Assembly: GCA_964412455.1 (NCBI GenBank) | Contig: CAYPOT010000009.1 | Coordinates: forward strand, 5,179 to 69,178 | DNA from: an uncultured Nitrospiraceae bacterium | Lineage (GTDB): Bacteria > Nitrospirota > UBA9217 | Length of the DNA: 64,000 nt | Direction of reading: 5' to 3' | Shown here: in pieces, positions 1 through 64,000 of the stretch | Layout of the letters: every line of letters starts with the position of its first letter | Numbering within the stretch: position 1 is the first letter of the stretch | Notes under the pieces: generated by a model | What the model was told of the DNA's origin: nothing | Databases searched by the model: none | Seen by the model: the letters and a program-made list of their open reading frames with translations, nothing else | Position numbers and translations under genes: made by a program

Positions 1-440
1 CGCTAAAATGGGTCGAAAAGGCCGCCGCCGAGACCGCTGAGAACACCGGCATGGTCCTGAATCTTGCGCTCTCCTATGGCGGGCGCGGCGAGATATTGGA
101 GGCCGTCAGGCGCATGCAGGACTCCGGCGGTGTTCCCGGGGACCTCACGGAGGAGCGTTTCGCCTCCCATCTCGACACGGCGGGACTGCCCGATCCGGAC
201 CTGATCATCCGCACGAGCGGGGAGAAGCGGATCAGCAACTTTCTTCTGTGGCAGTCGGCCTACGCAGAGCTCTATTTCACGGACGTCCTGTGGCCGGATT
301 TCGATGAGAAAGAACTTCTCACGGCGTTCCTTGATTACCAGCGCCGGCAGCGCCGCTTTGGTCTCACCGAGGAGCAGCTTGGCGGAAATGCCGGGCATCC
401 TTCCGGGGTCCTGTCGTCCGCGAACAAATTACGGCAGTAA
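1..440 (+). CDS. uppS: Undecaprenyl-diphosphate synthase, C-terminal part (5' end outside window)
   Basis: Frame is open from base 3 to TAA at 438-440. Translation has LSYGGR...IRTSGEKRISNFLLWQSAYAELYF, the conserved cis-prenyltransferase C-terminal block. Sits in uppS-cdsA-dxr-rseP synteny. Confidence 0.9.
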   Translation, partial: LKWVEKAAAETAENTGMVLNLALSYGGRGEILEAVRRMQDSGGVPGDLTEERFASHLDTAGLPDPDLIIRTSGEKRISNFLLWQSAYAELYFTDVLWPDFDEKELLTAFLDYQRRQRRFGLTEEQLGGNAGHPSGVLSSANKLRQ

Positions 441-452
441 CGGAGTCCTTCG

Positions 453-1259
453 ATGAGCTCTACCCGTGTACTGACCAGTATCGTGCTGGTCCCCGTTCTT
501 TTCGTTGTCGTCTGGTACCTGCCGTCAGGGTATTTCGCAGCGTTGGCGATCATCGCCGCCGCGATCGGTCAATACGAGCTGTACAAGATGGCGCGGGTGC
601 GGGGTGGGATCACACCGTTGGCGCTCCTTGGAATCTTGCTCGGGGCCCTTGTTGTCCTCAATGTCTACCGCCCCATCCTTACCTACCGCGGCGGGCCGTA
701 CGTCTGGATCGCCCTGTGTGTGATGGCGGTCATCGTGGCCCGTCTTTTTTCCCGGCGGCCGGTGGAAGGAGCCCTTGATGATATTGCGGTCACGGTATTC
801 GGCATCGTTTACGTGGCCTTGCTGTTCGCGTTTCAGGTCGCGATCCATGCCGGTCCCTCCGGGAAGAAGTGGCTGGTATTCCTCTATCTGGTGATCTGGG
901 CGTCGGACACCGGCGCCTACTATGTGGGCACGGCCTTCGGGAAGCACCGCCTCTACGAGAAGATCAGCCCGAAGAAGAGCGTCGAGGGGCTTCTCGGCGG
1001 GCTCCTCGCTTCGGTCCTCGTCGCGGTACTTGGTAAACTATGGCTCGTGCCTTCGCTCGGGATCATCGAGGCCGCTGTTCTCGGGGCCGTCCTTGCGCTG
1101 GCCGGGACCGCGGGCGACCTTGCGGAATCGCTTATCAAACGGAGCGCGGGCGTCAAGGACTCCGGGACGATCATTCCCGGCCACGGAGGCCTCCTGGACC
1201 GCATGGACAGTATGCTGTTTGCAGCGCCGGTGCTGTTCTTTTATTTACGAATGAGATGA
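453..1259 (+). CDS. cdsA: Phosphatidate cytidylyltransferase
   Basis: 268-aa multi-TM protein with the C-terminal CdsA signature SLIKRSAGVKDSGTIIPGHGGLLDRMDS. Confidence 0.9.
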   Translation: MSSTRVLTSIVLVPVLFVVVWYLPSGYFAALAIIAAAIGQYELYKMARVRGGITPLALLGILLGALVVLNVYRPILTYRGGPYVWIALCVMAVIVARLFSRRPVEGALDDIAVTVFGIVYVALLFAFQVAIHAGPSGKKWLVFLYLVIWASDTGAYYVGTAFGKHRLYEKISPKKSVEGLLGGLLASVLVAVLGKLWLVPSLGIIEAAVLGAVLALAGTAGDLAESLIKRSAGVKDSGTIIPGHGGLLDRMDSMLFAAPVLFFYLRMR

Positions 1260-1283
1260 ATAATTTCGGTTTCTGAATGAACC

Positions 1284-1342
1284 GTAGGGGCAACCCTATG
1301 TGGTTGCCCTGCTCCAGGGCGGCCACGCAGGGCCGCCCCTAC
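1284..1342. repeat. REP-like GC-rich palindromic element, family A, copy 1
   Basis: 59 nt with GTAGGGGC...GCCCCTAC termini and two internal hairpins (GGGCAACC/GGTTGCCC; GGGCGGCC/GGCCGCCC). Near-identical copies lie at 15520-15578, 34149-34213 and 52587-52644. Confidence 0.85.
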
Positions 1343-1356
1343 CTGTTCCTGATCAT

Positions 1357-2517
1357 ATGATTAAAAGGATATCCATACTCGGCTCCACCGGCTCCATCGG
1401 CACTTCCACGCTTGCCGTGGTCGAACGATTCCCGGACCGATTCGCTGTCGTCGCGATCGCGGGAGGGAACAACAGCGAGCTGCTGGAGTCCCAGATCCGG
1501 AAGTTCAAACCCTCGATCGCCGCCATTGCGGGTGAGAAGGCCGCGGAAGAACTGCGGAAGCGGTGCGCGGACCTTCCGGTCACGATCCTCTCGGGCGTCG
1601 AGGGGACGATCCGGGTCGCCGCCGCGGAGAACGCGGACATCACGGTCTCTGCCATTGTCGGCACGGCCGGGCTGGTCCCGACGATGGCCGCGATCCAGGC
1701 AGGCAAGGACATCGCCCTGGCGAACAAAGAGGTGCTCGTCACCGCCGGCGAGCTGGTCATGGCCGAGTGCCGCAGCCGGAAAGTCAGGCTCTTTCCGGTG
1801 GACAGCGAGCACAGCGCCATATTCCAGTGCCTCCATTCCGGCGAACGGGGTGACGTCAGACGTCTCATCCTCACGGCGTCGGGCGGGCCTTTCCGGAACC
1901 ATACGAAGAAGGATCTCGCGAAGGCGACCCTGGCCCAGGCGCTGAAACATCCGAACTGGAACATGGGAAAAAAGATCACCATCGACTCGGCCACCCTGAT
2001 GAACAAAGGCCTCGAGGTGATCGAGGCGCACTGGCTTTTCGGCATGGGACCGGAACAGATCAACGTGCTGGTCCATCCGCAGAGCATTGTGCACTCGCTC
2101 GTCGAATACCAGGACGGCTCCGTCGTGGCCCAGCTCGGAATGCCCGACATGAAGGGGCCCATCGCGTACGCCCTTTCCTATCCGGACCGTCTTCCCGATG
2201 TTGCGCCGGGGCTCGACCTCGCGTCCATCGCAACGCTCACGTTCCAGGAGCCGGACCGCGACCTGTTCCCCTGCCTCGGCTTCGCCTATGACGCCCTCAG
2301 GGCAGGAGGCAGCATGCCGGCGGTGCTCTCCGCCGCGAATGAAGTTGCGGTCAGGTATTTTCTTGAAGAGAAGATCGGGTTCATGGACATCCCCCGCGTG
2401 CTCAAGGCGACCATGGACGCTCATACGCCGGTATCTTTCAAAAGCGTGGACGAGGCGCTCAAGGCGGACCTCTGGGCACGGCATGAAGCCGAGAAGATCA
2501 TTGCGGAGTGCGGGTAG
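1357..2517 (+). CDS. dxr: 1-deoxy-D-xylulose-5-phosphate reductoisomerase
   Basis: N-terminal MIKRISILGSTGSIGTST NADPH-binding motif, plus LANKE, DSEHSA and NKGLEVIEAHWLF blocks. Start set at ATG 1357 because the 19 upstream codons of ORF 1300.. read through repeat A. Confidence 0.92.
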   Translation: MIKRISILGSTGSIGTSTLAVVERFPDRFAVVAIAGGNNSELLESQIRKFKPSIAAIAGEKAAEELRKRCADLPVTILSGVEGTIRVAAAENADITVSAIVGTAGLVPTMAAIQAGKDIALANKEVLVTAGELVMAECRSRKVRLFPVDSEHSAIFQCLHSGERGDVRRLILTASGGPFRNHTKKDLAKATLAQALKHPNWNMGKKITIDSATLMNKGLEVIEAHWLFGMGPEQINVLVHPQSIVHSLVEYQDGSVVAQLGMPDMKGPIAYALSYPDRLPDVAPGLDLASIATLTFQEPDRDLFPCLGFAYDALRAGGSMPAVLSAANEVAVRYFLEEKIGFMDIPRVLKATMDAHTPVSFKSVDEALKADLWARHEAEKIIAECG

Positions 2518-2600
2518 ACATGACCCTCACCCCTGCCCCTCTCCCCTGGAGGGAGAGGGAAAAAGGGAGAGGGGGCTTTTTCAACGCCGAGTGCGGAATG
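2514..2600. repeat. Family B repeat (CCCTCACCC..CTCTCCCCTGGAGGGAGAGGG hairpin), long copy 1
   Basis: About 85 nt, nearly identical to 54901-54987. Shorter relatives at 23371-23406, 53210-53262, 57780-57816 and 58148-58181. Confidence 0.85.
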
Positions 2601-2606
2601 AAAGCC

Positions 2607-2635
2607 GTCATTCCCCCGAACGCGGGAATCCAGGG
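2607..2635. repeat. Family C hairpin repeat (GTCATTCCC..GGGAATCCAG)
   Basis: GTCAT-stem-loop-CCAG unit. Paired inverted copies at 39671-39753, 57108-57188 and 63566-63644. Confidence 0.75.
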
Positions 2636-2759
2636 TTGTTGCTTGAATATCACGCAGGGTCTTTGACGTATCCGCTTTTATCATAGCTTTTATCGGCTTC
2701 TATCCGTGTCAAAGATTTTGCTCTTAATCTGTGGTCACAACGGTATTTAAGGAGAGACA

Positions 2760-4043
2760 ATGACGCTTATCTATTTTTTGATCGTGATCGGCATCCTCGT
2801 GTTCGTGCACGAGTTCGGCCATTTCATCATGGCGAAGCGGGCCGGCGTGCGGGTGGAGAAGTTCTCCCTCGGCATGGGACCCCGGTTGTTCGGCTATAAG
2901 AAGGGCGACACGGACTACATCATTTCGGCGCTGCCGCTCGGCGGGTACGTGAAGATGGCGGGCGAGAACCCCGACGAGGAACCCACGGGCGCGGCGGACG
3001 AATTCCAGTCCAAGACCATCTGGCAGCGGGCGAAGATCGCGGCGGCCGGTTCCGTGACCAACATCGTCCTCGCGTTCCTGCTGATGCCGCTCGTGTTCAT
3101 GATCGGCACCTATACGTTGGGATCTTCGAGGGTAGGGGGTGTGGTCAAGGGATCTCCTGCTGAGCAGGCAGGGTTTTTGGCGGGGGATACGATCGAACGG
3201 ATAAGCGGCAAAGTGGTCACTGAATGGGAAAAGGTGGATATGTTGATCGCTGTGAATCCCAATACGGAAATCACGGTGGTGATCGATCGTAACGGGGAAA
3301 AAAAGACATTGACGCTCACGCCTCAGTTGGATGCGGAACGCAATATCGGCACTGCGGGCATATACCCTTCATTGTCAGCTGAAGTGGGACGACTTCGCCC
3401 GGGGCTGCCTGCGGAAAAGGCGGGCCTTAAGGTTAACGATAAGATCCTGGCTGTGGACGGCACGACCGTCTATTATTGGAATCAATTCTCCACCATGGTG
3501 AAAGAGAGCGGGGGAAAAAAGCTTTCCTTGCTGATCGAGCGGGAAGGAAAGCGCATGACGACTGCAATTACCCCGATCATGGACAGCGGCCGGCATGTCA
3601 TCGGCGTTGAGCCGTATGTTCGCCTGGATTTCAAGAAATATGGATTTTGGGAGTCCCTTCAGCTTGGTTTCATGAAGACCCTGGAGATCGCGGACCTGAC
3701 GTTCATCACCCTGAAGAAGCTGTTCTCGTTCTCGATCTCCATCAAGGCGCTGGGCGGGCCGGTGATGATCGCCCAGATGTCAGGACAGGCGGCGGCAGCG
3801 GGCCTGTCGGCCTTTATCGCGCTTATGGCCACCATCAGCCTGTCTCTCGGCATGCTGAACCTGCTGCCCATTCCGGTGCTGGACGGCGGCCTGCTCGTGT
3901 TTCTCGCCATCGAAGCGGTCCGGAAGAAACCCCTGAGCCAGAAGGTCATGGAAGTTTCCCAGAGCATCGGCGCCGCTTTGCTGATCACCCTGATCGCGGT
4001 GGTGTCGTACAACGATGTGATGAGGCTGTTCTTCAGTAAATAG
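2760..4043 (+). CDS. rseP: RIP (site-2) zinc metalloprotease RseP
   Basis: HEFGHF zinc motif in the first TM, central PDZ-like segments, and the C-terminal LNLLPIPVLDGG motif. Confidence 0.9.
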   Translation: MTLIYFLIVIGILVFVHEFGHFIMAKRAGVRVEKFSLGMGPRLFGYKKGDTDYIISALPLGGYVKMAGENPDEEPTGAADEFQSKTIWQRAKIAAAGSVTNIVLAFLLMPLVFMIGTYTLGSSRVGGVVKGSPAEQAGFLAGDTIERISGKVVTEWEKVDMLIAVNPNTEITVVIDRNGEKKTLTLTPQLDAERNIGTAGIYPSLSAEVGRLRPGLPAEKAGLKVNDKILAVDGTTVYYWNQFSTMVKESGGKKLSLLIEREGKRMTTAITPIMDSGRHVIGVEPYVRLDFKKYGFWESLQLGFMKTLEIADLTFITLKKLFSFSISIKALGGPVMIAQMSGQAAAAGLSAFIALMATISLSLGMLNLLPIPVLDGGLLVFLAIEAVRKKPLSQKVMEVSQSIGAALLITLIAVVSYNDVMRLFFSK

Positions 4044-4048
4044 AGAAA

Positions 4049-4153
4049 CACCAAATCTCAAACATCAAATAACAAATAATTTTCAATGACCGAAATTTTA
4101 AACATTGGTCATTGGAGTTTGGTGCTTATTTGATATTTGTATTTTGTAATTTG
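4049..4153. repeat. AT-rich palindromic intergenic element, family D, copy 1
   Basis: Inverted arms built of CAAAT/ATTTG-type short repeats around a CAATGACC..GGTCATTG core. The right arm (GCTTATTTGATATTTGTATTTTGTAATTTGGA) is nearly the same as in 51178-51305. Confidence 0.75.
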
Positions 4154-4164
4154 GAATTAAAGCA

Positions 4165-5262
4165 ATGAACCTTATCCCCCGCAAGAAGACTCGTTCGATC
4201 GCCCTCGGCAGCGTGAAGATCGGCTGGGGCTCGCCGGTTGCCGTCCAGTCCATGTGCAACACGGACACTCGGGACGCCGACACCACGCTCGTGCAGATCC
4301 GGCGTCTTGAAGCAGCCGGTTGCGAGATCGTCCGGCTTGCCGTGCCCGACACCGAGGCCGCGAAGGCCATCGGGAAGATCCGGAAAGGTACGACCGTTCC
4401 GCTCGTGGCCGATATCCACTTCGATCACCGGCTTGCCCTCGAAGCGGTGAAGCAGGGCGTTGATGGCCTTCGCATCAATCCGGGCAATATCGGAGGCAGG
4501 GACAAGGTCGCGGAAGTAGTGAGCGCCTGCAAGGACCGGCGTCTTCCCATTCGCATCGGGGTGAACGCGGGATCGCTCGAGAAGCACCTGCTAGAAAAGT
4601 ACGGCCACCCCACTCCTGAGGCTATCGTCGAGAGCGCGTTCGGCCATATTCGCATTCTTGAGGACCTGGATTACCGGGAGATCAAGGTCTCGCTCAAGGC
4701 GTCGGACGTTCTGACCACGGTCGAGGCCTACCGCCTGTTTGCGAAGCAGTCGGACTATCCTCTGCACATCGGCATCTCCGAGGCGGGCACGATCCACTCC
4801 GGCACGATCAAGTCGAGCGTCGGCCTCGGGATCCTGCTCGCCGAGGGCATCGGCGACACCATGCGGGTGTCGCTTACCGCGGACCCGGTCGAAGAGGTCC
4901 GCGTGGCCTACGGGATCCTTAAATCGCTCAAGATCCGTGAGCGGGGAGTGAATCTTATCTCCTGCCCCACCTGCGGCAGGACCGAGATCAATATCATCGG
5001 CCTTGCCGAAGAAGTGGAGCGCAGGCTCGGCCATATCACCGAGCCGCTCACCGTCGCGGTCATGGGCTGCGTGGTGAACGGGCCGGGCGAAGCGCGCGAG
5101 GCCGACATCGGCATCGCCGGCGGCAAAGGCGTGGGCATGCTGTTCAAGCACGGCGAGATCGTGAAAAGGTTCGACGAGAAAGAACTGGCGGATGTGCTGG
5201 TGAGGGAAGTTGAGAAGATGGTTCAATTACGTTCAAAGTTCAAGGTTCAAAGTTCAAAGTAG
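4165..5262 (+). CDS. ispG: 4-hydroxy-3-methylbut-2-enyl diphosphate synthase
   Basis: GcpE-family sequence throughout, with Fe-S cysteines in ISCPTCGRT and MGCVVNGPGE. The last ~13 codons are encoded by a GTTCAAAG-type tandem repeat. Confidence 0.92.
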   Translation: MNLIPRKKTRSIALGSVKIGWGSPVAVQSMCNTDTRDADTTLVQIRRLEAAGCEIVRLAVPDTEAAKAIGKIRKGTTVPLVADIHFDHRLALEAVKQGVDGLRINPGNIGGRDKVAEVVSACKDRRLPIRIGVNAGSLEKHLLEKYGHPTPEAIVESAFGHIRILEDLDYREIKVSLKASDVLTTVEAYRLFAKQSDYPLHIGISEAGTIHSGTIKSSVGLGILLAEGIGDTMRVSLTADPVEEVRVAYGILKSLKIRERGVNLISCPTCGRTEINIIGLAEEVERRLGHITEPLTVAVMGCVVNGPGEAREADIGIAGGKGVGMLFKHGEIVKRFDEKELADVLVREVEKMVQLRSKFKVQSSK

Positions 5263-5374
5263 GACTTCATTTTGCCGGATACCATTCCTTTTCGTTTGCA
5301 ATCAACGGGGTTCTCTGATAAATTAACACTATCGGCTGTAGGAGCGGTTAAAGCGCGCAGCCTGGAGGCATGCG

Positions 5375-5665
5375 ATGTCGACTATATCGATCAAAGGTGA
5401 TTCTTCGGAAACAGTCAGGTCACTCCTGACAAGTGCGTTGGACAGGGAAAAGCGCATTATTACTGACAGTTTGCGAACAACACGCGATAAGGTGAATGCC
5501 CTGGCAATAATGCTGTCGGTTGATGTTGAAAAGCTGATGCGGGGCGAGATCGAGCATGCTGAATCAAAGGACATGCAATTAATCGAACTCGAAGGGGAAG
5601 TCGAACTGCTCAGGCATCTTGAGACAGAGCTCAGGGAACTTGAAACCCTTGAAATATGCAGATAA
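5375..5665 (+). CDS. Small coiled-coil hypothetical protein (possible partner of the downstream TumE-like gene)
   Basis: 96-aa ORF preceded by GGAGG. Its end overlaps the next gene by 10 nt. No family recognised. Confidence 0.4.
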   Translation: MSTISIKGDSSETVRSLLTSALDREKRIITDSLRTTRDKVNALAIMLSVDVEKLMRGEIEHAESKDMQLIELEGEVELLRHLETELRELETLEICR

Positions 5666-6051
5666 AGGCATACCTTGACGGAATTCTCGATACACTTGCC
5701 GCGAATCCCCATGTGGAAGCCCAAAGTATTTCCTTTGAAGAACGCCCTCCCGATGCAGTCATCATAACAGGTATTGTCGCATTCATCGACGGCTCAAAAC
5801 TGCATATCAAAGAATTCCTGGTCCTGAAACCCGCTCATGCGGCTATCCTCAAGTATGGCTATCACTACGTGTCGAGTAAAGGTGAATTGATCTTCCGATA
5901 CGACAATGCGCTCGATCCCAAGGCGAGGGGATTGTCGACCTATCCGGAGCACAAACATGCTCCCGACGGATTAAAAGAAACCCGAAGACCATCGTGGCAG
6001 GATATTTTACGAGAAATTTCGAGCTCAATAGGCCAGTACATCAGGAAATAA
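5656..6051 (+). CDS. TumE-like (DUF6516) toxin-family protein
   Basis: YGYHY...FRYDNALDP...STYPEHKH resembles the RYDNAPHH..FPHHKH signature I recall for the TumE/DUF6516 family. Confidence 0.5.
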   Translation: MQIKAYLDGILDTLAANPHVEAQSISFEERPPDAVIITGIVAFIDGSKLHIKEFLVLKPAHAAILKYGYHYVSSKGELIFRYDNALDPKARGLSTYPEHKHAPDGLKETRRPSWQDILREISSSIGQYIRK

Positions 6052-6069
6052 AACATTTTCGGAGACCCC

Positions 6070-6171
6070 ATGCGTTATTCCCGTTTGTTCATCCCCACCC
6101 TGAAAGAAGCCCCGACCGACGCCGAGGCGGTCTCGCACAAGCTCATGGTGCGCGCGGGCTTCGTGCGATAA
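6070..6171 (+). pseudogene. Truncated duplicate of the proS 5' end (33 codons then TAA)
   Basis: [33 protein letters not shown] parallels the proS start at 13824. Segment 6112-6155 is identical to 13866-13909. Confidence 0.9.
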
Positions 6172-6210
6172 TCGGCGCCCTGCGGCAGCGTATGATGTAA
6201 ATAAATTTGA

Positions 6211-6239
6211 TTGACAATGGTTAGTATGAATATTATAAT
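6211..6239 (+). promoter_or_regulatory. Consensus sigma70-type promoter upstream of the AbrB/PIN pair
   Basis: TTGACA (6211-6216), 17-nt spacer, TATAAT (6234-6239). Confidence 0.6.
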
Positions 6240-6288
6240 AAAGTATGATATATATTTTTGAATCGTATCTGATGGCAGGAGCGGGACA

Positions 6289-6534
6289 ATGAAAACGCTG
6301 ATGAGCGAGAGGGGTCAGGTGGTGATCCCGAAAAAGATCCGGGAGACCATTCACCTCCATAAAGGCGACGAACTGGAGATCGAGGTGCGCGATGAGACGA
6401 TCGTGCTGAAGCCGCTTCGCAGGTTCAAGGCCAAAAAATGGCAGGATTACGCCGGAATCGGTGAAGGCATCGTGGCTGCCCATCTCAAGGACAAGAAGAA
6501 GGAAAAAGCCGATGAAGATGCTTATTCTCGATAG
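6289..6534 (+). CDS. AbrB/SpoVT-family antitoxin (VapB/MazE-like)
   Basis: N-terminal SERGQVVIPKKIRETIHLHKGDELEIEV swapped-hairpin motif. Overlaps the downstream PIN gene. Confidence 0.8.
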   Translation: MKTLMSERGQVVIPKKIRETIHLHKGDELEIEVRDETIVLKPLRRFKAKKWQDYAGIGEGIVAAHLKDKKKEKADEDAYSR

Positions 6535-6931
6535 CTACGCACTGCTCTGTCTTTTCGATAAAAAGCGCAGGACGGAGAAGGAAGCGATAATGTCCTATCT
6601 TGAGGATGCGGGCAAAGGCAAGGCGAAGCTTTATATCAGCAAGATCAACGAAGGTGAAGTGTTTTATAAGCTCTATAAGTATTTCGGCGCCGAGATCGCG
6701 ACCGGATTCAGGGCAGACCTCAAGCGGGGAATGTTCCCCCTGCATGTCGTGCCCGTGAATGATAAACGAATAGACGAAGCGTCCGTGATTAAGGCGAAAT
6801 ATCCGGTATCCTACGCCGACGCATTTTGCATAGAACTTGCCAGGGACATGAACCTGCCTGTGGTGACAGGTGATCCGGAATTCGAGGCTGTGAAGGACCT
6901 GATAAAGCTACAGCCGCTTGCGGAACAGTAG
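6512..6931 (+). CDS. PIN-domain toxin (VapC-like)
   Basis: MKMLILDSYAL (first acidic residue) ... EGEV ... YADAFCIELA ... VTGDPEF, a typical PIN acidic-residue pattern. Start taken at ATG 6512, overlapping the antitoxin. Confidence 0.75.
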   Translation: MKMLILDSYALLCLFDKKRRTEKEAIMSYLEDAGKGKAKLYISKINEGEVFYKLYKYFGAEIATGFRADLKRGMFPLHVVPVNDKRIDEASVIKAKYPVSYADAFCIELARDMNLPVVTGDPEFEAVKDLIKLQPLAEQ

Positions 6932-6950
6932 CTCCTATGCGGACTTTCCG

Positions 6951-7046
6951 CACGGCGAGATCGTGAAGAAGTCCGATGAGAAGGAATTGGCCGATGTGCT
7001 GGTGAGGGAAGTGGAAGATTTAGTTCGGCAAAAAAATAAAAGGTAA
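6951..7046 (+). pseudogene. Remnant of a diverged ispG 3' end (31 codons plus stop)
   Basis: HGEIVKKSDEKELADVLVREVEDLVRQKNKR* parallels the native ispG C-terminus HGEIVKRFDEKELADVLVREVEKMV (5147-5225). Confidence 0.85.
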
Positions 7047-7115
7047 GATCGTATTTCGTTTGGTGTCTCTTACATTGATAAAATGCACCAATGTTGTTTA
7101 AGAGAGATTTCAATT

Positions 7116-8435
7116 ATGAAAAAATATTATGATCCTTTATATGGTGAAATCAAGCTAGATGAGCTTGTCTTTAGTATTATTGAAAAATGTCCTGAAATAA
7201 AGCGGCTCAGATATGTCGGCCTCATGAATTTCAAATCTTTGAGCATGCTACCTTTAACAAGCATCACGAGGTTAGAACATACAATTGGTCTATCGTACCT
7301 AGCACAATTATTTGCCGACTCAAATTCTTTTTCAAAAACATCGAGGAACAATTTAATCGTCGCTTCACTTTTTCATGATGTTAACAGCGCGTCATTTGGA
7401 CATGCTATTGAATGGGCAGTGGATCGCTATACGCCTTATAACCACGAAAAGGAAACCGAGTGGTTAGCTGATAAAGAAAAGACCTCGTTTTTAAACAAAA
7501 AGCCAATATTTATTGAGCAATATGGTGTGACAAGATATGATTTGGAAAAAGAATATGGATTTAACTTGACTAAGGCTTATCAAATTATTAACGGAGTGGA
7601 TTCATTTACAATTAACAATAATGGAATAGATCTAGATAACGTTGACAACGTTTTTCGTATGGGTTTATACATGGGGCTGGAACCTTTCGAAAAGGGATGC
7701 CCTGTAAGGTTAGCCAAGAGTTTAAAGATAGTTGACGGGCGTGATAATTTTGTTATTAAAGAGGAAGCTATTGACTTAGTGATGACATGGTATCAATTAA
7801 GAGCGAATATTTACGGGAGATTTATTTACTCCGAAGAGTATATGGGTTATGAATATCTTTTATTTCAACTTATTGCTGAGTATGCAAAACACGTTGAGTT
7901 TGATAGCATAAGAAATCTTTTTAATTACACGGATGAAAATCTATTGTGGCATTTTTATGATAAGAAGAATTCGCTCCCGTCGGTAAGTAATATAGCGAGC
8001 ATGTTATTATTGCATGATATTCCTAAGACATACGCAATATTGCGCTCAGATGAATTTGACAAAAAAGAAAAACTAATTAAACCTGGAATTCTAGATGCTA
8101 TTGCCCAAAGTGTGAGTGAGTATTTGCACAATTCTAAAGAGGTTTCGAACACATCATCAGGGGAAATATTTTTGCATTTAACGACAGACGATAGAAAAAC
8201 CAACAGACAAATTGACTTTTATGTAGAGAAGAGTGGAGAAGTTGTTAAGCAATCTATAGGTTTCGATAAGAGATACATTGTTATTGGTGTATTGGGGAAA
8301 AAAAATCTGTCAGAAAAAGTAAAAACGCTAATCGCAGAAAAAACCATTGAAAAGCTTAGAAGCAGTAATTTGGGTAATTTCGATAATATTGAATTCGTCG
8401 AATCAAATGCGTTAAAGCAAAAAGTGCTATTCTAG
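7116..8435 (+). CDS. HD-domain phosphohydrolase, SAMHD1/dGTPase-like
   Basis: YDPLYGEIKL...EIKRLRYVGL...TRLEHTIGLSYLA...LFHDVNSASFGH parallels the dNTP-triphosphohydrolase N-terminal layout (H...HD). The region is AT-rich. Confidence 0.65.
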   Translation: MKKYYDPLYGEIKLDELVFSIIEKCPEIKRLRYVGLMNFKSLSMLPLTSITRLEHTIGLSYLAQLFADSNSFSKTSRNNLIVASLFHDVNSASFGHAIEWAVDRYTPYNHEKETEWLADKEKTSFLNKKPIFIEQYGVTRYDLEKEYGFNLTKAYQIINGVDSFTINNNGIDLDNVDNVFRMGLYMGLEPFEKGCPVRLAKSLKIVDGRDNFVIKEEAIDLVMTWYQLRANIYGRFIYSEEYMGYEYLLFQLIAEYAKHVEFDSIRNLFNYTDENLLWHFYDKKNSLPSVSNIASMLLLHDIPKTYAILRSDEFDKKEKLIKPGILDAIAQSVSEYLHNSKEVSNTSSGEIFLHLTTDDRKTNRQIDFYVEKSGEVVKQSIGFDKRYIVIGVLGKKNLSEKVKTLIAEKTIEKLRSSNLGNFDNIEFVESNALKQKVLF

Positions 8436-8451
8436 CCGCACCTTTTAATTT

Positions 8452-9660
8452 ATGGAAAAGAAAAAAGATATTTCGCATTTTGATTTGCTTGATTGGAATT
8501 TTACTAGAGAAGATTCGAGACTCTACTTGCACAATTTCTGTTGGTATCCTTCAAGATTCATCCCAATAATCCCAGCCCACTTAATTCAAGCCCTAAGCAA
8601 GACCAATGAAACTGTGCTGGATCCGTTTTGCGGAATAGGGACTACGTTAGTCGAGGCTTTGAAGCAGAGGCGAAATGCAATTGGCGTTGATTTAAATCCA
8701 ATCGCATGCTTTGTCTCTAAAACTAAAGGAAAAATATTGACAGGTCATAAAGTAAACCTGTCTCTAATTGAAGGCTTGTTAGAAAACCTGGCGCCGTTGA
8801 GTGGTGATGATCTATTCACAAAAAAACGCACAGGTAGAGGTCATTATAATTTACGGGAGAAGTCAATCCCAAATTACGCTGTCAATGTGGAATGGTTTCA
8901 TCCCGAAACTTTAAAAATGCTTTCGCATATATACTATTCTGTCGAAGATCTTCCGAGAGGACTTACGAGGGATATATGCAAAATATTTTTTATTTCAATT
9001 CTCATGCAGTCCTCCGGGCACGATTTGAATAAGCCATACACTTATTATGCAGACAATGTGAAGCCTAAAAAAGAAAAATTGATTAAAGACGCCTACAAAC
9101 TATATGTGCAAAAATTGGATAAATTTTTATGTGAATATAAGCTCATAGAGTTACCCGAGAAAAACAGGCTGGATTTTGCCGTATACAACGAAGATGCGAG
9201 AGGGTTAGAAGGTTTGGTGGATAAAAAAGTTGACCTTATAGTTACTTCGCCTCCGTATTTAAATGTTACTGACTATACAACTGGCTTTAGGTTAGCTCAT
9301 CTGTGGTATAGCTTTCAAAAGGATATGCGTATTGAGGACATTAAAAGAAGAGAAATTGGTGCTCGATACAGGCGGAAGTCACGTAACAGTTTAAATGAAT
9401 ATGTCGGGGATATGCAGTCAGTCCTTTGCAAAATGGACAGCGTTTTAAAGACCAATGGGTATCTTTGCTTGATTCTTGGTGAATCACAAAAATACTCCAA
9501 GATTGTGAATAAGATAATAATGGACTTTATGTCGAACGAATTGCGGTTAGAATATATTGATTCTTTTAGTCGTGAGATAATAAAAAAATTCTTCATTCAT
9601 CCAAATGGTGGGGGTGTCAGTACAGAAGAAATTATTATTTACAGAAAAAAAAGAAAGTGA
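8452..9660 (+). CDS. DNA methyltransferase (N6-A or N4-C type, SPPY catalytic motif)
   Basis: AdoMet motif VLDPFCGIGTT (about 8620-8646) and catalytic VTSPPYLNVTDY (9244-9258). Motif I precedes motif IV by about 200 aa. Confidence 0.8.
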   Translation: MEKKKDISHFDLLDWNFTREDSRLYLHNFCWYPSRFIPIIPAHLIQALSKTNETVLDPFCGIGTTLVEALKQRRNAIGVDLNPIACFVSKTKGKILTGHKVNLSLIEGLLENLAPLSGDDLFTKKRTGRGHYNLREKSIPNYAVNVEWFHPETLKMLSHIYYSVEDLPRGLTRDICKIFFISILMQSSGHDLNKPYTYYADNVKPKKEKLIKDAYKLYVQKLDKFLCEYKLIELPEKNRLDFAVYNEDARGLEGLVDKKVDLIVTSPPYLNVTDYTTGFRLAHLWYSFQKDMRIEDIKRREIGARYRRKSRNSLNEYVGDMQSVLCKMDSVLKTNGYLCLILGESQKYSKIVNKIIMDFMSNELRLEYIDSFSREIIKKFFIHPNGGGVSTEEIIIYRKKRK

Positions 9661-10766
9661 GGTGTGTCTGCGCTATGGAAAATCACATCGTCATGATGCC
9701 TAATATGATAATACCATATGGCTACGAAATAGTGCCAATTATGGCTTATCCTGCTGGTTTTATCTACAGATTTAGATTTGATGAGGAATGGCTTTCAGAT
9801 AGGATAAAAGCCGATGTGTCTTCATTGTCAGCGAAAAAGGGTTATATCGTTTTCAGAGATCCAGAAAGCGCTACGTTTTACCCCATAAGGCATATCACAA
9901 TCAAGGTGGCGCAAAGAATAGGTAAATACTATTATTTTGAATATGAATTAAATGAAATATTTGACTTTGATTCTAACGAAACATGGAGGACAAAGCAAAT
10001 AACTCAATTTAATGACTCTTTTAAGAGTTTTCATGAATCAGAGTTTAAAGACAACATTCCTGGTAAAGATATGAAGCCCCTCGTATTTTTGACTAATTTT
10101 GCACCAACCATAAATAATGAACATGTCCAATTTACAAATCCATTGGAAAATGAGTTGGAGCGATGGGGAAATATAATTTCAATTATTAAAAATATAAAGT
10201 TTTATGAAAACGTAGAATTTATAAAAATCCTTGATATAGTGCCAATGAAAAAGCGAGACGAGGAAGTGCAAGTTAAAGAGAATTATTTATTTGTACAAGA
10301 AGACGGCGATTATAAGTTGAGGATATTTCAGCTTAAGCCTAAAGGATCGGTAGAAAGGATCGAACCGAAAGATATTGAAGTAAGATCAGACGACAAATAT
10401 ATTAGCGTCATAAGAAATAAACAACGCGCAGTAGGGAAGTATGATGTGCTAAGTTTCGTTTTCCGCGTGCATGCCGGCAGTGGAGGCCAGAGAAGTTATT
10501 TAGATGTTCTACATGCTCCCAAAACAGAAGCAGCCCAGTACATTGCGCCGACACTGTATCTTCCAGTAGCTATTCAAGGAAAAAGAAAGCTAATGGTTAT
10601 AAGAATTTTATTTGCCTTTGTCTTAGTCTCATTCTATCTTTTTCCTGAGGCTATAAGTTTCATATCTGATCACAGGATTGTGAAGGATTTTGCTATGGTC
10701 CTCTTCACTATTTCTGTGATAGATATTCTGAAAGAAATACGGGACCTGTTTAAGGCGAATAGATAA
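9657..10766 (+). CDS. Hypothetical protein with C-terminal double transmembrane anchor
   Basis: 369-aa ORF (alternative ATG at 9675). Overlaps the upstream stop by 4 nt and the downstream start by 1 nt. C-terminus has LMVIRILFAFVLVSFYLF and FAMVLFTISVIDIL hydrophobic helices. No family recognised. Confidence 0.6.
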   Translation: MRCVCAMENHIVMMPNMIIPYGYEIVPIMAYPAGFIYRFRFDEEWLSDRIKADVSSLSAKKGYIVFRDPESATFYPIRHITIKVAQRIGKYYYFEYELNEIFDFDSNETWRTKQITQFNDSFKSFHESEFKDNIPGKDMKPLVFLTNFAPTINNEHVQFTNPLENELERWGNIISIIKNIKFYENVEFIKILDIVPMKKRDEEVQVKENYLFVQEDGDYKLRIFQLKPKGSVERIEPKDIEVRSDDKYISVIRNKQRAVGKYDVLSFVFRVHAGSGGQRSYLDVLHAPKTEAAQYIAPTLYLPVAIQGKRKLMVIRILFAFVLVSFYLFPEAISFISDHRIVKDFAMVLFTISVIDILKEIRDLFKANR

Positions 10767-12907
10767 TGGTTATCGTTGGCCTAAACCTTGGTTCAACAGA
10801 ATTTAATAAGAAATTACACGACGGAGGCATCTGTATTGTTGTTGATGGTAAAGTAAAATTCGCAGTGGCTGAAGAGCGTATTTCGCGCAGAAAGCGCTCA
10901 GGCGGATTCAGGGAATCACTGGACTATGCTCTTTCTTGTTTGAATTTAGATAGGAGTAATATCGATCTTGTTGTTTATTCAAGCTGTTGTGAGAGTATTA
11001 ACAATAGCATTAACATCGCAGAATTACAGAATATAAAATCAATTCCCTGTGACCATCATCTATCTCACGCTTTAAGTGTGTATCTGACATCTCCTTATGA
11101 AAAGGCACTTATTGCCGTTTTAGACGCAGGAGGAAATCTTCTCGGTAATGACAACCATAGTGACTGGTGGCTTCATTCCCGAGAGCAGCAATCATACTAT
11201 GTCGCAGAAGGGAACAATGTCACGCTAATTGATAGAGATTTTATCTTACCTGAAGCAGCAGGCATAGGGGAAATATATCGTGCCTTTACATATTATCTTG
11301 GGTGGGAATCTTCTCGATTTGCAGGCAAGACCATGGCGCTTGCCGCATATGGAGATCCTGGTGCATTTAAAGGTAACAACATATTTGACTTGGACATAAA
11401 TGGGAACATACGCTCACATATAAAAAATAATCCGATAGAGCCCTTGTCTATGGTTGAGCAGTTACTCGATAGATATGGGAGAAAAAATGTGCCTCCTCGG
11501 AAAGATGGTCAACCGATTCTACAAGTGCATAGTGATCTTGCTCGCTGGATACAAAATGAAACGGAGGACATAGTAACCGCAAAACTTAACTATTTAATGC
11601 GTAAGACAGGCATTTCTAATCTTTGTTTGGCAGGAGGAGTTGCCTATAATTGCTCGATGGTTGGAAAGATAATGAATAATACTATGGCAAATAATGTTTT
11701 TCTCCAGCCGGCATCGGGTGATCAAGGTCAATGTCTTGGCAATGCCATGTTTGGATACACTCAAATTAGAAATGCTTGGATAAGAGTTAATCCATTCAAT
11801 CCATATCTAGGATGCGGTATTGAAATAAACCATGATACAATTCGAGGCGCGTTAAAGAGTAATAATCAGGTTACAATTAATGCCCCGCGTGATATAGCAG
11901 TAACAACTGCAAAATTACTCTCGCAAGGAGAAATAGTGGCGTGGTTCCAAGATCGGAGTGAATTCGGTCCTCGTGCCTTGGGCAATCGAAGTATTCTTGC
12001 AAACCCCTGTCTTTCGAAGAGTAAGGAGAAATTGAATTCAATAAAGGGTCGTGAAGACTTTATGCCTTTTGCTCCGACTGTTCTATACGAAAGTGCAAAA
12101 GACTATTTTGTGATTTCCGATGAATGTCCTTTTATGACTGCAGCAGTTAAGGTGCGCCCAAACGTCAGAGAAACAATACCGGCAGCTGTCCATGTGGACG
12201 GAACATCTAGAGTCCAAACATTGAGAAAAGAAAATAATCCGCTATTTTACGATTTGATACATGAATTCTACAAGTTGACAAAAGTGCCATTAATTATTAA
12301 TACTTCATTCAATGCAGCTGGTGAGCCTATTGTTGAAACACTTAATAATGCAATAGACACTTTTATGAAATTAGACATAAGATTTATGGTAGCTGGTTCG
12401 TTCCTTCTGGAAAAGCCATTGGTTAGAACATCTATGCCTAGTGTCAAAGATGCAGGTCGGTTGTTGGATATTGTATTTGGGGCGGATCTGATCGTCAACG
12501 AGACGGAATTAAGTGCGCTGCTTAGTGAGCGCTTTCCGGGAATTAAATCCTTTCCTAGAGATAAATTTTTGCTCAATGAAAAATTTATTAATTGGTTAAA
12601 AAACGGCAGAAAAACGACAACCATTAGGTATAAGAAAGTGGGTATAGATTTCCCAGTGGCGACATGTTTGCCGCTAATTCCGACAAAAGATTTTTCAAAA
12701 AATCGAGGTGAAGCGCCAGTTGGCTTTTTGAAAATAAGAAAATATATAATAAAAAAATATCGGGATCTTAATGAAACAGATGCTCGTAATGATGGATTTA
12801 AAACTCTAACGGAGCTAAGAAGTGTTCTTTTCGATATCTATGGTGCTATACAAGAAGATGACTATGTTTCTATATACTATGTTCAAATAAAAAATAATCC
12901 AAGTTAA
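10766..12907 (+). CDS. NodU/CmcH/TobZ-family carbamoyltransferase fused to a C-terminal ASCH-like domain
   Basis: DHHLSHA, LDAGGN, GGVAYNC, PASGDQG, FGPRALGNRSILANP, HVDGTSRVQT and INTSFNAAGEPIV blocks match the carbamoyltransferase family. The last ~115 aa (NWLKNGRKTTTIRYKK...DDYVSIYYV) resemble ASCH. Confidence 0.8.
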   Translation: MVIVGLNLGSTEFNKKLHDGGICIVVDGKVKFAVAEERISRRKRSGGFRESLDYALSCLNLDRSNIDLVVYSSCCESINNSINIAELQNIKSIPCDHHLSHALSVYLTSPYEKALIAVLDAGGNLLGNDNHSDWWLHSREQQSYYVAEGNNVTLIDRDFILPEAAGIGEIYRAFTYYLGWESSRFAGKTMALAAYGDPGAFKGNNIFDLDINGNIRSHIKNNPIEPLSMVEQLLDRYGRKNVPPRKDGQPILQVHSDLARWIQNETEDIVTAKLNYLMRKTGISNLCLAGGVAYNCSMVGKIMNNTMANNVFLQPASGDQGQCLGNAMFGYTQIRNAWIRVNPFNPYLGCGIEINHDTIRGALKSNNQVTINAPRDIAVTTAKLLSQGEIVAWFQDRSEFGPRALGNRSILANPCLSKSKEKLNSIKGREDFMPFAPTVLYESAKDYFVISDECPFMTAAVKVRPNVRETIPAAVHVDGTSRVQTLRKENNPLFYDLIHEFYKLTKVPLIINTSFNAAGEPIVETLNNAIDTFMKLDIRFMVAGSFLLEKPLVRTSMPSVKDAGRLLDIVFGADLIVNETELSALLSERFPGIKSFPRDKFLLNEKFINWLKNGRKTTTIRYKKVGIDFPVATCLPLIPTKDFSKNRGEAPVGFLKIRKYIIKKYRDLNETDARNDGFKTLTELRSVLFDIYGAIQEDDYVSIYYVQIKNNPS

Positions 12908-12939
12908 TTAGTTGCTCTGCTAAACGACAAAACACAAAA

Positions 12940-13782
12940 ATGACGCAATTTTTGAAAGACTTGCTGCGAAACTATGGGCTCTTGTACATAACGCTTACGC
13001 AGCTTTTGAGTGAGCGACCAGGAAACAAGTATGCTTCGCTGGACGAGTACTATCACAGTCTGGGCATGCAGACGCCTGATAACCCAATGTTTTACGTGCA
13101 TCCGAGCTCGGATGGCAAAACGCGCTACTTAGACGAGGGAGAGCACGATATTGAAGCGCGTGATGATGCGGGTAACAAGGTTGGAAAAGTAGTTGGCGTT
13201 TTGGAACTTCCGGAAGACGAATTCTATTTTTTTCAAGCATTCCGTCCTGGCATGTTCGATTTAGAAAAGGATCTTCCTTCATTTCTTTTTGAAATGGCAT
13301 TAATTTATGCTAATTCTCTATTTGAAAATTACATATCTAGCATTATTCGTCTCAGGTTTCAAAAACACCCAGAACTGATGGGTGTCAATAAACAAGTGAC
13401 TTATGGTCAAGTAATTAAGAGCAATTCGAAACAAGATGTCATCGAGCACCTGATTAATCGAGAAGTCCAACAATTGATGTATGAGCCTATCGGTGCAGTA
13501 TTGGAACGAATGCGAGCAAAATACGGATTTCGAGATCTAACCACGAAGTACGACGAGGAAATAATTTATCTGTCACTTATAAGAAATTGCGTTATGCATA
13601 ATTCTCGGAAGGTTGATTCTAAGCTTGCCACCAATAAACCTAAGCTAGTATTAGGCGAAAGATTGCCTGTTGAAAAGAGTCTCGTGGACACAGCAATTCA
13701 TACTTACCGAAAATTTTGCTATGAAGTTGATATCATGTTAGAAGCTATTGGATCACTCAAACAAACAAGTGAGCCTCTATGA
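12940..13782 (+). CDS. HEPN-motif protein (putative RNase effector)
   Basis: 280-aa ORF with an Rx4H motif, IRNCVMHN (13582-13599), in an alpha-helical C-terminal half. It is the last gene of the AT-rich operon. Confidence 0.5.
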   Translation: MTQFLKDLLRNYGLLYITLTQLLSERPGNKYASLDEYYHSLGMQTPDNPMFYVHPSSDGKTRYLDEGEHDIEARDDAGNKVGKVVGVLELPEDEFYFFQAFRPGMFDLEKDLPSFLFEMALIYANSLFENYISSIIRLRFQKHPELMGVNKQVTYGQVIKSNSKQDVIEHLINREVQQLMYEPIGAVLERMRAKYGFRDLTTKYDEEIIYLSLIRNCVMHNSRKVDSKLATNKPKLVLGERLPVEKSLVDTAIHTYRKFCYEVDIMLEAIGSLKQTSEPL

Positions 13783-13823
13783 GGAATGTCGGCATATAGA
13801 AATTGCATGCACAGGGGGTATTG

Positions 13824-15518
13824 ATGCGCTACTCGAAACTGTTCATTCCTACATTAAAAGAGGCGCCGACCGACGCCGAGGCGGTCTCGCACAAGCTCAT
13901 GGTGCGCGCCGGCTTCGTGCGCCAGCTCGCGGCGGGGCTCTATATCTACCTTCCGCTGGGCATCCGGGTGATGGAGAAGATCAACCGCATTATCCGCGAG
14001 GAAATGAACGCCATCGGCGGCCAGGAAGTGACCATGCCGGTGCTGAATCCCGCCGAGGTGTGGCAGCAGACCGGGCGGTGGGATGCCATCGGCGGCGAGA
14101 TGTTCCGTCTCAAGGACCGCGGCGGCAGGGACATGTGCCTGGCCATGACCCACGAGGAGACCATGACCTGGCTCGCGGCGCACGATATCCGTTCCTACCG
14201 GGAACTGCCCCAGATCTGGTACCAGGTGCAGACGAAATTACGGGACGAAGCGCGGCCCAAGAGCGGCGTACTCCGGACGCGCGAGTTCACCATGAAGGAC
14301 TCCTACAGCTTCGACGCCGATGAGGCCGGGCTCGACCGGTCCTATCAACTTCATCTCGAGGCCTACAAGAAGATCTACTCCCGCTGCGGAATTCGATTTC
14401 ACGTGGTCCAGAGCGACACGGGCATGATGGGCGGCAGCATGGCGCACGAGTACATGGCGCCTTCTCCGGCGGGCGAGGACGACGTGGCGCTCTGCGATGG
14501 CTGCGGGTACGCGGCGAACACGGAGCTCGCGCTGTCCGTGCCGAAGGCGGCTGCATCATCGAACGACAGTTACGAGGAGATCGCTACGCCGGAACGGCGA
14601 ACCATCGACGAGGTGACCCGCTTCCTGAAGGTCACGCCGGACCGTTTGCTCAAGTCCATCCTCGTCACGACCGACCAGGGACCGCTGCTGGCGCTGGTGC
14701 GCGGCGACCAGACCCTGCATGAGAAGAAGCTGGCCAAGCTTATCGGACCCCATCGGCCCGCGCAGAAGGACGAGGTGAAGGCCGCTCTCGGCGTGCCTGT
14801 CGGATTCATCGGCCCCATGGGCCACAAGATCCGGAAGATCGCTGACCTGGTGCTGAAACAGGGGACCCACATCGCCGGCGCGAACAAGGAAGGCTTCCAT
14901 GTGAAGGGTGTCTCCGCGGACAAGCATTTCAGCGACGCCGAGTTCGCGGACATCCACACCGCGGCGGAAGGCGACGCCTGCGCCCAGTGCGGCAAGCCGC
15001 TGCGCATCGAGCGGGTCATCGAGATCGGGAACATCTTCAAGCTGGGCACCAAGTACTCCGTCCCGCTCAAGGCGAACTACCTTGACGAACAGGGGAATGA
15101 GAAGCCCATCATCATGGGGAGCTACGGCATCGGCCCGGCGCGCATCGCCGCCGCGGCCATCGAGCAGGGGAACGACGAGAACGGCATCATCTGGCCGGCG
15201 GCGATCGCGCCCTACCAGGTCCTGATCGTGCCGGTGAACGTGAAAGACCAGCGCTCCATGGACGTGGCCGAGGAGATGCACACGGCCCTTGAGGAAAAAG
15301 GGTTCGAGGCGCTCATGGACGACCGCGACGAACGGGCCGGCGTCAAGTTCAAGGACGCGGACCTTATCGGCATTCCGTACCGGGTCGTCATCGGCGAGAA
15401 GAACCTGAAGGAAGACCTGGTGGAGCTTAAGGAGCGGAAGACCGGGGTCGTGGTCAAGGTGAAGGTCGCCGACGCGGTGGCGGCGATCGTGAAGAAGATC
15501 GTGATGGAGAACGCGTAA
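13824..15518 (+). CDS. proS: Prolyl-tRNA synthetase
   Basis: Class II aaRS motifs (REFTMKDSYSF; GSYGIGPARI) with ProRS-type sequence throughout. Start at ATG 13824 ([15 protein letters not shown]). Confidence 0.93.
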   Translation: MRYSKLFIPTLKEAPTDAEAVSHKLMVRAGFVRQLAAGLYIYLPLGIRVMEKINRIIREEMNAIGGQEVTMPVLNPAEVWQQTGRWDAIGGEMFRLKDRGGRDMCLAMTHEETMTWLAAHDIRSYRELPQIWYQVQTKLRDEARPKSGVLRTREFTMKDSYSFDADEAGLDRSYQLHLEAYKKIYSRCGIRFHVVQSDTGMMGGSMAHEYMAPSPAGEDDVALCDGCGYAANTELALSVPKAAASSNDSYEEIATPERRTIDEVTRFLKVTPDRLLKSILVTTDQGPLLALVRGDQTLHEKKLAKLIGPHRPAQKDEVKAALGVPVGFIGPMGHKIRKIADLVLKQGTHIAGANKEGFHVKGVSADKHFSDAEFADIHTAAEGDACAQCGKPLRIERVIEIGNIFKLGTKYSVPLKANYLDEQGNEKPIIMGSYGIGPARIAAAAIEQGNDENGIIWPAAIAPYQVLIVPVNVKDQRSMDVAEEMHTALEEKGFEALMDDRDERAGVKFKDADLIGIPYRVVIGEKNLKEDLVELKERKTGVVVKVKVADAVAAIVKKIVMENA

Positions 15519-15519
15519 T

Positions 15520-15578
15520 TGCAGGGGAAACCCTATGTGGTTGCCCTGATCCGGGCGGCCACGCAGGGCCGCCCCTAC
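15520..15578. repeat. REP-like element family A, copy 2
   Basis: GCAGGGGAAACCCTATGTGGTTGCCCTGATCCGGGCGGCCACGCAGGGCCGCCCCTAC, immediately after the proS stop. Confidence 0.85.
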
Positions 15579-15607
15579 ATTAGATCAGGCGAGAGGGGCA
15601 AGGGGAA

Positions 15608-15871
15608 ATGCTAGAGCAGGACATCGACACAATCAAGGCGATCATCGCAAAAAAGGCGGAACGATTCAATGCCCGGGCGGGCGACGTGATCTTTGCGGGC
15701 GTCGAGGGCGGCACCGTCAAGATCGCTCCGTCGGGCTTCTGCTGGCGCTGACACGTGACCCGGATAGCCCTGGTCGAGGGCTTACAAAAGGAGCTCGCCG
15801 CGACGTTCCCCTGGGTGGAACAGGTTATCGTGGTACGGCCGGAGCAGGCGGAAACGGGAAAAAAGACTTGA
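15608..15871 (+). CDS. NifU C-terminal-domain-like protein with in-frame UGA (candidate selenocysteine, CxxU)
   Basis: ATG at 15608, in-frame TGA at 15749-15751, stop at 15869-15871. Read-through gives GDVIFAGVEGGTVKIAPSGFCWR-U-HVTRIALVEGLQKELAATFPWVEQVIVV, and U aligns with the second Cys of the NifU GxCxxC motif. Confidence 0.55.
15766..15782 (+). promoter_or_regulatory. SECIS-like hairpin downstream of the in-frame UGA
   Basis: AGCCCU-GGUCG-AGGGCU: a 6-bp stem with a G/U-containing apical loop about 23-27 nt after the UGA. The UGACACG context resembles the E. coli fdhF SECIS as I recall it. Confidence 0.4.
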
Positions 15872-15920
15872 ATTCCCGCTGTGAAGTGCCTATAATTTGA
15901 ACCATGGAGGGCGCATACCA

Positions 15921-16151
15921 ATGGCCGATGATTCTTTTACGCTGACACTTACTCCTCAGCAGTGCGTCGAGATAAAGAAACAGATCGGTTTCGACCTCAC
16001 CGAGATCCATATTACCAAGCGGTCGCTGAACAAGCTCAGGGTCTTCCGGCTCCGGCTGAGCGAAGAGCAGCAGCAGACCATCGCCGATGCCTGGGGCCAG
16101 AAGGTGAAAGAGCTGACGGTGACGCGCTCGGTGGCGACGCGGATCATGTGA
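15921..16151 (+). CDS. Small hypothetical protein
   Basis: 76 aa from ATG 15921 (MADDSFTLTLTPQQ...). No family recognised. Confidence 0.4.
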   Translation: MADDSFTLTLTPQQCVEIKKQIGFDLTEIHITKRSLNKLRVFRLRLSEEQQQTIADAWGQKVKELTVTRSVATRIM

Positions 16152-16234
16152 TACCGGTCATTTGCGGGGAGGCCCGCAATTCTCTCAAATCAGTTAACCC
16201 GGTTCATTCAGCAACCATGCCATGAAAGAAGGAG

Positions 16235-16432
16235 GTGAACCCCTTGAAAAAACTGTTTGCTGTCATGCTTTCATTGCTTATCGTAGCGGCATTCGTCTTT
16301 ATCGGCTGCGAGAAGAAACCCGAACCGCCGAAGCCCGCACCGGCCCCGGCAGTAGCACCGCCGCCTCCGGCACCAGCACCGGCCCCGGCTCCGGCCCCGG
16401 CACCCACGCCTGCGAAGCCTGCAAAGAAGTAA
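16235..16432 (+). CDS. Small lipoprotein with Pro/Ala-rich tail
   Basis: Signal peptide with lipobox (VFIGC) followed by KPEPPKPAPAPAVAPPPPAPAPAPAPAP. A terminator follows. Confidence 0.6.
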   Translation: MNPLKKLFAVMLSLLIVAAFVFIGCEKKPEPPKPAPAPAVAPPPPAPAPAPAPAPAPTPAKPAKK

Positions 16433-16468
16433 TGTACCGCGGGATCTATCAGCTTGTGACCCTATTGT

Positions 16469-16495
16469 GGCCCCCGTCAGGGGGCCTTTTCTTTG
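16469..16495 (+). terminator. Rho-independent terminator
   Basis: GGCCCCC-GTCA-GGGGGCC hairpin followed by TTTTCTTT. Confidence 0.7.
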
Positions 16496-16653
16496 GAAAG
16501 TACGCCATCATTTTAAAAAGCATTTGGACACGGAAGCATTAGGATTAACGCCTGATAAGGGCGGATAAAAAAACAGGAGACTCTCGCTGACAAAAGTTAA
16601 AGTACCTTCCCCTGAAATATCCGTTTTTATCCGGTTATTATCAGATTTGAGCC

Positions 16654-18498
16654 GTGACAAAAGTCGTTAGTAGGATCATCAAGGAAGCAAGAGAAAACCC
16701 TATGACCAGGCTTACGACGGACATGCTCGGCGAGATTCTCCTGAAGGCGGGGAAGCTTACGCCTGAGCAGGCGAAAGAGATCAGGATCAAACAGGACCAT
16801 CAGCGGATGAAGATCCTGAAGTCACGGGGCGAGACGATCCACCGCGGCAGGGTCCACCTCGAGGACGAAGTGTCAGCGATCGAGGTCGCCGCTTCGCTGG
16901 AGTTCGAACAGGCCGGTGCGCCGGGAAAGGTCCTTACCGAGGACCTCATTACCGAGGCCGTCGCCCTGCACGTCGGCATGCCCTTTAGAAAGATCGATCC
17001 CTTGAAGCTCAATCCGGAGATCGTCACCCAGATCCTGCCGCGGGCCTTTGCCCGCAGGAACGGCGCAGTGCCGATCGGTCGGGGTGAGGACAAGCTCACG
17101 GTCGCCGTATCGGACCCCTTCAACCTCGAGGTCGTGGAAAACATCGAGCGGATGGGATTCAAGGTTTCCCGGGTCCTCTCCCCCCGGACGGACATCCTGA
17201 AGATCATTACCGAGTTCTACGGGTTCCGCTCATCGGTGAGCGCCGCGGCCAAGGAATTGGGCTCCGAGGTGGATCTCGGGAACCTCGAACAGTTCGTCAA
17301 GATGAAGGCCGTGTCCGAGATCGAGGCCACGGACAAGCACATCGTGACCGCCGTGGAGTTCCTGTTCCGCTACGCCTTCGACCAGCGGGCCAGCGATATC
17401 CACATCGAGCCCAAGCGCGACGTTTCCGAGATCCGGTTTCGGATCGACGGCATGCTCCATGTGATCAACAAGGTCCCCAAACAGGTCCATCCCGCCTTCG
17501 TGTCCCGCATCAAAATGCTCTCCCGCATGGATATCGCCGAGAAGCGCCGGCCCCAGGATGGCCGTATCAAGACCGAATACAAGGGGCGTGAGGTCGAGTT
17601 TCGCGTGTCCACGATGCCGGTCGCGTTCGGTGAGAAAGTGGTGCTCAGGATCTTCGACCCCGATATCATCCTGCAGGACCTGGAGGAACTGGGTTTCTCG
17701 AAGCGGGAGTATGAGCTCTTTCGTTCCTTCATCGCCCGGCCTCATGGCATTGTTCTTGTCACGGGCCCCACGGGAAGCGGCAAGACCACCACGCTCTATT
17801 CCGCGCTCAAGACCGTCTCGACTCCCGAAGTGAACGTGATCACTGTCGAGGACCCCATCGAAATGGTCTACGACCGTTTTAATCAGGTGGCCGTCCAGCC
17901 GCAGATCGGCGTCACGTTCGGCACGACGCTTCGCACGATCCTCCGCCAGGACCCGGACATCATCATGGTGGGCGAGGTACGGGACCTTGATACCGCGGAG
18001 AACGCCGTCCAGGCGTCCCTGACCGGTCATCTGGTCTTTTCGACCCTGCACACCAACGACGCGCCGAGCTCCATCACGCGTCTCCTGGACCTGGGACTCC
18101 CCGCCTTCCTTATCGCGTCGACCGTGGTGGGGATCATGGCCCAGCGGCTGCTGCGGAAAGTCTGCAAGAACTGCGAACGGACGTACCAGCTTCTGCCCGA
18201 GGAGGCCGCGGCCGTCGGCCTTTCGTCCGATCTGAACCAGAAGATCATGGTAAAGTACGGCGAGGGCTGCGGTCAGTGCCGGGGCACCGGTTATCTCGGA
18301 AGGACCGGGATCTTTGAGGTCATGGAAGTGAACGAGAAGATCCGGCCGCTCATCACCGAGAAGGCGGACTCCGAGTTCATCAAGCGCACGGCCATCGGCG
18401 ACGGAATGGTGACGCTCCGCGAAGGCGCGGTGCGGAAGATGCTGAGCGGTGAGACCACCTTTGACGAGGTCATCCGCGTAACGGGGGAAAAAATCTAG
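16654..18498 (+). CDS. GspE/PilB-family secretion ATPase (orphan copy)
   Basis: T2SSE N-terminal domain, Walker A GPTGSGKTTT, Asp/His boxes, and a tetracysteine CKNC...CGQC motif. GTG start at 16654 or ATG at 16702. Confidence 0.88.
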   Translation: MTKVVSRIIKEARENPMTRLTTDMLGEILLKAGKLTPEQAKEIRIKQDHQRMKILKSRGETIHRGRVHLEDEVSAIEVAASLEFEQAGAPGKVLTEDLITEAVALHVGMPFRKIDPLKLNPEIVTQILPRAFARRNGAVPIGRGEDKLTVAVSDPFNLEVVENIERMGFKVSRVLSPRTDILKIITEFYGFRSSVSAAAKELGSEVDLGNLEQFVKMKAVSEIEATDKHIVTAVEFLFRYAFDQRASDIHIEPKRDVSEIRFRIDGMLHVINKVPKQVHPAFVSRIKMLSRMDIAEKRRPQDGRIKTEYKGREVEFRVSTMPVAFGEKVVLRIFDPDIILQDLEELGFSKREYELFRSFIARPHGIVLVTGPTGSGKTTTLYSALKTVSTPEVNVITVEDPIEMVYDRFNQVAVQPQIGVTFGTTLRTILRQDPDIIMVGEVRDLDTAENAVQASLTGHLVFSTLHTNDAPSSITRLLDLGLPAFLIASTVVGIMAQRLLRKVCKNCERTYQLLPEEAAAVGLSSDLNQKIMVKYGEGCGQCRGTGYLGRTGIFEVMEVNEKIRPLITEKADSEFIKRTAIGDGMVTLREGAVRKMLSGETTFDEVIRVTGEKI

Positions 18499-18581
18499 AA
18501 CGTAAGGTGATAGGTCATAGGGCACGGCAACTGGTTTTGCGGCCCTAACCTTTCACCTTTGACCTCTGACCTGGAATCATT

Positions 18582-19862
18582 ATGGACACCATCATCACAT
18601 TCCTCTCCGACAACTGGCTGCTTTTCTGCGGCGTATTCACCAGCATCCTGCTCGCGGCGTTCTTCGCCGCCTCGGAGACGGCCATGCTGTTCGCGAACAA
18701 GGCGCGTCTGCACCAGCTTGCCGATGAGGGCAACGTGCAGGCCGAAGCGGCGCTCGGACTGGCATTGGAGCGGAACCGCCTCCACAGCAGCCTGCTGCTG
18801 GTGGAGAACTTCTTTCTGGTCCTCGCGGTGGTCCAGTGCACCGTTATTGCCCTCATTCTCTTCAACGAAACGCTGCCAGCGGTCGCGGCCACCTCGGTCG
18901 TAATGAGCATCGTGGTGGTGGTGTTTGCCAAGCTCGCGCCCAAGGGCCTTGCCGCGCGGGACCCTGACCGCTTCGCGCTGGTGGTCGCGCGTCCGATGCG
19001 GTTCCTTCTGAAGCTGATCTCCCCGGTGTCCCGTGTCGTTACCGCCACGGCCGACTTTTTCTCCGGCTCTGCGTCATCCAGGGGCCTGTCGTGCACCGCG
19101 GTGGTCACGGAAGAGGACATCAAGGCGATGATCAACCTTGGTGAGGAGGAAGGGACGCTGGAGGAGGAGGAGAAAGAGCTTCTGCACAAGGTCTTCGAGT
19201 TCGGCGATACCCTGGCTGCGGAGGCCATGCGCCCGCGGACGGAGGTCGTCAGCATACCTGCCGCCGCGGCCATCAAGGACGTGCTCGCGCTTGTCTCCGG
19301 GTTTGGCTATTCCCGATACCCGGTCATTGAAAACACCGTGGACACGGTTATCGGAATCCTGTACGTGAAGGACATTCTCATCGCGATGTCCGCGGGTGAC
19401 GTGAAAGGCGACGATCCTATCCAGCGCTTCATTCGCCCGGCTAACTTCATTCCCGAAAACAAGCGCGTGAGCGAGCTCCTGGCCGAGATGCAGAGGGACA
19501 AGTTCCAGATAGCCATCGTCATCGACGAGTTCGGCGGCACTGCCGGTCTGGTGACCCTGGAGGACCTTATCGAGGAGATCGTCGGCAATATCCACGATGA
19601 GCTGGACTCGGTGGACAAGGACGTGGAGATCGTCGACGAGAAGAACTTCATGGTCTCCGGCCAGTCCGAGATCGACGAGGTGAACGAGCTCCTGGATGTC
19701 CGTCTCCAGACGAAGGATTTCAACACCATCGGAGGGTTCGTCTTCGGCCTTTTCGGCAGGATGCCCCGGGTGGGCGAGCAGCTCAAGTACAAGGACCTCA
19801 AGTTCGAGATCCTGGAGCTGGACGGCAGGAAGATCGACAAGATGAAAATTACAAAACTATAA
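18582..19862 (+). CDS. CNNM/DUF21-CBS-CorC_HlyC family transporter-associated protein
   Basis: N-terminal 4-TM DUF21 domain, a CBS pair (RYPV...AIVIDEFGGTAGLVTLEDL) and a CorC/HlyC C-terminal domain. Confidence 0.85.
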   Translation: MDTIITFLSDNWLLFCGVFTSILLAAFFAASETAMLFANKARLHQLADEGNVQAEAALGLALERNRLHSSLLLVENFFLVLAVVQCTVIALILFNETLPAVAATSVVMSIVVVVFAKLAPKGLAARDPDRFALVVARPMRFLLKLISPVSRVVTATADFFSGSASSRGLSCTAVVTEEDIKAMINLGEEEGTLEEEEKELLHKVFEFGDTLAAEAMRPRTEVVSIPAAAAIKDVLALVSGFGYSRYPVIENTVDTVIGILYVKDILIAMSAGDVKGDDPIQRFIRPANFIPENKRVSELLAEMQRDKFQIAIVIDEFGGTAGLVTLEDLIEEIVGNIHDELDSVDKDVEIVDEKNFMVSGQSEIDEVNELLDVRLQTKDFNTIGGFVFGLFGRMPRVGEQLKYKDLKFEILELDGRKIDKMKITKL

Positions 19863-19867
19863 AGATT

Positions 19868-20020
19868 TACCACGGAGGCACGGAGACACGGAGGAAAGCA
19901 GTAGGGGGCAAGATCAAATAATTCAAGCTTAAGAAAAAGCGTTGTCTTTATACGTTTGGATCTAACGCGTATTTATTGATTTTCTTCTGGTGTTCTCCGT
20001 GCCTCCGTGTCTCCGTGGTA
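19868..20020. repeat. Heptamer-array inverted repeat (CACGGAG units) with AT-rich spacer
   Basis: Left arm TACCACGGAGGCACGGAGACACGGAGG and right arm CTCCGTGCCTCCGTGTCTCCGTGGTA, about 90 nt apart. Confidence 0.7.
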
Positions 20021-20051
20021 GATTACATGTTGTTATTTTGGGAGGTGTATC

Positions 20052-20975
20052 GTGCGGAAGAAAGTAACGGTGGTCGGTGCAGGACATGTCGGGGCAACGC
20101 TCGCGCAGCGGATCGCGGAGATGGACCTCGCGGACGTGGTGCTTGTGGACGTGGCGGAGGGCGTTCCCCAGGGAAAGGCCCTGGACCTCATGGAGTGCGG
20201 TCCAATCCTGGGCTATGACTCGACGGTGACCGGCTCGAACGGGTATGACGAGACGGCCAACTCGGACGTGATCATTATCACGGCCGGCCTGGCAAGGAAG
20301 CCGGGTATGAGCCGGGACGACCTCCTGGCGGCGAACGGCGATATTGTCAAGGTCTGCGCAGCGAAATCCGGGAAGCGGTCGCCCAACGCGGTCATGATCG
20401 TCGTGACCAATCCCATGGATGTCATGGCGTTCGTGGCCATGAAGGCGACGGGATTTCCGCGGGAGCGGGTCTTCGGTATGGGCGGAGTGCTTGACTCGGC
20501 CCGGTTCCGGACGTTCATCGCCATGGAACTGAAGGTGTCGGTCGAGAACACCCATGCCTTCGTGCTCGGCGGCCACGGGGACACCATGGTCCCGCTGCCG
20601 CGCTATTCCACGGTGGCCGGGATACCGATCACGGAGCTCCTGAGCGCCGACCAGATCAACCGGCTCGTGGACCGGACGCGGAACGGAGGCGCCGAGATCG
20701 TCGCCCTGCTCAAGACCGGGAGCGCGTACTATGCACCTTCGGCCGCCGCGGCAGAAATGGTGGAGGCGATCCTGCTGGACAAAAAGAAGATCCTGCCCTG
20801 CTCGGTGCTCCTGGAGGGTGAGTACGGGGTCAAGAGCGTGTTCGCCGGGATCCCGGTGAAGCTGGGCGCGAAAGGGATCGAGCAGTTCGTTGAGGTGAAG
20901 CTCAATGCCGAGGAGACGTCTGCGTTCATGAAGTCCGTGGAGGCGGTAAAATCGGGATGCGCGAAATTCATGTAG
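20052..20975 (+). CDS. mdh: Malate dehydrogenase (LDH-like family)
   Basis: GTG start. [10 protein letters not shown] Rossmann motif, [11 protein letters not shown] and GGHGDTMVP. Confidence 0.9.
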
Positions 20976-21796
20976 ACGAGATACGGGACAACGTCGCGCA
21001 GATCTGCATTGACGCGGCGTACGATCTCAGCCAGGATGTCCTGACGGCCTTCGACCGGGCGCAGGAGGCAGAGACCTCGCCAGCGGCGAAGGAGGTCATC
21101 GGCCTCCTGAAGGAGAACGCGGCCGTCGCCCGCGAGGACCGCATTCCCATCTGCCAGGATACGGGCATCGCGGTCTTCTTCATAGAGATCGGCCAGGACC
21201 TTCGCATCAAGAACGGTTTCCTTATCGACGCTGTCAACGAGGGTGTGCGGAAGGGCTACAAGGAAGGGTATCTCAGGCGGTCCGTGGTGGACCCGCTTAC
21301 GCGGAAGAACACGGGCGATAACACTCCGGCGATCATCTACACGGAGCTGGTGCCCGGCGACAAGCTCAGGATATCCTTCATGCCCAAGGGCGCGGGAAGC
21401 GAGAACATGAGCGCCATCAGGATGCTTCGCCCCACTGAGGGTATCGAGGGCGTCAGGGCGTTCGTCCTGGAGTGCGTGAAAAACGCGGGTGCCAATCCCT
21501 GCCCGCCGATCGTCGTTGGCGTCGGCATCGGCGGCACGTTCGAGAAGGCCGCGGTCATGGCCAAAAAGTCGCTGCTCCGTCACATCGGTAGTCCCAATCC
21601 GAAACTGGAGCTCGCCTCGCTCGAAGAGGAACTGCTCAAGGCCGTGAACCGGACCGGCATCGGGCCTGCGGGGCTCGGCGGCAAGGTGACGGCAATGGCC
21701 GTGCATGTGGAGACCCACCCGTGCCACATCGCGAGCCTGCCGGTGGCGGTGAACATCAACTGTCACGCGGCGCGGCATAAAACAATAATTCTATAA
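20957..21796 (+). CDS. Fe-S class I fumarate hydratase, alpha subunit
   Basis: Fe-S hydro-lyase alpha-type sequence ([23 protein letters not shown]). Adjacent to the beta subunit and mdh. Confidence 0.85.
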
Positions 21797-21800
21797 ACGC

Positions 21801-21982
21801 TTTCACCGCAGAGGACGCAGAGGAAAGCGAAAAGAACGTCATTGAAAAAAAGCAGCCAGATATATAGGTTGAAATCTCTAAAACCAAATGGCGTTGCTCC
21901 CTTGAATGCTGTTAAATACCAAATGAATAGTTTGTCAGATTTCCGGTTGTTAAGGTGTCCTCTGCGTCCTCTGCGGTAAAAA
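21801..21982. repeat. Heptamer-array inverted repeat (GCAGAGG units) with AT-rich spacer
   Basis: TTTCACCGCAGAGGACGCAGAGGAAAGC versus GTGTCCTCTGCGTCCTCTGCGGTAAAAA. The arms are near-perfect complements, about 125 nt apart. Confidence 0.8.
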
Positions 21983-21991
21983 AGGTGAATT

Positions 21992-22561
21992 ATGAGCGTT
22001 CCCATCAAATTGACTCCTCCCCTGACTGACGAGGTCATCCTCAAGCTCAAGGCCGGCGACCGCGTCCTGATCACCGGGGTGATCTACACTGGCAGGGACA
22101 TGGCGCATAAATACATGGTCGAAGGACATGGAAAGGGCCAGGCATTTCCTTTCGACCTCAAGGGCCAGATCCTCTACTACACGGGCCCCACGCCGGCGCC
22201 GCCGGGAAGGCCCATCGGCGCTGCCGGACCGACCACGAGCTATCGGATGGACAAATACGCGCCCTATCTGCTTGAGCACGGTCTCAAGGCCATGATCGGA
22301 AAAGGCCCGCGCGGTGCGGAAGTTAAGGAATCCATCAAAAAGAACACAGCCGTCTATTTCGCCGCCATCGGCGGGGCCGGCGCTCTCATCTCCAAGGCCA
22401 TTAAAAAGGCTGAGGTCATCGCCTACCCGGAACTCGGCACCGAGGCAGTGATGCGGCTTGAGGTGGAGGATTTTCCGGTCTTCGTGGTGAACGATATCCA
22501 TGGCGGCGACCTGTACGAGAAGGGTGTGGCGGAGTACGGTGAAGAAAAAAACTACAAGTAA
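21992..22561 (+). CDS. Fe-S class I fumarate hydratase, beta subunit
   Basis: ITGVIYTGRDMAHK...GPTTSYRMD...GKG motifs of the beta-type hydro-lyase domain. Confidence 0.85.
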   Translation: MSVPIKLTPPLTDEVILKLKAGDRVLITGVIYTGRDMAHKYMVEGHGKGQAFPFDLKGQILYYTGPTPAPPGRPIGAAGPTTSYRMDKYAPYLLEHGLKAMIGKGPRGAEVKESIKKNTAVYFAAIGGAGALISKAIKKAEVIAYPELGTEAVMRLEVEDFPVFVVNDIHGGDLYEKGVAEYGEEKNYK

Positions 22562-22720
22562 CCACAGGCGGCTTTGCCGCACACGGTAAAGCGTTTTGTA
22601 AATAAATCAAAAAGTCTTTGTTTTAACCCGAATCCATCTGTGTGTCGCGTACACGCGACCCGTGGTTATGAGGTATTAATCCGAGTAGTTTTAAGGATTT
22701 TTGATATTCCTGGAGGATAA

Positions 22721-23254
22721 ATGACGATCAAGTCGAGGATCAGGACCGTGCCCGATTACCCCAAGAAAGGCATCATGTTCCGTGACATCACCACGCTCAT
22801 CAAGGACCCGGTTGGGTTCCGGCTGGTGATCGACACCATCACCCAGCGGTACATCACGGGCGACCATGACTTTAATGTCATCGTGGGCATCGAATCCCGG
22901 GGCTTCATCATCGGCGGCGCGCTTGCCTACACGCTCGGGAGGGGGTTCGTGCCCATCCGGAAGAAAGGGAAACTGCCCGGCGAGGTCGAGTTCCAGGAGT
23001 ATGAGCTCGAATACGGCACGGACCGCATCGAGATACACAAGGACGCGTTAAAGAAGGGCGACCGGGTGCTTCTGATCGACGACCTCCTCGCCACCGGCGG
23101 TACGGCCCTGGCCGCGGCGGCCCTGATAGAAAAGCTCGGCGGTACGGTCGTTGAAATGGCATTCATCGTGGACCTGCCGGACGTGGGCGGGAAGAAAAAA
23201 CTTCTGGACAAGGGCTACAGGGTCTTTGCGCTCACGGAGTTCGAAGGGGATTAA
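22721..23254 (+). CDS. apt: Adenine phosphoribosyltransferase
   Basis: Family sequence throughout, including the PRPP motif VLLIDDLLATGGT. Confidence 0.92.
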   Translation: MTIKSRIRTVPDYPKKGIMFRDITTLIKDPVGFRLVIDTITQRYITGDHDFNVIVGIESRGFIIGGALAYTLGRGFVPIRKKGKLPGEVEFQEYELEYGTDRIEIHKDALKKGDRVLLIDDLLATGGTALAAAALIEKLGGTVVEMAFIVDLPDVGGKKKLLDKGYRVFALTEFEGD

Positions 23255-23323
23255 GTGGCGTAGCAAAGGCAATTGGACGCGGATGTACGCGGATTTGCGC
23301 GGATTGAACGTCAAGATAACAAC

Positions 23324-23365
23324 AAAGCGGAGCAGGGTCATCATGCTCCGCTTTGTTGCGTTTTC
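23324..23365 (+). terminator. Rho-independent terminator after apt
   Basis: AAAGCGGAGC...GCTCCGCTTT hairpin followed by GTTGCGTTTTC. Confidence 0.7.
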
Positions 23366-23370
23366 ATTTG

Positions 23371-23406
23371 CCTCTCCCCTCGCGGGAGAGGGCAGGGTGA
23401 GGGGGC
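23371..23406. repeat. Family B repeat, short copy
   Basis: CCTCTCCCCTCGCGGGAGAGGGCAGGGTGAGGGGGC. Lies at the left edge of the second accessory region. Confidence 0.7.
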
Positions 23407-23430
23407 ATGGTTAGATAATCATACACTATA

Positions 23431-23459
23431 TTGACAGAATATCGTACACATGGTAATAT
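23431..23459 (+). promoter_or_regulatory. Sigma70-type promoter
   Basis: TTGACA (23431-23436), 17 nt, TAATAT (23454-23459), upstream of the XRE-Panacea gene. Confidence 0.55.
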
Positions 23460-23483
23460 GGTGCCACAGAGGGAGGGTTTACC

Positions 23484-24272
23484 ATGAGTGTGTCCAGTAA
23501 AATAGGGCTCCGGATCAAAGAGCTGCGGGAAAAGGCCGATATGAGCCAGGAGTCATTGGCGCAGAAGATGAAGATGTCCCGCCCTGCCATAACGCAGATC
23601 GAGAAAGGTACGAGAAAGGTCTCTGCCGAAGAACTGGTGAACTTTTCGCAAATGTTCCACGTACCTGTTGATGGCATTTTGAATCAGGGAAAAGAGCCGG
23701 AAGTCTTTCTTCAGGAGGAAAGGGCTGCAAAGGCGGCCAAGCCGCAGATGCGTATCAGCGTTCCGCAGAAGAACCTTCAAAAGTTCAAGGAGGTGCTGTT
23801 GTACATCCTGAACAAGGTGGGCGCAAAGGAGAACATCGGCGAGACCGTCGTCTACAAGCTGCTCTACTTCATAGATTTCGATTTCTACGAGAAATATGAG
23901 GACCAGCTGGTCGGCGCCACGTACATCAAGAACAAATATGGTCCTACACCGGTCGAGTTTGCTAAGATCGTCGAGAAGATGATCAAGGACGGTGAGATCG
24001 AGAAGGTCAAGAGCGAATACTTCAAGCTCCAGCAGACCAAGTACCTGCCCCGCCGGAAGCCGGACCTCACGAAGCTCCAGGCGACCGAGATCGAGGTGAT
24101 CGACGACGTGCTGAACCGGCTCTCGGAAATGAACGCCAACCAGATCAGCGCGTACTCGCACAGCGATGTTCCCTGGATGTCGACGAAGGACGGCGAAACC
24201 ATCGATTACGAATCGGTCTTTTACCGCACGCCGCCCTATTCCGTGCGGGCCTACACGGATGAGAACGGATGA
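23484..24272 (+). CDS. XRE-HTH / Panacea (DUF4065, SocA-like) domain antitoxin
   Basis: N-terminal LRIKELREKADMSQESLAQKMKMSRPAITQIEKG HTH. C-terminal VVYKLLYFIDFDFYEKYEDQLVGATYIKNKYGPTP resembles the DUF4065/Panacea core. Confidence 0.7.
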   Translation: MSVSSKIGLRIKELREKADMSQESLAQKMKMSRPAITQIEKGTRKVSAEELVNFSQMFHVPVDGILNQGKEPEVFLQEERAAKAAKPQMRISVPQKNLQKFKEVLLYILNKVGAKENIGETVVYKLLYFIDFDFYEKYEDQLVGATYIKNKYGPTPVEFAKIVEKMIKDGEIEKVKSEYFKLQQTKYLPRRKPDLTKLQATEIEVIDDVLNRLSEMNANQISAYSHSDVPWMSTKDGETIDYESVFYRTPPYSVRAYTDENG

Positions 24273-24784
24273 GCCGATCGTTCTACAGTGAATTCGACGG
24301 GACGCTGTTTGAAAAGATCACTCATGTCCCGGAGTTCGAGAAAGATCTAAAAAAGCTCTCCAAGCGATTCTCTTCGCTCGAAAAGGACCTGCAGACCTTC
24401 ATCAAGGTCGCGATGCATCTATTTCACAAGCAGAAGATCGACAGCAATGCGATCTTTCATATATCCGATCTCGGGATCAAGTCTCCGAATATATACAAGG
24501 CCAAGAAGTTTGCGTGCCGGGCGTTGAAGGGCAAAGGAGCGCAATCGGGAATCAGGGTTATTTATGCATATCATGAGGAAGCGGATTGGGTAGAGTTTGT
24601 CGAGATTTATTATAAGGGCGATAAGGAGAGCGAGGGCAGGGAGAGGATAGCTCGAATATATGGTAAACCTCGACAGGTAGGCGGACCGCTTGCGAGCCGC
24701 AAGGCCTTGAGAGAATCGCTCCGCGCCAAAGGAAAAGCGCCGTCCGAAGTCGTGATCGCATCGAGAAAACAGGAGAGGGATTAG
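24269..24784 (+). CDS. RelE/ParE-superfamily toxin (HigB-like)
   Basis: Overlaps the antitoxin stop by 4 nt. LKGKGAQSGIRVIYAYHEEADWVEFVEIYYKGDKE matches the K(S)GGxRVIY...IYxKxxKE toxin pattern. Confidence 0.65.
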   Translation: MSRSFYSEFDGTLFEKITHVPEFEKDLKKLSKRFSSLEKDLQTFIKVAMHLFHKQKIDSNAIFHISDLGIKSPNIYKAKKFACRALKGKGAQSGIRVIYAYHEEADWVEFVEIYYKGDKESEGRERIARIYGKPRQVGGPLASRKALRESLRAKGKAPSEVVIASRKQERD

Positions 24785-24839
24785 ATGCCCTCCCTATACG
24801 TTGACACGGCGTCGCGCAGAAATTATGCTGCCAACACCC

Positions 24840-24880
24840 TTGACAATGGCTTCAAGGCTGTTGTATTATAAATACAACAG
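24840..24880 (+). promoter_or_regulatory. Promoter with overlapping palindromic operator
   Basis: TTGACA (24840-24845), 18 nt, TATTAT (24864-24869). A 9-bp inverted repeat CTGTTGTAT-N5-ATACAACAG (24858-24880) overlaps the -10 element. Confidence 0.55.
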
Positions 24881-24901
24881 TAAGTAAGGGAGGTGCTCAC
24901 C

Positions 24902-25276
24902 ATGTCAACCAAAGCGACTTTCGGGGAATTCTTCAAACAAAAAAGGATCGAGCAGAAAAAGACCTTGCGGCAATTCTGTGCGGAGAACAAGCTGGACCCC
25001 GGCAATATCAGCAAGCTCGAACGGGGGCTCATGCAACCGCCGCAGGGGAAAGACAAACTCGAAGAGTATGCCAGGTATCTTACAATCAAAAAAGGAACCG
25101 ACGACTGGTATAAGTTCTTCGATCTGGCCGCTATTGAGGCCGGCCGGATACCTGAGGAGCTGCTGAGCGATGCTAAGATGGCCGCAAATCTGCCGATCCT
25201 GTTCCGGACCTTGCGGGGAAAGAAAATATCGGAAAAGAAACTCGACGAACTGGTGGAGATGATTCGCAAGGCATAG
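24902..25276 (+). CDS. XRE-family HTH transcriptional regulator
   Basis: FGEFFKQKRIEQKKTLRQFCAENKLDPGNISKLERG helix-turn-helix. Confidence 0.7.
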   Translation: MSTKATFGEFFKQKRIEQKKTLRQFCAENKLDPGNISKLERGLMQPPQGKDKLEEYARYLTIKKGTDDWYKFFDLAAIEAGRIPEELLSDAKMAANLPILFRTLRGKKISEKKLDELVEMIRKA

Positions 25277-25339
25277 CCTATCCATTTCTCAGTCTGTTTA
25301 ATTAGGTTTTCGAAAGAATGCGTATATCCAAGTAATGAC

Positions 25340-25504
25340 ATGGCAAACCAAGCGAAAAAGACAGAGCACTCAGGATCGAAGAAAGGTTGCGGCTCATACT
25401 GGGGACGAAAGAAGGACGCAAAGACAGAAAGCAACCGCAAGCGCCGCGAAGACGGCAAGAGATTGATTCGAGAGACAGCGAGAGTATATGAACCGAAGAA
25501 ATAA
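25340..25504 (+). CDS. Possible small basic protein (54 aa)
   Basis: ATG 25340 to TAA 25502-25504, absent from the ORF track because it is under 60 aa. MANQAKKTEHSGSKKGCGSYWGRKKDAK... No family recognised. Confidence 0.2.
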   Translation: MANQAKKTEHSGSKKGCGSYWGRKKDAKTESNRKRREDGKRLIRETARVYEPKK

Positions 25505-25751
25505 ATCCAGACCACAACGCACCGCTGATGCTCTTTGCCAGAAACACAAGGTCAGCGTCACGGGGAAATCCCATGACGTTGTACTCCATGCCGATACAGA
25601 AGACGGCGGCTTCTGGGTCGAGTGCCCCTCGCTTCCCGGCTGCGACTCGCAGGGCGACGCGGTAGAGGATGCGCTAAAGATGGTGAAGGACGCCATCAAG
25701 GGACATCTGGAGGTCGCGGCAGAGCGGAAGAAGAAGAGGGCGGCCGCGTAA
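25488..25751 (+). CDS. HicB-like antitoxin (UPF0150 fold)
   Basis: VVLHADTEDGGFWVECPSLPGCDSQGDAVEDALKMVKDAIKGHLE is the classic HicB N-terminal domain pattern. The true start may be internal. Confidence 0.7.
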   Translation: MNRRNKSRPQRTADALCQKHKVSVTGKSHDVVLHADTEDGGFWVECPSLPGCDSQGDAVEDALKMVKDAIKGHLEVAAERKKKRAAA

Positions 25752-26387
25752 ATGCCCTATATTTTCATGGACGAGTCAGGCGACCTTGGATTTGATTTCA
25801 CCAAGAAAGGGACTTCGCAATATTTTCTGATTACGTTCCTGTTCAGCAACAATAAGAGGGACATTGACAAATGCGTCAAAAAGGTCCATGCGGGCTTGCG
25901 CAAACGGTATAAGAGAGTTGGCGTACTGCATGCATATAAGGATGAACCGGTAACCAAAAAGCGATTACTTTCGCTACTTGCGGAGAAGGATTGCACTATC
26001 ATGGCAATCGTGCTGAACAAGAGAAAGGTCTACACAAACCTTCAGGATGAGAAGCCGGTCCTTTACAATTACGTGACCAATATCTTGCTCGACAGGATAT
26101 TCTCAAAAAAACTGCTGCGCGGCAACGAACCAATCGAGATCATCGCCTCGCGTAAGGACACGAGCAGGTTCCTGAATTTGAACTTCAAATCCTACCTGCA
26201 GTCGCAATTGGCCAAGAATCACAATGTGACGGTAAGCGTTACGATCAAGACCCCGGCGGAAGAGAAAGCACTTCAGGCGGTGGATTTCGTGAGCTGGGCG
26301 ATATTCAGGAAGTATGAGTCGAAGGACGAAGAGTACTACAGGATCATCAAAGGGCTGATCGTCGAAGAGAAACCGTTGTTCCCCTAG
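25752..26387 (+). CDS. DUF3800-family protein
   Basis: Starts MPYIFMDESGDLGF and ends ...ALQAVDFVSWAIFRKYE, the two DUF3800 hallmark blocks. Its ATG directly abuts the HicB stop codon. Confidence 0.7.
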   Translation: MPYIFMDESGDLGFDFTKKGTSQYFLITFLFSNNKRDIDKCVKKVHAGLRKRYKRVGVLHAYKDEPVTKKRLLSLLAEKDCTIMAIVLNKRKVYTNLQDEKPVLYNYVTNILLDRIFSKKLLRGNEPIEIIASRKDTSRFLNLNFKSYLQSQLAKNHNVTVSVTIKTPAEEKALQAVDFVSWAIFRKYESKDEEYYRIIKGLIVEEKPLFP

Positions 26388-26484
26388 AAACAACAAAGCC
26401 CCGTTCGCTAGTTTCGAGGCGCCCTGCGGTACCCCACGAACGAGGACTTACTTGTTGCTATTATGATAATGCAGGGGCGGAAGT

Positions 26485-26692
26485 ATGTCAAGGGTTTTGA
26501 GCAGTTTAATTCTCGGTCCGAGTGCAGCATAAAGGCTGGCGCGGCAGTCATGTGAAGCTGATGAAACCGGGTAATCCCGTCATTTTGTCGATCCCCCTGC
26601 ACAAGGGGAAACCGGTCAAGAAAGGCTTGCTGGTTGCTCAGGTCAAGAAGGCGGGGATGACGGTGGAGGAGTTCTTAAAATTGTACAAATAA
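26485..26692 (+). pseudogene. HicA-like toxin, apparently frameshifted
   Basis: Frame ending at 26692 reads FSVRVQHKGWRGSHVKLMKPGNPVILSIPLHKGKPVKKGLLVAQVKKAGMTVEEF (HicA GSHxxL core). The N-terminal ATG (26485) is in a different frame and stops at 26530-26532. Confidence 0.5.
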
Positions 26693-26734
26693 GCAATATG
26701 GTATCCAGTAAGATGTTGAAAATGAGTAGGCAAT

Positions 26735-27682
26735 TTGTTGATGACAGTTGGATTCTTACGAGCGAATGAAAATATGCCGATAGTAACTGATTCTAGACTG
26801 AACTCTGAAGCAGATATTAAATTCGAGACGTATCGCGGTTACCTCGATGCTGTCAGAAGGCACATATATCAAACATACGGATCTTGGAAGCACTTCGGAC
26901 GGACCTGCATTGATCAAACGCTACATATGCAAGGGATAGGTGTCTTTGATCAACCCTGGGTAGAACGGTTTCTCAAAATAGCATGGAATACTGAATTCAT
27001 TTTGTCTGACGGAGCCAAAGATGTAGAATTGGTCCGCATCAATAATCAGTGGTCACCGATTCAGGCGTATTATGCAATATATGCATGCGGGGAAGCCTTG
27101 GCCTATGTTCTTGACGGAAATAAAGCAGACGGCCATCAGAAAACTCTAACGAAGCTGACAGATTATTTTGAAAAAAACAGTCTCTCACCATGGAATCTAT
27201 CCTACGAGGGGCCACGAGGAAGGACTTGCCAGGACCACAAGCCTCATAATTTTTCTGCTGACATAAGAATACCGCATAACTTGCAGAGAAGCGACGTGAC
27301 ACCGCAGGAGTTGATTGCAAAGTGCCTTAAGGCAGAGCATGCCAACCGTGTTGATGATACATGGCAAAAAAGAAGGTGTCAGTTCAAATACAACTTCGAC
27401 CCGGGTCGGACCAGCCTATTGCACTTCATGTATAGACTCCGGATCAAATCCAACTACAAAGAGATTGATCTTTTCGTATCGCAGGCCCCGGCAGCTAAGA
27501 TCCTCAATTTCAACACATCTTTACAGTATATTTGTTTTTATACGCTTCTGTATATGGAGGTCGCGCTGGCCAGAAAATGTAAAAAGAGTTTTCTTCTTGC
27601 TCTGGGGGATAAGTATTTGACTGTGAATCCAAGAGCGCATAAATTAAAGCGTCGACTGGAATTCTATAATTCCCAGATATAA
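26735..27682 (+). CDS. Hypothetical protein (315 aa), first gene of the helicase cluster
   Basis: Long ORF in a lower-GC region, ending 40 nt upstream of the helicase gene. No family recognised. Confidence 0.55.
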   Translation: MLMTVGFLRANENMPIVTDSRLNSEADIKFETYRGYLDAVRRHIYQTYGSWKHFGRTCIDQTLHMQGIGVFDQPWVERFLKIAWNTEFILSDGAKDVELVRINNQWSPIQAYYAIYACGEALAYVLDGNKADGHQKTLTKLTDYFEKNSLSPWNLSYEGPRGRTCQDHKPHNFSADIRIPHNLQRSDVTPQELIAKCLKAEHANRVDDTWQKRRCQFKYNFDPGRTSLLHFMYRLRIKSNYKEIDLFVSQAPAAKILNFNTSLQYICFYTLLYMEVALARKCKKSFLLALGDKYLTVNPRAHKLKRRLEFYNSQI

Positions 27683-27722
27683 ATCTACCCGAGGTCAACG
27701 TCCTTCAAAGAGCACATTAACC

Positions 27723-30569
27723 ATGTCAAAGATGGACATCGCACGGAGCATTTCCGCATGTAACTGCTGGCAGGACTTCAAAGAAGCAATGCAGCCCTTG
27801 TCGAAGAAGGAAAAGGGTGACTGCTTTGAAGAACTGACCAAACAGTATTTGCTTATCGAGCCGAAGTATCAGACCCAGTTGCGTCACGTTTGGCGGCTCG
27901 AAGAAGTACCATCGAAGACCAGAAAGCATCTCAATCTCCCCGATTTAGATGAAGGGACCGACCTTGTAGCAGAAACAGTAGATGGAGGTTATTGGGCGAT
28001 CCAATCCAAGTATCGTGAAGACGAAACAACCTCCCTCACTCGCCGCGAACTCAGCACATTCACCGACCTGGCTTTCTCCATCTGTAAGAACATCGAACTT
28101 GGCCTGATATGTACCACCGCGGACCGCTTCAGCCACAAGCTGCGGCTTCATGGAGAGCGGCTCTCCTTCTGTGCCGGCGATGTCTGGTCAGCTCTTGATA
28201 AAGAGTTTTTCGGTCGTCTGCACGCTGTCCTTAAAGGCAGGGAAGTAAAGCTACGCCCCAAACATCCACGGGACCATCAAAAAAGCGCCATTCAGAACGC
28301 CTTTGATCATTTCATCCAGAATGGCAATGACCGCGGCAAGCTGATCATGCCATGCGGAACTGGGAAAAGTCTGGCCGCATACTGGATAGCCGAAAAACTG
28401 AACGCCCATTCGATCCTCATTGCGGTCCCGAGCCTTTCCCTTATCAAACAGACTCTGGAGGTCTGGGCGCGGGAATCGGTTGCTAATGGTCGGGCCATTC
28501 ACTGGATGGCTGTCTGCAGCGATGAAACCGTCGCGAAAAGCGAGAAAAAGGATATTGCAGTGCTGACCCAGGATCTTGGCGTCCTTGTGCATACAGACCC
28601 GGTGGAGATAGCCGACTGGCTCAGGAAAAAGGAGAAGGGAACGACGGTCGTATTCAGCACGTACCAAAGCGGAAAGGCCATAGCCGAAGCGGCCAAGATA
28701 GCGAAAGTCACCTTTGACATCGCGATCCTCGATGAAGCGCATAAAACAGTAGGCAAAAAGCAGGGATTGTTCAGTTATCTTCTGCATGATGAGAATATCC
28801 CGATCCGGAAGCGGATATTCATGACTGCGACTGAAAGGCGCTACCGGGGGCAGAGCGACGACATTGTCAGTATGGATGACATATCCCTGTACGGAGAGAC
28901 CTTTGAGCTGCTGAGTTTTAAGAGAGCGCTCGAATACAAAGAACCTATCCTGAGCGATTATAAGATCGTGACCGTAGCCGTTTCGCGACAAGAGATAGCC
29001 GACATGGTTAAGCGCAATGTCTTCGTAAGGCCGGACAAGGGTGAATGGGACGAGGATGTTGAAGCGGAATCGCTTGCGGCTCTGGTTGCCCTGCGAAAGG
29101 CCATGAACTCATATCCCATCCGTCACGCAATCTCCTACCACAGCAGTATTGCCCGCGCAAAGATGTTTAAAACAAATCAAGAGCAGTTCTCAGATACATT
29201 TTCTGAATATAACCGTATAAACACCTACCATGTTTCCGGAAAAACGCCCACTGCAGTCCGTGCCCGAGAGATCAGAGATTTTGCAAGCGCAGACCGCGCA
29301 CTTATAACGAATGCTCGTTGTATGGTCGAGGGAGTGGATATTCCTAATGTTGACTGTGTTCTTTTTGCCGATCCGAAGAACAGTATAGTGGATATTGTGC
29401 AAGCGGTTGGGCGTGCATTGAGACCGGCAATAGGAAAAGACTATGGCTATGTGATTGTTCCTGTCCTTCTGGAAAGAAACGACGGTACGGATGTATCAAT
29501 GCCCCAGAGCGCATACGCTACGATCATCACAGTCCTGCGAGCGCTGGCCGAGAATGACGAGAGGATTATAGAATATTTCAGAGGGATTTCGCAGGGAGCA
29601 CGGCGCGAGGGCAAGGAAAATGTATTTGAGATCAACATTCCAGAAAGTTTGCATATCAACCTGCCGGATTTCGTCCAATCTGTAGAACTTCAAGTCTGGT
29701 CTCGCATTGCACGTCTGGCATGGCGGCCGTTTGAAGAGGCCCGCGCTTTCGCCCGGTCGTTGGCACTAAGAAACCAAGATGATTGGAAATCCTATTATAA
29801 AGGCTACTTGTCACGCATGTATAAAAAGCCAGTGGATATTCCTGCAGCTCCCAATGAAGTGTATAAGTACAATGGCTGGAAGAGTTGGGTAGACTGGTTA
29901 TGGATAGAAGGCCTCGCGCCAAGTGATTATGCATGGCGGTCGTTTGAAGATGCCCGTGCTTTTGTACATTCATTGGGGCTCAGAGGTATAAATGACTGGA
30001 GGCTTTATTGTACGGATAAGCTGCCAGATAAAGGTAGTAAACCAGCGGACATACACGCAGACCCATATAAAGTATATAAAGACAAGGGCTGGAAGAATTG
30101 GGGGGATTGGCTAGGGCTTGGCGCGGGAACTATTGAACCCAGAAAACAATTATATCGGTCGTTTGAAGAAGCTCGTTCTTTTGTGCGATCGTTGGGGCTC
30201 TCTGGCCAAACGGAATGGACTCTCTACTGTAAAGGTCAATTGCCCGGCAGGGATAAGAAGCCGGATGATATACACTCTAATCCCTATAATACTTATAATA
30301 ACATATGCTGGAAGAGCTGGGATGACTGGCTTGGAACGGAAACCATAGCACCACAAAATCGAGTATTTCGGCTTTTTGAGGAAGCCCGCACTTTTGCGCG
30401 TTCGTTGGGGCTTCCAAGCGAAAAAGAATGGCGTCTCTACTGTAAGGGTGAGTTACCTGGTAAGGGAAAGAAACCTGATGACATACCGTCTGCTCCATGG
30501 TTAACTTATAAGGACGATGGCTGGAAGAGTTGGGGTGACTGGCTTGGAACTAGACGCGTTAAGAAGTAA
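27723..30569 (+). CDS. Nuclease-helicase fusion: N-terminal restriction-endonuclease-like domain, SF2 DEAH helicase, four C-terminal tandem repeats
   Basis: N-terminus GTDLVAETVDGGYWAIQSKY (PD-(D/E)xK-like). Helicase motifs MPCGTGKS (I), LDEAHK (II), MTATE (III) and QAVGRALR (VI). C-terminal W-rich repeats. Confidence 0.8.
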   Translation: MSKMDIARSISACNCWQDFKEAMQPLSKKEKGDCFEELTKQYLLIEPKYQTQLRHVWRLEEVPSKTRKHLNLPDLDEGTDLVAETVDGGYWAIQSKYREDETTSLTRRELSTFTDLAFSICKNIELGLICTTADRFSHKLRLHGERLSFCAGDVWSALDKEFFGRLHAVLKGREVKLRPKHPRDHQKSAIQNAFDHFIQNGNDRGKLIMPCGTGKSLAAYWIAEKLNAHSILIAVPSLSLIKQTLEVWARESVANGRAIHWMAVCSDETVAKSEKKDIAVLTQDLGVLVHTDPVEIADWLRKKEKGTTVVFSTYQSGKAIAEAAKIAKVTFDIAILDEAHKTVGKKQGLFSYLLHDENIPIRKRIFMTATERRYRGQSDDIVSMDDISLYGETFELLSFKRALEYKEPILSDYKIVTVAVSRQEIADMVKRNVFVRPDKGEWDEDVEAESLAALVALRKAMNSYPIRHAISYHSSIARAKMFKTNQEQFSDTFSEYNRINTYHVSGKTPTAVRAREIRDFASADRALITNARCMVEGVDIPNVDCVLFADPKNSIVDIVQAVGRALRPAIGKDYGYVIVPVLLERNDGTDVSMPQSAYATIITVLRALAENDERIIEYFRGISQGARREGKENVFEINIPESLHINLPDFVQSVELQVWSRIARLAWRPFEEARAFARSLALRNQDDWKSYYKGYLSRMYKKPVDIPAAPNEVYKYNGWKSWVDWLWIEGLAPSDYAWRSFEDARAFVHSLGLRGINDWRLYCTDKLPDKGSKPADIHADPYKVYKDKGWKNWGDWLGLGAGTIEPRKQLYRSFEEARSFVRSLGLSGQTEWTLYCKGQLPGRDKKPDDIHSNPYNTYNNICWKSWDDWLGTETIAPQNRVFRLFEEARTFARSLGLPSEKEWRLYCKGELPGKGKKPDDIPSAPWLTYKDDGWKSWGDWLGTRRVKK
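29721..30566 (+). repeat. Four tandem ~70-codon coding repeats at the helicase C-terminus
   Basis: The unit W/F-R-x-FEEARxFxRSLGL-x5-W-x-YCKG-LPGKGKKPDDI-x3-P-x3-YK-x2-GWKSWGDWLG recurs four times. Confidence 0.85.
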
Positions 30570-30607
30570 TAGTAATATCAATAGACGAAAGGTTAAACAG
30601 ATACGAA

Positions 30608-31408
30608 ATGAAAATCGAAGGTAATGGGTTTTTGACCACTCTTTTGCCAGACATATCGCAGACGGTTCCCGGCGTCAATAAGGCTTTATTTTGCTTACTG
30701 CAAGATGTCATCAATTATGCAGAGAGCCTAAAAGAATCATTGCAGGTCGCCAAACAGGAAACAGATCAAGAAAAGCAGAAAATTATCGCGACAGTTACTT
30801 ACATTCGACTTTTAGAAGTCGTTGAAGCGGCGTTCATCCTTTCCGCTTATGGAATTAGAGAAGAGTTGCAGTCGCTATTTCGCATATTCTTAGACGCTTA
30901 TTTTGTGCATGCCAACTGCTGTAGCAGCCCAGAATTTATCCCTGCCTATATTCTTAGTGACGAACAGTCACGTCTTAAAATGCTTAATGTGGCGACGAAG
31001 TATGATAGCGAGATGTTCAAAGCGACAAAAGAATATGCAACAGCCGAATTGAAAAACCAACTTGAAAACAAGATACGCGAGGAAAAAATTGAAGCATTCA
31101 ACTCGTACCTCTATGCGAAAAATGTTAATTGCGAACAAATATACGATTCTCTATACAGGCTGATGAGCGCCTCAGTGCATACAACTCCCAGATGTTTAAG
31201 CAATTATATAGAAACTGACGAACATGGGGTCATATTGCAAGTCTTGCATGGCTCTAGGCCGGAAGACACCAACCACGCATTGTTTGATATGTCGTGGTTT
31301 TTCTTAAAGGCTATACGCGGGATCTGTGAATTGTTCCAGCTCCCCATGGGGACGTTAGATTGTTTTGACAAACGGATAAAGGAATATGAAACCGAAAGAA
31401 AAGATTGA
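30608..31408 (+). CDS. Hypothetical protein (266 aa), third gene of the helicase cluster
   Basis: Helical protein 38 nt downstream of the helicase. Contains YRLMSASVHTTP (an Rx6H spacing), possibly DUF5677-like from memory. Confidence 0.5.
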   Translation: MKIEGNGFLTTLLPDISQTVPGVNKALFCLLQDVINYAESLKESLQVAKQETDQEKQKIIATVTYIRLLEVVEAAFILSAYGIREELQSLFRIFLDAYFVHANCCSSPEFIPAYILSDEQSRLKMLNVATKYDSEMFKATKEYATAELKNQLENKIREEKIEAFNSYLYAKNVNCEQIYDSLYRLMSASVHTTPRCLSNYIETDEHGVILQVLHGSRPEDTNHALFDMSWFFLKAIRGICELFQLPMGTLDCFDKRIKEYETERKD

Positions 31409-31578
31409 GAATGAGAGTCGAATATTGAATGTAATTTCGTTCATGGTCAGCCGAAAATTAGGCGCGAACGGATCCTGTATTTATTGATTCATGATGCGGA
31501 CTGAAAGCACTTATACTGAACTAAAAATAAGCGGCAGGCCATCTGGCCTGCCTTTGTCGTCTTCCGCATGCGCATCGC

Positions 31579-31827
31579 TCAATGCACCGAGCACGATATG
31601 CAAAGGTCGTAGGAGCGCACGAGCATCTGGGCGAGGAGCTCGATGTCCCGGTCCTTTTTCCCTTCCCGGGCATACTGCTCGGCAAGCGCCATCAGGTCGT
31701 GCTGAATATTGGCATGGTTCTGGCTCGTGGGGATCACGCAGTCGCTCTTGACGATCCCGCCTTCCTTGTCGAACTCGTAGCAATGATATAAGATCCCCCG
31801 GAGTATGCCTTGATTCTCGTATTGCAA
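31579..31827 (-). pseudogene. Diverged duplicate of the [NiFe]-hydrogenase large-subunit 3' end
   Basis: ...GILYHCYEFDKEGGIVKSDCVIPTSQNHANIQHDLMALAEQYAREGKKDRDIELLAQMLVRSYDLCISCSVH parallels the C-terminus of 32775..34049. It has DLC instead of DPC and includes a copy of the terminator hairpin. Confidence 0.9.
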
Positions 31828-31943
31828 ATTTGCCGCTAATCGGCTAAATTTCTGCCATGTTCTGAATCTACGTGTGTCATTTCAACTCTGGAAACTGAAA
31901 TTATTGATAGATGCGTAAAAATGAAATGGGGTGAATCGACGTC

Positions 31944-32276
31944 ATGATCAACCGATCAATTCTGGTAGTCAGGGCGAAAGAGCCGTTCGTGCAATGGATC
32001 AACTCCCTTCCCGATCCTGCTGGAGTCTCCCGGAAGCAGGTCGATCTCGATAATACAGCCTATCTTCTGCCGGAATACGCGTATGACGAAGAAAAAGAGG
32101 AGCTTCTCGCTCAGTTCTTCGATCTGATCTTTCAGGAACAATTGAGCGGCTGGTGGACTGATGAGAGTGGCTGGCCGCAGAAGCGGGACATTGCCATGTT
32201 CAACAAGTGGTTCGAAGTAGATTTTCATTCGGCAGTGCTCGATCTTGTTGATACGCCGCTGGAAGAGGACGAATAG
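31944..32276 (+). CDS. Hypothetical protein (110 aa)
   Basis: ORF between the duplicated hydrogenase 3' ends. No family recognised. Confidence 0.45.
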   Translation: MINRSILVVRAKEPFVQWINSLPDPAGVSRKQVDLDNTAYLLPEYAYDEEKEELLAQFFDLIFQEQLSGWWTDESGWPQKRDIAMFNKWFEVDFHSAVLDLVDTPLEEDE

Positions 32277-32315
32277 CGGTTAGTCAGTCCCGCTTGCTAC
32301 TGAGAGAGGTGAGTT

Positions 32316-32690
32316 ATGAAAGTGAAAAAGATCAACATAGGCATCAAAGATCTAGCGGAAAGCTTGAAGGATTTTGCCGCGACGTGGAAAAAGTCGGAAT
32401 CCGGCAAGAAGACGAGGAAAGAGGAGGGCATTTACTTTGACTCCATCGATTCGATGCGGTCTGTGTTGACGAACAACCGGCTGCTTATCCTGAAAACGAT
32501 CCGGGACCGCAATCCGGGCTCCGTCTACGAGTTGGCAAAAATACTGGAACGGGACCTAAAAAACGTTAACCAGGACCTGAAGCTCCTAGCCGACATCGGC
32601 CTGGTTACTCTGGTGAAGACGGACGCCGATAAGAAGCGTGTTGTGCCCCATGTTGATTACGGTAAGATCATGCTTGAAATACCGGTGTAA
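32316..32690 (+). CDS. Winged-helix DNA-binding protein (MarR/ArsR-like)
   Basis: LLILKTIRDRNPGSVYELAKILERDLKNVNQDLKLLADIGLV is a wHTH pattern. Confidence 0.55.
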   Translation: MKVKKINIGIKDLAESLKDFAATWKKSESGKKTRKEEGIYFDSIDSMRSVLTNNRLLILKTIRDRNPGSVYELAKILERDLKNVNQDLKLLADIGLVTLVKTDADKKRVVPHVDYGKIMLEIPV

Positions 32691-32720
32691 TGACTTTCAT
32701 GGAAGCACTCATACTGAACT

Positions 32721-32750
32721 AAAAAAGAGGCAGGCCATGTGGCCTGCCTC
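32721..32750 (-). terminator. Rho-independent terminator of the hydrogenase operon
   Basis: GAGGCAGGCC-ATGT-GGCCTGCCTC hairpin, followed on the minus strand by a T-run (A6 on the plus strand). Confidence 0.7.
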
Positions 32751-32774
32751 TTCTGTTCATGTGATGTTTGACGC

Positions 32775-34049
32775 TCAATGCACAGAACATGATATGCAGG
32801 GGTCGTAGGACCTGACAAGCATCTGGGCGAGGAGTTCGATGTCCCTGTCCTTCTTGCCTTCCCGGGCATACTGCTCCGCCAGCGCCATCAGATCGTGCTG
32901 GATGTTGGCGTGGTTCTGGCTCGTGGGGATCACGCAGTCGCTTTTGACGATCCTGCCTTCCTTGTCGAACTCGTAGTAATGATATAAGATGCCCCGCGGT
33001 ACTTCTACCGCTCCGACGCCGATCCCTTCCCGCGGCACCACCTTCTGTCGTGGCTCCTGCCATGCCCCATCCAACATTCCGTTGATCAGGTCGATCGAGT
33101 CCATCACCACATGCACGCATTCCACTAACTGGGCGACATTGTTCATGAAGGGATTGTGGTTCACCGGCTTGAGCCCGAAGCTTAGGGAGAGCTCTTTCGC
33201 GGCAGGATGCAGGAAGGCGAAGTTGTTGTTCAGGCGGGCGAGCGCGCCGACTGCCAGCGACGACCGCGAGAGCTTGCTCCACTTGGACGTGGACTGTCCG
33301 ACCATATACTCGTTCGTCATCAACCGGTACTCGTGCTCTTTCCTGACCACGCCGTCCGTCGAGACCAGGTCTCCGCCGATGAAAGGATAACTCCCCTTGC
33401 CCTTGAGCGAAACGAATTCGGTCTCCCGCTTGAAGTCAGGAACAACAAATTGCCGGAACAGGTCCGCGGTGAGGGTGAGGTCATCCACGACATCCTGCAG
33501 GCGGTACTTGAACTTCACCAGTTCATTTTTTTCCGGCAGCATGGTGAACCCGCCGATCACGGTCCGCGTGGGATGCATCCTCCGGCCGCCGACGCAGTCG
33601 CACATATCGTTCGCGAGCAGCTTGATCTTGGCCGCGCGTTTTATTACATCGGGATGGGAATCGATGAGCGGGAACACGCTTCCGACGTTCAGGAAGTCCG
33701 GGGCAGCCAGGAAATACAGGTGCAGGATATGGCTCTGGAGCGTTTCCATGTGCTTCAGCAGGAGCCGCAGTTTCCCCGTTTGCTCCGTGGGAACGATGCC
33801 GAAGGCGTTCTCGACCGCCCGGATGCTGGCCAGCGTATGGCCGATGGAGCAGATGCCGCAGATCCTGCCGCAGATCCAGGGAGCGTTCTCCCATTTCTTC
33901 CCGACCAGCATCGCCTCGAAGAAGCGCGGCGTCTCCACGACCTCCCAGGTCGCGTCTTCGACCTTTCCGTCTTTGATGGAGATCTTGATGTTGCCGTGGC
34001 CTTCCACCCGGGTGAGGTGGCGTATGTCGATGGACTGCGATAGCTTCAT
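32775..34049 (-). CDS. Cytosolic [NiFe]-hydrogenase large (alpha) subunit, group 3
   Basis: N-terminal RICGICSIGH and C-terminal DPCISCSVH nickel-binding motifs. Confidence 0.9.
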   Translation of the reverse strand: MKLSQSIDIRHLTRVEGHGNIKISIKDGKVEDATWEVVETPRFFEAMLVGKKWENAPWICGRICGICSIGHTLASIRAVENAFGIVPTEQTGKLRLLLKHMETLQSHILHLYFLAAPDFLNVGSVFPLIDSHPDVIKRAAKIKLLANDMCDCVGGRRMHPTRTVIGGFTMLPEKNELVKFKYRLQDVVDDLTLTADLFRQFVVPDFKRETEFVSLKGKGSYPFIGGDLVSTDGVVRKEHEYRLMTNEYMVGQSTSKWSKLSRSSLAVGALARLNNNFAFLHPAAKELSLSFGLKPVNHNPFMNNVAQLVECVHVVMDSIDLINGMLDGAWQEPRQKVVPREGIGVGAVEVPRGILYHYYEFDKEGRIVKSDCVIPTSQNHANIQHDLMALAEQYAREGKKDRDIELLAQMLVRSYDPCISCSVH

Positions 34050-34148
34050 TGCTGCCTCTCGGTTGTACGTATATCGTCAGATCTATTTACTGAATATCAT
34101 GCATTGCGGATTTCGGATTCCGGAATGAAGACCGTTCATACCGTTGTC

Positions 34149-34213
34149 GTAGGGGCAACCCTATGTGGTTGCCCTCATTCGGCGTTCGGGCGGCCACGCA
34201 GGGCCGCCCCTAC
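34149..34213. repeat. REP-like element family A, copy 3
   Basis: GTAGGGGCAACCCTATGTGGTTGCCC...GGGCGGCCACGCAGGGCCGCCCCTAC. Overlaps the last ~13 codons of the small-subunit ORF. Confidence 0.85.
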
Positions 34214-35017
34214 TGTCTTCCGCATTTCCGAAGCGTGCCCCGCGAACCCGCCGAAGCACTCCAGCCGGTCGAGCATGGTCTCCTCGGAGAACCCGTACTT
34301 CTTCATGATCTCTTGCATCTGCTCCACATTGGCGTCCACGGTCGGGCCGCGGCAGCCCCAGCAGCCGAAGCGGCTGTTCGGGCACCAGGAGTCGCACCCG
34401 CCGCGGGTGATGGGGCCGAGACAGGGTTCGCCCAGGTCGAAGAGGCAGGTATTCTCGTTCGCCTTGCATTCCATGCAGACGGGATACTTGGGCTGGACGA
34501 TGGACTTGCCGAGCACTACGTTCGTGACGATCTTCTCGACCTCTTCCTTCTTCACCGGGCAGCCGAAGATCTGGAGATCCACTTTCACGAAGTCCTCGAG
34601 CGGCCTTGCGGTGTCGTTGGTCTCGATGGGGTGGGCGCCGTACACCTCTTTTTTCACCCAGGCGGGGTCCTTGAAGCGGTTCTTGAGCTGGTTCACGCCG
34701 CCGAAGCAGGCACAGGACCCGAAGGCTACGAGTACCTTGGCCCTTTCCCGTATTGTCTTCAGCCGCTCGATCTCGTCGGCGCGGGTGACGCTCCCCTCCA
34801 CAAAGGCGATCGCGTAGTCGTCTTTCTCCTCGGTCATGGCCTCACGGAATGTCCGCACGTCGACGAGGGAAAGAAAGTCGAGAAGCGTGGCTTCGTTGTT
34901 CACGAGCTGGAGCTGGCAGCCCTCGCAGGACGAGAGCTCGAAGAAAGCGACCTTCGGACGGGGGATGGGAATGCCGAGATAGGTCCGTTGTGTCGGTTCG
35001 CTCTTATTCACGATCAT
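34175..35017 (-). CDS. [NiFe]-hydrogenase small (delta) subunit
   Basis: FELSSCEGCQ proximal-cluster motif and further Cys clusters (FGSCACFGG; CMECK; GCWGC). The C-terminal tail is encoded by repeat A. Confidence 0.8.
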   Translation of the reverse strand: MIVNKSEPTQRTYLGIPIPRPKVAFFELSSCEGCQLQLVNNEATLLDFLSLVDVRTFREAMTEEKDDYAIAFVEGSVTRADEIERLKTIRERAKVLVAFGSCACFGGVNQLKNRFKDPAWVKKEVYGAHPIETNDTARPLEDFVKVDLQIFGCPVKKEEVEKIVTNVVLGKSIVQPKYPVCMECKANENTCLFDLGEPCLGPITRGGCDSWCPNSRFGCWGCRGPTVDANVEQMQEIMKKYGFSEETMLDRLECFGGFAGHASEMRKTVGAALRGRPNAE

Positions 35018-35334
35018 CGCTCCTATAAAGCGGCACTATGAGCTTCAGATTTTCTCCAAGAAGCTGTGAATCAAGTCTTTGACACTGACCAACAGTAGGC
35101 GCTTCTAAGCGAGACCCTGAGAACGGCTATGATAACTGCGGATACAGCAAGAACTCTAAATATTTTATTTGAGAGTATTACAGAAAAAAGATCCGATGCC
35201 AGCGGGCACTATGCCTCATCCTGTTGATCCTGCAATCTTGTCTAATCCTGCTTCTTCAGGATTTTCATCCGCTTCTTCTGTGTCAAAGGTTCAATCTGTG
35301 TCCTCAGTGTCCAAAAAACGCAGTTCTGGTTGTA

Positions 35335-36240
35335 TCAAATGGCCTCTTTCAGGTTCAACACGCTCCAGTAATCGAACACCGGACCGGACAGACAGGTATA
35401 GGTCGAACCCACGTTGCAGCGGCAGCACTTGCCCATGCCGCAGTGCATTCTCCGTTCGAGGGAAACGAACATCTTTTGCATGGGGATGCCGAGCTCAGCG
35501 AGCAACGTGCAGACCGATTTGAACATGATCGGCGGGCCGCAGACGATGGCGAACGTATTGTCGATGAACGAGGCGGAGCGGTCCTTGCTGATGTCCCCGA
35601 GGACCCTGGTGGTGAACCCGACCGGGCCGGTCCACGCCGCGTCCGCCTTCTCGACAATGACATGAAGGTCGATGTCGTCTTTTTTCCACATCTCATACTG
35701 GTATTTGAACAGGAGTTTCGCCGGGTTCTTGGTGCCGTACACAATGTCCACGTGGTCGAACATGCTCCGGTGTTCCTGCACATGGGCAATGGGCGAACGC
35801 AATGGCACCAGTCCGAGCCCCCCGGCGATCAGCAGGATGTTCCCGCCGTGCATGCGCTCCATGGGGAAGCTGGTGCCGAAGGGGCCGCGGATGCCCACGC
35901 GCGTTCCCCGCTGGGCGCGCGCGAGGACACCGGTGAGATTTCCCACCACGCGGATGCAGAGCTCGATGTCCTCGTGGTTGCTCGACGAGGACGAGATGGA
36001 GAACGGCGCCTCGCCCACCCCGGGGATCTCGAGCATGATGAACTGGCCCGGACTGAAGGAAAAGTGCTTCCGGTCCTCGGCGTCCATGATCCGGACCCGG
36101 TAGAGGTTTTCCTGCTCCGTCAGGGCGTATACGCTGGTGATCTCGGCCTTGTAGGTGAACTCGAAGCTGTCGAGGTCGCCCTTCCGGTGGAACTTGTGGC
36201 GGTGCGGGGTCACGCTATGGAACGCGAGACGGTGGTCCAT
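35335..36240 (-). CDS. Hydrogenase gamma subunit (FAD/NAD(P)-binding, 2Fe-2S)
   Basis: Ferredoxin-reductase-like fold ([20 protein letters not shown]; [10 protein letters not shown]) and C-terminal CGMGKCCRC. Confidence 0.75.
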
Positions 36241-36241
36241 A

Positions 36242-37285
36242 TCACTGCTCCTCTCCCCGGACGCTTGCGATCACCTCGGGGACCGTGATGCCGGCAAGAC
36301 AGGCCTCGCCGCAGCGTCCGCAGCCCACGCAGAGGGACTCTTCATAGGCCTCGACGAACCCGCGGTGCTTGTGATAATAGCGGTACTTGAGCCGGGAACT
36401 GCGCTCCGGCCGGAAATTGTGGCCCCCGGCCACCTCGGCGAAGTCCACGACGTTGCAGGAATAGAGCGTTTTGGTCTTCCGCGCCGTTTTCAGGTCCGAG
36501 GCCACGGTCTCTTCGACGCCGTAGCAATAGCAGGTGGGGCAGACGTTGGCGCAGGTCCCGCAGCCCAGGCACTTGTCGCCCCACTGCTTCCAGACCGGGG
36601 ACTGGAACTCCATGTCCAGGATCTTGGTGAGGTCCGTGGTGTCCACGTGCGTCGTGAACAGCTTGTTCTTCTCCGCCACGGTCCTCATGTACTGCAGGTG
36701 GTCCGCTTCTTTCGGCGTTTCCGTTTTCAGGTCCTTGCTGATCGCGTAGGCCTCGGCTGACAGGATCTCGATGAAATATTTGTCGCCCATATCAGTGAGG
36801 AAGAGGTCGAACCCGTGGAGCACGGTGTCGGCGCCCATGGAACGGCAGAAGCAGAAGGGCTGGGGCCGGCAGTCCATGCCGATGATGAACATGTTCTTCC
36901 GCTTGGCGGCATAGTAGGGCATGGGATAGACGGAGCCCATCAGCACCTTGTCGAGCTTGTTGAGGGCGTTGATGTCGCAGGCATGAAGACCGAAGAACAC
37001 ATAGGGCCGGTCGATATGATAGTCTCTGTCCTTGGTCCAGTCCCTGCCGGAGATCTTGAAGGTCGCGAGGTCCTCGCGGAAGGGGAGGAAGTACCGTTTC
37101 GCGGGAAGCCTGGTCGCGGTGTAGCCCAGGTCGAGTTTCCGGTAGTCCGCGACCTGCTCGAAGGCGTAAAGGGGCGCGCCGTTCCGGTCCACGCCTGTCC
37201 GCACCGGCCCGACGACCGGGTTCTTTTCGGCGAGCAGGTCAAAGAGGGCTTTCATCTCTGTTTTTTCTGCAATGCGGAACAACAT
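36242..37285 (-). CDS. Hydrogenase beta subunit (4Fe-4S dicluster protein)
   Basis: [16 protein letters not shown] and [11 protein letters not shown] ferredoxin motifs. Start set at the internal ATG ([15 protein letters not shown]). The beta-gamma-delta-alpha gene order matches sulfhydrogenase-type operons. Confidence 0.72.
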
Positions 37286-37411
37286 GGCCGGTGTCCTTGT
37301 GTCGCTGTGACGATGGAGATGGTCCGGAATGACTGTATTGACCTGACCCGGACAAGCCGGAACCAAATATGCCACGAAGTCGCTAAGGCACAAAGAATGC
37401 AAAATCTATTA

Positions 37412-37481
37412 GCCGCAAAGAGGCACAAAAAGCACAAAAAAGCCCATTCCTATTTTTGCGTCTCTTGCGCTTTTTTGCGGC
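37412..37481. repeat. Heptamer-array inverted repeat (GCACAAA units)
   Basis: GCCGCAAAGAGGCACAAAAAGCACAAAAAAGC versus TTTTTGCGTCTCTTGCGCTTTTTTGCGGC. Confidence 0.65.
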
Positions 37482-37606
37482 AAAGATTCTTGCCCTTTTG
37501 ACTAGAATTTGATTCCTTAGTTCCTAAGTATAGCACAGGCAGGCAGGGGGATGCCGGTGATGGTTGCAGGATCATGATTTCAAGGGAAGGATGACGGCGG
37601 CAGCGG

Positions 37607-39556
37607 TCAGGACAGGCTCTGGACGAGATCGTAGAGGACCGGATAATCTCCGCGCGCGTTTCCGGTCTCCGACCGGAGCAGCCGGAGCGCCTCGGGAACG
37701 TACTTCAGGAAGTACTTCTTGCCCTTCTCGACAGAAAGGAACCCGTAGGCGCCGAGGGCCTGCATGTGGCGCTGGAGGCGGCAGGGGAGGAGCGTGTCAA
37801 GGAACGCGATCTCATCGAACTCCCGGGCCTCCTTGTTCATCCCCTCAATATAGTGCGCGACCAGCCGTTCACGCATGGTGTCGTCAAGCCGGTGGTAGGG
37901 GTCCCAGAGGATGGACGCGATATCGTAGGCAGGCGGGGCCATGCGCGCGCCCTGGAAATCGATAACATGAGGAGCGCCCCGCCGGACCATGATGTTCTGG
38001 CTCTGGAAGTCGCGATGAATGATCACCGGCAGGAAGGAATTGACGGTCTTCGCGAGAAGGTGGAGTTCCTCGTCCAGGGCCTTGCGATCGGAGATCTTCG
38101 CTTTTCGCAGACCCGTGACGAACCGTTCAAGAAAATAGGACGTCTCCCATCTCAGGTGGTCGTAGTCGAATATTCGCGACGCCAGGATCGGGCAGTCGAC
38201 CACATGTTCCGAGGCCCGGCTGTGGAGCTTGACCAGGATGTCGAGAACGCGGCGATACAGTGCCTCGACCACCTCGGCATCGTGAGGAAATCTGAGGTAG
38301 GAGTGCAGGGAAAGGTCGCCGAGGTCCTCGAAGAGCGCCCGCCTGCCCGGCTCATCCGTTCCGAGCAGCTGCGGGACCGGGATCCCCTGGGCATGGAAGA
38401 ACTTGGCGTAAAGGAGATGGCGCTCATAGTCGGGGTCGTCGCGTTTGCACTCCATCATGACCGCCGTCATTTCGCCTTTCAGCACGCGGAAATACCGGCG
38501 GTCCGAACCGCCGAGGCCGATGAGGACCGCTTTCGCGATGCTTCCCTTTCCCGCAGCCGGCGCTTCGAAGAAGGAGAAAAGGGGGCCTGCGAGGCCGACG
38601 TCCTTTCTCATCGCCGCCTGCGTCGATGGCTGCATCTCGACCTCCGTGAGCGGGAGCTCATAGCCGGGCCCGATGATGCAGTTCTCGTGGGCGCCCGTGA
38701 CCTCCGCGCCCGGCATGACGACGCAGTTCCGGAGGCGGCTGCCGCCCCGTACGGAACTGTTCTGTTCGATCACGGCATAGCCGTCCACGTCGATCTCGCC
38801 GACCCGCGCCGAGTGGGAGCAAAAGACCGTTTCACCGATCATCCCGAGCGTGTCAAGGACGGCGGCGGTGTAGCTCGCGGGCGTGCCGATATCGCTCCAG
38901 TAGGAGCCGGTGAAGTCCAGGGTCTTCACCTTGTAGCCGGCCTTCGACGCTGCGATCCATGCTTCCGTGGCGTGGGAGACACCGGGTGACAGGAACCGGA
39001 GGATGTCGGGCGAATAGACCGCGACGCCGGTGTAGGCGACCTTCCTCGCGATGCGCGCCGGATCGGGCCGCGAGGCGCCGGGATTCTCCACGTCGATCAC
39101 GCAGTCATTATCGTCGATGACGACATTGCTCAGGTCGGGATGCCGGTGGGTCACGAGCGTGGCGATGTTGCCCGAGGCGAAATGGTCCTCCACGAGCTTG
39201 TTGAACGAGATGTCCAGCAGGATGTCCGCGTTATGGACGATAAAATGTCCGCCGGCGAGAAATGATTCGGCGTTCTTGAGCGCGCCGCCGGTGCCCAGAA
39301 TGGTATTTTCCTGAAAGAACGTGACCTGATCCGCATAGGGCGAGCCCTGGAACCATTCGCGGATCATCTCCGGCTTGTGATGGAGGTTGACGCCGATCTG
39401 CCCCTCGCAGATGGAGGTGAGCTTTCCGAGGATTATCCCGATGAGGGGCCTGCCGAGAAGCGGCAGCAGCGGCTTCGGGATGTGGTTCGTGACCGGCCTG
39501 AGCCGTTCGCCGAGGCCGGCCGCGGGGAGGAATATGTTAAGAGGTATTTTCGGCAT
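37607..39556 (-). CDS. Fusion of a sugar-1-phosphate nucleotidyltransferase and an aminoglycoside-phosphotransferase-type kinase (MurU/AmgK-like)
   Basis: N-terminus LPAAGLGERLRPVTNHIPKPLLPL (NTP-transferase). The C-terminal half has an APH/kinase pattern (IHRDFQSQNIMV...VIDFQGA). Confidence 0.6.
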   Translation of the reverse strand: MPKIPLNIFLPAAGLGERLRPVTNHIPKPLLPLLGRPLIGIILGKLTSICEGQIGVNLHHKPEMIREWFQGSPYADQVTFFQENTILGTGGALKNAESFLAGGHFIVHNADILLDISFNKLVEDHFASGNIATLVTHRHPDLSNVVIDDNDCVIDVENPGASRPDPARIARKVAYTGVAVYSPDILRFLSPGVSHATEAWIAASKAGYKVKTLDFTGSYWSDIGTPASYTAAVLDTLGMIGETVFCSHSARVGEIDVDGYAVIEQNSSVRGGSRLRNCVVMPGAEVTGAHENCIIGPGYELPLTEVEMQPSTQAAMRKDVGLAGPLFSFFEAPAAGKGSIAKAVLIGLGGSDRRYFRVLKGEMTAVMMECKRDDPDYERHLLYAKFFHAQGIPVPQLLGTDEPGRRALFEDLGDLSLHSYLRFPHDAEVVEALYRRVLDILVKLHSRASEHVVDCPILASRIFDYDHLRWETSYFLERFVTGLRKAKISDRKALDEELHLLAKTVNSFLPVIIHRDFQSQNIMVRRGAPHVIDFQGARMAPPAYDIASILWDPYHRLDDTMRERLVAHYIEGMNKEAREFDEIAFLDTLLPCRLQRHMQALGAYGFLSVEKGKKYFLKYVPEALRLLRSETGNARGDYPVLYDLVQSLS

Positions 39557-39670
39557 AGGTCTTTACTTCAGGAGACAGGAGCCAGGAGTCAGGAGTCCAG
39601 AAGAAAAGCGGGTACCGGCCTTCCTCCTGCATTCAGAATCTCGATTACGTATGATTGTTCAGTAAAAAAA

Positions 39671-39753
39671 GTCGTCATACCCGCGAAAGCGGGTATCCAG
39701 GGAGCAAGAATATGCTAGAGAATACTGGATTCCCGTTTACACGGGAATGACGG
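39671..39753. repeat. Family C hairpin repeats, inverted pair
   Basis: GTCGTCATACCCGCGAAAGCGGGTATCCAGGG ... CTGGATTCCCGTTTACACGGGAATGACGG. Confidence 0.75.
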
Positions 39754-39787
39754 AATATACAAGAAGTCGACTTTTTTTGCGAGTTCA

Positions 39788-40972
39788 TCACGTATACAAT
39801 AAGTATTTTTTCCTGATCTTCTCGAACTCCTTCAGCTCGTCCTTCCACCACACTTCCATGTCCCTGATGTCCTTCCAGGATTCGATGTCCGTCCGGAGCT
39901 GCCCGCTGCCGGCAAGGATATCGATCGGCATCTTTATCTCTTCATATTCATAGGGAGGTTGTTTCCAGGCGAAGTCCCTCGGCCAGGTATTATGGACCGC
40001 CTTCAGGATGGCAACGCCGGTCTTGAAGGGCTTGAACTTTTCCCGGTCCGTTACGTGGATCTGGGCGCCGCCGCAGAGGATGCCTGTGTGCTTCTGAAAG
40101 GTCGGCTCGAAAAAAAGCGGACGGAACATCACGCCGGGAAGCTTGAACTCCCGGAGCTGGTCCACAAGGGTCTGCGGGTGGATGAAGGGAGCGCCGAAGA
40201 TCTCGAAGGGGCGCGTCGTGCCGCGACCTTCGGACAGGTTCGTTCCCTCCAGGAGGCACATCCCGGGATAGACGAGCGCCGCGTCCAACGTCGGCATGTT
40301 GGGCGAAGGCATGACCCAGGGGAGCAGGGTCTGGTCGAACCATGACTTCCGCTTCCAGCCCTGCATGGGGACCACGCGGTAGTGGATGCCGGGATGGAAG
40401 GTGTCCTCAAGGTAATGACCGATCTCCCCGATGGTCATGCCGTGCCGGACGGGGAGCGGTCTGAGGCCGACAAAGGAATGGTAGCCCTGCCGCAGGACCG
40501 GTCCTTCGGTGATATGCCCGCCGATGGGGTTCGGCCGATCCAGAACAACGACCGTTTTCCCCGCCTCGCGGCAGGCCTGCATGCAGAGGTCGAGGGTCCA
40601 GATGAAGGTGTAATAGCGGGTGCCCACGTCCTGGAGGTCGATGGCCAGGACGTCGATGTTCTCGAGCATGGCGGCAGTTGGTTTGCGTACGGACCCATAA
40701 AGGCTGGCGACCGGCAGGTCCGTGGCCGTATCGCGGAAGCCCTCCCATTCGACCATATTGTCCTGGGTCTGGCCGTAGATCCCGTGCTGCGGGCCGAAGA
40801 GTGCGGCGAGCCGGAACTTCTTCGAGCGGCGGAAAACGTCCACTGCGTGCCCGATCTTCCGGTCCACACTGGCGGGATGCGCCACGAGACCGACGCGCGC
40901 GCCTTTCAGGTCCCTGGGCCAGAGCTTCTCGACGAGGTCGAGGCCGGTGAGTGTTGCTTTCTTGACGGCCAT
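39788..40972 (-). CDS. DUF1343-family protein (NamZ-like exo-beta-N-acetylmuramidase)
   Basis: LKGARVGLVAHPASV...DLQDVGTRYYTFIWT... is typical DUF1343 sequence. Confidence 0.65.
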   Translation of the reverse strand: MAVKKATLTGLDLVEKLWPRDLKGARVGLVAHPASVDRKIGHAVDVFRRSKKFRLAALFGPQHGIYGQTQDNMVEWEGFRDTATDLPVASLYGSVRKPTAAMLENIDVLAIDLQDVGTRYYTFIWTLDLCMQACREAGKTVVVLDRPNPIGGHITEGPVLRQGYHSFVGLRPLPVRHGMTIGEIGHYLEDTFHPGIHYRVVPMQGWKRKSWFDQTLLPWVMPSPNMPTLDAALVYPGMCLLEGTNLSEGRGTTRPFEIFGAPFIHPQTLVDQLREFKLPGVMFRPLFFEPTFQKHTGILCGGAQIHVTDREKFKPFKTGVAILKAVHNTWPRDFAWKQPPYEYEEIKMPIDILAGSGQLRTDIESWKDIRDMEVWWKDELKEFEKIRKKYLLYT

Positions 40973-41061
40973 GAGCGGATTATAGGTTGGATCAGTCCGG
41001 ATGGCAACAGAAATTTCCCCGCCCGGTTGAAAAAAGCGGAAGTATCCTCTATAATGCCGCC

Positions 41062-41268
41062 ATGATATACAAGGTTGTGGAGACGTGCACCGTCACGGAC
41101 GTCGAGATCGAACGCATTCTGAACGAGTGGACCGGGCGGGGGTACTCGTTCGCCAGCATTCAATTCGTCAGCACCGAGGCTTCGCGCAGGCCGGGGATGG
41201 CCTTTGTCTTCTTCACGCAACGGGAAGAGGGCGATCCCGCGGGCACGGCAGGGAGGACGGCCACGTGA
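41062..41268 (+). CDS. Small hypothetical protein (DUF4177-like?)
   Basis: 68 aa from ATG 41062 (MIYKVVETCTVTDVEIERILNEWTGRGYSF). Confidence 0.3.
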   Translation: MIYKVVETCTVTDVEIERILNEWTGRGYSFASIQFVSTEASRRPGMAFVFFTQREEGDPAGTAGRTAT

Positions 41269-41448
41269 CCGTTCACCCTGTTCTCACTGCGTTTTGACAG
41301 GACATGCGGCACCTTCCTCTTGCCAAGAGCGGGGGAAGTATCGTATACTGTGCATGCCTTGTTTCTCCCTTCTCCGTTCAGGGAGCATCTCGCACAGGGA
41401 CGTAATTTCGCCCGCGCCGGTATGGCGGAAGTAAAGGACATCTTATCT

Positions 41449-42108
41449 ATGAAACGAAGTACGATCGCTCTCGCTCTTATCTTGTCGCTGCTGTCCCTTG
41501 CCGCCGTGGGCTTCAATGGCTGCGGGAAAGGGAACACCATCACCTCGATCACCGTGACGCCGGCAGCGCCGTTCATTGTCAAGGACACGGCGCTGCAGCT
41601 TTCCGTTACCGCTCATTTCTCCGACGGGATGACTTTGTCCTCGTGGACCCAGGTAACATGGCAATCATCGGACACCGCTGTCGCGACCGTCAGCGGCGCC
41701 GGGCTTGTCACCGCGGGTACAGCTACAACAGGTACGGTCGTTATCACGGCGATCGATAAAGCCCACCCGGAGATCACGGCCAGCGTTACTGCCACCATTG
41801 TTGATCTTACTTCTATAGAAATAAAGCCATTGAGTGCGGATGCATTCATCAGCGCCGGGACATCAACGCAATTTACCGCAACGGGGACGTACTCAGCCGG
41901 GACTACCGGGCCGTCAAACCTGACGGAGTTGGTCTCCTGGGCTTCGTCGAGCACCAATATCGCGGTGATCAGCAATGTTACGGAATCGAAGGGGATCGCC
42001 ACTGCAGGAACAACGACAGGAACAACGACGATCACGGCAAAAGTTTTGGCGACAAGCATAACGGGAACACCCATAATAGGAACCGAGACATTGACAGTCG
42101 TTCCCTAG
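41449..42108 (+). CDS. Lipoprotein with bacterial Ig-like (Big_2-type) repeats
   Basis: Signal peptide with lipobox (FNGC). Two ITVTPA...LQLSVTAHFSDG / IEIKPL...TQFTATGTYS Ig-like units. Confidence 0.65.
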   Translation: MKRSTIALALILSLLSLAAVGFNGCGKGNTITSITVTPAAPFIVKDTALQLSVTAHFSDGMTLSSWTQVTWQSSDTAVATVSGAGLVTAGTATTGTVVITAIDKAHPEITASVTATIVDLTSIEIKPLSADAFISAGTSTQFTATGTYSAGTTGPSNLTELVSWASSSTNIAVISNVTESKGIATAGTTTGTTTITAKVLATSITGTPIIGTETLTVVP

Positions 42109-42134
42109 GAGCGTTCCGCTGCGGCAGGTGATCC

Positions 42135-42815
42135 ATGAACGTCCTCATCATCCAGAACGTGACGTCCGAGGGTCCCGGCACCATCGCGGACCACCTACAT
42201 ACGACGAATACTCCCTTTACCTGCATCGACCTCGAACAAGGTCAATCCCTCCCGCCTATCGACGCATTCACCCACCTCACTATCATGGGCGGTCCCATGG
42301 CGGTCTATGAGATGGACCGCACGCCCTACCTCAAGGACGAGGCTGCTTTCATCGAGAAGGCGATCAAAGCGGGCACGCATGTGCTCGGCGTCTGCCTGGG
42401 AGCGCAGCTGCTCGCCCATGTCCTCGGCGCCCGCGTCTATCCCGGCGGCACGCAAGAGGTCGGCTGGGGAGAGGTGACGCTCACCGGCGAGGGCATGGGG
42501 GACCGGTGCATGCGGTACCTCGCTGTTGACGGAAGGAATATCTCGCAGGTCTTCCAGTGGCATGGTGACACCTTCGACCTGCCCGAGGGCGCGGTGAGGC
42601 TCGCGTCATCGGACGTCTATCCAAACCAGGCATTTCGTTATGGCGACCGCGTCTACGCGCTCCAGTTCCACATCGAGGTCACGCCGGCTATCGTGAGCGG
42701 CTGGCTCAGGAATGAACAAGGGATCGATCTTCCCGTGATCGACAAACGGTCGCAGGAGATCTACGGCCCTTATCGCGAACGGGCAGAGGGTTTTTACAAG
42801 AGTTTTTTCCAGTAG
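42135..42815 (+). CDS. Class I glutamine amidotransferase-like protein
   Basis: GVCLGAQLLA nucleophile elbow and a later QFHIE motif. Confidence 0.75.
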   Translation: MNVLIIQNVTSEGPGTIADHLHTTNTPFTCIDLEQGQSLPPIDAFTHLTIMGGPMAVYEMDRTPYLKDEAAFIEKAIKAGTHVLGVCLGAQLLAHVLGARVYPGGTQEVGWGEVTLTGEGMGDRCMRYLAVDGRNISQVFQWHGDTFDLPEGAVRLASSDVYPNQAFRYGDRVYALQFHIEVTPAIVSGWLRNEQGIDLPVIDKRSQEIYGPYRERAEGFYKSFFQ

Positions 42816-42890
42816 ACCGCCTGCGCGCAATTCCCTGTCCGTCATCGCGCCGATTGCATTCACACTATTATTTGGCGGATATTGTTTTGT

Positions 42891-42919
42891 TTGACAGCGC
42901 CGGGATTAGTTGCTATACT
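42891..42919 (+). promoter_or_regulatory. Sigma70-type promoter
   Basis: TTGACA (42891-42896), 17 nt, TATACT (42914-42919). Confidence 0.55.
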
Positions 42920-42977
42920 TTTAAAACCGTTAAGGGATTATCGGTGAGACCAATTCGGCGATCATAAGGAGGAGAAG

Positions 42978-45566
42978 ATGAAAAGCATCAAATGGCTCTT
43001 TGCAGGTGTGCTGCTTCTGGGTATTTCGTTCGTCCTTGCGGCATGCGGAGGAGGCGGAGGTGGAGGAAGCGCCCCACCGGCGACGTACACCATTTCGGGC
43101 GTGGTAAGCGGCGCCACCACGACGGGGGTGACGATCAACCTGACCGGCGCGTCAACGGCGACTACGACCACCGCTACGGACGGGAGCTACAGTTTCACGG
43201 GGCTCGCGAACGGTAGTTATACGGTGACACCATCCAAGTCCTTGTTTACCTTCAATCCAACAAGTTTGGCTGTAAGCGTGAGCGGTGCGAACGTGACCGG
43301 CAGGAACTTTACGGCCATATCCAACCCAACTGGTATAACCTACAGCATTTCCGGTACGGTAAGCGGGGCCAGCGGTGTGACGATCAACCTGAGCGGCGAC
43401 AACACCGGATCCGTGGTAACGGGCGGGACATACACTTTCTCCGGCCTTGTGGCAGGGAGCTACACGGTGACACCTTCCCTCTCCGGTTATACATTCAGCC
43501 CCACAAATAGAGCCATAACGTTGTCAGCGGATTCAACGGCGAATGATTTCGTTGCGATGGCGATACCGGTGGCCTACAGCATCTCCGGCAATGTCAGCGG
43601 CACAACGGGCGTGACAATCACTGTGACCGGCGGCACGGCCAATACGGGCGCCATCACTGACGGTTCTGGCAACTACACCGTCACGGGCCTCTATGACGGA
43701 AACTACACGGTCACGCCGTCCAAGACGGGATTTACGTTCAACCCAATTAGTACCGCCGTACCCATTAGCGGTGCGAACGTGACCGGCAAGAACTTTACGG
43801 CTACGGCCAATACCGCGCCCACCTACACCCTTTCCGGCGCGGTAAGCGGTCCTTATTTCGAGGGCGTGACGATCACGATGACCGGTGACGGGACCGGGAC
43901 GACGACCACCAACGCGAGCGGAAATTACAGCTTTGCGAACCTGCCGGCGGGGACGTATACCCTTACCCCGTCTCTGGCGGGCTACACCTACAGCCCTGCC
44001 GCTCCGGCGGTTGCTGTCAGCGCAAACACGGTACAGAACTTCACTGCTTCGTCAGCGGTAGTTTCCTATAGCATCTCCGGCACGGTGAGCGAGACCACCG
44101 CGAAGACCGGCCGTATCTATATCCAGGCGTACTGGAGCACCTGCCCGGATTGCGGTCCCGTCGCGGGAACGAGCCTTGCCTCCGCGGGGACGTACACGAT
44201 CAGAGGCCTCCAGTCCGGAGACTATGTGGTGGTTGCGGGAATGGATTATATGGACACGGGAGCAATAAATGCCACTAACCCGGCTGGGGGTCCGGTTGCG
44301 GCTACTATTGCATCGGCCAATCTTGCCGGTGTCAACATTACTGTCGCCGACCGGACGCTCCCTGCGCCGGTAACCCCGACCGGGCTGATGATCTTTCCGT
44401 CAAGCGGCGCGGCATTTGTTGTCTGGGATACGCCTTGGAATGCTAACTACGAAGAGATCGCTACATCGTATAAGATTTACTGGGGCACGGACACTGCCGC
44501 ATCGAACGGCGGTACCATAACCGTCGCCGCGCGTGACGATGCCCACTATCTCCAGGCCGGCCTCACCAACGGTGCCATGTATTACAAGATAACCGCGCTG
44601 GTGGACGCCACGGAAAGCACGGCGTCTACGGTAGTAGCGGTGACCATCGGCGCCACGACCGGAGCCAACACCGTGTCCGGCACGGTCACTTTCCCCGGAA
44701 CGGCCACGGGACCGATGGTGGTCGGCGTATACAGCGATACCATCGGTATTTATTTCACCACCATCGCGAGTCCCGTGAGCCCCCAGTCGTACAGCGTTGC
44801 CGGGGTCACTGACGGGAGCTACGATGTTTTCGCCGTCATTGACATGAACAGCAACGGAGTGTTTGGCAGCGGGGATATAGGCAGCACGGAGGACAATCCG
44901 GTTACGGTGAGCGGCAACACCAACACAACGAAGAACCTCACCCTCTCCTCGGCCAGCGCGAGCGCCAAAGTCACCACGGACCACCAGTTCGATGGGACGA
45001 ACCACAACTACCAGGTCCAGTCCGAAGTGGAGGATGGGGTCAAACGCGCTGTTGCCGTGACGCTGGTCTCGGGTCTGAACGTGGCCGTGCCGTCCGACAT
45101 GGGCAAGGAATGGAACTTCCAGATGAATCAGTGGCTTGGCGCCACAAGCCCGACCGTGGGGGATAGCTATGTATTCAAGGTGACCTACTCCGACGCGACC
45201 ACTGAGACCCTATCGGGCAGCGTGACCGCGGTGCTCGGAACGACTGCTATGGCGCAGAACCTGGCAGCCGTGACAGATGGGACGGGTGGCAGCAGCGCTT
45301 CGGTTCCGTTGTTCACCTGGGCCGCGCCCGCATCTCCCCCGGCGACCTACACTTATAGAGTGAATCTCTATGGCAATGACGCTAACTGGTGGTACCCGCA
45401 GGATAACGGTCTGCCGAGCACGACGACTCCGCTTCAAGTGCTGTATAATGCGGATGGCCGGGCTTCCAAAGCAAGCCTGACGCAGGGGACCACGTACACC
45501 TGGCAAGTTAAAGTTCAAGACGCCGCTAGGAATAGCGCGACGCGTCAAGCCACCTACAGTTATTAG
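42978..45566 (+). CDS. Large secreted lipoprotein with five carboxypeptidase-regulatory/Cna-B-like repeats and an FN3-like region
   Basis: Lipobox (VLAAC) and a poly-Gly linker. Repeats follow Y(S/T)ISG-VSG...GSGNY(T/S)F-GL--G-YTVTPS--G(Y/F)TF-P. Confidence 0.7.
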   Translation: MKSIKWLFAGVLLLGISFVLAACGGGGGGGSAPPATYTISGVVSGATTTGVTINLTGASTATTTTATDGSYSFTGLANGSYTVTPSKSLFTFNPTSLAVSVSGANVTGRNFTAISNPTGITYSISGTVSGASGVTINLSGDNTGSVVTGGTYTFSGLVAGSYTVTPSLSGYTFSPTNRAITLSADSTANDFVAMAIPVAYSISGNVSGTTGVTITVTGGTANTGAITDGSGNYTVTGLYDGNYTVTPSKTGFTFNPISTAVPISGANVTGKNFTATANTAPTYTLSGAVSGPYFEGVTITMTGDGTGTTTTNASGNYSFANLPAGTYTLTPSLAGYTYSPAAPAVAVSANTVQNFTASSAVVSYSISGTVSETTAKTGRIYIQAYWSTCPDCGPVAGTSLASAGTYTIRGLQSGDYVVVAGMDYMDTGAINATNPAGGPVAATIASANLAGVNITVADRTLPAPVTPTGLMIFPSSGAAFVVWDTPWNANYEEIATSYKIYWGTDTAASNGGTITVAARDDAHYLQAGLTNGAMYYKITALVDATESTASTVVAVTIGATTGANTVSGTVTFPGTATGPMVVGVYSDTIGIYFTTIASPVSPQSYSVAGVTDGSYDVFAVIDMNSNGVFGSGDIGSTEDNPVTVSGNTNTTKNLTLSSASASAKVTTDHQFDGTNHNYQVQSEVEDGVKRAVAVTLVSGLNVAVPSDMGKEWNFQMNQWLGATSPTVGDSYVFKVTYSDATTETLSGSVTAVLGTTAMAQNLAAVTDGTGGSSASVPLFTWAAPASPPATYTYRVNLYGNDANWWYPQDNGLPSTTTPLQVLYNADGRASKASLTQGTTYTWQVKVQDAARNSATRQATYSY

Positions 45567-45593
45567 CGAATCTGTGATAAAGCCGTAAATATA

Positions 45594-45620
45594 AAAGGGG
45601 CCTTCGGGCCCCTTTTTTTT
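45594..45620 (+). terminator. Rho-independent terminator
   Basis: AGGGGCC-TTCG-GGCCCCT hairpin followed by T8. Confidence 0.85.
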
Positions 45621-45861
45621 GGTATGCCAGGCATGACGCTCTGTACTTCGATACAGGCCGGTCAGGTGTGGCGCCTGACTGGCGACTTGGAGGTGCAAAT
45701 CCTCTACGGACCTTGATGGGAGGAACCGTTAGCCGAACAGCAAGGGTGTCCGGGGCGACCCGGAATCTGAAGGAAGCTGTAAGCAAAGTCCCGGCCTGAC
45801 GAACAGAAATCGCCTATCCGCCCATTGCACAGCGGACCTTAAAGCTATGCGGGGGAGGTCA

Positions 45862-45890
45862 TTGACATCCTGCTCGCCGGTCCGTATACT
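45862..45890 (+). promoter_or_regulatory. Sigma70-type promoter of the gsp operon
   Basis: TTGACA (45862-45867), 17 nt, TATACT (45885-45890). Confidence 0.55.
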
Positions 45891-45928
45891 GCTTTCGGAA
45901 AGGCGGTATAGCGCGCTGCCGGTGCCTG

Positions 45929-46486
45929 ATGAAGATCGACAATGACAGGATGCACAAAGTATTCGCAGCTCTTCTATTCATAGCGGGGAGCATGCTCGCC
46001 GCCATGGCCGCGCCTGTACCGGTCTGCCATGCGCAGACATCGGCGTACCGCCTGGTCGGAACGGTCGAGAGCGGGCCGTTCACCGGCGCGGTGCTGGACG
46101 ACTCCACGGACGGCCAGACCTTTTACCGGTTGAACGAGAAACTGGCTGACGAATCGCGGATCGTGAAAGTGAAGAGCGATCATGTCGTCCTGAAATGGCC
46201 GGACGGCGCAACGACCGAGCTTTACGTATCACAGGGAAGTGCGGTCAGTGCGGCCGGAGCTGCGCAACCGCGATCAACGCCGGACGTTCGGAACAGAGTG
46301 AAGCCTGTTCAGCCGCCATCGGTCCGTCCGGAGCCGAGCCCGGGCGGCGACGCCTTGGAGGAAAGACGCGCAAGGATAGAGCAAAACCGCAGGGATCTGG
46401 ATGCCAGGTTTGACAAGCAGAAAGGCCCGAGACAGGGAAGCAGCAGAAAGAGGAGCCGCTCCTCCGGCACAGACGAGGGGGACTGA
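45929..46486 (+). CDS. GspC-like protein (HR domain only, no PDZ)
   Basis: Signal/TM segment. YRLVGTVESGPFTGAVLDD...FYRLNEKLADESRIVKVKSDHVVLKWPDG is paralogous to the HR region of the next gene. Confidence 0.6.
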   Translation: MKIDNDRMHKVFAALLFIAGSMLAAMAAPVPVCHAQTSAYRLVGTVESGPFTGAVLDDSTDGQTFYRLNEKLADESRIVKVKSDHVVLKWPDGATTELYVSQGSAVSAAGAAQPRSTPDVRNRVKPVQPPSVRPEPSPGGDALEERRARIEQNRRDLDARFDKQKGPRQGSSRKRSRSSGTDEGD

Positions 46487-46593
46487 CGACGCCTTGTGCG
46501 GCAAGCAAAAAACACCCGTTTTTCCATGATGTTCCGCACCAAAAAAATTGACAATGCAGGAGCATGAGAGTATAATTTTTCAGGTGGCTTATT

Positions 46594-47427
46594 ATGAAGG
46601 AAGGCAGCAAACTATACACATTGGCCCTGCTCGCGCTCCTGACGCTGTCGGCGTACCTGCTTGCCGATACGGTGGACGCCATGATCGGCAGAAGCCTTGA
46701 CGCGTCCGCGAAGGTTTCGACGCCGGTCAACCAGGAGCGGGCGGGCATCGAGCCGCGCAAGGAACTATCCGATTATTCTTCGATCCTGGAGCGGGGGCTG
46801 TTCGGCGACGGCAAAGGGCCCTCGAGCGGTCCCGCGGCGGCGGAAACGTACACCACCCATACCCTCATCGGCACGGTCGAGGGCGACAGCTTTGCCGGCG
46901 CCGTGCTTGCCGATGCGGCGAACCTGCAGGCCTTCTACCGCCGGGGCCAGAAACTGCCCGACGGCGCTCAACTCGTCAAGGTGAACCGCGACCATGTCTC
47001 GCTCAAGCGGCCCGACGGCGTGATCGTCGAGATCCAGCTCGTCGACGATACGAAGATCGTGAACATTGCGAAGGCGGTCCCGGACAGCGGCGTCAGGAAA
47101 CTATCCGAGGGCAAGTACGTGGTCGATCAGCGCGAGGTCGCGTCCAGCACGGAGAACCTGAGCCAGCTCCTGACGCAGGCCCGCGCCCTTCCTTTTATCG
47201 AACAGGGAAAGACCGTGGGGTTCCGCATCAGCGAGATCGTACCCGGCAGCCTTTACGAGAAGATCGGACTGGTGAACGGCGACGTCATCCAGCGGGTGAA
47301 CTCGCAGGATGTGGACGATCCGGGCAAATTTTTCCAGATGTATCAGGGGCTGAAGGACGAGAGGCAGGTTTCCATCGATCTGCTCAGGAACGGCCAGCGG
47401 CAGACCGTGAACTACGATATCCGGTAA
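46594..47427 (+). CDS. gspC: Type II secretion system protein C
   Basis: N-terminal TM, HR domain (LIGTVEGDSFAGAVLAD...VKVNRDHVSLKRPDG) and C-terminal PDZ (GFRISEIVPGSLYEKIGLVNGDVI). Confidence 0.8.
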   Translation: MKEGSKLYTLALLALLTLSAYLLADTVDAMIGRSLDASAKVSTPVNQERAGIEPRKELSDYSSILERGLFGDGKGPSSGPAAAETYTTHTLIGTVEGDSFAGAVLADAANLQAFYRRGQKLPDGAQLVKVNRDHVSLKRPDGVIVEIQLVDDTKIVNIAKAVPDSGVRKLSEGKYVVDQREVASSTENLSQLLTQARALPFIEQGKTVGFRISEIVPGSLYEKIGLVNGDVIQRVNSQDVDDPGKFFQMYQGLKDERQVSIDLLRNGQRQTVNYDIR

Positions 47428-47527
47428 TAACTGCCGAAACGGGGAACAGAACGACCGTTTCTTTCCTGCTCCCCTGCTCCCCGGTCCTGATCTTCCAGCA
47501 GTTTCAGTAATTACGGAGGCCCATTAC

Positions 47528-49489
47528 GTGAAAATGATCCCGGCCCTGCTCCTCGCAGGGCTTCTTAGCATTAGTGTGACCTACGCGCAGGCCCCCGATC
47601 CCCCGGCGGCCGACCAGCAGGACCTTCCGAAGATCACCCGGACCAGGGATGATTATATCACGCTGAACTTTTCGAACATCGACATCGCCGCGCTGGTGAA
47701 GGTCATGAGCGAATTCACGCGCAAGAACTTCATTCTCGACGAAAAGGTCGCCGGGAAGGTGACGCTGATGACACCGACCAAGATATCACCGGAGGAGGCT
47801 TACCAGATATTTCTCTCGGCGCTTGAGATCAAGGGTTTCACCGCCGTGGAGGACGGCAGTATCATCCGTATCGTTCCCACTGCCCAGGCCCGGCAGAGCG
47901 GCCTCAGGGTGATGCTGGAAGGTGATATGCAGGGCGAGGGCTACGTCACCAAGATCATCCGCCTGTCCTATGTGAACCCCCAGGAGCTCGTCCGGACGCT
48001 TACGCCGCTCATCACCAGGGACGGCAACCTCATCGCCTCTCCCTCCACGAATTCGCTCATTATCACCGACTCCGTGTCCGCCATCAGGAAGATCGAGCAG
48101 CTGGTCGCCGCCCTGGACGTCCAGACCCCCACGGGCCAGGGCAAGATCAATGTGTATTACCTCAAACACGCGAGCGCGGAGGACATCTCCAAGGTGATGC
48201 AGGCGCTGGTGTCCCGGCTGCCGGTGCCGCCGCCGGGCGGCGCGGCCCAGCCCGCGGGCCCGGCAACGATCCTGGAGGGCGCGGTCACCATCACCGCGGA
48301 CAAGCTTACCAACTCGCTTATTGTCGTCGCCTCGCCCATCGACTACGAGACCATGAAGGACGTTATACAGAAGCTCGATATACGGCGGCGGCAGGTGTAC
48401 GTCGAGGCCGCCATCGTCGAGATGGGGCTCTCCAAATCGCGCGAGCTGGGATTCGAGTTCCAGGCGGCGAACCTCAACAAGCTCGAGGGAAGCAACCAGA
48501 CCAGCATCATTGGCGGCACGAACTTCGGCAATATCGCTACTGCGGCAAGCGGCCCGGTAGGCCTCGCGATGCTGCCCGGATTGAACGTAGGCGCCGTGAA
48601 GGGTACCTTCACGTACGATGGCCGGCAATTCCTGAACATCGGCGCGCTGCTGCACGCTCTCCAGTCCGACGGTGATGTGAACGTGCTGTCCACGCCCAAC
48701 ATCCTGACGAGCGACAACCAGAAGGCAGAGATCATGGTGGGCGAGAACGTGCCGTTCAAGACCGGCCAGTCCCAGAACGCGGCGACAGGCGGCAGTTCGA
48801 TCCTGACCACCATCGAGCGGAAGGACGTGGGCATCAGCCTCAAGATCACGCCCCAGATCACCTCCGAGGACAACGTGCGGCTCGAGATATACCAGGAGAT
48901 ATCGAACGTGGTCGAGAGCGCGACGCCTAACGCCGACGGCCCCACCACGAGCAAGCGCTCGGCGAGCACCACGGTGGTGATCAAGGACCGTGAGACCATG
49001 ATCATCGGCGGACTGATCCGCGACAACGTGACCACATCGGAGCGCAAGGTGCCGTTCCTGGGAGACATCCCTCTTCTCGGCTGGCTCTTCAAGTATAAGA
49101 GCACCAGGGTCGAGAAGGTCAATCTCATGATCTTCATCACGCCCTACATCATCAAAAACGAACAGGATGCCGCCGAGATCACGCGCCGGCAGAACGCGAC
49201 ACAGGAGGACTTCCGGAAGGACCAGCGCTTCGAGAAGAAGGGCATGGAGCCGGTCATGCCTGCACCTGATAAGCAGGACAGGGAAAAGAAGGATGCCGAA
49301 AAGAAGGCCCTCGTGACGCCGCCGGCGGCGGAACAACCGGTCGCTGTTGAAAGTGCGCCTGTCCCTGCGCCGAAAGCGGCGGAGGCCGGGAAAGAGGAGC
49401 CCGCCGCGACATCTGCTTCCCCCGCTTCTGCGGAACAGCCGGCAGCGCCTGCCGGGAATATCCCTGTCCCTGCCGAGGGCGCGCGGTGA
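47528..49489 (+). CDS. gspD: Type II secretion system secretin
   Basis: N0/N1-N3 domains and a secretin C-domain (VLSTPNILTSDNQKAEI...VPFLGDIPLLGWLF). Confidence 0.9.
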   Translation: MKMIPALLLAGLLSISVTYAQAPDPPAADQQDLPKITRTRDDYITLNFSNIDIAALVKVMSEFTRKNFILDEKVAGKVTLMTPTKISPEEAYQIFLSALEIKGFTAVEDGSIIRIVPTAQARQSGLRVMLEGDMQGEGYVTKIIRLSYVNPQELVRTLTPLITRDGNLIASPSTNSLIITDSVSAIRKIEQLVAALDVQTPTGQGKINVYYLKHASAEDISKVMQALVSRLPVPPPGGAAQPAGPATILEGAVTITADKLTNSLIVVASPIDYETMKDVIQKLDIRRRQVYVEAAIVEMGLSKSRELGFEFQAANLNKLEGSNQTSIIGGTNFGNIATAASGPVGLAMLPGLNVGAVKGTFTYDGRQFLNIGALLHALQSDGDVNVLSTPNILTSDNQKAEIMVGENVPFKTGQSQNAATGGSSILTTIERKDVGISLKITPQITSEDNVRLEIYQEISNVVESATPNADGPTTSKRSASTTVVIKDRETMIIGGLIRDNVTTSERKVPFLGDIPLLGWLFKYKSTRVEKVNLMIFITPYIIKNEQDAAEITRRQNATQEDFRKDQRFEKKGMEPVMPAPDKQDREKKDAEKKALVTPPAAEQPVAVESAPVPAPKAAEAGKEEPAATSASPASAEQPAAPAGNIPVPAEGAR

Positions 49490-51174
49490 GACGCCTGCTC
49501 GGCGAGATACTCGTTGAGTCAGGACTTTCCCCCGAACGGCTCAATAAGACCCTTGAACTCCAGAAAAAACGGGGTGGCCGCATCGGCACGCTCCTCATGC
49601 GGCTGAACTTCGCCACCGAGGCCGAGGTGCTCACGGCCCTGGGCGCCCAGCTCGGCCTTCCCTTCCAGCCAACGATCGGCGAGCTCGACCGCGAGCTTGC
49701 TCTCAAACTTCCCATCACCTACGCCAAGAAAGCCGTTGTCATTCCCCTTCGCCGGGAGGACGGGACCGTCCTCGCCGCGACGGCGGAGCCGCTCCTCCTG
49801 TCCACGGTGGACGACCTTGCCGTGCTGTTCGCTTCGCCTGTCGAACTTTGCCTCGCTCCGTCCGATGCGATCCTTGACAATCTGAACCGGCTGCACAGCG
49901 AGGGGCTGAACAAGGCCGAGGACACGGCGCAGGAAATGGAGGAGGAAGACCTGTCGTTCCTGGCCGCGGAGCTCGAAGAGCCTACGGACCTTCTTGAGGC
50001 GACCGACGACGCGCCGATCATCCGGCTCGTGAACTCGCTCCTGTCCCAGGCCATTCGCGAGCGGGCCAGTGATATTCACATCGAACCGTTCGAGAAGGAG
50101 GTCGTGGCGCGGTTCCGCATCGACGGCATCCTGTACAACATCCTGACCATCCAGAAGCGCTTCCAGGTCAGCATCGCCTCGCGCGTCAAGATCATGTCGG
50201 GGCTGAATATCGCCGAGAAACGGCTGCCCCAGGACGGCGGCATGCGGATCAAGATCGGCGGCAAGGACGTGGACATCCGCGTTTCCATCGTGCCCACGGC
50301 CTTCGGCGAGCGCATCGTGCTGCGCCTCCTGTATCGGGAAAGCGCGCTCCTGCCGCTGGACCAGATCGGTTTCACCGGCGAGACCCTCCGGCGGTTCGAA
50401 GAGTTCATCACCAAGCCGCACGGCATCATCCTCGTCACCGGTCCGACCGGCAGCGGCAAGACCACGACGCTCTATGGCGCGCTCTCCAAGATCAACTCGC
50501 CGGACAAGAACATCATCACCATTGAAGATCCCGTGGAATACCAGCTCAAGGGCATCGGCCAGATCCAGGTGAACGCCAAGATCCAGCTGACCTTCGCCGC
50601 CGGCCTCCGGTCCGTGCTGCGCCAGGACCCGGACGTGATCCTCGTGGGCGAGATACGGGACTCCGAGACCGCCGAGATCGCGATCCAGGCGGCGCTCACC
50701 GGTCACCTCGTCTTCTCCACGCTCCACACGAACGACGCGGCCGGGTCCATAACGCGCCTCCTGGACATGAAGGTCGAACCGTTCCTTATTTCCTCATCGG
50801 TCATGGCCATTCTGGCCCAGCGGCTGGTGCGCGTGCTCTGTACGCAATGCCGCGAGATCTATGAGCTGACGCCGCTGGAGATGAAGGAGCTCGAGGTCGT
50901 CCCGACCGGCCAGAACCCCATGGCGTACCGCGCCAAGGGATGTCCGGTGTGCTTTCAGACCGGGTATCTGGGACGGTCCGCCATATATGAACTGCTGGAG
51001 ATCGACGACGAGGTCCGCCAGCTCATCATGAAGAACGCCGACGCGTCGACGATCAAGGCCCTGGCGGTGAAGAAGGGGATGACGACCCTCCGCCAGGACG
51101 GCGCCGACAAGGTGCTGAAAGGCATCACGTCGGTGGACGAGGTCGTGCGGGTGACGCAGAAAGAAACGCAATAA
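49486..51174 (+). CDS. gspE: Type II secretion system ATPase
   Basis: Walker A GPTGSGKTTT, Asp/His boxes and a tetracysteine CTQC...CPVC motif. Overlaps the gspD stop. Confidence 0.9.
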   Translation: MRRLLGEILVESGLSPERLNKTLELQKKRGGRIGTLLMRLNFATEAEVLTALGAQLGLPFQPTIGELDRELALKLPITYAKKAVVIPLRREDGTVLAATAEPLLLSTVDDLAVLFASPVELCLAPSDAILDNLNRLHSEGLNKAEDTAQEMEEEDLSFLAAELEEPTDLLEATDDAPIIRLVNSLLSQAIRERASDIHIEPFEKEVVARFRIDGILYNILTIQKRFQVSIASRVKIMSGLNIAEKRLPQDGGMRIKIGGKDVDIRVSIVPTAFGERIVLRLLYRESALLPLDQIGFTGETLRRFEEFITKPHGIILVTGPTGSGKTTTLYGALSKINSPDKNIITIEDPVEYQLKGIGQIQVNAKIQLTFAAGLRSVLRQDPDVILVGEIRDSETAEIAIQAALTGHLVFSTLHTNDAAGSITRLLDMKVEPFLISSSVMAILAQRLVRVLCTQCREIYELTPLEMKELEVVPTGQNPMAYRAKGCPVCFQTGYLGRSAIYELLEIDDEVRQLIMKNADASTIKALAVKKGMTTLRQDGADKVLKGITSVDEVVRVTQKETQ

Positions 51175-51177
51175 TAA

Positions 51178-51305
51178 GCGCCAAATGACAAGAATCAAAT
51201 CACAAATAAATTTCAATTTTCAAACGCCAAATTCCAACCGTTTGGGATATTGATATTTGAATTTTGGAGCTTATTTGAGATTTGCTATTTGTAATTTGGA
51301 GCTTG
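51178..51305. repeat. AT-rich palindromic intergenic element, family D, copy 2
   Basis: CAAATCACAAATAAATTTCAA ... GCTTATTTGAGATTTGCTATTTGTAATTTGGAGC. Shares its right arm with 4049-4153. Confidence 0.75.
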
Positions 51306-51314
51306 TACCAATCC

Positions 51315-52532
51315 ATGCCCATCTACGAATACAAAGGCGTCAACGCAATCGGCAAGAGCATCTCCGGCGTCCTGGACGGCGAGAGCCTGAAGACCGTGAA
51401 GGCGAAGCTCAGGAAGGACGGCATCGTCGTTCTTGAGGTCCGTGAGGGCAGCGCGGTGCGGGCGGCGCGCTCACGGGAGTTCCACTTCGGCGGGGGAAGG
51501 GTCAAGGCCGGTGACCTCGCCAATGCCACGCGCCAGCTTGCCACGCTCCTTTCGGCCGGCCTCCCGCTCATGGAGGCGCTGAACGTGCTTGTGGACCAGG
51601 AGGAGGGCCAGGCGCTCAAAGGAGCGCTCGCGTCGGTGCGCGATTCGGTGCGCGGCGGATCCTCCCTCGCCGACGCCCTCAAGACGAACGCAAAGGTCTT
51701 CTCCCCGCTCTATGGGAACATGGTGACGGCCGGCGAGGCGAGCGGGACCCTCGAGATCACGCTGGACCGGCTCGCCGATTTTCTCGAGGAGCAGGTCCGT
51801 TTCCAGGGCAGGCTCACGGCGGCGCTGGCGTATCCCGCGCTCATGACCGTCATCGGCATCGGCGTTCTGTTCTTCCTGTTCAGCTTTGTCCTGCCCCGGG
51901 TCGTCGGGATGTTCGAGGATATGCGGCAGCAGCTCCCGTTCATTACCGTGGTCCTTCTGGCGGTGGTGCGGGTCCTGTCGGGATTCTGGTGGCTGATCCT
52001 GCTTACGGTGGGTGGCGCGGGTTGGTACGTGCAGCGGTATTTCAGCACGGCCGCGGGCAAGGTGAACCTGGACGGTTGGCTGCTACGCATGCCGGTGTTC
52101 GGGACGCTCATCCGGATGATCGCCGTGTCGCGGTTCACCCGGACCCTGGGGACGCTGCTGCAGAGCGGGGTGCCGACGCTCACGGCGCTGGACATCGTGC
52201 AGAACGTCATCGGGAACACGGTGCTTGCCGAGGCGGTCCGGAAGGCGCGCGAGAACGTGCGCGAGGGCGAATCCATCGCCGATCCCCTGCGGCGGAGCCG
52301 CCTCTTCCCGCCCGTGGTGGTCCAGATGATCTCGGTCGGTGAAAAGAGCGGCGAACTGGAAAAAATGCTCCTTAAAGTGTCGGATTCCTTCGACCGGACC
52401 GTGGAGTCGCGCATCGCCGCACTGATGTCCCTCGTGGAACCGGCGATCATCCTGGTGATGGGGCTCATTATCGGATTCATCGTCATCGCCATCCTGCTGC
52501 CGATCCTGCAGATGAGCTCGGCGGTGAGATAA
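51315..52532 (+). CDS. gspF: Type II secretion system inner-membrane platform protein
   Basis: Starts MPIYEYKGVN. Two GspF repeats with TM segments. Confidence 0.9.
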   Translation: MPIYEYKGVNAIGKSISGVLDGESLKTVKAKLRKDGIVVLEVREGSAVRAARSREFHFGGGRVKAGDLANATRQLATLLSAGLPLMEALNVLVDQEEGQALKGALASVRDSVRGGSSLADALKTNAKVFSPLYGNMVTAGEASGTLEITLDRLADFLEEQVRFQGRLTAALAYPALMTVIGIGVLFFLFSFVLPRVVGMFEDMRQQLPFITVVLLAVVRVLSGFWWLILLTVGGAGWYVQRYFSTAAGKVNLDGWLLRMPVFGTLIRMIAVSRFTRTLGTLLQSGVPTLTALDIVQNVIGNTVLAEAVRKARENVREGESIADPLRRSRLFPPVVVQMISVGEKSGELEKMLLKVSDSFDRTVESRIAALMSLVEPAIILVMGLIIGFIVIAILLPILQMSSAVR

Positions 52533-52586
52533 GTCGATTGCGGATTGCGGAGTGCGGAACGAGAACAGCCGATCCTGCGGTAAACC

Positions 52587-52644
52587 GTAGGGGCAACCCC
52601 ATGTGGTTGCCCCCGGGCGGGCGGCCACGCAGGACCGCCCCTAC
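52587..52644. repeat. REP-like element family A, copy 4
   Basis: GTAGGGGCAACCCCATGTGGTTGCCCCCGGGCGGGCGGCCACGCAGGACCGCCCCTAC. Confidence 0.85.
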
Positions 52645-52700
52645 GAATAGGGTTTCACCCGTGTCCATCTGTCGTTACTAAGGTTGTCAGGAGGTTCTTC

Positions 52701-53135
52701 ATGAAAAACCAGAAAGGTTTCACCCTCATCGAGATCATGGTCGTGGTGATCATTCTCGGGCTCCTGGCGGGTCTCGTCCTGCCGAAGATCCTCGGCCGCG
52801 AGGAAGAGGCGCGTGTCAGCTCTGCCAGGCTGCAGATCAAGTCCCTGGAGAACGCCCTCGACGGGTACAAGCTGGACAATGGTTTCTATCCGACGACGGA
52901 CCAGGGGCTCGAGGCGCTCATCAAAAAACCGGAGGCCGGCCGAATTCCGAACAAGTGGCGCGAGGGAGGATACCTGAAGCCGGCGCGCATTCCCAAGGAC
53001 CCCTGGGGCATTGACTTCCACTACTATTCCCCCGGCAACGAGAACCGTGAGTACGAGATCATTTCGTACGGTCCCGACGGCGAGCCGGGCGGCGAGGGCA
53101 AGAGCGCCGATGTTGAGAGCTGGAAGATAGAATAA
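52701..53135 (+). CDS. gspG: Type II secretion major pseudopilin
   Basis: Prepilin leader MKNQKG|FTLIEIMVVVIILG and the GspG core (ISYGPDGEPGG). Confidence 0.9.
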   Translation: MKNQKGFTLIEIMVVVIILGLLAGLVLPKILGREEEARVSSARLQIKSLENALDGYKLDNGFYPTTDQGLEALIKKPEAGRIPNKWREGGYLKPARIPKDPWGIDFHYYSPGNENREYEIISYGPDGEPGGEGKSADVESWKIE

Positions 53136-53209
53136 AGAAATGGGGATTGCGGATGGTTCGACGGGGCTCACCATCATGAGTGTGTCGACTGATTGCGGAT
53201 TGCGGAATG

Positions 53210-53262
53210 CCCCCTCACCCTGCCCTCTCCCCTCAGGGGAGAGGATTAAGGTGAGGGGTGGT
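53210..53262. repeat. Family B repeat, short copy
   Basis: CCCCCTCACCCTGCCCTCTCCCCTCAGGGGAGAGGATTAAGGTGAGGGGTGG. Confidence 0.7.
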
Positions 53263-53757
53263 GTTTCTTCCGGCTTCACGCTCATCGAGCTGGCGATGGT
53301 GATCGTGGTGCTGGGTGTCATGATCTCGCTCGTGATCCCGACCCTGGGCGAGATGACCGGGGCGAACCTGAAACGGAGCGCCCGGCACCTGACCGGCATG
53401 ATCCGTTTCCTGCGGGACGAGGCCGAGGCGAAAAAAACCGTGTACCGGCTCCGGTTCGATGTCACCGGCGGACACTACTGGGCCGAGACCCTGACCGTGA
53501 CCTCTGACCGGACCGCCGAGTTCAAACGGCTGTCGTCGGCCATTTCCACAGAAGGGAGCCTTTCGGGCAATACCACGTTCAAGGACGTCAAAGCCGGGAG
53601 CCATCCAGACGACCCGTATATCCTGTTCACCCCCGACGGCTGGGTGGAGAAGACCTTCATCCACCTGCGGGACGGCAATGGGAAGGATTTCACACTCCTC
53701 GTCCAGCCGCTCACCGGAGAAACCGAGCTCCGCGAGGGAGAGGTGGAGGAGAGATGA
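53251..53757 (+). CDS. gspH: Type II secretion minor pseudopilin H
   Basis: SSGFTLIELAMVIVVLGV prepilin N-terminus. GTG 53251 chosen because the upstream part of ORF 53140.. is repeat-derived. Confidence 0.7.
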   Translation: MRGGVSSGFTLIELAMVIVVLGVMISLVIPTLGEMTGANLKRSARHLTGMIRFLRDEAEAKKTVYRLRFDVTGGHYWAETLTVTSDRTAEFKRLSSAISTEGSLSGNTTFKDVKAGSHPDDPYILFTPDGWVEKTFIHLRDGNGKDFTLLVQPLTGETELREGEVEER

Positions 53758-54185
53758 GGCATTGCGGATTGCGAATTGCGGATTGCGAATTGCAAAAGAC
53801 GGATTTAAATCCACAATCCGCAATTCGCAATCCGCAATTAAATGGTTTTACCCTCCTTGAAGTGATGCTGGCGGTGGCGATCTTGTCCCTCGTGGTCGTT
53901 TCGCTGATGGGACTGAGCAGCCGAAGCACGCAGGATGTGATGCTTGCCGAACACATCACGACGGCGACGCTTCTGGCGAAGCGGGTCATGACCGAGACGC
54001 TCTTGATCCGCATCCAGCTTCCCCGGGAGGATGAGGGCGAGTTCGAAGAGGAGGAGTTCGGGGACTATGCCTGGAAGATGATCGTCGCTCCCACACCGGT
54101 GCCGCTTATCATGGAGGTGCGGGTGGCGGTCCTCTGGAAGGAAGGGGAGCGGGAAGAGAAAGTTGAGCTGGTGAGCTATGAATAG
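53754..54185 (+). CDS. gspI: Type II secretion minor pseudopilin I
   Basis: NGFTLLEVMLAVAILSLVVVSL prepilin N-terminus. The true start is uncertain: the ATG 53754 leader is encoded by a repeat, and an in-frame TTG lies closer. Confidence 0.7.
   Translation: MRHCGLRIADCELQKTDLNPQSAIRNPQLNGFTLLEVMLAVAILSLVVVSLMGLSSRSTQDVMLAEHITTATLLAKRVMTETLLIRIQLPREDEGEFEEEEFGDYAWKMIVAPTPVPLIMEVRVAVLWKEGEREEKVELVSYE
53759..53839. repeat. ATTGCGG/ATTGCGA tandem-heptamer inverted repeat
   Basis: GCATTGCGGATTGCGAATTGCGGATTGCGAATTGC ... AATCCGCAATTCGCAATCCGCAATT. Overlaps the annotated 5' end of gspI. Confidence 0.8.
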
Positions 54186-54879
54186 GACCAGTTCGGAGTT
54201 CGGAGTTCGGAGTGCGGAATGGAACAACAGGTGCTCTGGCGATCATGATCATACTCCGCAATCCGCAATCCGCAATCCGCACTCGAGTGGCTTCACGCTT
54301 CTCGAAGTGCTCCTGGCGCTGTCGATCCTGGCGGTCATCGCGACCACGATCTACAGCAGCTTTTCGACCGCTGGAAGGAATGTGGAGAGCGCCGAAGAAG
54401 TCCGTGACGGGACGGACCGGGCGCGGACCCTGCTTGCCCGGCTGACAAACGACATTGCGAACGCTTACGTCGGAATGAGCGGGACTTTCCTTTACGGCAA
54501 GAAGGTCGAGACGGAGGAGGACAAACTGCGTTTCGACAGCATCTATCTCACGACGCTGACGAACTGGCGGAAGCCGGACTCGAAAGAGATGGAGCTCTGG
54601 GAAGTCGGATATTTCTTCCAGGAGAGGCCCGACGGCAGCGGCCGCGTTCTGATGCGCAAGGAAAAGCGGGAGCTATCCAGCGACGTTCCTCCCCGCGAGG
54701 GCGGCATTGACTACGAGTTAACGGATACTGTTGCGGGTCTTCAACTTCGATATTCCTCTGACGGCGCGAAGTGGACCGATGAGTGGACCCAGGGTGGTCT
54801 GCCCAAGGCAGTGGACATCGTCCTGACCCTTGATGACGGCAGGGTCTACGCGACGAAGGTCGACATCGGGCATCAATAA
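54178..54879 (+). CDS. gspJ: Type II secretion minor pseudopilin J
   Basis: SGFTLLEVLLALSILAVIATTIYSSF prepilin N-terminus. The long leader overlaps the CGGAGTT/CCGCAAT heptamer arrays (54191-54285). Confidence 0.7.
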   Translation: MNRTSSEFGVRSAEWNNRCSGDHDHTPQSAIRNPHSSGFTLLEVLLALSILAVIATTIYSSFSTAGRNVESAEEVRDGTDRARTLLARLTNDIANAYVGMSGTFLYGKKVETEEDKLRFDSIYLTTLTNWRKPDSKEMELWEVGYFFQERPDGSGRVLMRKEKRELSSDVPPREGGIDYELTDTVAGLQLRYSSDGAKWTDEWTQGGLPKAVDIVLTLDDGRVYATKVDIGHQ

Positions 54880-54900
54880 AAAGAAAGTGCGGAGTGCGCG

Positions 54901-54987
54901 TAGACATGACCCTCACCCCTGCCCCTCTCCCCTGGAGGGAGAGGGAAAAAGGGAGAGGGGGGCTTTTTCAATGCGGAGTGCGGAAGG
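54901..54987. repeat. Family B repeat, long copy 2
   Basis: Nearly identical to 2514-2600 (TAGACATGACCCTCACCCCTGCCCCTCTCCCCTGGAGGGAGAGGGAAAAAGGGAGAGGGG...). Confidence 0.85.
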
Positions 54988-55777
54988 ACGAAATATAAGC
55001 AATAACAACCGCGGGGTAGCGCTTCTGATCGCGCTGCTGGTCACGACGCTGCTCATGGCGCTCATTGTCGAGTTTGCCTACGGGACGCGGGTGAGCCTCC
55101 GCGCGGCGGTGAATTTCCGGGACAGCCAGCGGGCCTACTTTCTTGCGCGGTCCGGCGTGAACTTCGCGGGTAAGATCCTCGCCGAGAACCTGAAAAATGG
55201 AAAGCTCCAGGACAACCTGGAACAACGCGAGTGGCAGGTGGTGCCTATCGTGAGCGAAGGCGACACCGAGCTCCGGGTGCGCTGGGAGGACGAGGCAGGA
55301 AAGATCAATATTGCGCCCCCGTTCTACAATAACAACCAGGATTGGTTCGGGGAACTATTGTTCAATACGGTCGTCAGTCAGGAGGTCGTCGATAAGATCA
55401 AGGACGCAACAGGAAACAAGGTCTATCTTCTCGGCCAGCTTCATCAGGTCATGAGTGACGAGGAATACGGCAAAGTGCAGGATTTCCTGACAACGTACTC
55501 TGCCGGAGCGATCAACGTCAATACCGCAACGGAAACGGTCCTCAGGAGCGTGTTGAAAGGCAAGATAGCAACTCCGGACTTTATCATGATGAAGCGGAAA
55601 GATAAACCTATCCCCGATCTGGGCGGCATGGACATAAATAACGAGAGGTACTCGACGACAAGCAACACGTTCTTTGTCCAGTCCTACGCGACAGTCGGCG
55701 GGTATACGAAGAAGGCGGAAGCCATGATAACAAGGCACAGCGGGGGATTCACCGTTCAGTACTGGAAAATATTATGA
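54971..55777 (+). CDS. gspK: Type II secretion minor pseudopilin K
   Basis: RGVALLIALLVTTLLMALIVEFAY... is a GspK-type N-terminus. Start set at ATG 54971, downstream of the repeat-encoded ORF extension. Confidence 0.75.
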   Translation: MRSAEGRNISNNNRGVALLIALLVTTLLMALIVEFAYGTRVSLRAAVNFRDSQRAYFLARSGVNFAGKILAENLKNGKLQDNLEQREWQVVPIVSEGDTELRVRWEDEAGKINIAPPFYNNNQDWFGELLFNTVVSQEVVDKIKDATGNKVYLLGQLHQVMSDEEYGKVQDFLTTYSAGAINVNTATETVLRSVLKGKIATPDFIMMKRKDKPIPDLGGMDINNERYSTTSNTFFVQSYATVGGYTKKAEAMITRHSGGFTVQYWKIL

Positions 55778-57099
55778 AAGTTGTTGGCTTGAACATAGAC
55801 ACGGGGCGGCTTGCGGTCTCCGTGGTGCAGCGAAAGTTCGGCAAGTCCGAGCTGATGGATTCGTTCATCCGCTCCTTCGTCACCGACGCCGAACTGGTTG
55901 AGGTCCTCCGGGAGCAGTCTGCGGTCTGGGCAGGGGCGAAGATCGTCCTTGCCATCCCCGGCCGGTTCTTCAGCCAGCGCGTGCTCACGCTCCCTTTTGC
56001 CGACAGGAAACGCGTCGAGAAGGCCCTGCCTTTCGAGGTCGAGGACATCATACCTTTTGATCTCGAAGACGTCGTGCTTGATCATCTCGTGCTGGGGAGC
56101 GCGGGGGTCGGGAAGGAATCGGAAACGCAGGTGCTCTGCATGATGCTGCCGAAGGCGGTCCTGCGTCAACACCTGGACCTGCTGGCGGGCGCGGGGATCG
56201 ACCCCCAGGCCGTTGTGCCGTCCTATGCCGGGCTCTTTTCCATCGCGAACATGATGCCTATAGAGTCCGGCACGCTCCTGCTCTGCGGTTCCGACGCCTG
56301 CCTCAGGTCCCCGGTCGCGCTGAAGGCCCTCCGGAGCTTCTCCGGCAGCCAGTCCACCGGTGGTCTCCGTCATGTTCTGCAGGCGCTCGTGACCGAGCAT
56401 CGGGAGCCAGTGGAGAAGGCGGCGCTGCTGATCGACAATGAGGCTGCGCTGGCGGTCCTTGTCGAGGCCGGTGTTGCGGCGGAGCCGGTGACGCCGGAGA
56501 TCAACGGGAAGAAGGCGCAGGACCCGGTCAGCCTGGGGATCGCGCTCCTGGACGAGTTGAACTTCCGCAGGGGCGAGTTTGCGTATCGTGCGGCGGACGA
56601 AGGTACACGCCGCAAGAGGCGCATGCTCATCATCGCCGGGGCGGTCGCTGCCGTCCTGTTCACCGTGAATGTCGCGGTGAAACTGTCCATCGTCCGTTCC
56701 GGCTATGGAAAGCTCGACGCCGAGATCAAGGAGCTCTATCGTCAGACCTTTCCCGACGGCAGGCCGGCTGACGATCCAGTGAGGCAGATGCAGGACAAAA
56801 TGAACGAGGCGAAGAAGCGTTTCGGGGTTTTGGGCTCCGGGACATCGGCGCTGGACGTGATGAAGACGGTCACCGACGGCATCCCGAAAGAGGTCCGGGT
56901 CAATTTTACCGAATTCGTCCTGGAGAGCGAACGGCTGAAGCTCCAGGGAGAGGCGTCCTCGTTCGAGGCCGTGGACAAGATCAAGGCCGAGCTCCAGAAA
57001 TCGCCGCTCTTTGCCGATGTCGCGGTGCAGGATACCCGCATGGGTGTTGATAACAAGGTGAAGTTCCGGTTCGAGATGAAGTTGAAGCAGGGGATGTGA
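55774..57099 (+). CDS. gspL: Type II secretion protein L (actin-like cytoplasmic domain, TM, periplasmic domain)
   Basis: Position between gspK and gspM. MKVVGLNIDTGRLAVSVV PilM/GspL-like N-terminus, a single TM (MLIIAGAVAAVLFTVNVAV), and a start overlapping the gspK stop. Confidence 0.7.
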   Translation: MKVVGLNIDTGRLAVSVVQRKFGKSELMDSFIRSFVTDAELVEVLREQSAVWAGAKIVLAIPGRFFSQRVLTLPFADRKRVEKALPFEVEDIIPFDLEDVVLDHLVLGSAGVGKESETQVLCMMLPKAVLRQHLDLLAGAGIDPQAVVPSYAGLFSIANMMPIESGTLLLCGSDACLRSPVALKALRSFSGSQSTGGLRHVLQALVTEHREPVEKAALLIDNEAALAVLVEAGVAAEPVTPEINGKKAQDPVSLGIALLDELNFRRGEFAYRAADEGTRRKRRMLIIAGAVAAVLFTVNVAVKLSIVRSGYGKLDAEIKELYRQTFPDGRPADDPVRQMQDKMNEAKKRFGVLGSGTSALDVMKTVTDGIPKEVRVNFTEFVLESERLKLQGEASSFEAVDKIKAELQKSPLFADVAVQDTRMGVDNKVKFRFEMKLKQGM

Positions 57100-57107
57100 A
57101 CTCTTTC

Positions 57108-57188
57108 GTCATTCCAGTGGAAACGGGAATCCAGTCTTTGCATGCTGTTCCTTGGGTCCTGGGTACCCGCTGTCGCGGGTATGACGAC
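57108..57188. repeat. Family C hairpin repeats, inverted pair
   Basis: CGTCATTCCAGTGGAAACGGGAATCCAG ... CTGGGTACCCGCTGTCGCGGGTATGACGAC. Confidence 0.75.
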
Positions 57189-57259
57189 ATATAGTGAGTA
57201 CATTGCAGTTCGAAAGAAGGCTGACCGTGTTCATCCGTGGTTGCCCTTAGAGGTTTTAT

Positions 57260-57763
57260 TTGAAGCTGGAATCGAAGGATAAAAAGACACTCATCATCGG
57301 CGGATCGATCGCGGCGGCGATCCTGCTGTACGCGTTCGTCCTGTCTCCGTTCATGGAGGACCTTGGCCGGAAGCGCGACCTCATTCCGAAAAAGCAGCGC
57401 GACCTCGAGGACATGAAGAAGCTCCGCGACGAGTACGGGGAGATCCAGAAACAGCTGCAGCTGGTCCAGGACGCGGCTGCCAAGCGCGGCCCGCTCCTGA
57501 CGGAGATCGAGAACATCACGAAGCGAGCTAACCTGAACAGCAAGATCGTATCCCTCAAACCCCAGCCAGGGGCCCAGACCGACGGTTTCAAGGAGAGCAT
57601 CGTCGAGATCAAGCTCGACAACATCACGCTCTACGACGTGGTGAACTATGTCTACCTCCTGGAGAAAGCGACAGTCCGCGTCCGGAAGCTCTCGTTCAAA
57701 CCCCGGTATGATAACCCGAAGATCCTGAACGCCACGCTGCTCGTATCAAGCGCCGGTTTATGA
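57260..57763 (+). CDS. gspM: Type II secretion protein M
   Basis: TTG start. Single N-terminal TM (LIIGGSIAAAILLYAFVL) followed by a coiled-coil. Called by position after gspL. Confidence 0.6.
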   Translation: MKLESKDKKTLIIGGSIAAAILLYAFVLSPFMEDLGRKRDLIPKKQRDLEDMKKLRDEYGEIQKQLQLVQDAAAKRGPLLTEIENITKRANLNSKIVSLKPQPGAQTDGFKESIVEIKLDNITLYDVVNYVYLLEKATVRVRKLSFKPRYDNPKILNATLLVSSAGL

Positions 57764-57823
57764 TGGGTCAGTATTTTTTCACCTCCCCCTTGAGGGGGGA
57801 GGGTAGGGTGAGGGTGAAGAGAT

Positions 57824-58204
57824 TTGAAGAATAATCTTTTAGTACTCGCCAAAGACCTCAGGAAAAACTCAACTGACGCAGAACGACTATTGTGGAAACA
57901 TCTTCGAGGCAAGCAATTTGACAGGATGAAATTCAGAAGACAACAGCCGATTGGCAGGTATATTGTTGATTTCGTCTGTTTCGAAAGGAAAATAGTCGTT
58001 GAAGTCGATGGTGGTCAGCATACAGATGCGAAAGATCAGGATGCAATCCGGGATTCCTGGTTGCATGGTCAAGGGTACACGGTGTTTCGCTTCTGGAACC
58101 ATGATGTTTTGCAAAATATCGAAGGTGCGTTAATCAAAATCCTGAATCACCCTCCCCAAACCCCTCCCCTCAAGGGAGGGGATAATTATTATCATGATCG
58201 ATAG
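57824..58204 (+). mobile_element. DUF559 (Vsr-like endonuclease-domain) ORF bounded by ~35-nt imperfect inverted repeats
   Basis: LRKNSTDAERLLWKHLRGKQ...FRRQQPIGRYIVDFVC...VVEVDGGQH...GYTVFRFWNHDV is the DUF559 pattern. Flanks 57780-57816 and 58148-58181 are reverse-complement related (family B). Confidence 0.75.
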
Positions 58205-59024
58205 AACAACGCTCATTCGCAGGCTTTCCTTTGCCCTCTACTTCGTCATTGCCTTTCTGACGTTCCTTGTATTCCTGTTCCCTTTTGAGCGGATCAAAAC
58301 CAGGCTGGAATCAGAGGTCCGGTCGCGAACTCCGCTGGAACTGAGCATTACGCGCATTTCGCCGCTGTTTATAAACCGGTTCGTGCTCTCGGAGGTGGTT
58401 GTGGCCGACCGAACCGGCAGGGTGCTGTTCGAGAGCCCGTCGGTCCGCACGCATGTGTCGCTTTTCAGATTCCTCCGGGGCCTCCTGACCGTGAACATCA
58501 AGGCGAAGGCCTACGGCGGGGCCGTGTCCCTGAGAACGGAGCAGGGCGCGAAACGCCAGTACATCGCCCTGGACGCTGAAGGGCTGGACATCGGCTCGTA
58601 TACGCTCTTAAAGAACCTCGGCATCACGTTGTCGGGAAGGCTGGGCGGATCGTATGAGGCGACCGGAGATGCGGGCAAAGGACGTCTGGTGATCAAGAAC
58701 CTGGCGAGCCGCGAGCTCAAGATCATGGGGTTCCCGGTGCCGGACCTGGATTTCGATCAGGCGTGGCTCGAAGGCGAGGTCAAGGGGGACCGTTTCACCA
58801 TCCGGAAGCTGGAGCTCGACGGAAAAGAACTGAAGGTCCGGATCACGGGTGACCTGGTGATGCGGGAGCGGGGGACCCTCAATCTGGTGGTGAAGTTAAA
58901 GCCGTCGGAGCGTCTCGCAACGGAACAGGCAGGGCTTCTTTCATTCCTCAAGAACAGGGACGCCGAGGGGTTCTACCAGTTCACGCTCGGGGGAACGGTG
59001 ACTGAACCGATGCCGCGGCTGTGA
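58194..59024 (+). CDS. gspN: Type II secretion protein N
   Basis: N-terminal TM (FALYFVIAFLTFLVFLF), a GspN-like beta-rich body, and the last position in the operon. Confidence 0.65.
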   Translation: MIDRTTLIRRLSFALYFVIAFLTFLVFLFPFERIKTRLESEVRSRTPLELSITRISPLFINRFVLSEVVVADRTGRVLFESPSVRTHVSLFRFLRGLLTVNIKAKAYGGAVSLRTEQGAKRQYIALDAEGLDIGSYTLLKNLGITLSGRLGGSYEATGDAGKGRLVIKNLASRELKIMGFPVPDLDFDQAWLEGEVKGDRFTIRKLELDGKELKVRITGDLVMRERGTLNLVVKLKPSERLATEQAGLLSFLKNRDAEGFYQFTLGGTVTEPMPRL

Positions 59025-59069
59025 TCTTTTCGCACCCCTGTCCTGTCGTTCTACCGCATCTCTTTCCGC

Positions 59070-59870
59070 TCAGAATTTCAGGATGAACTTTACGCCGATC
59101 TCGGTAGAGTTGTTGTCCGGTTCGACCAGGCCCCAACCGGTGGGTGCTCCATAGTAGGTGAGGGGCTTCATATTCGATCTGTCGATCTTCCAATACTTGT
59201 AGAAGGGTTCGATGATGATGTCTTGTTTGCCGGACCGAACGAACCGGAGGGAGACGCGATAGCCGTGGCCCGTTGACTGCTGGTTCTCAACGTCATTGAA
59301 GCCTTGATCCGCGTCGCTCAGGTAGCTCTTTTGTGTCCCCGAGATGAATAGATCGTACTCGAGGGTATACCCGAAGCTCCAGTCGTCGCGGCTCTTTGGG
59401 GCGCCTTCAATGCCGATCGGGATGTAGAGATAGGTCGATTCCCGCCTATAGCCGCCGGGACCCTTGTTCGCTCCGTCGAACAGGTACCGGTAACCGAATC
59501 CTATATAGGGAAGGTAGTATTCCGACAGGTACACGAAATCAGTCGGACCGATAACCCCACGGGTCTCGAACATCGTGTCGCTGATGCCCTTCACGGTGAG
59601 CGATGTGCCATCCTGGTAGGAACCGACATAATCCACCTTGCCGGTGGTCAGAGTGCCATCGACCTTCCACATCAGCGCTTTGCCGATCCTGGCATAAGAG
59701 GCGTTTACCCCGTACATGTATCCGCTTTCCCGCATGAGGCCCGGCTCTTTGTAAGTTATGTGCGAGAGCTGTATCCCGGCGTCGAACATCTCGGGTTTCA
59801 AGGTGAGCGCTGATGCTTCGGACATCCCGGTCAGGACGAGGCATGCAACGAGCAGGACCGATCTTTTCAT
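59070..59870 (-). CDS. Outer-membrane beta-barrel protein
   Basis: Signal peptide (MKRSVLLVACLVLTGMSEA), alternating beta-strand pattern and a C-terminal ...FILKF. Confidence 0.6.
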   Translation of the reverse strand: MKRSVLLVACLVLTGMSEASALTLKPEMFDAGIQLSHITYKEPGLMRESGYMYGVNASYARIGKALMWKVDGTLTTGKVDYVGSYQDGTSLTVKGISDTMFETRGVIGPTDFVYLSEYYLPYIGFGYRYLFDGANKGPGGYRRESTYLYIPIGIEGAPKSRDDWSFGYTLEYDLFISGTQKSYLSDADQGFNDVENQQSTGHGYRVSLRFVRSGKQDIIIEPFYKYWKIDRSNMKPLTYYGAPTGWGLVEPDNNSTEIGVKFILKF

Positions 59871-60130
59871 TCTCTCCTCCGCGTACATGTTGGGGTTTCA
59901 GAAAACGATCAGGCGATGGCCGATCCGGTGCCATGCTGTTCATGAGAGCAGGTCATGAAAAAATGTCAAGAATGGCCCGCCCGTCAGGCAGGACAATGCC
60001 CCCGTCGCGTCATAGGCACTGACATGGTAGAGCGTGCTTCCGTTCATGTAGCCCAGTCCGAAGCCGAACAGGCCTTCACCCGACATAACCTTCGCCGGGC
60101 GAGTGTTGTTTTCCTGTGTCGTCGAAAACT

Positions 60131-61330
60131 TCAGAACCTTAACGCCAGACTCGCCGAGGCCTGCGCTTCCTGTTCCTCGAAGTCGTACGCACCAGCAAGG
60201 TCGAAGCGCAGGAAGAACACGCGCAGACCCAGCCCGGCCGTATAAACGACATTGGCGAGGTCGTTCGCTGTGTTCTTGTAGGCGCCTGCCCGAAGGCTCA
60301 GGATCTCGTTCAACACGGTGAGCTCGATTCCGCCCGCGATGGTCTGGTCCTCGGTGCTTTCCGTGAAGGACTTGTTCTTGGACAGGTCGAAGTCCGCCGA
60401 CAGCGTCAGGTTGTCGATGGGCTTCCAGGCCACGCCCGCCCGGTACTGGGGCTTGATCTCGATCTCGCCTGCCGCCACCGCCGCGAGTGACACGTCGCCC
60501 GTCCCGTTCTTCACCGCGGCAACTCCGGCGATTGGGAACGAAGGCGAATTGAGATACCGGCCCACGACGCCGATGTCGAGGCCGGCAACGGGCTTATACA
60601 GGATGCCCGCGTCGACCGAAGCCTTGCTGCTCGTCGTCTCGCTGTTATTCATGGTGTCGCTGAAGGTGTCATAATTGCCCGTGCGGATGCTTTCCGAATG
60701 GAGGAAGGTGCTGGCATAGATCATCTTGGCGTTGGCGCCGATCAGGACGTGGTCTCCCAGCGGGGTCGCAAAGGAGATGGCCGGTTCCACCAGGACGACG
60801 CCGACCGCGGTGACCGCCGAGTTGTTGTTCTGGATGGACGGCGTTGGCAGCGCAGTGCCCAGGTTCAGTGTGTCGATGGTTGGGAATATCTCCGCGTAGC
60901 CTATGCCGATCGCACTGAACGCCAGCGCTGAACTGGAAACGGGGAACGACACGAGCAGCCCTCCCGACACATCAGCGTTCGTGACGGCGTTCGGGCGGTC
61001 CAGGTCGAGGAGAAACGCCTTCAGTTCGTTCACGGCCGAATAGTTTAAGGCGTTCATCTCGTCGTAGATGACATTAATGCGGTCCCAGTTGTTGCTGAGG
61101 TCCATGTAGTCCCGGAGCGCCACGCCGACCGGGATGCGTATGTCCACCTTCCGGAAGTTGGCCAGCGCGGCCGGGTTCCAGTATACAGCTGTCGAGTCGT
61201 TCACCGCGGCCACCGACGCGCCGCCCATCCCGAGGGCCCGCGGGCCGAGGACGGCGAACTGCGCCGCCTGCGCCAGGACCGGGACTAGGACCAGTGAAAG
61301 TGCAAGCAGGACCGAACAATATCTTTTCAT
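60131..61330 (-). CDS. Outer-membrane beta-barrel protein (TraF/UPF0164-like)
   Basis: Signal peptide (..VLAQA), GPRALGMGGASVAAVNDSTAVYWNPAALA N-terminal motif and a C-terminal ...LALRF. Confidence 0.55.
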   Translation of the reverse strand: MKRYCSVLLALSLVLVPVLAQAAQFAVLGPRALGMGGASVAAVNDSTAVYWNPAALANFRKVDIRIPVGVALRDYMDLSNNWDRINVIYDEMNALNYSAVNELKAFLLDLDRPNAVTNADVSGGLLVSFPVSSSALAFSAIGIGYAEIFPTIDTLNLGTALPTPSIQNNNSAVTAVGVVLVEPAISFATPLGDHVLIGANAKMIYASTFLHSESIRTGNYDTFSDTMNNSETTSSKASVDAGILYKPVAGLDIGVVGRYLNSPSFPIAGVAAVKNGTGDVSLAAVAAGEIEIKPQYRAGVAWKPIDNLTLSADFDLSKNKSFTESTEDQTIAGGIELTVLNEILSLRAGAYKNTANDLANVVYTAGLGLRVFFLRFDLAGAYDFEEQEAQASASLALRF

Positions 61331-61454
61331 GACCATACCTCCCCTATCGAATATTGAGTGATGGAAGCATATCACGGAAGCTTTCATAAATCAAGGTTCC
61401 GGTTGGGAAATAGAATTTGACAACCCCTATGGTAAGCAATAGAATGACCGCACC

Positions 61455-62825
61455 ATGAAAGCAAAGGTCAAAACGGTCTATGTATGCCAGTCCTGCGGCT
61501 CGCAGTCGCCGCGGTGGATGGGAAAATGCCCCGACTGCAACCAGTGGAACACGCTGGTCGAGGAGCGGGTCGAGAAGCAGAAGGACATCGGGGCCGCCAA
61601 GCGCGGCAAGGGGTCGGAGCCGCTCTCCCTGAACGAGATCACGATCGGCGACGAGGACCGGTTCGTCACGAAGATCGGCGAGCTCGACCGGGTGCTGGGC
61701 GGCGGTATCGTGACCGGGTCCGTCGTGCTGATCGGCGGCGACCCGGGCATAGGAAAATCCACGCTGGTGCTTCAGATGCTCAGGCAGGTGTCGGAGCTTC
61801 GCGGCAAGGCGCTCTACGTATCGGGCGAGGAATCACCCGCCCAGATCAAGATGCGCGCGCAGCGCCTGGGCGTCAAGGCGGAGAACCTTTACGTACTGGC
61901 CGAGACGTCGCTCGACGAGATCCTGCGCGCTGCCGATGAGCTTCAGCCCCAGGTCATCGTTATCGACTCGGTCCAGACGGTCTATACGTCGGAGTTGCCG
62001 TCAGCTCCCGGGAGCGTGGGCCAGGTGCGCGAAGTGTCCGGCAGGCTCATGATCCATGCCAAGAAGACGGGCATCCCGACCTTCCTCATCGGCCACGTGA
62101 CCAAGGACGGCGCCATCGCCGGTCCACGCGTGCTCGAACATATCGTGGATACGGTTCTCTATTTCGAGGGCGACCGGGGCCATGCCTTCCGCATCCTGCG
62201 GGCCGTTAAGAACCGCTTCGGGTCCACGAACGAGATCGGCGTGTTCGAGATGAAGGAATCAGGTCTCGCCGAAGTGGCGAATCCGTCGGAGATGTTCCTT
62301 GCCGAGCGGCCGAAGGACGCAACGGGTTCCGTGGTCGTCTCGTCCCTCGAAGGCACGCGGCCCATCCTGGCCGAGCTCCAAGCGCTCGTAACCCCCACCA
62401 AGATGACCATGCCGCGCAGGACCAGCATCGGCGTGGACTACAACCGCGTATCGCTGCTCATCGCCGTGCTCGAAAAACGGGTCGGCATGCATCTCATGGG
62501 TATGGACGTGTTCGTGAACGTGGTCGGCGGCCTCAAGATCGACGAGCCCGCCGTGGACCTCGGCATTATCGCTGCTGTTGCTTCGAGCTTCCGTGATAAG
62601 CCTATCAACGCCAATACCGTCGTGATGGGCGAGGTGGGCCTTGCCGGAGAGGTCCGCGCCATCAGCCAGGCTGAGGTGCGGTTGAAGGACGCGGCGAAGC
62701 TCGGATTCACGCGGTGCATCCTGCCCGCAGTGAACGTGGAAAAGCTGGACAAGGCCGCGGGCCTCGGGAAGATGCAGCTCATGGGAGTGCGGACCGTGGA
62801 TGAAGCGATGGAGAGGTTGTTTTGA
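61455..62825 (+). CDS. radA: DNA repair protein RadA/Sms
   Basis: CQSCGSQSPRWMGKCPDC zinc finger, Walker A GDPGIGKST, KNRFG motif and a Lon-like C-terminal domain. Confidence 0.93.
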   Translation: MKAKVKTVYVCQSCGSQSPRWMGKCPDCNQWNTLVEERVEKQKDIGAAKRGKGSEPLSLNEITIGDEDRFVTKIGELDRVLGGGIVTGSVVLIGGDPGIGKSTLVLQMLRQVSELRGKALYVSGEESPAQIKMRAQRLGVKAENLYVLAETSLDEILRAADELQPQVIVIDSVQTVYTSELPSAPGSVGQVREVSGRLMIHAKKTGIPTFLIGHVTKDGAIAGPRVLEHIVDTVLYFEGDRGHAFRILRAVKNRFGSTNEIGVFEMKESGLAEVANPSEMFLAERPKDATGSVVVSSLEGTRPILAELQALVTPTKMTMPRRTSIGVDYNRVSLLIAVLEKRVGMHLMGMDVFVNVVGGLKIDEPAVDLGIIAAVASSFRDKPINANTVVMGEVGLAGEVRAISQAEVRLKDAAKLGFTRCILPAVNVEKLDKAAGLGKMQLMGVRTVDEAMERLF

Positions 62826-62939
62826 GGGACGGGTCGACAAGTTCCCAGGATTCGCGAAAATTGCCGATGAATGGTGTTGGATGTCGATGCAATTTGGTAT
62901 AGTATAAAAGAGAACGATCGTAATGCGGAGGTGTCAGAC

Positions 62940-63161
62940 ATGAAATTTACGAGAATAACCGTTGATCCTGAGGTAATGTTCGGAAAACCATGCATACGCG
63001 GTTTGCGGTTTCCCGTGTCCCGTGTTCTCGGGTTGCTTTCAGCCGGAGAATCAAAAGATTCAATTCTAAAAGCCTACCCCTACCTTGAGCCGCAGGATAT
63101 CGATGAAACGCTTGCATACGCGGCGGCGTTCGCGGATGAGGAAATCATGGAGTTTGCGTGA
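62940..63161 (+). CDS. DUF433 antitoxin-like protein
   Basis: ITVDPEVMFGKPCIRGLRFPVSRVLGLLSAGES...ILKAYPYLEPQDI is the DUF433 pattern. Overlaps the next gene by 4 nt. Confidence 0.7.
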   Translation: MKFTRITVDPEVMFGKPCIRGLRFPVSRVLGLLSAGESKDSILKAYPYLEPQDIDETLAYAAAFADEEIMEFA

Positions 63162-63522
63162 GATTTCTCATTGACATGCCGCTTTCACCGGGACTTGCAA
63201 CATGGCTCAGGGAACGCGGCCACGAGGCTGATCATGCGTCTGCTGTCGGTCTTCATAACGCAAAGGACCAGCGGATCATCGAGGTCGCGCGAGAACAGAA
63301 CCGCATCATTGTTACAGCCGACCTTGACTATCCTCAACTTCTTGCCGTTAGCCGCGCCAAAGATCCGGGTGTCTTTTGTTCCGAGGCGGAAACTACAATG
63401 AGCAAGAGATGCTGCGGCTTCTGGAACGAGTTCTTGAACGCTCTCCCGAAGAGAAGCTTCGCAATACTGTTACGGTTGTAGATAAAGTCCGGATCAGGCG
63501 TTGTCCGTTGCCGATAGACTAG
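63158..63522 (+). pseudogene. DUF5615 (PIN-like) toxin gene with an apparent frameshift
   Basis: MRFLIDMPLSPGLATWLRERGHEADH...IIVTADLDY is in frame with 63158. The family-typical C-terminus (LLFRGGNYNEQEMLRLLERVL...VVDKVRIRRCPLPID*) continues in another frame to 63522. The switch lies near 63362-63372. Confidence 0.6.
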
Positions 63523-63565
63523 TACAGTGTAAATTTAATTCCTGATGGTGTCGCGCCCTTTTTCT

Positions 63566-63644
63566 CGTCACCCCGGCATGATTTTAGCCGGGGTCCAGAG
63601 GTTTAAATCCCTGGATTCCGGCTTAGAACGTGCCGGAATGACGG
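63566..63644. repeat. Family C hairpin repeats, inverted pair
   Basis: CGTCACCCCGGCATGATTTTAGCCGGGGTCCAGAG ... CTGGATTCCGGCTTAGAACGTGCCGGAATGACGG. Confidence 0.7.
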
Positions 63645-63843
63645 CGTTGAACCATTAACAACTATGTTTACAGTGTACTAGAGTTGTCGAAAATCGCCTG
63701 ATACGATGCTCATGTCACCGCTTGCTGGCCGACATCCGGACCGTGGACGAAACGAGGGCGCGGCTGTTTTGAGAGGAAACTGCTCGACGAAGGCGCACCG
63801 AGTGAAAAGGCATGGTCAATTGTCGGTTCAGGAGGAAAAAGCC

Positions 63844-64000
63844 ATGAAGTGCGTTTTTTGCGATGGTGAAACGAAGAAACAGGCGGTGACGTTCAGTTAC
63901 GAAGAGGGCGACAGATACTTTCTTGTTGAACATGTTCCCGCCGAGGTATGCGAGCGGTGCGGTGAAAAGACATATTCGCCCGATGTCGCGGATGAGATGC
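63844..64000 (+). CDS. YgiT-type zinc-finger protein (MqsA-like antitoxin N-terminus), 3' end outside window
   Basis: MKCVFCDGETKKQAVTFSYEEGDRYFLVEHVPAEVCERCGEKTYSP shows the CxxC...CxxC YgiT pattern. Confidence 0.65.
   Translation, partial: MKCVFCDGETKKQAVTFSYEEGDRYFLVEHVPAEVCERCGEKTYSPDVADEM

Follow-up and report, generated by a model that had tools for sequence, protein, structure and literature searches.

Flanking-gene stubs suggest integrase-free fusion of two ispG-proS haplotypes in an uncultured Nitrospirota bacterium

Introduction

DNA that shares homology with a recipient genome on one side only has two documented fates, homology-facilitated illegitimate recombination (HFIR) or circularisation followed by a single crossover (PMC3240628; PMC5361080). 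Experimental demonstrations of HFIR, or of circularisation with a single crossover, come from Acinetobacter, S. pneumoniae, P. stutzeri and E. coli (PMC3240628; references listed in PMC5361080). The orphan immunity arrays of the V. cholerae T6SS and the orphan 3' modules of Rhs/CDI loci are sequential displacement arrays (PMC5361080), and cDHS1 and cDHS2 of P. aeruginosa are defence hotspots flanked by core genes (PMC10250203). Many genomic and defence islands lie between core genes without mobility genes, and their build-up is mostly inferred because flank-mediated homologous recombination is normally traceless (PMC10250203).

Here we describe the gap between ispG and proS in an uncultured Nitrospiraceae bacterium, within a window of 64,000 nt that comprises the whole stretch of DNA analysed. 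The process read from this locus would resemble HFIR in pairing homologous exchange in a conserved flank with one non-homologous joint, in having no recombinase gene, and in adding foreign DNA beside the anchor with possible short duplications of the anchor region. Unlike the HFIR experiments, it is reconstructed from natural haplotypes of an uncultured lineage, it is anchored at two essential genes by their ends, and events are stacked at one locus. As in the T6SS and Rhs/CDI arrays, new modules would enter a fixed locus via a conserved anchor while old ones are kept and pushed aside, and truncated gene remnants record the order of events; unlike those arrays, the cargo is toxin-antitoxin (TA) pairs and a methyltransferase cassette rather than effector-immunity pairs, and the remnants derive from housekeeping flanks on both sides rather than from a polymorphic toxin. 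With cDHS1/2 the locus shares conserved flanking core genes, occupancy and content that vary among close relatives, and low-GC cargo, along with the lack of a mobility gene seen at many such sites, for which flank-homology transfer has been proposed. It differs in being much smaller (0-8.5 kb), usually empty and without a tRNA or tmRNA at the flank, and in carrying explicit recombination scars. Like integrative elements that duplicate gene ends (attL/attR in tRNA or protein-coding genes), the insert is flanked by a gene-end direct repeat and brings the sequence that regenerates its target gene. Unlike these elements, it has no integrase, the repeat is merely conserved coding sequence, identical in uninserted relatives too, and the 'element' is a composite of separately occurring modules.

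Results

The gap is bounded by two intact core genes, ispG (GcpE; 4165-5262) on the left and proS (13824-15518) on the right. Between them lie, all on the forward strand, a TumE-type TA pair, a 98-nt proS 5' stub, an AbrB/PIN pair, a 97-nt ispG 3' stub and a 6.7-kb AT-rich operon, an order and anatomy described earlier in a sequence-only reading and fully reproduced here. The gap is made up of three independently acquired cassettes, termed here X, Y and Z, joined by stubs of the flanking genes. GC content is 33-42% in the operon (7083-13782) versus 60-66% in the flanks. The last ~40 nt of ispG (5223-5262) form a tail peculiar to this genome that contains GTTCAAAG-type tandem repeats, and homology with all relatives stops at ~5218-5222. 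Identity of rseP, ispG and proS to two relatives, L008 and L089, is mosaic, indicating frequent homologous exchange within the clade.

An assembly artefact is unlikely to be behind the duplication. The whole arrangement is present on a 68.9-kb MEGAHIT k141 contig sharing 99.99% identity with the window, and likewise on a second long contig. Unitigs from two other runs (L005, equal to window 6126-8252, and L006, equal to 6126-8019) are 100% identical, cover both novel junctions and break only inside a 44-nt core of the proS repeat, as expected at k=31. A metagenome chimera, in which co-occurring strains with different gap contents were mis-joined via shared proS/ispG segments, could draw on related strains in the sample set (sibling ENA assemblies yielded L172 and L178), on Logan contigs that end in the 44-nt core and on the unrelated tail of the sibling contig L004. 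Against it, the joints J1 and J2 detailed below are novel sequences and not repeat-mediated joins, they were assembled identically in ERZ27247837, ERZ27247817 (J2 only), ERR3094292 and ERR3094302, and the k=141 contig, one of the two long ones, crosses the core with distinguishing SNPs on either side. A chimera is accordingly exceedingly improbable.

Consistent with the earlier view of the gap as an insertion hotspot, comparison across relatives revealed both empty sites and alternative cargo. Synteny of ispG and proS is widespread, with empty gaps of 8-194 nt between aligned gene ends. Among close relatives, 12 gaps are empty (55-150 nt; L053, L009, L010, L011, L089, L090, L091, L093, L094, L096, L097 and L098) and seven are occupied, with at least five different contents. 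Depending on the lineage, the gap holds nothing (most), X near proS, Y near ispG, Y' (Y plus a displaced 97-nt ispG stub) or other cargo. Y sits by itself and without stubs in L008 and L177, and X is followed directly by intact proS in L171-L176.

Module X (5287-6069) comprises a promoter-like region, a 96-aa ORF (5375-5665), a TumE toxin gene (5656-6051) and an 18-nt spacer. The ORF, which overlaps the toxin gene by 10 nt, is a TumA-like antitoxin candidate with no family match. TumE matches Pfam PF20126 (69.4 bits, cut-off 23.4) and PADLOC PDC-M44B; its 52 bits against the NCBIfam equivalog model fall below the 90-bit cut-off, and it is therefore assigned to the PF20126 family rather than to the characterised equivalog. 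In relatives X is always directly upstream of proS, and window positions 5287-6167 align to L171-L176 as a single uninterrupted 84% HSP; in these relatives intact proS comes next. Judging by this alignment, the TumE pair and the proS stub together are a cut-short version of the TumE-proS junction that occurs naturally, and intact, in L171-L176.

Module Y (6176-6939) consists of a sigma-70 promoter that is a perfect sequence match (6211-6239), an AbrB/MazE antitoxin gene (6289-6534; PF04014, 48 bits) and a PIN/VapC toxin gene (6512-6931; PF01850, 51 bits). As in VapBC-type pairs, the ORF of the SpoVT/AbrB-fold antitoxin overlaps the downstream PIN-domain ORF. Y has 80-83% DNA identity to L008, L177 and L178-L180, inside the ispG-proS gap in each case, and relatives have it immediately after ispG on the downstream side. 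In the window it is followed by the J2 filler CGGACTTTCC (6940-6949) and the ispG 3' stub of 31 codons and a stop (6950-7046). BLAST within the window aligned 6950-7026 to 5148-5224 at 83% identity (E = 8e-19), in agreement with the earlier description of a remnant diverged from the native ispG 3' end; stub and intact ispG differ at seven synonymous versus four non-synonymous codons.

Three independent contigs from three data sources (L178, L179 and L180) carry ispG-Y-stub-(~880 nt)-proS, without the AT-rich operon and without a proS stub. Window positions 6209-7016 form one contiguous 82.6% HSP with these contigs, and 41 nt at J2 are identical between the window and all three. Since the Y/ispG-stub junction already exists there, the ispG stub predates the operon event and does not mark one end of a circle that carried the operon. 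To judge from the shared junction, the stub is a scar of earlier date that was inherited together with module Y. The intact ispG of L179 switches to an L008-type tail ~45 nt before its stop, which indicates that a crossover happened inside the duplicated segment.

The proS 5' stub (6070-6171) has 33 codons ending in TAA, and its homology by BLAST and alignment extends over 98 nt (6070-6167). This segment is 85% identical to 13824-13921 (E = 5e-28, BLAST within the window), the two forming a direct repeat that brackets a 7.75-kb insert. Their longest stretch without a mismatch measures 44 nt (6112-6155 = 13866-13909), precisely as the sequence-only reading had it. Where that reading saw about a dozen, nearly all synonymous differences in the first 42 nt, we count 14 nt differences in 11 codons (ten synonymous codons plus R5K); nt 43-98 contain one difference. 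Stub and intact proS differ at 12 synonymous versus one non-synonymous codons. The predominance of synonymous differences in both stubs indicates alleles from other genomes, brought by recombination.

These numbers also bear on an in-situ tandem duplication from ispG -97 to proS +98, followed by copy divergence and separate insertions of X, Y and Z. Such an event would make the proS-stub/ispG-stub joint in one step and fits the similar lengths of the stubs (98 and 97 nt). However, the copies are 15-17% different, mostly at synonymous positions, a pattern of alleles with a history as working genes in separate genomes and not of pseudogene decay; the two stubs align collinearly with different natural modules elsewhere, in other genomes; and three further insertions would be needed, one of them exactly at the joint. 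We consider this history barely credible.

The proposal that the truncated proS copy is GC-rich and host-like and the intact gene AT-richer did not hold, as GC3 in codons 1-14 is 9/14 for the stub versus 8/14 for the intact copy and codon changes go both ways (CGT>CGC and TAT>TAC versus ATC>ATT and CCC>CCT). Near-equal GC3 rules out picking the native copy by codon composition; the copies were told apart by haplotype association instead. In nt 1-42 the stub has the X-haplotype allele, linked to TumE in L171-L176, at nine of ten informative sites. Over the same stretch the intact copy matches L178/L179, whose allele is linked to the AbrB/PIN-stub arrangement, at 37 of 42 positions, and its nt 1-24 bear the allele signature of these Y'-haplotype genomes. 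In nt 43-98 only two sites are informative, and at these the two copies agree in being Y-type; the evidence for a mosaic stub is weak (Fisher p = 0.045), and the copies are not seen as reciprocal chimeras.

The sequence-only reading attributed both stubs to one event, a Campbell-type integration within the 44-nt core of one circle that bore the operon along with the ispG 3' end, the proS 5' end and, probably, the AbrB/PIN pair. With A for ispG and B for proS, a single proS crossover by a circle Y-'A-Z-B' would give the order A-X-B'-Y-'A-Z-B, and the abrupt drop in differences after nt 42 fits such a crossover, as does, weakly, the mosaic of the stub. Identity of the core does not locate the crossover, however, since nt 43-98 as a whole are conserved throughout the clade and L008, a relative that lacks the insertion and the duplication, has the core with 100% identity. 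Moreover, the Y-ispG-stub junction is found base for base in L178-L180 without Z or a proS stub, a circle cut from a simple ispG-Z-proS locus would put the proS stub beside the ispG stub with no Y between them, and a reciprocal crossover predicts different allele types in nt 43-98 where both copies are of the same type. In its strict form the one-circle model is improbable. A single proS crossover by a circle carrying AbrB/PIN, the ispG stub, the operon and the proS 5' end is viable for the last step, as one of two mechanisms, but the L178-L180 junction argues against a single event for both stubs.

Module Z (7047-13823) is an AT-rich five-gene region (34-41% GC) encoding a SAMHD1-like HD protein (7083-8435), an N6/N4 DNA methyltransferase (8452-9660), unk3 (9657-10766), whose hydrophobic C-terminal ~60 residues were read from the translation and not from a membrane-helix prediction, a carbamoyltransferase-ASCH fusion (10766-12907) and the HEPN-like protein unk5 (12940-13782). 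The first four genes are a conserved AT-rich cassette also found in unrelated contexts, and the closest homologue of the carbamoyltransferase has only 55% identity.

Searches of all ORFs of 5263-13823 against Pfam, NCBIfam, PHROGs and PADLOC gave no integrase or recombinase match, upholding the earlier remark that no integrase is visible, and precomputed Pfam matches for genes within ~10 kb (upstream of the PIN gene and downstream of proS; L003, L007) include no recombinase family. The island has no tRNA or Rfam matches and no att repeats, no flanking repeats of at least 7 nt were found at module borders, and nine other occupied gaps contain neither stubs nor att-like repeats. A site-specific integrative island, in which a tyrosine or serine recombinase acted on the 44-nt core as an att site in the proS 5' end and the island brought a replacement proS 5' end, would explain why an exact 44-nt direct repeat brackets a 7.75-kb insert that restores its target gene, and could have hidden its recombinase among the two Z-region proteins without a family assignment. 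Yet unk5 shows no features of a recombinase but an RNxxxH motif of HEPN type, and the unk3 cassette occurs elsewhere without any proS association. The core is ordinary conserved proS coding sequence, and the insert is a patchwork of modules that relatives carry separately. Combined with the missing recombinase matches and the scar-free occupied gaps, these findings make an integrative island highly improbable.

J1 (6168-6175), an illegitimate joint whose filler ATAATCGG links proS nt +98 to the ispG-Y spacer, is the sole junction peculiar to this genome. Both J1 and J2 are fillers of 8-10 nt between unrelated sequences, at positions that are approximate because parental sequences are known only from relatives 10-20% diverged. 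As in HFIR, both combine one-sided homology with a novel joint without extended homology.

Discussion

Because the ispG stub goes with Y in L178-L180 and the TumE-proS junction is natural in L171-L176, the locus is probably an X-type haplotype fused to a Y'-type haplotype, and its stubs indicate at least two separate recombination events without an integrase. As part of this whole explanation, the ispG-proS gap is probably an integrase-free recombination hotspot in this Nitrospirota clade. The left part, ispG-X-proS nt 1-98, would come from an X-type locus and the right part, spacer-Y-ispG stub-Z-proS, from a Y'-type locus with its variable slot filled by Z. J1 would mark a single event, a RecA-type homologous exchange in a flanking essential gene plus one illegitimate end-join. 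By one route, a donor Y-stub-Z-proS 5' would enter an ispG-X-proS recipient, either by HFIR in linear form or as a circle whose crossover lay in proS nt 43-98, which are conserved. By the other, a linear ispG-X-proS 1-98 fragment would anchor in ispG and join illegitimately upstream of Y in an ispG-Y-stub-Z-proS recipient. Neither route on its own predicts the Y-type states shared by both proS copies in nt 43-98; something more has to be assumed, for instance that the segment is conserved, that gene conversion followed later or that a parent was itself mosaic. An earlier event of like kind probably made the ispG stub, Y arriving with a replacement ispG 3' end. Survivors would be only those products that restored intact ispG and proS, so each event would leave a short stub, with cargo added and not replaced.

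Both parents of the fusion are reconstructions, since neither a Z-bearing haplotype without X (ispG-Y-stub-Z-proS) nor a minimal ispG-X-proS locus was found among relatives and the closest Z carbamoyltransferase is so distant. In L178/L179 the order Y-ispG stub-(cargo)-proS occurs naturally as one contiguous stretch, and no donor with Z in the slot was found.

A bolder reading, to which we give a small chance, is that stub-bearing cassettes are an integrase-free, homology-armed mobile class and, separately, that Z is an undescribed defence or DNA-modification system. Instead of being passive scars, the short and highly conserved ispG end (with Y) or proS start (with X) would then be the portable homology arm of a travelling cassette, and any fragment or circle with cassette and arm could enter the same locus of any relative by host RecA. 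Addictive TA genes would block replacement, and the locus would therefore grow by addition. As a defence candidate, Z would bring together the SAMHD1-like HD protein, the N6/N4 methyltransferase, the uncharacterised unk3 with its hydrophobic C-terminal part and the carbamoyltransferase-ASCH fusion.

With two stubs that have datable junctions, and relatives that keep the parental haplotypes separate, the assembly order of a small island becomes readable. The captured AT-rich four-gene cassette is a separate lead for defence-system discovery. The ispG-proS locus itself is of a known kind with unusually legible scars, involving no new principle and offering a useful natural example of hotspot growth in uncultured lineages.

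Results and Discussion

The ORF map and family scans of the window bore out the anatomy of the ispG-proS region given by the sequence-only reading. Intact ispG (4165-5262, ORF map) is followed by a TumA-like gene (5375-5665) overlapping a TumE gene (5656-6051; PF20126, 69 bits), together termed module X, and by a 33-codon proS fragment (6070-6171). A perfect TTGACA-17-TATAAT promoter (6211-6239) lies upstream of overlapping AbrB/MazE (6289-6534) and PIN (6512-6931) genes (module Y), after which come an ispG 3' remnant (6950-7046), five AT-rich genes in one orientation (7083-13782; module Z) and intact proS (13824-15518). GC content is 60-66% in the flanks, 46-52% in the two toxin-antitoxin (TA) pairs and 32-43% in the operon. 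Searches for tRNA and Rfam elements were negative, and no direct or inverted repeats of at least 7 nt were found at the borders of X, Y or Z.

Two further features lie outside the gap. The C-terminal tail of intact IspG (…VQLRSKFKVQSSK*; 5223-5262) is unique to the window's genome and is encoded by four tandem GTTCAA(A/G)G units; the tails of all relatives differ from it and are variable. A dispersed, GC-rich palindromic repeat of ~57 nt (GTAGGGGCAACCCTATGTGGTTGCCC...GGGCGGCCACGCAGGGCCGCCCCTAC) that looks like a REP/MITE-type element occurs at 1286-1342, 15523-15578 (directly after the proS stop), 34148-34213 and 52583-52644, with none of the four copies inside the gap.

Assembly data were examined for signs of an artefactual duplication. 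A 68.9-kb MEGAHIT k141 contig (ENA ERZ27247837) matches the window at 99.99% identity, and the same genes are present on a second long contig. Logan contigs L001 and L002 (ERR3094292, ERR3094302) reproduce the left part as far as a 44-nt core shared by the two proS copies, and L005 and L006 (ERR3094292, ERR3094302) start in the core, cross the two novel junctions and reach the HD gene that opens module Z, all at 100% identity. Logan contigs break nowhere but in the core, where a break is unavoidable in a k=31 graph. The junctions themselves, J1 (6168-6175, proS stub to the spacer preceding Y) and J2 (6940-6949, Y to ispG stub), are unique sequences and not repeat-mediated joins. The assembled contigs give the integrated form, linked across the core; the alternative would be a 7,754-bp circle alongside an empty site. 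Another contig, L004 (ENA ERZ27247817 k141_933479), is identical to window 6269-8498. Past that point, 46 nt inside the methyltransferase gene, it turns into an unrelated asparagine-rich ORF on the minus strand (L004 2231-2518), which probably marks a chimeric end of the contig and not a strain variant.

Relatives were located by IspG-based scans of genome and metagenome collections, which place the window in uncultured Nitrospirota. Synteny of rseP-ispG-proS is widespread, and empty gaps span 8-194 nt between aligned gene ends. Among close relatives (IspG at least 76% identical), 12 contigs have an empty gap (L053, L009, L010, L011, L089, L090, L091, L093, L094, L096, L097 and L098). Others hold AbrB/PIN (L008, L177; partial in L088), AbrB/PIN with further DNA (L178/L179), a lipoprotein and MNT/HEPN pair (L092), a membrane protein (L095) or seven genes ending in TumA/TumE (L171/L172). 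More distant taxa carry HicB, AAA-ATPase and other cargo. The proposal that the gap is an insertion hotspot, to which a lack of empty sites among relatives had been set as the counter-evidence, is thus supported by both the empty gaps and the varied cargo. Nine other occupied gaps were searched for gene stubs and none was found. Cargo in relatives (L171 4783-8010; L092 11049-13016) includes an AhpC/TSA peroxiredoxin, a DUF559 Vsr-like endonuclease and the MNT/HEPN pair, and CsgG/Lcl_C-type lipoproteins occur in the gap of both contigs.

Sliding-window identity revealed rseP, ispG and proS to be mosaic relative to L008 and L089. The 5' and 3' parts of rseP (3120-3700) are 90-97% identical to L008, and the part between them is 59-75% identical to L008 versus 79-88% to L089. 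The 5' half of ispG (4165-5213) is nearest L008 and its 3' end nearest L088 and L089. This mosaicism indicates that homologous recombination is frequent among these lineages around the hotspot. It is clade-wide and gave no polarity for the event in the window, and ispG/proS identity was discarded as a marker of donor and recipient.

Comparison with occupied gaps revealed the origin of each stub. PIN homologues of 86-89% identity lie directly downstream of ispG in L008, L177 and L178-L180. The filler and ispG 3' fragment of the window also follow the PIN stop in L178 (ENA), L179 (JGI) and L180 (Logan). The Y/stub junction (GTAGCTCCTATGCGGACTTTCC|GCACGGCGAGATCGTGAAG) is identical over 41 nt in the window and these three contigs, and window 6209-7016 aligns with them as one contiguous 82.6% HSP. 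In the operon's place they have ~880 nt that include a 77-aa ORF; intact proS follows, and a proS stub is absent. Because L178-L180 share the junction without operon or proS stub, the ispG stub is older than both operon arrival and proS stub formation and is part of the AbrB/PIN module, not of the operon to which the sequence-only reading had tied it. For the same reason we dropped an interim model in which an ispG-Y-proS ancestor underwent two independent, one-sided events and Z brought the ispG stub with it. Y occurs without the stub in L008 and L177; forms with and without it both circulate. From ~45 nt before its stop codon, intact ispG of L179 carries a tail like that of L008 (EEVEKIVNERKKK*), and the L179 stub has kept a different one. 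Such a pattern would be expected if Y had brought a replacement ispG 3' end and the crossover fell in this segment.

In six contigs (L171-L176, from JGI, ENA, NCBI and Logan), intact proS is preceded, at a distance of 20 nt, by a TumE homologue of 85-88% identity. Window 5287-6167 is collinear with them in one unbroken 84% HSP, from the TumA promoter region into the first 98 nt of proS. The proS stub is therefore what remains of an X-proS order that occurs naturally, cut short at its proS end. Over nt 1-42, the stub matches X-linked alleles at 36-38/42 positions, whereas intact proS matches those alleles at only 29-30/42. At J1, proS nt +98 meets the spacer normally found between ispG and Y. 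Since the X-proS and Y-ispG-stub joins both occur in relatives, J1 is the only junction specific to the window's genome.

The proS fragment and the start of intact proS are 85% identical across 98 nt (E = 5e-28 by BLAST against the 64-kb window itself) and share an exact run of 44 nt (6112-6155 = 13866-13909); the ispG remnant is 83% identical to 5148-5224 (E = 8e-19). In nt 1-42 the proS copies have 14 nucleotide differences in 11 codons, 10 of them synonymous and one R5K, and nt 43-98 hold one differing position. Synonymous to non-synonymous differing codons, stub versus intact, number 12:1 for proS and 7:4 for ispG. This mostly synonymous pattern means that stub and intact copies diverged as working genes in different genomes, and it thereby excludes in-situ tandem duplication with later decay of the copies. 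Also against duplication, each stub is collinear with a different natural module.

Core identity and codon composition do not carry the weight that had been placed on them. The stub was said to have GC-rich, host-like codons and intact proS AT-richer ones, but GC3 over codons 1-14 is 9/14 versus 8/14; composition favours neither copy, and we rejected it as an uninformative marker of the native gene. Identity of the 44-nt core is not diagnostic of a crossover. The core is 100% identical in L008 and proS nt 43-98 are conserved clade-wide (0-11 differences in 56 nt), so identity across this segment may reflect conservation alone.

The simplest history would involve three steps. An earlier event would have brought Y and a new ispG 3' end, displacing 97 nt of native ispG and leaving J2, which is common to the window and L178-L180. 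Z would then have taken the variable slot between ispG stub and proS. One further event would have joined an X-type left part to a right part of the Y-plus-ispG-stub type, requiring one homologous exchange and one illegitimate join. By a first route, a piece comprising Y, ispG stub, Z and the proS 5' end would have entered an ispG-X-proS recipient, either circularised, by a single crossover in proS nt 43-98, or as linear DNA by homology-facilitated illegitimate recombination (HFIR). By a second route, linear DNA running from ispG through X to proS nt 98 would have used ispG as its anchor, with an illegitimate join connecting its other end to the sequence upstream of Y. Circularisation with crossover and HFIR are both documented for DNA with one-sided homology (PMC3240628), and the sequential displacement arrays of V. 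cholerae T6SS and Rhs loci have been attributed to a similar mechanism (PMC5361080).

Intact proS carries the L178/L179 signature in nt 1-24 (TAC TCG AAA CTG ... ATT; 37/42) and the stub carries the X signature in nt 1-42, a combination that both routes would predict alike. Two sites in nt 43-98 are informative; both copies have the Y-type state at both, which is not the reciprocal pattern predicted by a clean Campbell crossover. They offer weak evidence that the stub is a mosaic (Fisher p = 0.045).

Collectively, the mechanism first proposed was of the right kind, namely recombination through flanking essential gene ends with no integrase involved; in family scans, no island ORF matched an integrase or recombinase family. 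Its Campbell-type integration of one circular DNA in the proS core is essentially the circular variant of the first route. It fails as the sole event behind both stubs; with J2 shared with L178-L180 and J1 genome-specific, at least two events are needed.

The first four genes of module Z code for a SAMHD1-like HD protein (PDB E = 4e-7), an N6/N4 DNA methyltransferase, a protein of 369 aa that matched no family and whose C-terminal ~60 residues look hydrophobic in the translated sequence, and a NodU-type carbamoyltransferase with a fused ASCH domain. This four-gene cassette (7083-12907) recurs in the same order in unrelated contigs (L168 6410-12133; L169 303-6026; L170 957-6722) at 48-60% amino-acid identity, with ~36% GC between flanks of 48-58%, and one copy adjoins a Type ISP restriction enzyme. 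Of its components, only the methyltransferase matched a PADLOC 2.0 model, and literature searches for a carbamoyltransferase-ASCH cassette with a role in defence turned up no relevant work. The cassette is a candidate new defence or DNA-modification system, not in PADLOC 2.0. Identifying the donor of Z through a close relative failed: the nearest carbamoyltransferase homologue is 55% identical, and the donor is thus unsampled.

The fifth operon protein, unk5 (12940-13782; 280 aa), is not in the cassette elsewhere. It has no Pfam match, a PDB sequence search returned nothing meaningful, and AlphaFold without alignment gave pLDDT 51. Its family comprises ~500 representatives at E<1e-3, with R215 and H220 invariant and N216 near-invariant, an HEPN-type RNxxxH motif, and two relatives weakly match HEPN_RiboL-PSP. 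The protein is probably a stand-alone, Abi-like HEPN RNase.

Conclusions

The ispG-proS locus is of the same kind as described core-gene-flanked hotspots (PMC10250203), built by homologous and illegitimate recombination, and its scars are unusually legible. As a broader and rather improbable extension, the short gene ends might act as homology arms carried along with the cassettes, giving them mobility with no need of an integrase, and TA addiction would then enforce additive growth. Independently of this, the Z cassette is a lead towards a defence or DNA-modification system.

Follow-up and report, generated by a model that had tools for sequence, protein, structure and literature searches.

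Within the window, the whole 64,000-nucleotide stretch analysed here, five co-directional ORFs occupy positions 7,116 to 13,782 of the + strand, with successive spacings of a 16-nt gap, a 4-nt overlap, a 1-nt overlap and a 32-nt gap. On recheck, these positions and spacings all match those of the preliminary description of the locus. The open frame of gene 1 itself begins at 7,083. The 4-nt overlap between gene 2 and gene 3 (X) presupposes a GTG start at 9,657; with the ATG at 9,675, the start in public gene calls for the 363-residue product, it becomes a 14-nt gap. The genes and their bordering features are:

6,950–7,026, + strand: ispG 3'-end remnant bounding the AT-rich insertion on its left, 83% identical to 5,148–5,224 (the end of intact ispG)
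7,116–8,435, + strand: gene 1, SAMHD1-like HD phosphohydrolase, 439 aa (Pfam HD, E 9e-6)
8,452–9,660, + strand: gene 2, exocyclic-amine (N6/N4) DNA methyltransferase, 402 aa (Pfam N6_N4_Mtase, E 4e-20)
9,675–10,766, + strand: gene 3, X, a new family, 363 aa (369 aa with the GTG at 9,657)
10,766–12,415, + strand: gene 4, carbamoyltransferase part, residues 1–550 (Pfam Carbam_trans_N, E 2e-38; Carbam_trans_C, E 5e-64)
12,416–12,907, + strand: gene 4, C-terminal part with a linker, a small beta/alpha element and ASCH (Pfam ASCH, E 5e-6)
12,940–13,782, + strand: gene 5, probable HEPN-type protein, 280 aa, motif R215-N-C-V-M-H220
13,824–15,518, + strand: proS, a core gene at the right edge of the hotspot (Pfam tRNA-synt_2b, tRNA_edit and HGTP_anticodon on the public gene call; GC3 0.88)

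The block is AT-richer than its flanks, as had been described. GC content per 500-nt window is 0.32–0.42 within it against 0.53–0.65 outside, falling from about 0.5 to 0.34 directly downstream of the ispG remnant, and GC3 per gene is 0.32–0.40 against 0.77–0.88 in rseP, ispG and proS. So large a difference is far from what chance would give and is typically seen after recent horizontal acquisition. The gap between ispG and proS also holds a TumE-type toxin-antitoxin (TA) pair, a MazE/PIN pair, the ispG 3' remnant and a proS 5' remnant (6,070–6,167) that duplicates the first 98 nt of proS, in line with the hotspot of TA modules and gene remnants reported earlier. The block is a horizontally acquired cassette inside an ispG–proS insertion hotspot.

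Gene 1 conserves the HD metal-binding set H55, H87-D88 and D174 (motif GIDLDNVD), and a profile of three orthologues matches SAMHD1 structures (E 2e-8) across the first 200 residues, a stretch that takes in the catalytic motifs. The HDV/I and GID.DN.D motifs are kept in all ten cassette HD orthologues, and a pattern search finds RLEH(T/S).G in seven. Gene 2 carries methyltransferase motif I (DPFCGIGT, residues 57–64) and motif IV (TSPPY, residues ~265–269), the latter invariant in 12 of 12 orthologues, those of the sister cassette described below included. The PADLOC Type II methyltransferase model PDLC03364 matches it full-length (E 2e-37), and DNA cytosine-N4 methyltransferases are among its best solved relatives.

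X, modelled by AlphaFold2 with a mean pLDDT of 94.7, has a PUA/EVE-like head (residues 1–120, nt 9,675–10,034), a helical linker, an Ig-like beta-sandwich (residues ~180–301, nt 10,212–10,577) and a C-terminal two-helix membrane hairpin (residues 304–362, nt 10,584–10,760). Neither X nor its 60 relatives belong to any family in Pfam, NCBIfam (June 2026), PADLOC or PHROGs. The "membrane orphan" of the preliminary description is not featureless: its predicted structure describes a new membrane-anchored family with a PUA/EVE-like head. X immediately precedes the carbamoyltransferase wherever a locus extends far enough to reveal the order, and does so in about 25 loci.

Gene 4 (10,766–12,907, + strand) combines a carbamoyltransferase with an ASCH domain, and the Pfam matches confirm both the NodU/CmcH/TobZ-type enzyme and the ASCH tail first suggested. 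The Kae1-like N-domain carries HHLSH...D120...D319 and is followed by a YrdC-like C-domain (nt 11,909–12,415). The catalytic-type residues are invariant across 36 homologues, the AlphaFold2 pLDDT of this part is about 95, and the closest solved structures are NovN, GdmN and TobZ (E 1e-48 to 1e-71). One close unfused relative lies in a radical-SAM/RiPP-like biosynthetic cluster that lacks X. Given these tailoring-enzyme structures and this biosynthetic relative, the carbamoyltransferase clade is not exclusively nucleic-acid directed. This kinship with antibiotic-tailoring O-carbamoyltransferases counts against the defence proposal made below. The cassette carbamoyltransferase is absent from IMG/VR; viral relatives are only ~30% identical.

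A disordered linker (residues 554–564, pLDDT <50) leads towards the ASCH domain (residues 605–700, nt 12,578–12,865), whose octapeptide G-R-K-T-T-T-I-R is of the YqfB type, the GxKxxTxR subtype defined in bioRxiv 10.64898/2026.02.27.708502. A profile of 21 tails finds as its best solved match E. coli YqfB/N4-acetylcytidine amidohydrolase (1te7, 9kyf), at a weak E of 0.036, and the conserved K616, T619, R621, D676 and Y692 align with the YqfB catalytic residues K21, T24, R26, E74 and Y89 (PMC6972931). This weak match and the motif agreement suggest assignment to the YqfB (N4-acylcytosine amidohydrolase) subtype. Such a subtype points to a cytosine acceptor rather than adenine N6, so the analogy with TsaD drawn earlier would not hold in this respect.

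The gene 5 family counts 502 representatives among 1.84 billion proteins. The protein itself has no direct family match in Pfam (HEPN models included), PADLOC, NCBIfam or PHROGs. Over 50 homologues, R215 and H220 do not vary and N216 hardly does; three of the 50 match HEPN_RiboL-PSP weakly and one HEPN_Apea, and the best solved match falls on the HEPN motif in ApeA, a defence protein. The conserved residues and the weak matches of these four homologues make a HEPN assignment probable. Four of the five initial domain calls (HD, methyltransferase, carbamoyltransferase::ASCH and HEPN) therefore stand, the last as probable only.

Gene order in other genomes separates a conserved unit from its surroundings. 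The arrangement HD, methyltransferase, X and carbamoyltransferase::ASCH occurs in one order in the window and in loci L003, L005, L088, L089, L090, L111, L112 and L113, and with one pair inverted in L093, where the two pairs lie on opposite strands. The four-gene block recurs in 10 or more independent loci at 35–57% identity; named hosts are Mariprofundaceae, Gammaproteobacteria, Sedimenticola, Patescibacteria and Thermodesulfovibrionales. Across loci, all four enzymes retain their catalytic motifs. The close HD subfamily is essentially confined to the company of carbamoyltransferase::ASCH, and for at least 26 close HD clusters the longest contig has the same length as that of a carbamoyltransferase::ASCH cluster, which serves as a proxy for a shared contig. 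The HEPN gene is absent from all other cassette loci and was seen only on copies of this contig; its GC3 (0.395) is similar to that of the cassette. The conserved unit is therefore four genes, which do co-localise in other genomes as the preliminary description anticipated, and HEPN has been added at this locus alone. The "five-gene operon" holds as five packed co-directional ORFs but not as a jointly conserved set.

X and carbamoyltransferase::ASCH also stand alone, as two-gene loci with neither methyltransferase nor HD. In two further cassettes NUDIX replaces HD in the order NUDIX, X, carbamoyltransferase, followed in one of them by a separate ASCH gene. X, carbamoyltransferase and ASCH form the evolutionary core. 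Since this core exists without methyltransferase or HD, carbamoylation alongside methylation, the mechanism initially proposed, cannot be general. A sister cassette joins the HD and TSPPY-methyltransferase pair to an FAD-oxidoreductase and a guanylate-kinase-like/dCTP-deaminase-like fusion, without PADLOC model match, in place of X and carbamoyltransferase::ASCH. These swaps (NUDIX for HD, and the kinase/dCTP-deaminase-like fusion for X and carbamoyltransferase::ASCH) point to nucleotides and to cytosine C4/N4.

Restriction-modification (RM) genes adjoin the cassette in five of the nine loci with flanks. They are of Type ISP in L003 and L111, the latter also with ThsB-TIR and GIY-YIG nearby, and of Type I in L113 and L088; ResIII, a methyltransferase and an integrase lie near L005. 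The NUDIX variant is flanked by HsdR, a CTD7-MC3-LmuB_C module and Hachiman HamA. Together with the TA modules near the cassette in the window, this agrees with the defence-hotspot setting first suggested. The four-gene L112 and some two-gene loci, Nonomuraea L007 among them, have ordinary metabolic or housekeeping neighbours, which counts against a defence reading. On the locus itself, PADLOC-DB 2.0 returned generic methyltransferase models only, none naming a system; PADLOC, NCBIfam, Pfam and PHROGs contain no model for the four-gene system, and the literature searched yielded neither a defence system using a carbamoyltransferase nor an account of this composition. The cassette matches no described system, as had been supposed.

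Several known systems share parts of it. The nucleotide-depletion defences reportedly described by Tal et al. in 2022, dGTPase (SAMHD1/Dgt-like) and dCTP deaminase, resemble the cassette in its SAMHD1-like HD with intact metal ligands and the sister cassette in the kinase/dCTP-deaminase-like fusion beside the same HD–methyltransferase pair; they are single-gene systems, whereas the cassette has four genes including a DNA methyltransferase and a membrane protein, and neither the gene 1 HD nor the fusion matches any PADLOC model. Type II RM, Dpd, Dnd/Ssp, BREX and MADS are modification-based restriction systems, and the common trait is a Type II-like DNA methyltransferase in a defence island. 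Gene 2 has a weak PADLOC match to mad2, among many generic methyltransferase models, but neither a restriction endonuclease nor a Dpd, Dnd, Brx or Mad partner was found in the cassette with Pfam, PADLOC, NCBIfam or PHROGs, and the core occurs without a methyltransferase in other genomes. Type IV restriction enzymes couple EVE, SRA, YTH or ASCH readers to a nuclease (review PMC12707154), whereas the PUA-like readers here accompany a group-transfer enzyme together with a membrane anchor. TobZ, NovN and GdmN have the same Kae1-like and YrdC-like domains and motifs but act on sugar or polyketide substrates in biosynthetic clusters, without ASCH, X or a defence-island context. YqfB-type ASCH proteins (N4-acylcytidine amidohydrolases/tRNA ac4C erasers) share the GxKxxTxR octapeptide and the aligned Lys, Thr, Arg, acidic and Tyr residues. 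YqfB, however, is a free-standing 103-aa enzyme with Glu74, while the cassette ASCH is tethered to or encoded beside the carbamoyltransferase, has Asp at that position and, at an E of 0.036, is a putative hydrolase only. The phage 5hmC carbamoyltransferase, of the same two-domain TobZ/NodU-type family, carbamoylates 5hmC in ssDNA, RNA and 5hmdCTP with carbamoyl phosphate and ATP (Yang et al. 2021, eLife; PMC8670742). That enzyme is phage-encoded, unfused and of ~63 kDa, occurs together with a thymidylate-synthase-like dCMP hydroxymethylase and protects phage DNA; the cassette enzyme is bacterial, fused or adjacent to ASCH, and preceded by X without a hydroxymethylase.

Taken together, we propose a new anti-phage defence cassette built on cytosine-directed carbamoylation, acting mainly at the level of the nucleotide pool, with a probability of about 35%. 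Some function in defence or conflict is likely, a cytosine-based acceptor has slightly better than even odds, and the pool-directed cytosine version of defence is less likely than not. In TobZ, carbamoyl-AMP arises from carbamoyl phosphate and ATP. The YrdC-like domain would likewise make carbamoyl-AMP from these, and the Kae1-like domain would hand it on to an acceptor derived from cytosine and bound in the flexibly tethered ASCH pocket, with the carbamoyl group ending up on N4 of (d)C/(d)CTP or on the hydroxyl group of a 5-hydroxymethyl-(d)C nucleotide from phage. Hydrolysis of nucleotides in the same pool would fall to HD, or to NUDIX where a cassette has that instead. X, probably made together with the carbamoyltransferase because their coding regions overlap by 1 nt, may tether it to the inner membrane, its PUA-like head binding base or nucleic acid as recruiter or membrane effector. 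HEPN could be an optional extra RNase effector at this locus. The methyltransferase might give a self-mark or licensing step; this is the least understood link, and it is hard to see what a DNA methyltransferase would do in a pool mechanism, which counts against it, as do the failure of the gene 1 HD to match PADLOC dGTPase defence models and the weak sequence match behind the ASCH–YqfB link. The carbamoylation of 5hmC by a phage enzyme of the same family is a biochemical precedent for the proposal. The EVE-like head of X, of a PUA-like reader fold class found in modification-dependent restriction enzymes (review PMC12707154), also speaks for it.

The specific idea of the preliminary description was a host-DNA epigenetic system; this would resemble Dpd, Dnd/Ssp or BREX-like modification-restriction, in that methyl and carbamoyl-type marks label the chromosome and unmarked invaders are attacked by HD, HEPN and/or X. 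The bona fide Type II-like methyltransferase, the PUA-like reader folds in both X and ASCH, the adjoining RM systems and a family member able to carbamoylate bases in DNA all fit it. We consider it unlikely, given a core that does without any methyltransferase (two-gene loci, NUDIX variant), no recognisable conserved nuclease, with HEPN specific to this locus, no evident sequence-recognition domain in the carbamoyltransferase, and no hydroxymethylase or TET enzyme at cassette loci to make a hydroxyl acceptor in host DNA. Least probable is abortive infection by signal and effector, in which carbamoyltransferase::ASCH, once infection occurs, makes a carbamoylated nucleotide as second messenger or toxic analogue, and X binds it through the PUA-like head and disrupts the membrane by means of the two-helix anchor; HD or NUDIX would restrain the signal, a logic like that of CBASS or Pycsar enzyme and transmembrane-effector pairs. 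The minimal unit, an enzyme and a ligand-type head with two transmembrane helices in overlapping coding regions, suits this, as do the nucleotide hydrolases among the accessory genes, the good activity of YqfB-type ASCH domains on free nucleosides (PMC6972931) and the acceptance of free 5hmdCTP by the phage enzyme (PMC8670742). No precedent is known for a carbamoylated messenger, however, no sensor domain was recognised in the cassette, the methyltransferase goes unexplained, and the hairpin of X could be a simple anchor.

Separate modules (HD–methyltransferase, X–carbamoyltransferase::ASCH, HEPN) might also co-travel in defence islands with no joint mechanism: each pair occurs without the other, the pairs of L093 are on opposite strands, and HEPN is found only here. 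This is quite improbable because unlinked neighbours would not hold a four-gene arrangement with minimal or overlapping spacers down to ~40% identity in at least nine loci of several phyla, and the confinement of the close HD subfamily also speaks against it. A last reading gives the core an accessory role outside defence, either in RNA modification or salvage (e.g. tRNA ac4C, cytidine), by analogy to TsaD/Kae1 and the ASCH tRNA ac4C erasers, or in tailoring a nucleoside, sugar or envelope molecule at the membrane. ASCH proteins do remove ac4C from tRNA, the carbamoyltransferase family mostly tailors sugars and antibiotics, and some loci have metabolic neighbours. We hold it to be just as improbable, since the distribution is sporadic and crosses phyla, the base composition marks the block as foreign to its host, integrases and RM genes repeatedly lie nearby, and the partners of the core include a SAMHD1-like HD and a HEPN protein as well as a DNA methyltransferase.

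Mapping the five proteins of the AT-rich block onto all fetched loci and clustering all neighbouring ORFs revealed a modular cassette with intact catalytic motifs in a defence-island setting. It consists of an HD-domain gene, a DNA methyltransferase (MTase) gene, a gene for a predicted membrane-anchored protein of a new family (X), and a gene for a carbamoyltransferase fused to an ASCH domain (CT::ASCH). In the window these are genes 1 to 4, followed by gene 5, a putative HEPN gene. The ORF listing agrees exactly with the co-directional arrangement given in the preliminary description, with a 16-nt gap, a 4-nt overlap, a 1-nt overlap and a 32-nt gap:

7116-8435, + strand: gene 1, HD protein
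8452-9660, + strand: gene 2, MTase
9657/9675-10766, + strand: gene 3, X
10766-12907, + strand: gene 4, CT::ASCH
12940-13782, + strand: gene 5, HEPN-type

With the ATG start at 9675, the gene 2/X junction has a 14-nt gap in place of the 4-nt overlap.

The HD-MTase-X-CT::ASCH block recurs in other genomes, being found in the window and in L003, L005, L088, L089, L090, L111, L112 and L113 (comparison loci). Identity between loci is 35-57%, and among the names of the sources are Mariprofundaceae, Gammaproteobacteria, Sedimenticola, Patescibacteria and Thermodesulfovibrionales. L093 has all four genes too, with HD and MTase encoded on the strand opposite to X-CT::ASCH. As for the five-gene unit originally proposed, the five packed ORFs are present in the window, but gene 5 is absent from all other cassette loci, and in L113 no fifth gene missed by gene calling was found downstream of the cassette. 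In all loci that extend far enough (about 25), the carbamoyltransferase gene comes immediately after X, CT::ASCH fusions of 35-55% identity are numerous, and X-CT::ASCH stands alone in many loci, mostly actinobacterial or from soil, with no other conserved neighbour. X is rare (72 clusters in a word-indexed search), and its contigs match the CT::ASCH contigs. The close HD subfamily comprises about 57 clusters, at least 26 of which match CT::ASCH clusters in longest-contig size, a proxy for presence on the same contigs. Pattern searches found TSPPY, DPFxGxGT, HDV/I, GID.DN.D and HHxSH kept in all cassette loci, and the GxKxxTxR octapeptide in 7 of the 9 loci whose match reaches the ASCH tail.

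Gene 1 matches Pfam HD (E = 9e-6), and a profile built from three orthologues matches SAMHD1 structures (E = 2e-8) with the RLEH, HD and GIDxD catalytic motifs aligned. The SAMHD1/dGTPase-like N-terminal layout with an H...HD...D metal site, previously read from motifs, is thus borne out by the profile match, and the orthologues keep the motifs. SAMHD1-type HD enzymes hydrolyse dNTPs. Unlike the defence dGTPase, a single-gene system with PADLOC models, this HD protein always lies within a multi-gene cassette and matches no PADLOC family, the defence dGTPase models included. Gene 2 is, as proposed, a DNA methyltransferase with DPFCGIGT and TSPPY motifs (Pfam N6_N4_Mtase, E = 4e-20; PADLOC Type II model MTase_II, E = 2e-37 over the full length). 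Its motif IV, TSPPY, is of the SPPY/F and not the D/NPPY type and is invariant across orthologues, and its best solved relatives include N4-cytosine MTases, aligned over motif I only.

Gene 4 had been described as a NodU/CmcH/TobZ-type carbamoyltransferase with an ASCH-like tail, and all three parts were matched: Carbam_trans_N (Kae1-like N-domain, E = 2e-38) and Carbam_trans_C (YrdC-like C-domain, E = 5e-64), both complete, and ASCH (E = 5e-6). It also matches the PHROG 'Nol-like carbamoyltransferase' (E = 1e-109), and the closest solved enzymes in the PDB are the antibiotic O-carbamoyltransferases NovN, GdmN and TobZ. TobZ-type enzymes use carbamoyl phosphate and ATP to form carbamoyl-AMP, from which the carbamoyl is passed to an acceptor. 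All 36 homologues compared share residues H97, H101, D120, D319, K427, R429 and N512-T513-S514; by analogy with TobZ, we take them to be the HxxxH...D...D metal site and the nucleotide and carbamoyl-phosphate residues. In the AlphaFold2 model (pLDDT 91), residues 554-564 form a disordered linker, which suggests that the ASCH module is flexibly tethered. In a profile search of genome contigs with the CT::ASCH alignment, the matches listed were only generic unfused carbamoyltransferases, covering residues ~18-550. When the 120 best carbamoyltransferases are ordered by neighbour joining, fused and unfused forms interleave, implying that ASCH was fused or split more than once, and one unfused relative, without X, lies in a radical-SAM/aaRS-like biosynthetic cluster. 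A purely nucleic-acid-directed enzyme clade was rejected on these grounds. In L088, the CT::ASCH gene (11097-13277) is read as two ORFs of 557 and 167 aa, either because of a frameshift or stop or because the ASCH tail split off naturally.

Searched with phmmer as a single sequence, the ASCH tail gave nothing beyond noise in the PDB, and a profile of 21 tails was needed to reach the best solved structure, E. coli YqfB (N4-acetylcytidine amidohydrolase), as a weak match (E = 0.036). The octapeptide GRKTTTIR, compared with GRKTITIR in YqfB, is of the GxKxxTxR subtype, which is the less common one. ASCH domains of the YqfB type act on N4-acyl-cytosine nucleosides, which they bind and hydrolyse, and Lys21, Thr24, Arg26, Glu74 and Tyr89 of YqfB are experimentally essential (PMC6972931). 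In the weak profile alignment, these correspond to K616, T619, R621, D676 and Y692, with Glu replaced by Asp; across the family, each is either invariant or conserved to 90% or more. The alignment can be considered meaningful since the octapeptide matches and the essential residues align and are conserved. Together with the removal of ac4C from tRNA reported for ASCH proteins, the likeness to YqfB points to cytosine N4, rather than adenine N6, as the base part that the ASCH domain would handle. The adenine N6 analogy with TsaD drawn in the preliminary description found no specific support, the TsaD and HypF models matching only marginally.

X and 60 of its relatives match no family in Pfam, NCBIfam (20.0), PADLOC (PADLOC-DB 2.0) or PHROG. 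The AlphaFold2 model of X (pLDDT 94.7) displays an alpha/beta head (1-120), helices, an Ig-like sandwich (~180-301) and two long C-terminal helices (304-362) that form a predicted membrane hairpin. Ig-like, STAT and RhoGDI-type sandwiches dominate a Foldseek search of this model against the PDB, which did not confirm the EVE/PUA-like fold suspected for the head. Gene 5 has no direct family match in Pfam, PADLOC, NCBIfam or PHROGs, and 502 representatives among 1.84 billion proteins. The Rx4H motif initially noticed, of the Rx4-6H type known from all-alpha HEPN domains, is well conserved in 50 homologues (R215 and H220 invariant, N216 at least 90%), three of which match HEPN_RiboL-PSP (best E = 4e-4) and one HEPN_Apea. 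The best PDB match falls on the HEPN motif of ApeA, a defence protein (E = 0.31), and the assignment of gene 5 as HEPN is probable.

Variant cassettes reveal exchange of the partner genes. A NUDIX hydrolase and an X homologue (hhalign probability 100%) lie upstream of each of two close carbamoyltransferases (44% identical) that are unfused. The NUDIX-X-CT cassette of L196 (5924-9701) adjoins an integrase, and that of L198 (5824-11251; also in L199) lies in a dense defence island, between Type I HsdR, a CTD7-MC3-LmuB_C module, and Hachiman HamA with a helicase. In L198, ASCH has its own 172-aa gene immediately downstream of the enzyme (GKKDTTVR; hhalign probability 99.9%), and next comes a 272-aa protein that bears an RNKLAH (HEPN-like) motif and has a weak HEPN_RiboL-PSP match. 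This gene and a 343-aa gene of L196 were rejected as gene 5 homologues (hhalign probability 3.6% and 0.2%, respectively). Since the RNKLAH protein is not homologous to gene 5, a HEPN-like gene seems to have arisen twice in the same position, judging from two cases only. A sister cassette, present in L114 (1277-6416) and L115 (3858-9036), combines an FAD-oxidoreductase-like protein (459 aa), a distant HD homologue (444 aa), a TSPPY N6_N4 MTase and a guanylate-kinase-like/dCTP-deaminase-like fusion, with defence genes such as HmaC, Schlafen-type helicase, MazG-like and PIN/MazE genes as neighbours. Only its MTase matches PADLOC, through generic MTase models only, and it may be a second undescribed system on a shared HD-MTase chassis.

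Restriction-modification (RM) genes adjoin 5 of the 9 four-gene loci with usable flanks (Type ISP at L003 and L111, Type I at L113 and L088, ResIII with an MTase at L005). The remaining neighbours are integrase, TA modules, and ThsB-TIR or GIY-YIG genes; ordinary neighbours are found at L112 and at the two-gene Nonomuraea locus (L007). Neither the single CT::ASCH protein nor the X alignment retrieved a relative from IMG/VR, and the CT::ASCH alignment retrieved from viral sequences only phage carbamoyltransferases of ~30% identity without ASCH. A prophage or phage origin was rejected, as no X or CT::ASCH relative appeared in the viral scans. In L090, a gene for a LexA-like repressor (LexA_DNA_bind and Peptidase_S24, 6652-7356) lies immediately upstream of the cassette HD gene and overlaps it; this may be merely the host lexA or a hint of SOS control.

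The gene content was compared with that of known systems. The cassette shares a DNA methyltransferase with Type II RM, which also has a cognate restriction endonuclease; the cassette genes matched no nuclease family, which means that the cassette is not an RM system. A phage member of the carbamoyltransferase family carbamoylates 5hmC in ssDNA, RNA and 5hmdCTP (PMC8670742). This phage-encoded pathway includes a thymidylate-synthase-like dCMP hydroxymethylase, whereas the cassette and its conserved neighbours contain none and the cassette has no phage origin, which sets the two apart. CBASS and Pycsar use a nucleotidyltransferase/cyclase making a cyclic nucleotide; the cassette has none and is therefore neither, only the layout of an enzyme with a TM protein being analogous. 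The partner proteins of the Dpd, Dnd, Brx and Mad systems are absent, and the PADLOC dCTP-deaminase model gave no match. Against the system-specific models of PADLOC-DB 2.0, HD, X, CT::ASCH and gene 5 match 0 families, and the only matches are to generic MTase models. The full-text literature, with incomplete coverage, contained no paper found to tie a carbamoyltransferase to phage defence. The earlier statement that no system of such composition had been described agrees with PADLOC-DB 2.0 and with the literature found. As judged from sequence, the cassette does not pass the tests that define any of the known systems considered, and in composition and predicted chemistry we regard it as a system of a new kind.

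Defence is the probable function of the cassette, and for the carbamoyl acceptor we lean slightly towards cytosine. Both together, as an attack on the cytosine nucleotide pool, have a probability of roughly one in three. The X, carbamoyltransferase and ASCH core is predicted to carbamoylate a cytosine-derived acceptor, because its swapped partners are nucleotide hydrolases (HD or NUDIX) and because X-CT::ASCH is replaced beside HD-MTase by a kinase/dCTP-deaminase-like enzyme. The dCTP-deaminase class acts on the C4-N4 position of the cytosine nucleotide. The same swaps and replacement make the pool of cytosine nucleotides the favoured target, which would be depleted or turned into a poisonous analogue, possibly of phage hm-dCTP. 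X would tether the enzyme at the membrane and act as recruiter or effector, and the MTase could provide a self-mark or a licensing step. More speculative, and rather unlikely in its full extent, is a new class of prokaryotic immunity. Here a carbamoyltransferase guided by a YqfB-type ASCH pocket would modify cytosine (N4 or 5-hydroxymethyl) in nucleotides or invader nucleic acid, with X, as a membrane-anchored PUA-like protein, reading out or localising the reaction, HD or NUDIX swappable, and MTase and HEPN optional, as a branch of an 'HD-MTase plus cytosine-modifying enzyme' family.

Several rival explanations were weighed against the nucleotide-pool attack. Methyl-plus-carbamoyl epigenetic marking of host DNA, the idea of the preliminary description, would suit a cassette with a DNA methyltransferase, and sits less easily with the many loci where X-CT::ASCH stands alone. 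Those solitary pairs and the inverted HD-MTase pair of L093 would fit independent neighbouring modules, a reading that has to accommodate a four-gene order kept down to about 40% identity. A carbamoylated nucleotide could instead be a signal activating X, in keeping with the CBASS-like layout of enzyme and TM protein. A non-defence RNA or metabolite function would be consistent with the tRNA activity of ASCH proteins and with the unfused relative in a biosynthetic cluster, and would have to explain the RM genes at five loci.

If the cassette is a defence system, its immunity chemistry would be new, since carbamoyl transfer to a nucleobase or nucleotide has until now been known only from phages, as a counter-defence modification, and X would add a new protein family to the defence repertoire. 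The YqfB-type ASCH domains, which are poorly understood, would also gain a biological role, and SAMHD1-like HD-methyltransferase pairs would seem to be a reusable chassis for cytosine-targeting enzymes. APOBEC deamination is already blocked by a phage carbamoyltransferase, and a cytosine/5hmC-directed enzyme with a built-in reader domain could serve epigenetic sequencing chemistry. Owing to the small size of the cassette (~5.8 kb) and its gammaproteobacterial versions, the hypothesis is directly testable in E. coli.

In the window, the block is clearly foreign DNA. The AT-richness first noted corresponds to a GC content of 0.32-0.42 inside and 0.53-0.65 outside, and GC3 is 0.32-0.40 per block gene compared to 0.77-0.88 in rseP, ispG and proS. 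A second short contig carries the same five genes, the window itself being a metagenome contig, and promoter and terminator scans performed no better than on shuffled sequence. The block lies between ispG and proS, where the TA modules and gene remnants of the proposed hotspot were recovered:

5375-6051: TumE-type toxin pair
6070-6167: proS 5' remnant, 85% identical to 13824-13921
6289-6931: MazE/PIN pair
6950-7026: ispG 3' remnant, 83% identical to 5148-5224

Both core genes at the flanks have left nested remnants here, which shows that replacement or insertion at this site was repeated and marks it as a hotspot. Between 5148 and 7026, the proS and ispG remnants separate three independent insertions (the TumE pair, the MazE/PIN pair and the AT-rich cassette), and the gap looks like the product of serial island replacement through recombination in the flanking genes.

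A second island of lower GC (0.44-0.52) at 23484-31408 is probably another defence island, and contains:

23484-24272: HTH and SocA/Panacea antitoxin-type gene
25752-26387: DUF3800
within 23484-31408: unannotated 315-aa ORF
27723-30569: Mrr_cat_2 nuclease-ResIII/DEAD helicase fusion, 948 aa
30608-31408: DUF5677

Elsewhere in the window, a small ORF (16235-16432, + strand) encodes a lipoprotein-like signal (…FIGC) and, after it, a low-complexity tail rich in Pro and Ala (PAPAPAPAPAP), and group II intron domains D1-D4 (Rfam RF02001, 53.6 bits, E = 6e-8) are found at 45749-45930 on the + strand.

Follow-up and report, generated by a model that had tools for sequence, protein, structure and literature searches.

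A carbamoyltransferase fused to a YqfB-type ASCH domain closes a conserved four-gene operon of a possible cytosine-modifying conflict module

Introduction

The synthesis of t6A follows an acyl-adenylate route, at the end of which the exocyclic amine of a polynucleotide base carries a ureido linkage. A nucleic-acid mark may also be paired with an enzyme for its removal, as DarG is a co-encoded hydrolase that reverses the mark set by DarT on nucleic acids. For DarT2, ADP-ribosylation of DNA and a role as antiphage toxin have been described (PMC13368585). Within the TobZ family of carbamoyltransferases, a phage enzyme carbamoylates 5hmC in ssDNA, RNA and 5hmdCTP (Yang et al., eLife 2021; PMC8670742). 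Hydrolysis of acylated cytosine has been studied for the ASCH protein YqfB, in which the catalytic set consists of a Lys-Thr-acid triad, an Arg oxyanion hole and a substrate Tyr; K21, T24 and R26 are essential, the exchange E74A costs 100- to 1000-fold activity, and T24S is active (PMC6972931). Capecitabine, which is an N4-carbamate, and an N4-acyl-dCTP are also cleaved by YqfB, and all 19 of the 19 ASCH proteins assayed elsewhere strip ac4C from tRNA. Finally, operons of the PIN-GNAT type were earlier predicted to acylate a base (PMC7641849).

Here we describe a locus in a stretch of 64,000 nucleotides from an uncultured Nitrospiraceae bacterium (GCA_964412455.1, CAYPOT010000009.1:5179-69178), referred to as the window. 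A first-pass annotation of this DNA had reported a carbamoyltransferase (CTase) fused to an ASCH-like domain of PUA fold, regarded the latter as a reader of modified bases, and proposed a nucleotide or polynucleotide as a new substrate class for the family. Our main finding, absent from that annotation, is the conserved four-gene operon to which the fusion belongs.

Results

The fused open reading frame, gene 4, lies at 10766..12907 on the + strand and encodes 713 aa, and every CTase motif quoted in the first-pass annotation was found in its translation. It begins with a Kae1-like acceptor/transfer domain (aa 1-328; 10766..11749, +), in which Pfam detected Carbam_trans_N (PF02543) at aa 95-328 with an E of 1.8e-38 and 133.3 bits (cut-off 24). 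A YrdC-like domain for the formation of carbamoyl adenylate (aa 382-550; 11909..12415, +) was matched by the full model of Carbam_trans_C (PF16861) with an E of 4.8e-64 and 215.4 bits (cut-off 27), so that both domains score above the gathering threshold and stand in N-to-C order. They are followed by a linker of about 45 aa (aa 551-595; 12416..12550, +), in which almost no column reaches 50% conservation among 68 homologues, and by a YqfB-type ASCH domain (aa 596-713 plus stop; 12551..12907, +) that was recognised by Pfam, profile comparison, structural model and fold search. PHROG 1601 ('Nol-like carbamoyltransferase') matched gene 4 with an E of 1.5e-109, the top match in NCBIfam was NodU, far under its cut-off, and weak matches to TsaD and Sua5/YrdC were also obtained. 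The metal site of the Kae1-like domain (HxxxH and two Asp; H97, H98, H101, D120 and D319) and the adenylation blocks of the YrdC-like domain (EFGPRALGNRS, K427/R429, R482 and NTSFN) are kept at 97% or more across the 68 homologues. These motifs align with their counterparts in NovN, and presumably correspond to the numbered residues of TobZ. By its sequence, the CTase part is of the TobZ/NodU type with intact catalytic motifs, and it is predicted to be catalytically competent. After the metal-binding Asp, the Kae1-like domain carries a clade-specific insertion (..DWW..REQxSYY), which occurs in fused and split forms alike; NovN shows a gap at this place in the alignment, and the phage 5hmC enzyme does not have the insertion. 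At least 66 homologues with 35-55% identity show the same architecture and an identical gene 4 protein occurs on three independent contigs; the fusion is real, as the Pfam domains also indicate, and neither a one-off nor an assembly artefact.

The C-terminal part matched ASCH (PF04266) at aa 605-700 with an E of 4.9e-6 and 27.6 bits (Pfam cut-off 21.2), and most fused homologues carry a precomputed PF04266 annotation as well. With a profile built from 38 tails, the top PDB matches were YqfB (1te7, 9kyf); they extended over the entire domain and had a weak E of 0.02. For aa 596-713, an AlphaFold model (pLDDT 93.9, pTM 0.86) was compared with the PDB by Foldseek, which placed YqfB, ASCH-named or uncharacterised hypothetical proteins on ranks 1-17 and YqfB, with or without ac4C, on ranks 1-3 (probability 1.0, TM 0.82); the best match, 9kyh, is E. 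coli YqfB in complex with ac4C. The predicted fold hence agrees with the PUA-like beta-barrel of ASCH that the first-pass annotation had suggested. In the profile alignment, K616, T619, R621, D676 and Y692 fall on K21, T24, R26, E74 and Y89 of YqfB. Among 66 tails, Lys is retained in 65, Thr in 63 (with Ser in two more), Arg in 64, the Asp at D676 in 65 and Tyr in 65; the acid has changed from Glu74 in YqfB to Asp, and His70 of YqfB is replaced by a conserved Asp (D672). Because this catalytic set is kept in at least 63 of 66 homologues, the ASCH domain is probably an enzyme and not merely a reader. It is probably an active N4-acyl-cytosine amidohydrolase or would have, at the least, a pocket for N4-acyl-cytosine. 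In one locus (L017) the ASCH domain is a true separate gene. Given the complete catalytic apparatus, the unconserved linker and the relatives in which ASCH has a gene of its own, it more likely acts independently as a hydrolase or eraser module, and the passive reader of modified bases assumed in the first-pass annotation is unlikely. The closest free-standing ASCH relatives (hhalign probability 99.6% and E 4.6e-24; 118 columns aligned, with 30% identity along the full length) are adjoined by PIN-GNAT acyltransferases. Since these nearest relatives sit with PIN-GNAT proteins, the ASCH subfamily of gene 4 is seen to partner repeatedly with an acyl-transferring enzyme.

Three genes precede gene 4 on the same strand. 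Gene 1 (7083..8435, +) encodes a SAMHD1-like HD-domain hydrolase of 450 aa (Pfam HD, E 1e-5; 439 aa from the alternative start at 7116 given by another gene caller). When it was compared with the PDB by phmmer, the best 25 matches were all SAMHD1 (top E 3.9e-7), and the alignment, across aa 5-130, includes the motifs DPxxGxI, RxEHxxG and HD. In 10 other independent cassettes, this place is taken by orthologues of gene 1 with 42-51% identity. Gene 2 (8452..9660, +) encodes a DNA methyltransferase (MTase) of 402 aa (Pfam N6_N4_Mtase, E 3.7e-20) that matches the PADLOC model MTase_II over its full length (E 2.3e-37). Motif I precedes motif IV, which reads TSPPYL, and 10 orthologues show DPFCGxGT and TSPPYL without variation. 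SPPY is motif IV of the cytosine-N4 methyltransferase N4CMT, whereas the adenine-N6 enzyme CcrM has DPPY (PMC10406627). Gene 3 (9657..10766, +; alternative start 9675) encodes a protein of 369 aa, here called X, and has an overlap of 4 nt with gene 2 and of 1 nt with gene 4. X matched no known family; it comprises an N-terminal alpha/beta barrel, perhaps similar to PUA/EVE, together with an Ig-like beta-sandwich and a pair of hydrophobic helices at the C-terminus. It is predicted to be membrane-anchored.

The operon occupies an island of low GC that is flanked by ispG and proS, where GC falls from about 0.60 to 0.36-0.42 over 7000-13800. A repeat search showed the left border to be a duplicate of the ispG 3' end (6950..7026, +; 83% identical to the original at 5148-5224) and the right border to be the proS 5' end (13824..13921, +), of which an 85%-identical copy is found at 6070-6167. 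Between gene 4 and the right border, a neighbour of 280 aa (12940..13782, +) shows RNCxxHN, a HEPN-like Rx4H motif; its family has 26 members with an invariant R215-N-C-x-x-H220-N. It is missing from all other cassettes and thus stands outside the conserved one. Elsewhere, this family was observed as a solitary gene beside BrnT/BrnA and a GmrSD_C gene. TA modules are also present in the window.

The strict order HD-MTase-X-CTase-ASCH was found in the window and in 10 further independent loci. X adjoins the CTase in all of these and in L005, L017 and L020, and in one locus, L015, no X lies upstream. In some variants X, CTase and ASCH are kept and a NUDIX gene replaces HD and MTase, and the actinomycete form consists of only two genes, X and CTase-ASCH. 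X, CTase and ASCH form the invariant operon core, to which methylation is not essential, since the actinomycete and NUDIX variants are without MTase. Except for the actinomycete form, every genome in which we found the cassette is a MAG or a metagenome contig. Beside the cassette we found type ISP R-M (L001, L013), type I R-M with prophage genes (L008), HsdR, Lamassu and Hachiman (L017), or a helicase, a large MTase and an integrase (L003), with L010 and L005 as weaker cases of a defence neighbourhood. Adjacency to known defence or mobile genes thus recurs in unrelated genomes, and the linkage of the CTase to X, HD, MTase and ASCH holds across phyla. The operon is rare, horizontally mobile and translationally coupled, with CTase-ASCH as its last gene. 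In the annotated neighbourhoods no biosynthetic (PKS/NRPS, aminoglycoside), sugar, glycosyltransferase or export genes lie beside the cassette, and biosynthetic clusters were never its setting. With PADLOC 2.0, the HD protein, X, CTase-ASCH and the 280-aa protein gave no match, and the MTase matched generic MTase_II models. Because PADLOC lists none of the genes other than the MTase, it is the neighbourhood alone that suggests a role in defence.

Discussion

As the cassette is surrounded by enzymes that act on nucleic acids or nucleotides and by genes for defence or mobility, and not by biosynthetic genes, the nucleotide or polynucleotide substrate suggested by the first-pass annotation appears the better bet for CTase-ASCH. 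Its designation as a new substrate class has been pre-empted, since the phage 5hmC carbamoyltransferase was published in 2021 (PMC8670742) and Kae1/TsaD with Sua5/TsaC make t6A in tRNA. Because the CTase-ASCH fusion closes a mobile operon beside anti-phage genes, we tentatively propose, with somewhat less than even confidence, an undescribed module of the conflict or defence type that would carbamoylate cytosine in DNA, RNA or a (d)CTP-type nucleotide. In such a module, the YrdC-like domain would convert carbamoyl phosphate and ATP to carbamoyl-AMP, from which the Kae1-like domain would transfer the carbamoyl group to cytosine, most likely to its exocyclic N4. The CTase would then be the writer and ASCH its counterpart that erases, proofreads or reads the product; control of the nucleotide pool would fall to the HD (or NUDIX) enzyme, the MTase would provide a self mark on cytosine N4, and X would act as membrane-bound sensor or effector. 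By analogy, the action of the TobZ family on DNA, RNA and a dNTP and the acylation of an exocyclic base amine in t6A may serve as precedents. That the nearest solved family members, NovN, GdmN and TobZ, are O-carbamoyltransferases counts against an N4 acceptor, and to fuse a writer with its own eraser would seem futile if the two were not regulated. The fully specified form, a new anti-phage or anti-plasmid system based on an N4-carbamoylcytosine mark with a TobZ-type writer, an ASCH eraser or proofreader, N4-methyl as self and readout by X and HD, is in our opinion unlikely; if true, N4-carbamoylcytosine would be a nucleic-acid mark not yet described.

The same genes could instead perform free-nucleotide chemistry. 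CTase-ASCH would bind a cytidine nucleotide via ASCH and O-carbamoylate, for example, a sugar hydroxyl; the product would be an antiviral chain terminator or a small-molecule signal, X would bind it and act via its membrane helices in a manner resembling abortive infection, and HD or NUDIX would break it down or limit its amount. We regard this as rather unlikely, although several observations would fit. The phage enzyme takes 5hmdCTP (PMC8670742), and YqfB takes nucleosides besides the N4-acyl-dCTP. The variable partners are all free-nucleotide enzymes (SAMHD1-like HD, NUDIX), a P-loop protein resembling dNK/thymidylate kinase adjoins a distant X, and the two-gene core of X and CTase-ASCH suffices in actinomycetes. 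O-transfer is what NovN, GdmN and TobZ, the structurally characterised enzymes, perform. Moreover, X ends in hydrophobic helices, as do membrane effectors of signalling defence systems. However, the full-length DNA MTase in the window and the 10 further independent loci is left unexplained, as are the retained hydrolase residues of ASCH, and the CTase family offers no cyclase-like or other signal-generating precedent.

A counter-measure against 5hmC, or a captured phage function, in which the CTase would O-carbamoylate 5hmC in phage DNA or 5hmdCTP and ASCH (together with X, if EVE-like) would read the modified cytosine, seems quite improbable. Within the TobZ family, activity on nucleic acids has been shown for a single enzyme, which is specific for 5hmC, and PUA-superfamily domains such as EVE sense 5mC/5hmC in type IV restriction enzymes (PMC7897488); in addition, GmrSD adjoins an X-like gene and phage structural genes adjoin one cassette. 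Against this stands the distance of the phage enzyme from gene 4, with 27% identity across 271 aa in the C-terminal half only and CNTT in place of the canonical GNRS of gene 4. Neither the window nor any cassette contains a thymidylate-synthase-like dCMP hydroxymethylase, the CTase-ASCH fusion is covered by no phage record, and the conserved ASCH residues indicate an N4-acyl group, not a C5 substituent.

To a toxin-like module directed at RNA or tRNA, in which ASCH would strip ac4C from tRNA, the CTase would carbamoylate a tRNA base and translation would stop during infection, we likewise assign a low probability. Aminoacyl-tRNA has been discussed as target of related GNAT operons (PMC7641849), and removal of ac4C from tRNA is known for 19 ASCH proteins. 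The CTase is itself a fusion of Kae1-like and YrdC-like parts with weak matches to TsaD and Sua5/YrdC, Kae1/TsaD relatives act on A37, and the phage CTase also accepts RNA. Yet DNA MTase models cover the whole length of the MTase encoded in the operon, which carries SPPY and not the (D/N)PPY motif of RNA m2G enzymes. The SAMHD1-like and NUDIX partners suggest nucleotides, and tRNA genes or RNA-binding modules are not present. That gene 4 is an ordinary O-carbamoyltransferase for the tailoring of small molecules or polysaccharides, with ASCH as an accessory unrelated to substrate choice, is highly improbable: its closest solved structures are of antibiotic-tailoring enzymes (NovN, GdmN, TobZ) and its top NCBIfam match, though far under the cut-off, is NodU, but the annotated neighbourhoods are without biosynthetic, glycosyltransferase or export genes beside the cassette, the acceptor domain has its clade-specific insertion, and X, HD, MTase and ASCH remain linked to the CTase in different phyla.

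For the preferred reading, a conflict module that carbamoylates cytosine, comparison with described systems shows which parts have counterparts. The best solved relatives of the CTase part are NovN (9s2t, E 1e-71), GdmN (7vzq) and TobZ (3ven), with E from 1e-49 to 1e-71. They and gene 4 alike consist of Kae1-like and YrdC-like domains with metal and adenylation motifs, but they tailor antibiotics in biosynthetic clusters and have neither an ASCH tail nor the WW/REQ insertion. The phage 5hmC carbamoyltransferase belongs to the same two-domain TobZ/NodU family and uses carbamoyl phosphate and ATP (PMC8670742), a chemistry also predicted for gene 4. It is an enzyme of 554 aa without ASCH, and its gene lies beside thymidylate-synthase-like, MazG-like and deaminase genes, whereas gene 4 belongs to a bacterial island, where its companions are HD, MTase and X. 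A placement of gene 4 in the MetaGPA clade of 5hmC carbamoyltransferases was considered and rejected, given the distant sequence and the lack of a hydroxymethylase and of a phage record. In the t6A machinery, the catalytic folds of TsaD/Kae1 and TsaC/Sua5 are homologous to both CTase domains; this universal housekeeping system transfers threonylcarbamoyl to tRNA A37 with separate proteins and partner subunits, and without ASCH.

The ASCH domain shares its fold (TM 0.82) and the motifs GRKxxTIR, DxxxDGF and IY, at about 22% identity, with YqfB-type amidohydrolases (1te7, 9kyf, 9kyh; PMC6972931; bioRxiv 10.64898/2026.02.27.708502). YqfB and its kin are free-standing proteins of about 100 aa that act on ac4C nucleosides and tRNA, whereas ASCH of the gene 4 type is fused or adjacent to a CTase. 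The same ASCH subfamily occurs in the (PIN)-GNAT-EVE + ASCH + AAA_17 operons, a predicted base-acylating conflict or TA system (Bell et al., 2020; PMC7641849), which like the CTase cassette place an acyl transferase next to ASCH and lie in mobile or defence regions. These uncharacterised operons employ a GNAT with acetyl-CoA and have no HD, MTase or X; the CTase cassette has no GNAT, and no sequence relation was found between X and the PIN-GNAT protein. With the toxin-antitoxin pair DarT/DarG the cassette would share the logic of writer and eraser as a functional analogy only, as folds and chemistry are unrelated to those of CTase-ASCH.

A carbamoyltransferase fused to an ASCH domain

The translation of the forward-strand ORF at 10766-12907 (713 aa) contained all peptide blocks quoted in the first-pass annotation, and the fusion proposed there was confirmed: Pfam placed Carbam_trans_N at aa 95-328 (E 1.8e-38), Carbam_trans_C at aa 382-550 with the whole model covered (E 4.8e-64) and ASCH at aa 605-700 (E 4.9e-6; 27.6 bits against a curated cut-off of 21.2). 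A PDB sequence search with the first 555 aa led to NovN (9s2t, E 1e-71), GdmN and TobZ, all antibiotic O-carbamoyltransferases, as nearest solved structures. As the Kae1-like metal ligands H97/H98/H101, D120 and D319 and the YrdC-like blocks EFGPRALGNRS, K427/R429, R482 and NTSFN showed at least 97% conservation among 68 aligned full-length homologues, the carbamoyltransferase (CTase) is, judged by its residues, very likely active. Fused and split CTases of this clade alike have an insertion (…WW…REQxSY[YF]) directly after the metal-binding Asp, which falls in an alignment gap in NovN and is absent from the phage 5-hydroxymethylcytosine (5hmC) carbamoyltransferase.

Searched as a single sequence against PDB with phmmer, the tail (aa 596-713) gave only noise (ORC5, histones), and a profile from an alignment of 38 tails was therefore required. 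Its top PDB matches were Escherichia coli YqfB (1te7) and an entry named "N4-acetylcytidine amidohydrolase" (9kyf), with the whole domain aligned at a weak E of 0.02. An AlphaFold model of aa 596-713 built on the 38-tail alignment was confident (pLDDT 93.9, pTM 0.86), and Foldseek against PDB returned YqfB, ASCH-named entries or uncharacterised hypothetical proteins at ranks 1-17, the best being YqfB in complex with N4-acetylcytidine (ac4C; 9kyh, probability 1.0, target TM-score 0.82). The Pfam score, the model and the fold match thus bear out the earlier ASCH call. In YqfB, an ac4C amidohydrolase, Lys21, Thr24 and Arg26 are essential, Glu74Ala lowers activity 100- to 1000-fold, His70 and Tyr89 contribute, and Thr24Ser stays active (PMC6972931). 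Lys21, Thr24, Arg26, Glu74, His70 and Tyr89 align in the profile alignment with K616, T619, R621, D676, D672 and Y692, and among 66 tails the Lys was found in 65, the Thr in 63 (Ser in two more), the Arg in 64, and D676, D672 and the Tyr in 65 each. ac4C was taken off tRNA by 19 of 19 ASCH proteins tested (2026 preprint, bioRxiv 10.64898/2026.02.27.708502), and YqfB substrates also include the N4-carbamate capecitabine and an N4-acyl-dCTP. Because the YqfB catalytic residues are retained and such hydrolase precedents exist, the tail is probably an enzyme, or at least an N4-acyl-cytosine pocket, and the passive modified-base reader first suggested for it is less probable than catalysis. The 45-residue linker to the CTase showed essentially no conservation among 68 aligned homologues, so that ASCH can be regarded as a tethered module.

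A recurrent four-gene operon

The fusion gene closes an operon whose gene ends overlap or nearly touch, with a GC content of 36-42% around the ORF against approximately 60% for the genome. All genes lie on the forward strand: an HD protein at 7083-8435, whose 25 best PDB sequence matches were all SAMHD1 (best E 3.9e-7, characteristic N-terminal motifs aligned); a DNA methyltransferase (MTase) at 8452-9660 (Pfam N6_N4_Mtase; PADLOC MTase_II over the full length, E 2.3e-37); and protein X at 9657-10766 (369 aa), without a match in any family library, overlapping the MTase gene by 4 nt and the CTase gene by 1 nt. The MTase alone among these genes was recognised by PADLOC; HD, X and a 280-aa protein encoded downstream had no match in PADLOC, PHROGs or NCBIfam. 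Promoter and terminator scans across the operon gave results no better than shuffled sequence. Mapping by tblastn recovered the order HD-MTase-X-CTase-ASCH in 10 further independent loci at 34-58% identity, in hosts including Syntrophobacterales, Patescibacteria, Gammaproteobacteria, Sedimenticola, Thermodesulfovibrionales, Rariloculaceae and Mariprofundaceae MAGs as well as metagenome contigs; two of the 10 end at a contig edge (L009 inside the CTase, L012 inside X), and L014 has a stop between CTase and ASCH. MTase motif I (DPFCGxGT) and motif IV (TSPPYL) were invariant in 10 orthologues. As motif IV reads SPPY in the structurally characterised cytosine-N4 enzyme N4CMT and DPPY in the adenine-N6 enzyme CcrM (PMC10406627), the SPPY motif is suggestive of an N4-cytosine target.

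Variant loci retain X, CTase and ASCH while other genes change, and these three therefore form the invariant core. A Nonomuraea locus (L005) holds only X and CTase-ASCH, the homology of its X being established by hhalign (probability 100%, E 3.6e-45), and L020 encodes X followed by a 717-aa CTase-ASCH. In L017 and L018 the CTase has 556 aa, ASCH is a genuine separate gene in a different frame, and a NUDIX gene replaces HD and MTase next to a retained X-like gene. Only these two loci were counted as true splits: in L014 (8001-10184), where the cassette is otherwise complete and CTase (557 aa) and ASCH (167 aa) were called as two genes, fission was rejected, since both ORFs share one frame and a single stop codon parts them; this could reflect a nonsense mutation, a sequencing error or programmed read-through. 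A Streptosporangiaceae locus (L015) has only decayed integrase-like ORFs upstream and no X. With the exception of the DNA methyltransferase, all accessory genes belong to families that hydrolyse or phosphorylate nucleotides. A distant X relative precedes a dNK/thymidylate-kinase/AAA_28-like P-loop gene in L021 (626-2368), and a lone 565-aa X-like protein, whose C-terminal half is unassigned, lies between a RES-Xre toxin-antitoxin (TA) pair, GmrSD and an integrase in L019 (6001-7698); X may be a reusable module pairing with differing nucleotide-acting enzymes.

The structure model of X was confident (pLDDT 89.4). In it, an N-terminal β1-α-β2-β5 barrel with a helix after it (aa 10-125) precedes a β-sandwich (aa 188-307), and two long helices form the C-terminus; almost every orthologue keeps these helices hydrophobic (Kyte-Doolittle means over 19 residues of ~2.0-2.7 and 1.2-2.0). 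As Foldseek hits were confined to the middle domain and had Ig-like folds (RhoGDI, CARDB, PapD-like), and profile searches with X matched nothing, a PUA/EVE-like assignment of the modelled barrel is tentative. The family is real but rare: an exhaustive profile search among 1.84 billion clusters found 740 representatives at E<=1e-3 and 131 at E<=1e-30, the longer members having no Pfam fusion domains, and strict patterns found only 6 X-based loci in ~185,000 species genomes, in a search by X alignment that misses actinomycete and other divergent X genes.

Genomic surroundings

The cassette is located between ispG and proS, within the housekeeping run dxr-rseP-ispG-proS. Directly upstream are two TA-type modules on the forward strand (5656-6931), one with a TumE-family toxin (5656-6051) and the other pairing a MazE/AbrB antitoxin and a PIN toxin (6289-6931), and duplicated gene fragments bracket the island (5148-5224 and 6950-7026; 6070-6167 and 13824-13921; copies 83-85% identical), giving the order ispG-3', TumE module, proS-5' fragment, MazE-PIN, ispG-3' fragment, cassette, proS. 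No integrase is present in the island. The duplications fit a Campbell-type single crossover with a circularised ispG-proS segment of a related genome, so that the gap between ispG and proS may act as a hotspot at which recombination brings in cargo. Within the low-GC island, the 280-aa protein (12940-13782, forward strand) starts 33 nt past the CTase-ASCH stop; its family (26 members, no Pfam match) has an invariant R-N-C-x-x-H-N that fits the HEPN Rx4-6H RNase signature, and one member stands alone in L024, adjoining BrnT/BrnA and a GmrSD_C gene. Membership in the system was rejected, as the protein is absent from the other cassettes, and it is unrelated to the 272-aa gene downstream in L017; it probably represents a toxin or defence gene in its own right. 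Elsewhere in the window, a second defence-type island (~23480-31410, GC 45-51%) has an HTH-SocA/Panacea antitoxin gene (23484-24272) with an ORF of 171 aa behind it. It also encodes proteins of the DUF3800 (25752-26387) and DUF5677 (30608-31408) families and, between these two, a 948-aa fusion of an Mrr_cat_2 nuclease with a ResIII/DEAD helicase (27723-30569). A 65-aa ORF at 16235-16432 (forward strand, no Pfam match) has a lipoprotein-like hydrophobic N-terminus running to a Cys (…AAFVFIGC) and a Pro/Ala-rich low-complexity tail (PAPAPA…).

In other genomes the cassette adjoins type ISP restriction-modification genes (L001 and L013, the latter with a PD-(D/E)XK nuclease), an integrase, ResIII helicase and large MTase (L003), an LexA-like S24 repressor (L010), or HsdR, Lamassu-type genes (LmuB_C, CTD7, MC3), Hachiman (HamA and helicase) and transposases (L017). 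L008 has type I HsdM/HsdS and Hypoth_Ymh on one side and phage genes on the opposite flank. The latter, directly downstream at 13342-17805, encode a portal fused to a Mu F-like domain, a prohead protease and a major capsid protein, and this cassette may ride on a prophage or phage satellite.

Proposed function and its alternatives

A tail search of plasmids from cultured bacteria yielded five rhizobial "ASCH domain-containing proteins", of which a Sinorhizobium protein could be aligned end to end with the tail profile (hhalign probability 99.6%, E 4.6e-24, 30% identity). On both plasmids examined (L025 and L026), the ASCH gene has as neighbours genes for a ~500-aa GNAT protein, another ASCH protein and a small ATPase; the L025 GNAT protein contains a PIN domain as well, and Pfam assigns the L025 ATPase to AAA_17. 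GNAT/ASCH systems were reportedly first discussed by Iyer et al. in NAR in 2013. The operons correspond to the "(PIN)-GNAT-EVE + ASCH + AAA_17" type of Bell et al. (2020), who pass on an older prediction of base acylation by this operon type (PMC7641849). Since the same ASCH subfamily adjoins GNAT in rhizobia and a TobZ-type CTase here, it has been recruited repeatedly beside an acyl-transferring enzyme, for acetyl or carbamoyl groups. The L025 operon (13386-14735, NZ_CP120375.1) lies near a 7-cyano-7-deazaguanine synthase (QueC-like) gene and an AbiEii toxin; this part of the plasmid is rich in genes for base modification and defence.

By analogy with the TobZ family, the YrdC-like domain would make carbamoyl-AMP and the Kae1-like domain would transfer the carbamoyl group (summarised in PMC8670742). 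As acceptor we infer a cytosine, most likely at N4, in DNA, RNA or a (d)CTP-type nucleotide. This is suggested because the only demonstrated chemistry of the obligatory partner family, ASCH, concerns cytosine N4, because the same ASCH subfamily partners acyltransferases, because the co-operonic MTase has the N4-type SPPY motif, and because the t6A machinery, a homologue of the CTase, already creates a ureido linkage at the exocyclic amine of a base. A cytosine is also favoured because cytosine derivatives in DNA, RNA and dNTP are proven substrates of a TobZ-family enzyme (PMC8670742). ASCH would serve as eraser, proofreader or product reader, HD or NUDIX could police the nucleotide pool, the MTase could supply a self mark, and X might be a membrane sensor or effector. 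We advance this composite tentatively, at somewhat under an even chance, and its specific version, an "N4-carbamoylcytosine defence system", is unlikely to hold in that exact form.

A free-nucleotide product, whether an antiviral analogue or a signal that X senses, would explain the HD, NUDIX and kinase partners as well as the two-gene core but leaves the conserved DNA MTase unexplained, and we regard it as rather unlikely. O-carbamoylation directed at 5hmC, against hypermodified phages, has a slim chance: identity to the phage 5hmC enzyme is only 27%, GNRS in CTase-ASCH contrasts with CNTT in that enzyme, the cassettes lack a hydroxymethylase and the ASCH residues are of the N4 type. A tRNA-directed toxin would fit the tRNA-eraser activity of ASCH proteins but not a DNA-type MTase, and its chance is equally slim. 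An ordinary small-molecule tailoring enzyme is most improbable of all, since biosynthetic genes stood beside the cassette in none of the annotated neighbourhoods, and the confinement to biosynthetic clusters named in the first-pass annotation as speaking against its substrate proposal was thus not observed.

Novelty and relation to known systems

The initial interpretation is borne out in part. The polynucleotide or nucleotide substrate it suggested is the reading with the stronger support; its status as a new substrate class has to be given up in view of the phage 5hmC enzyme (Yang et al., eLife 2021, PMC8670742). What appears new is a fusion clade with its own acceptor-domain insertion, an obligate partner X and a four-gene operon as candidate defence-type system. 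PADLOC 2.0 contains neither the HD-MTase-X-CTase-ASCH operon nor the X family (~740 representatives), and our literature search found no paper that connects carbamoyltransferases with anti-phage defence or with ASCH domains; operon and X family are therefore a concrete, testable candidate system whatever the mechanism. If the composite model is correct, carbamoylation would join the short list of bacterial nucleic-acid or nucleotide chemistries in phage and plasmid conflict, that is methylation, phosphorothioation, 7-deazaguanine insertion and ADP-ribosylation, and the widespread ASCH amidohydrolases would gain a second physiological partner beyond acetyltransferases. On the same condition, CTase and ASCH would make up a compact writer/eraser pair that might be turned into a tool, given the resistance of carbamoylated cytosine to APOBEC deamination (PMC8670742). 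The proposed CTase/ASCH logic resembles, as an analogy of logic only, the writer/eraser toxin-antitoxin defence pair DarT/DarG, and the kinship of the cassette appears to lie with nucleic-acid or nucleotide-modifying conflict systems and with the TobZ-family base carbamoyltransferases.
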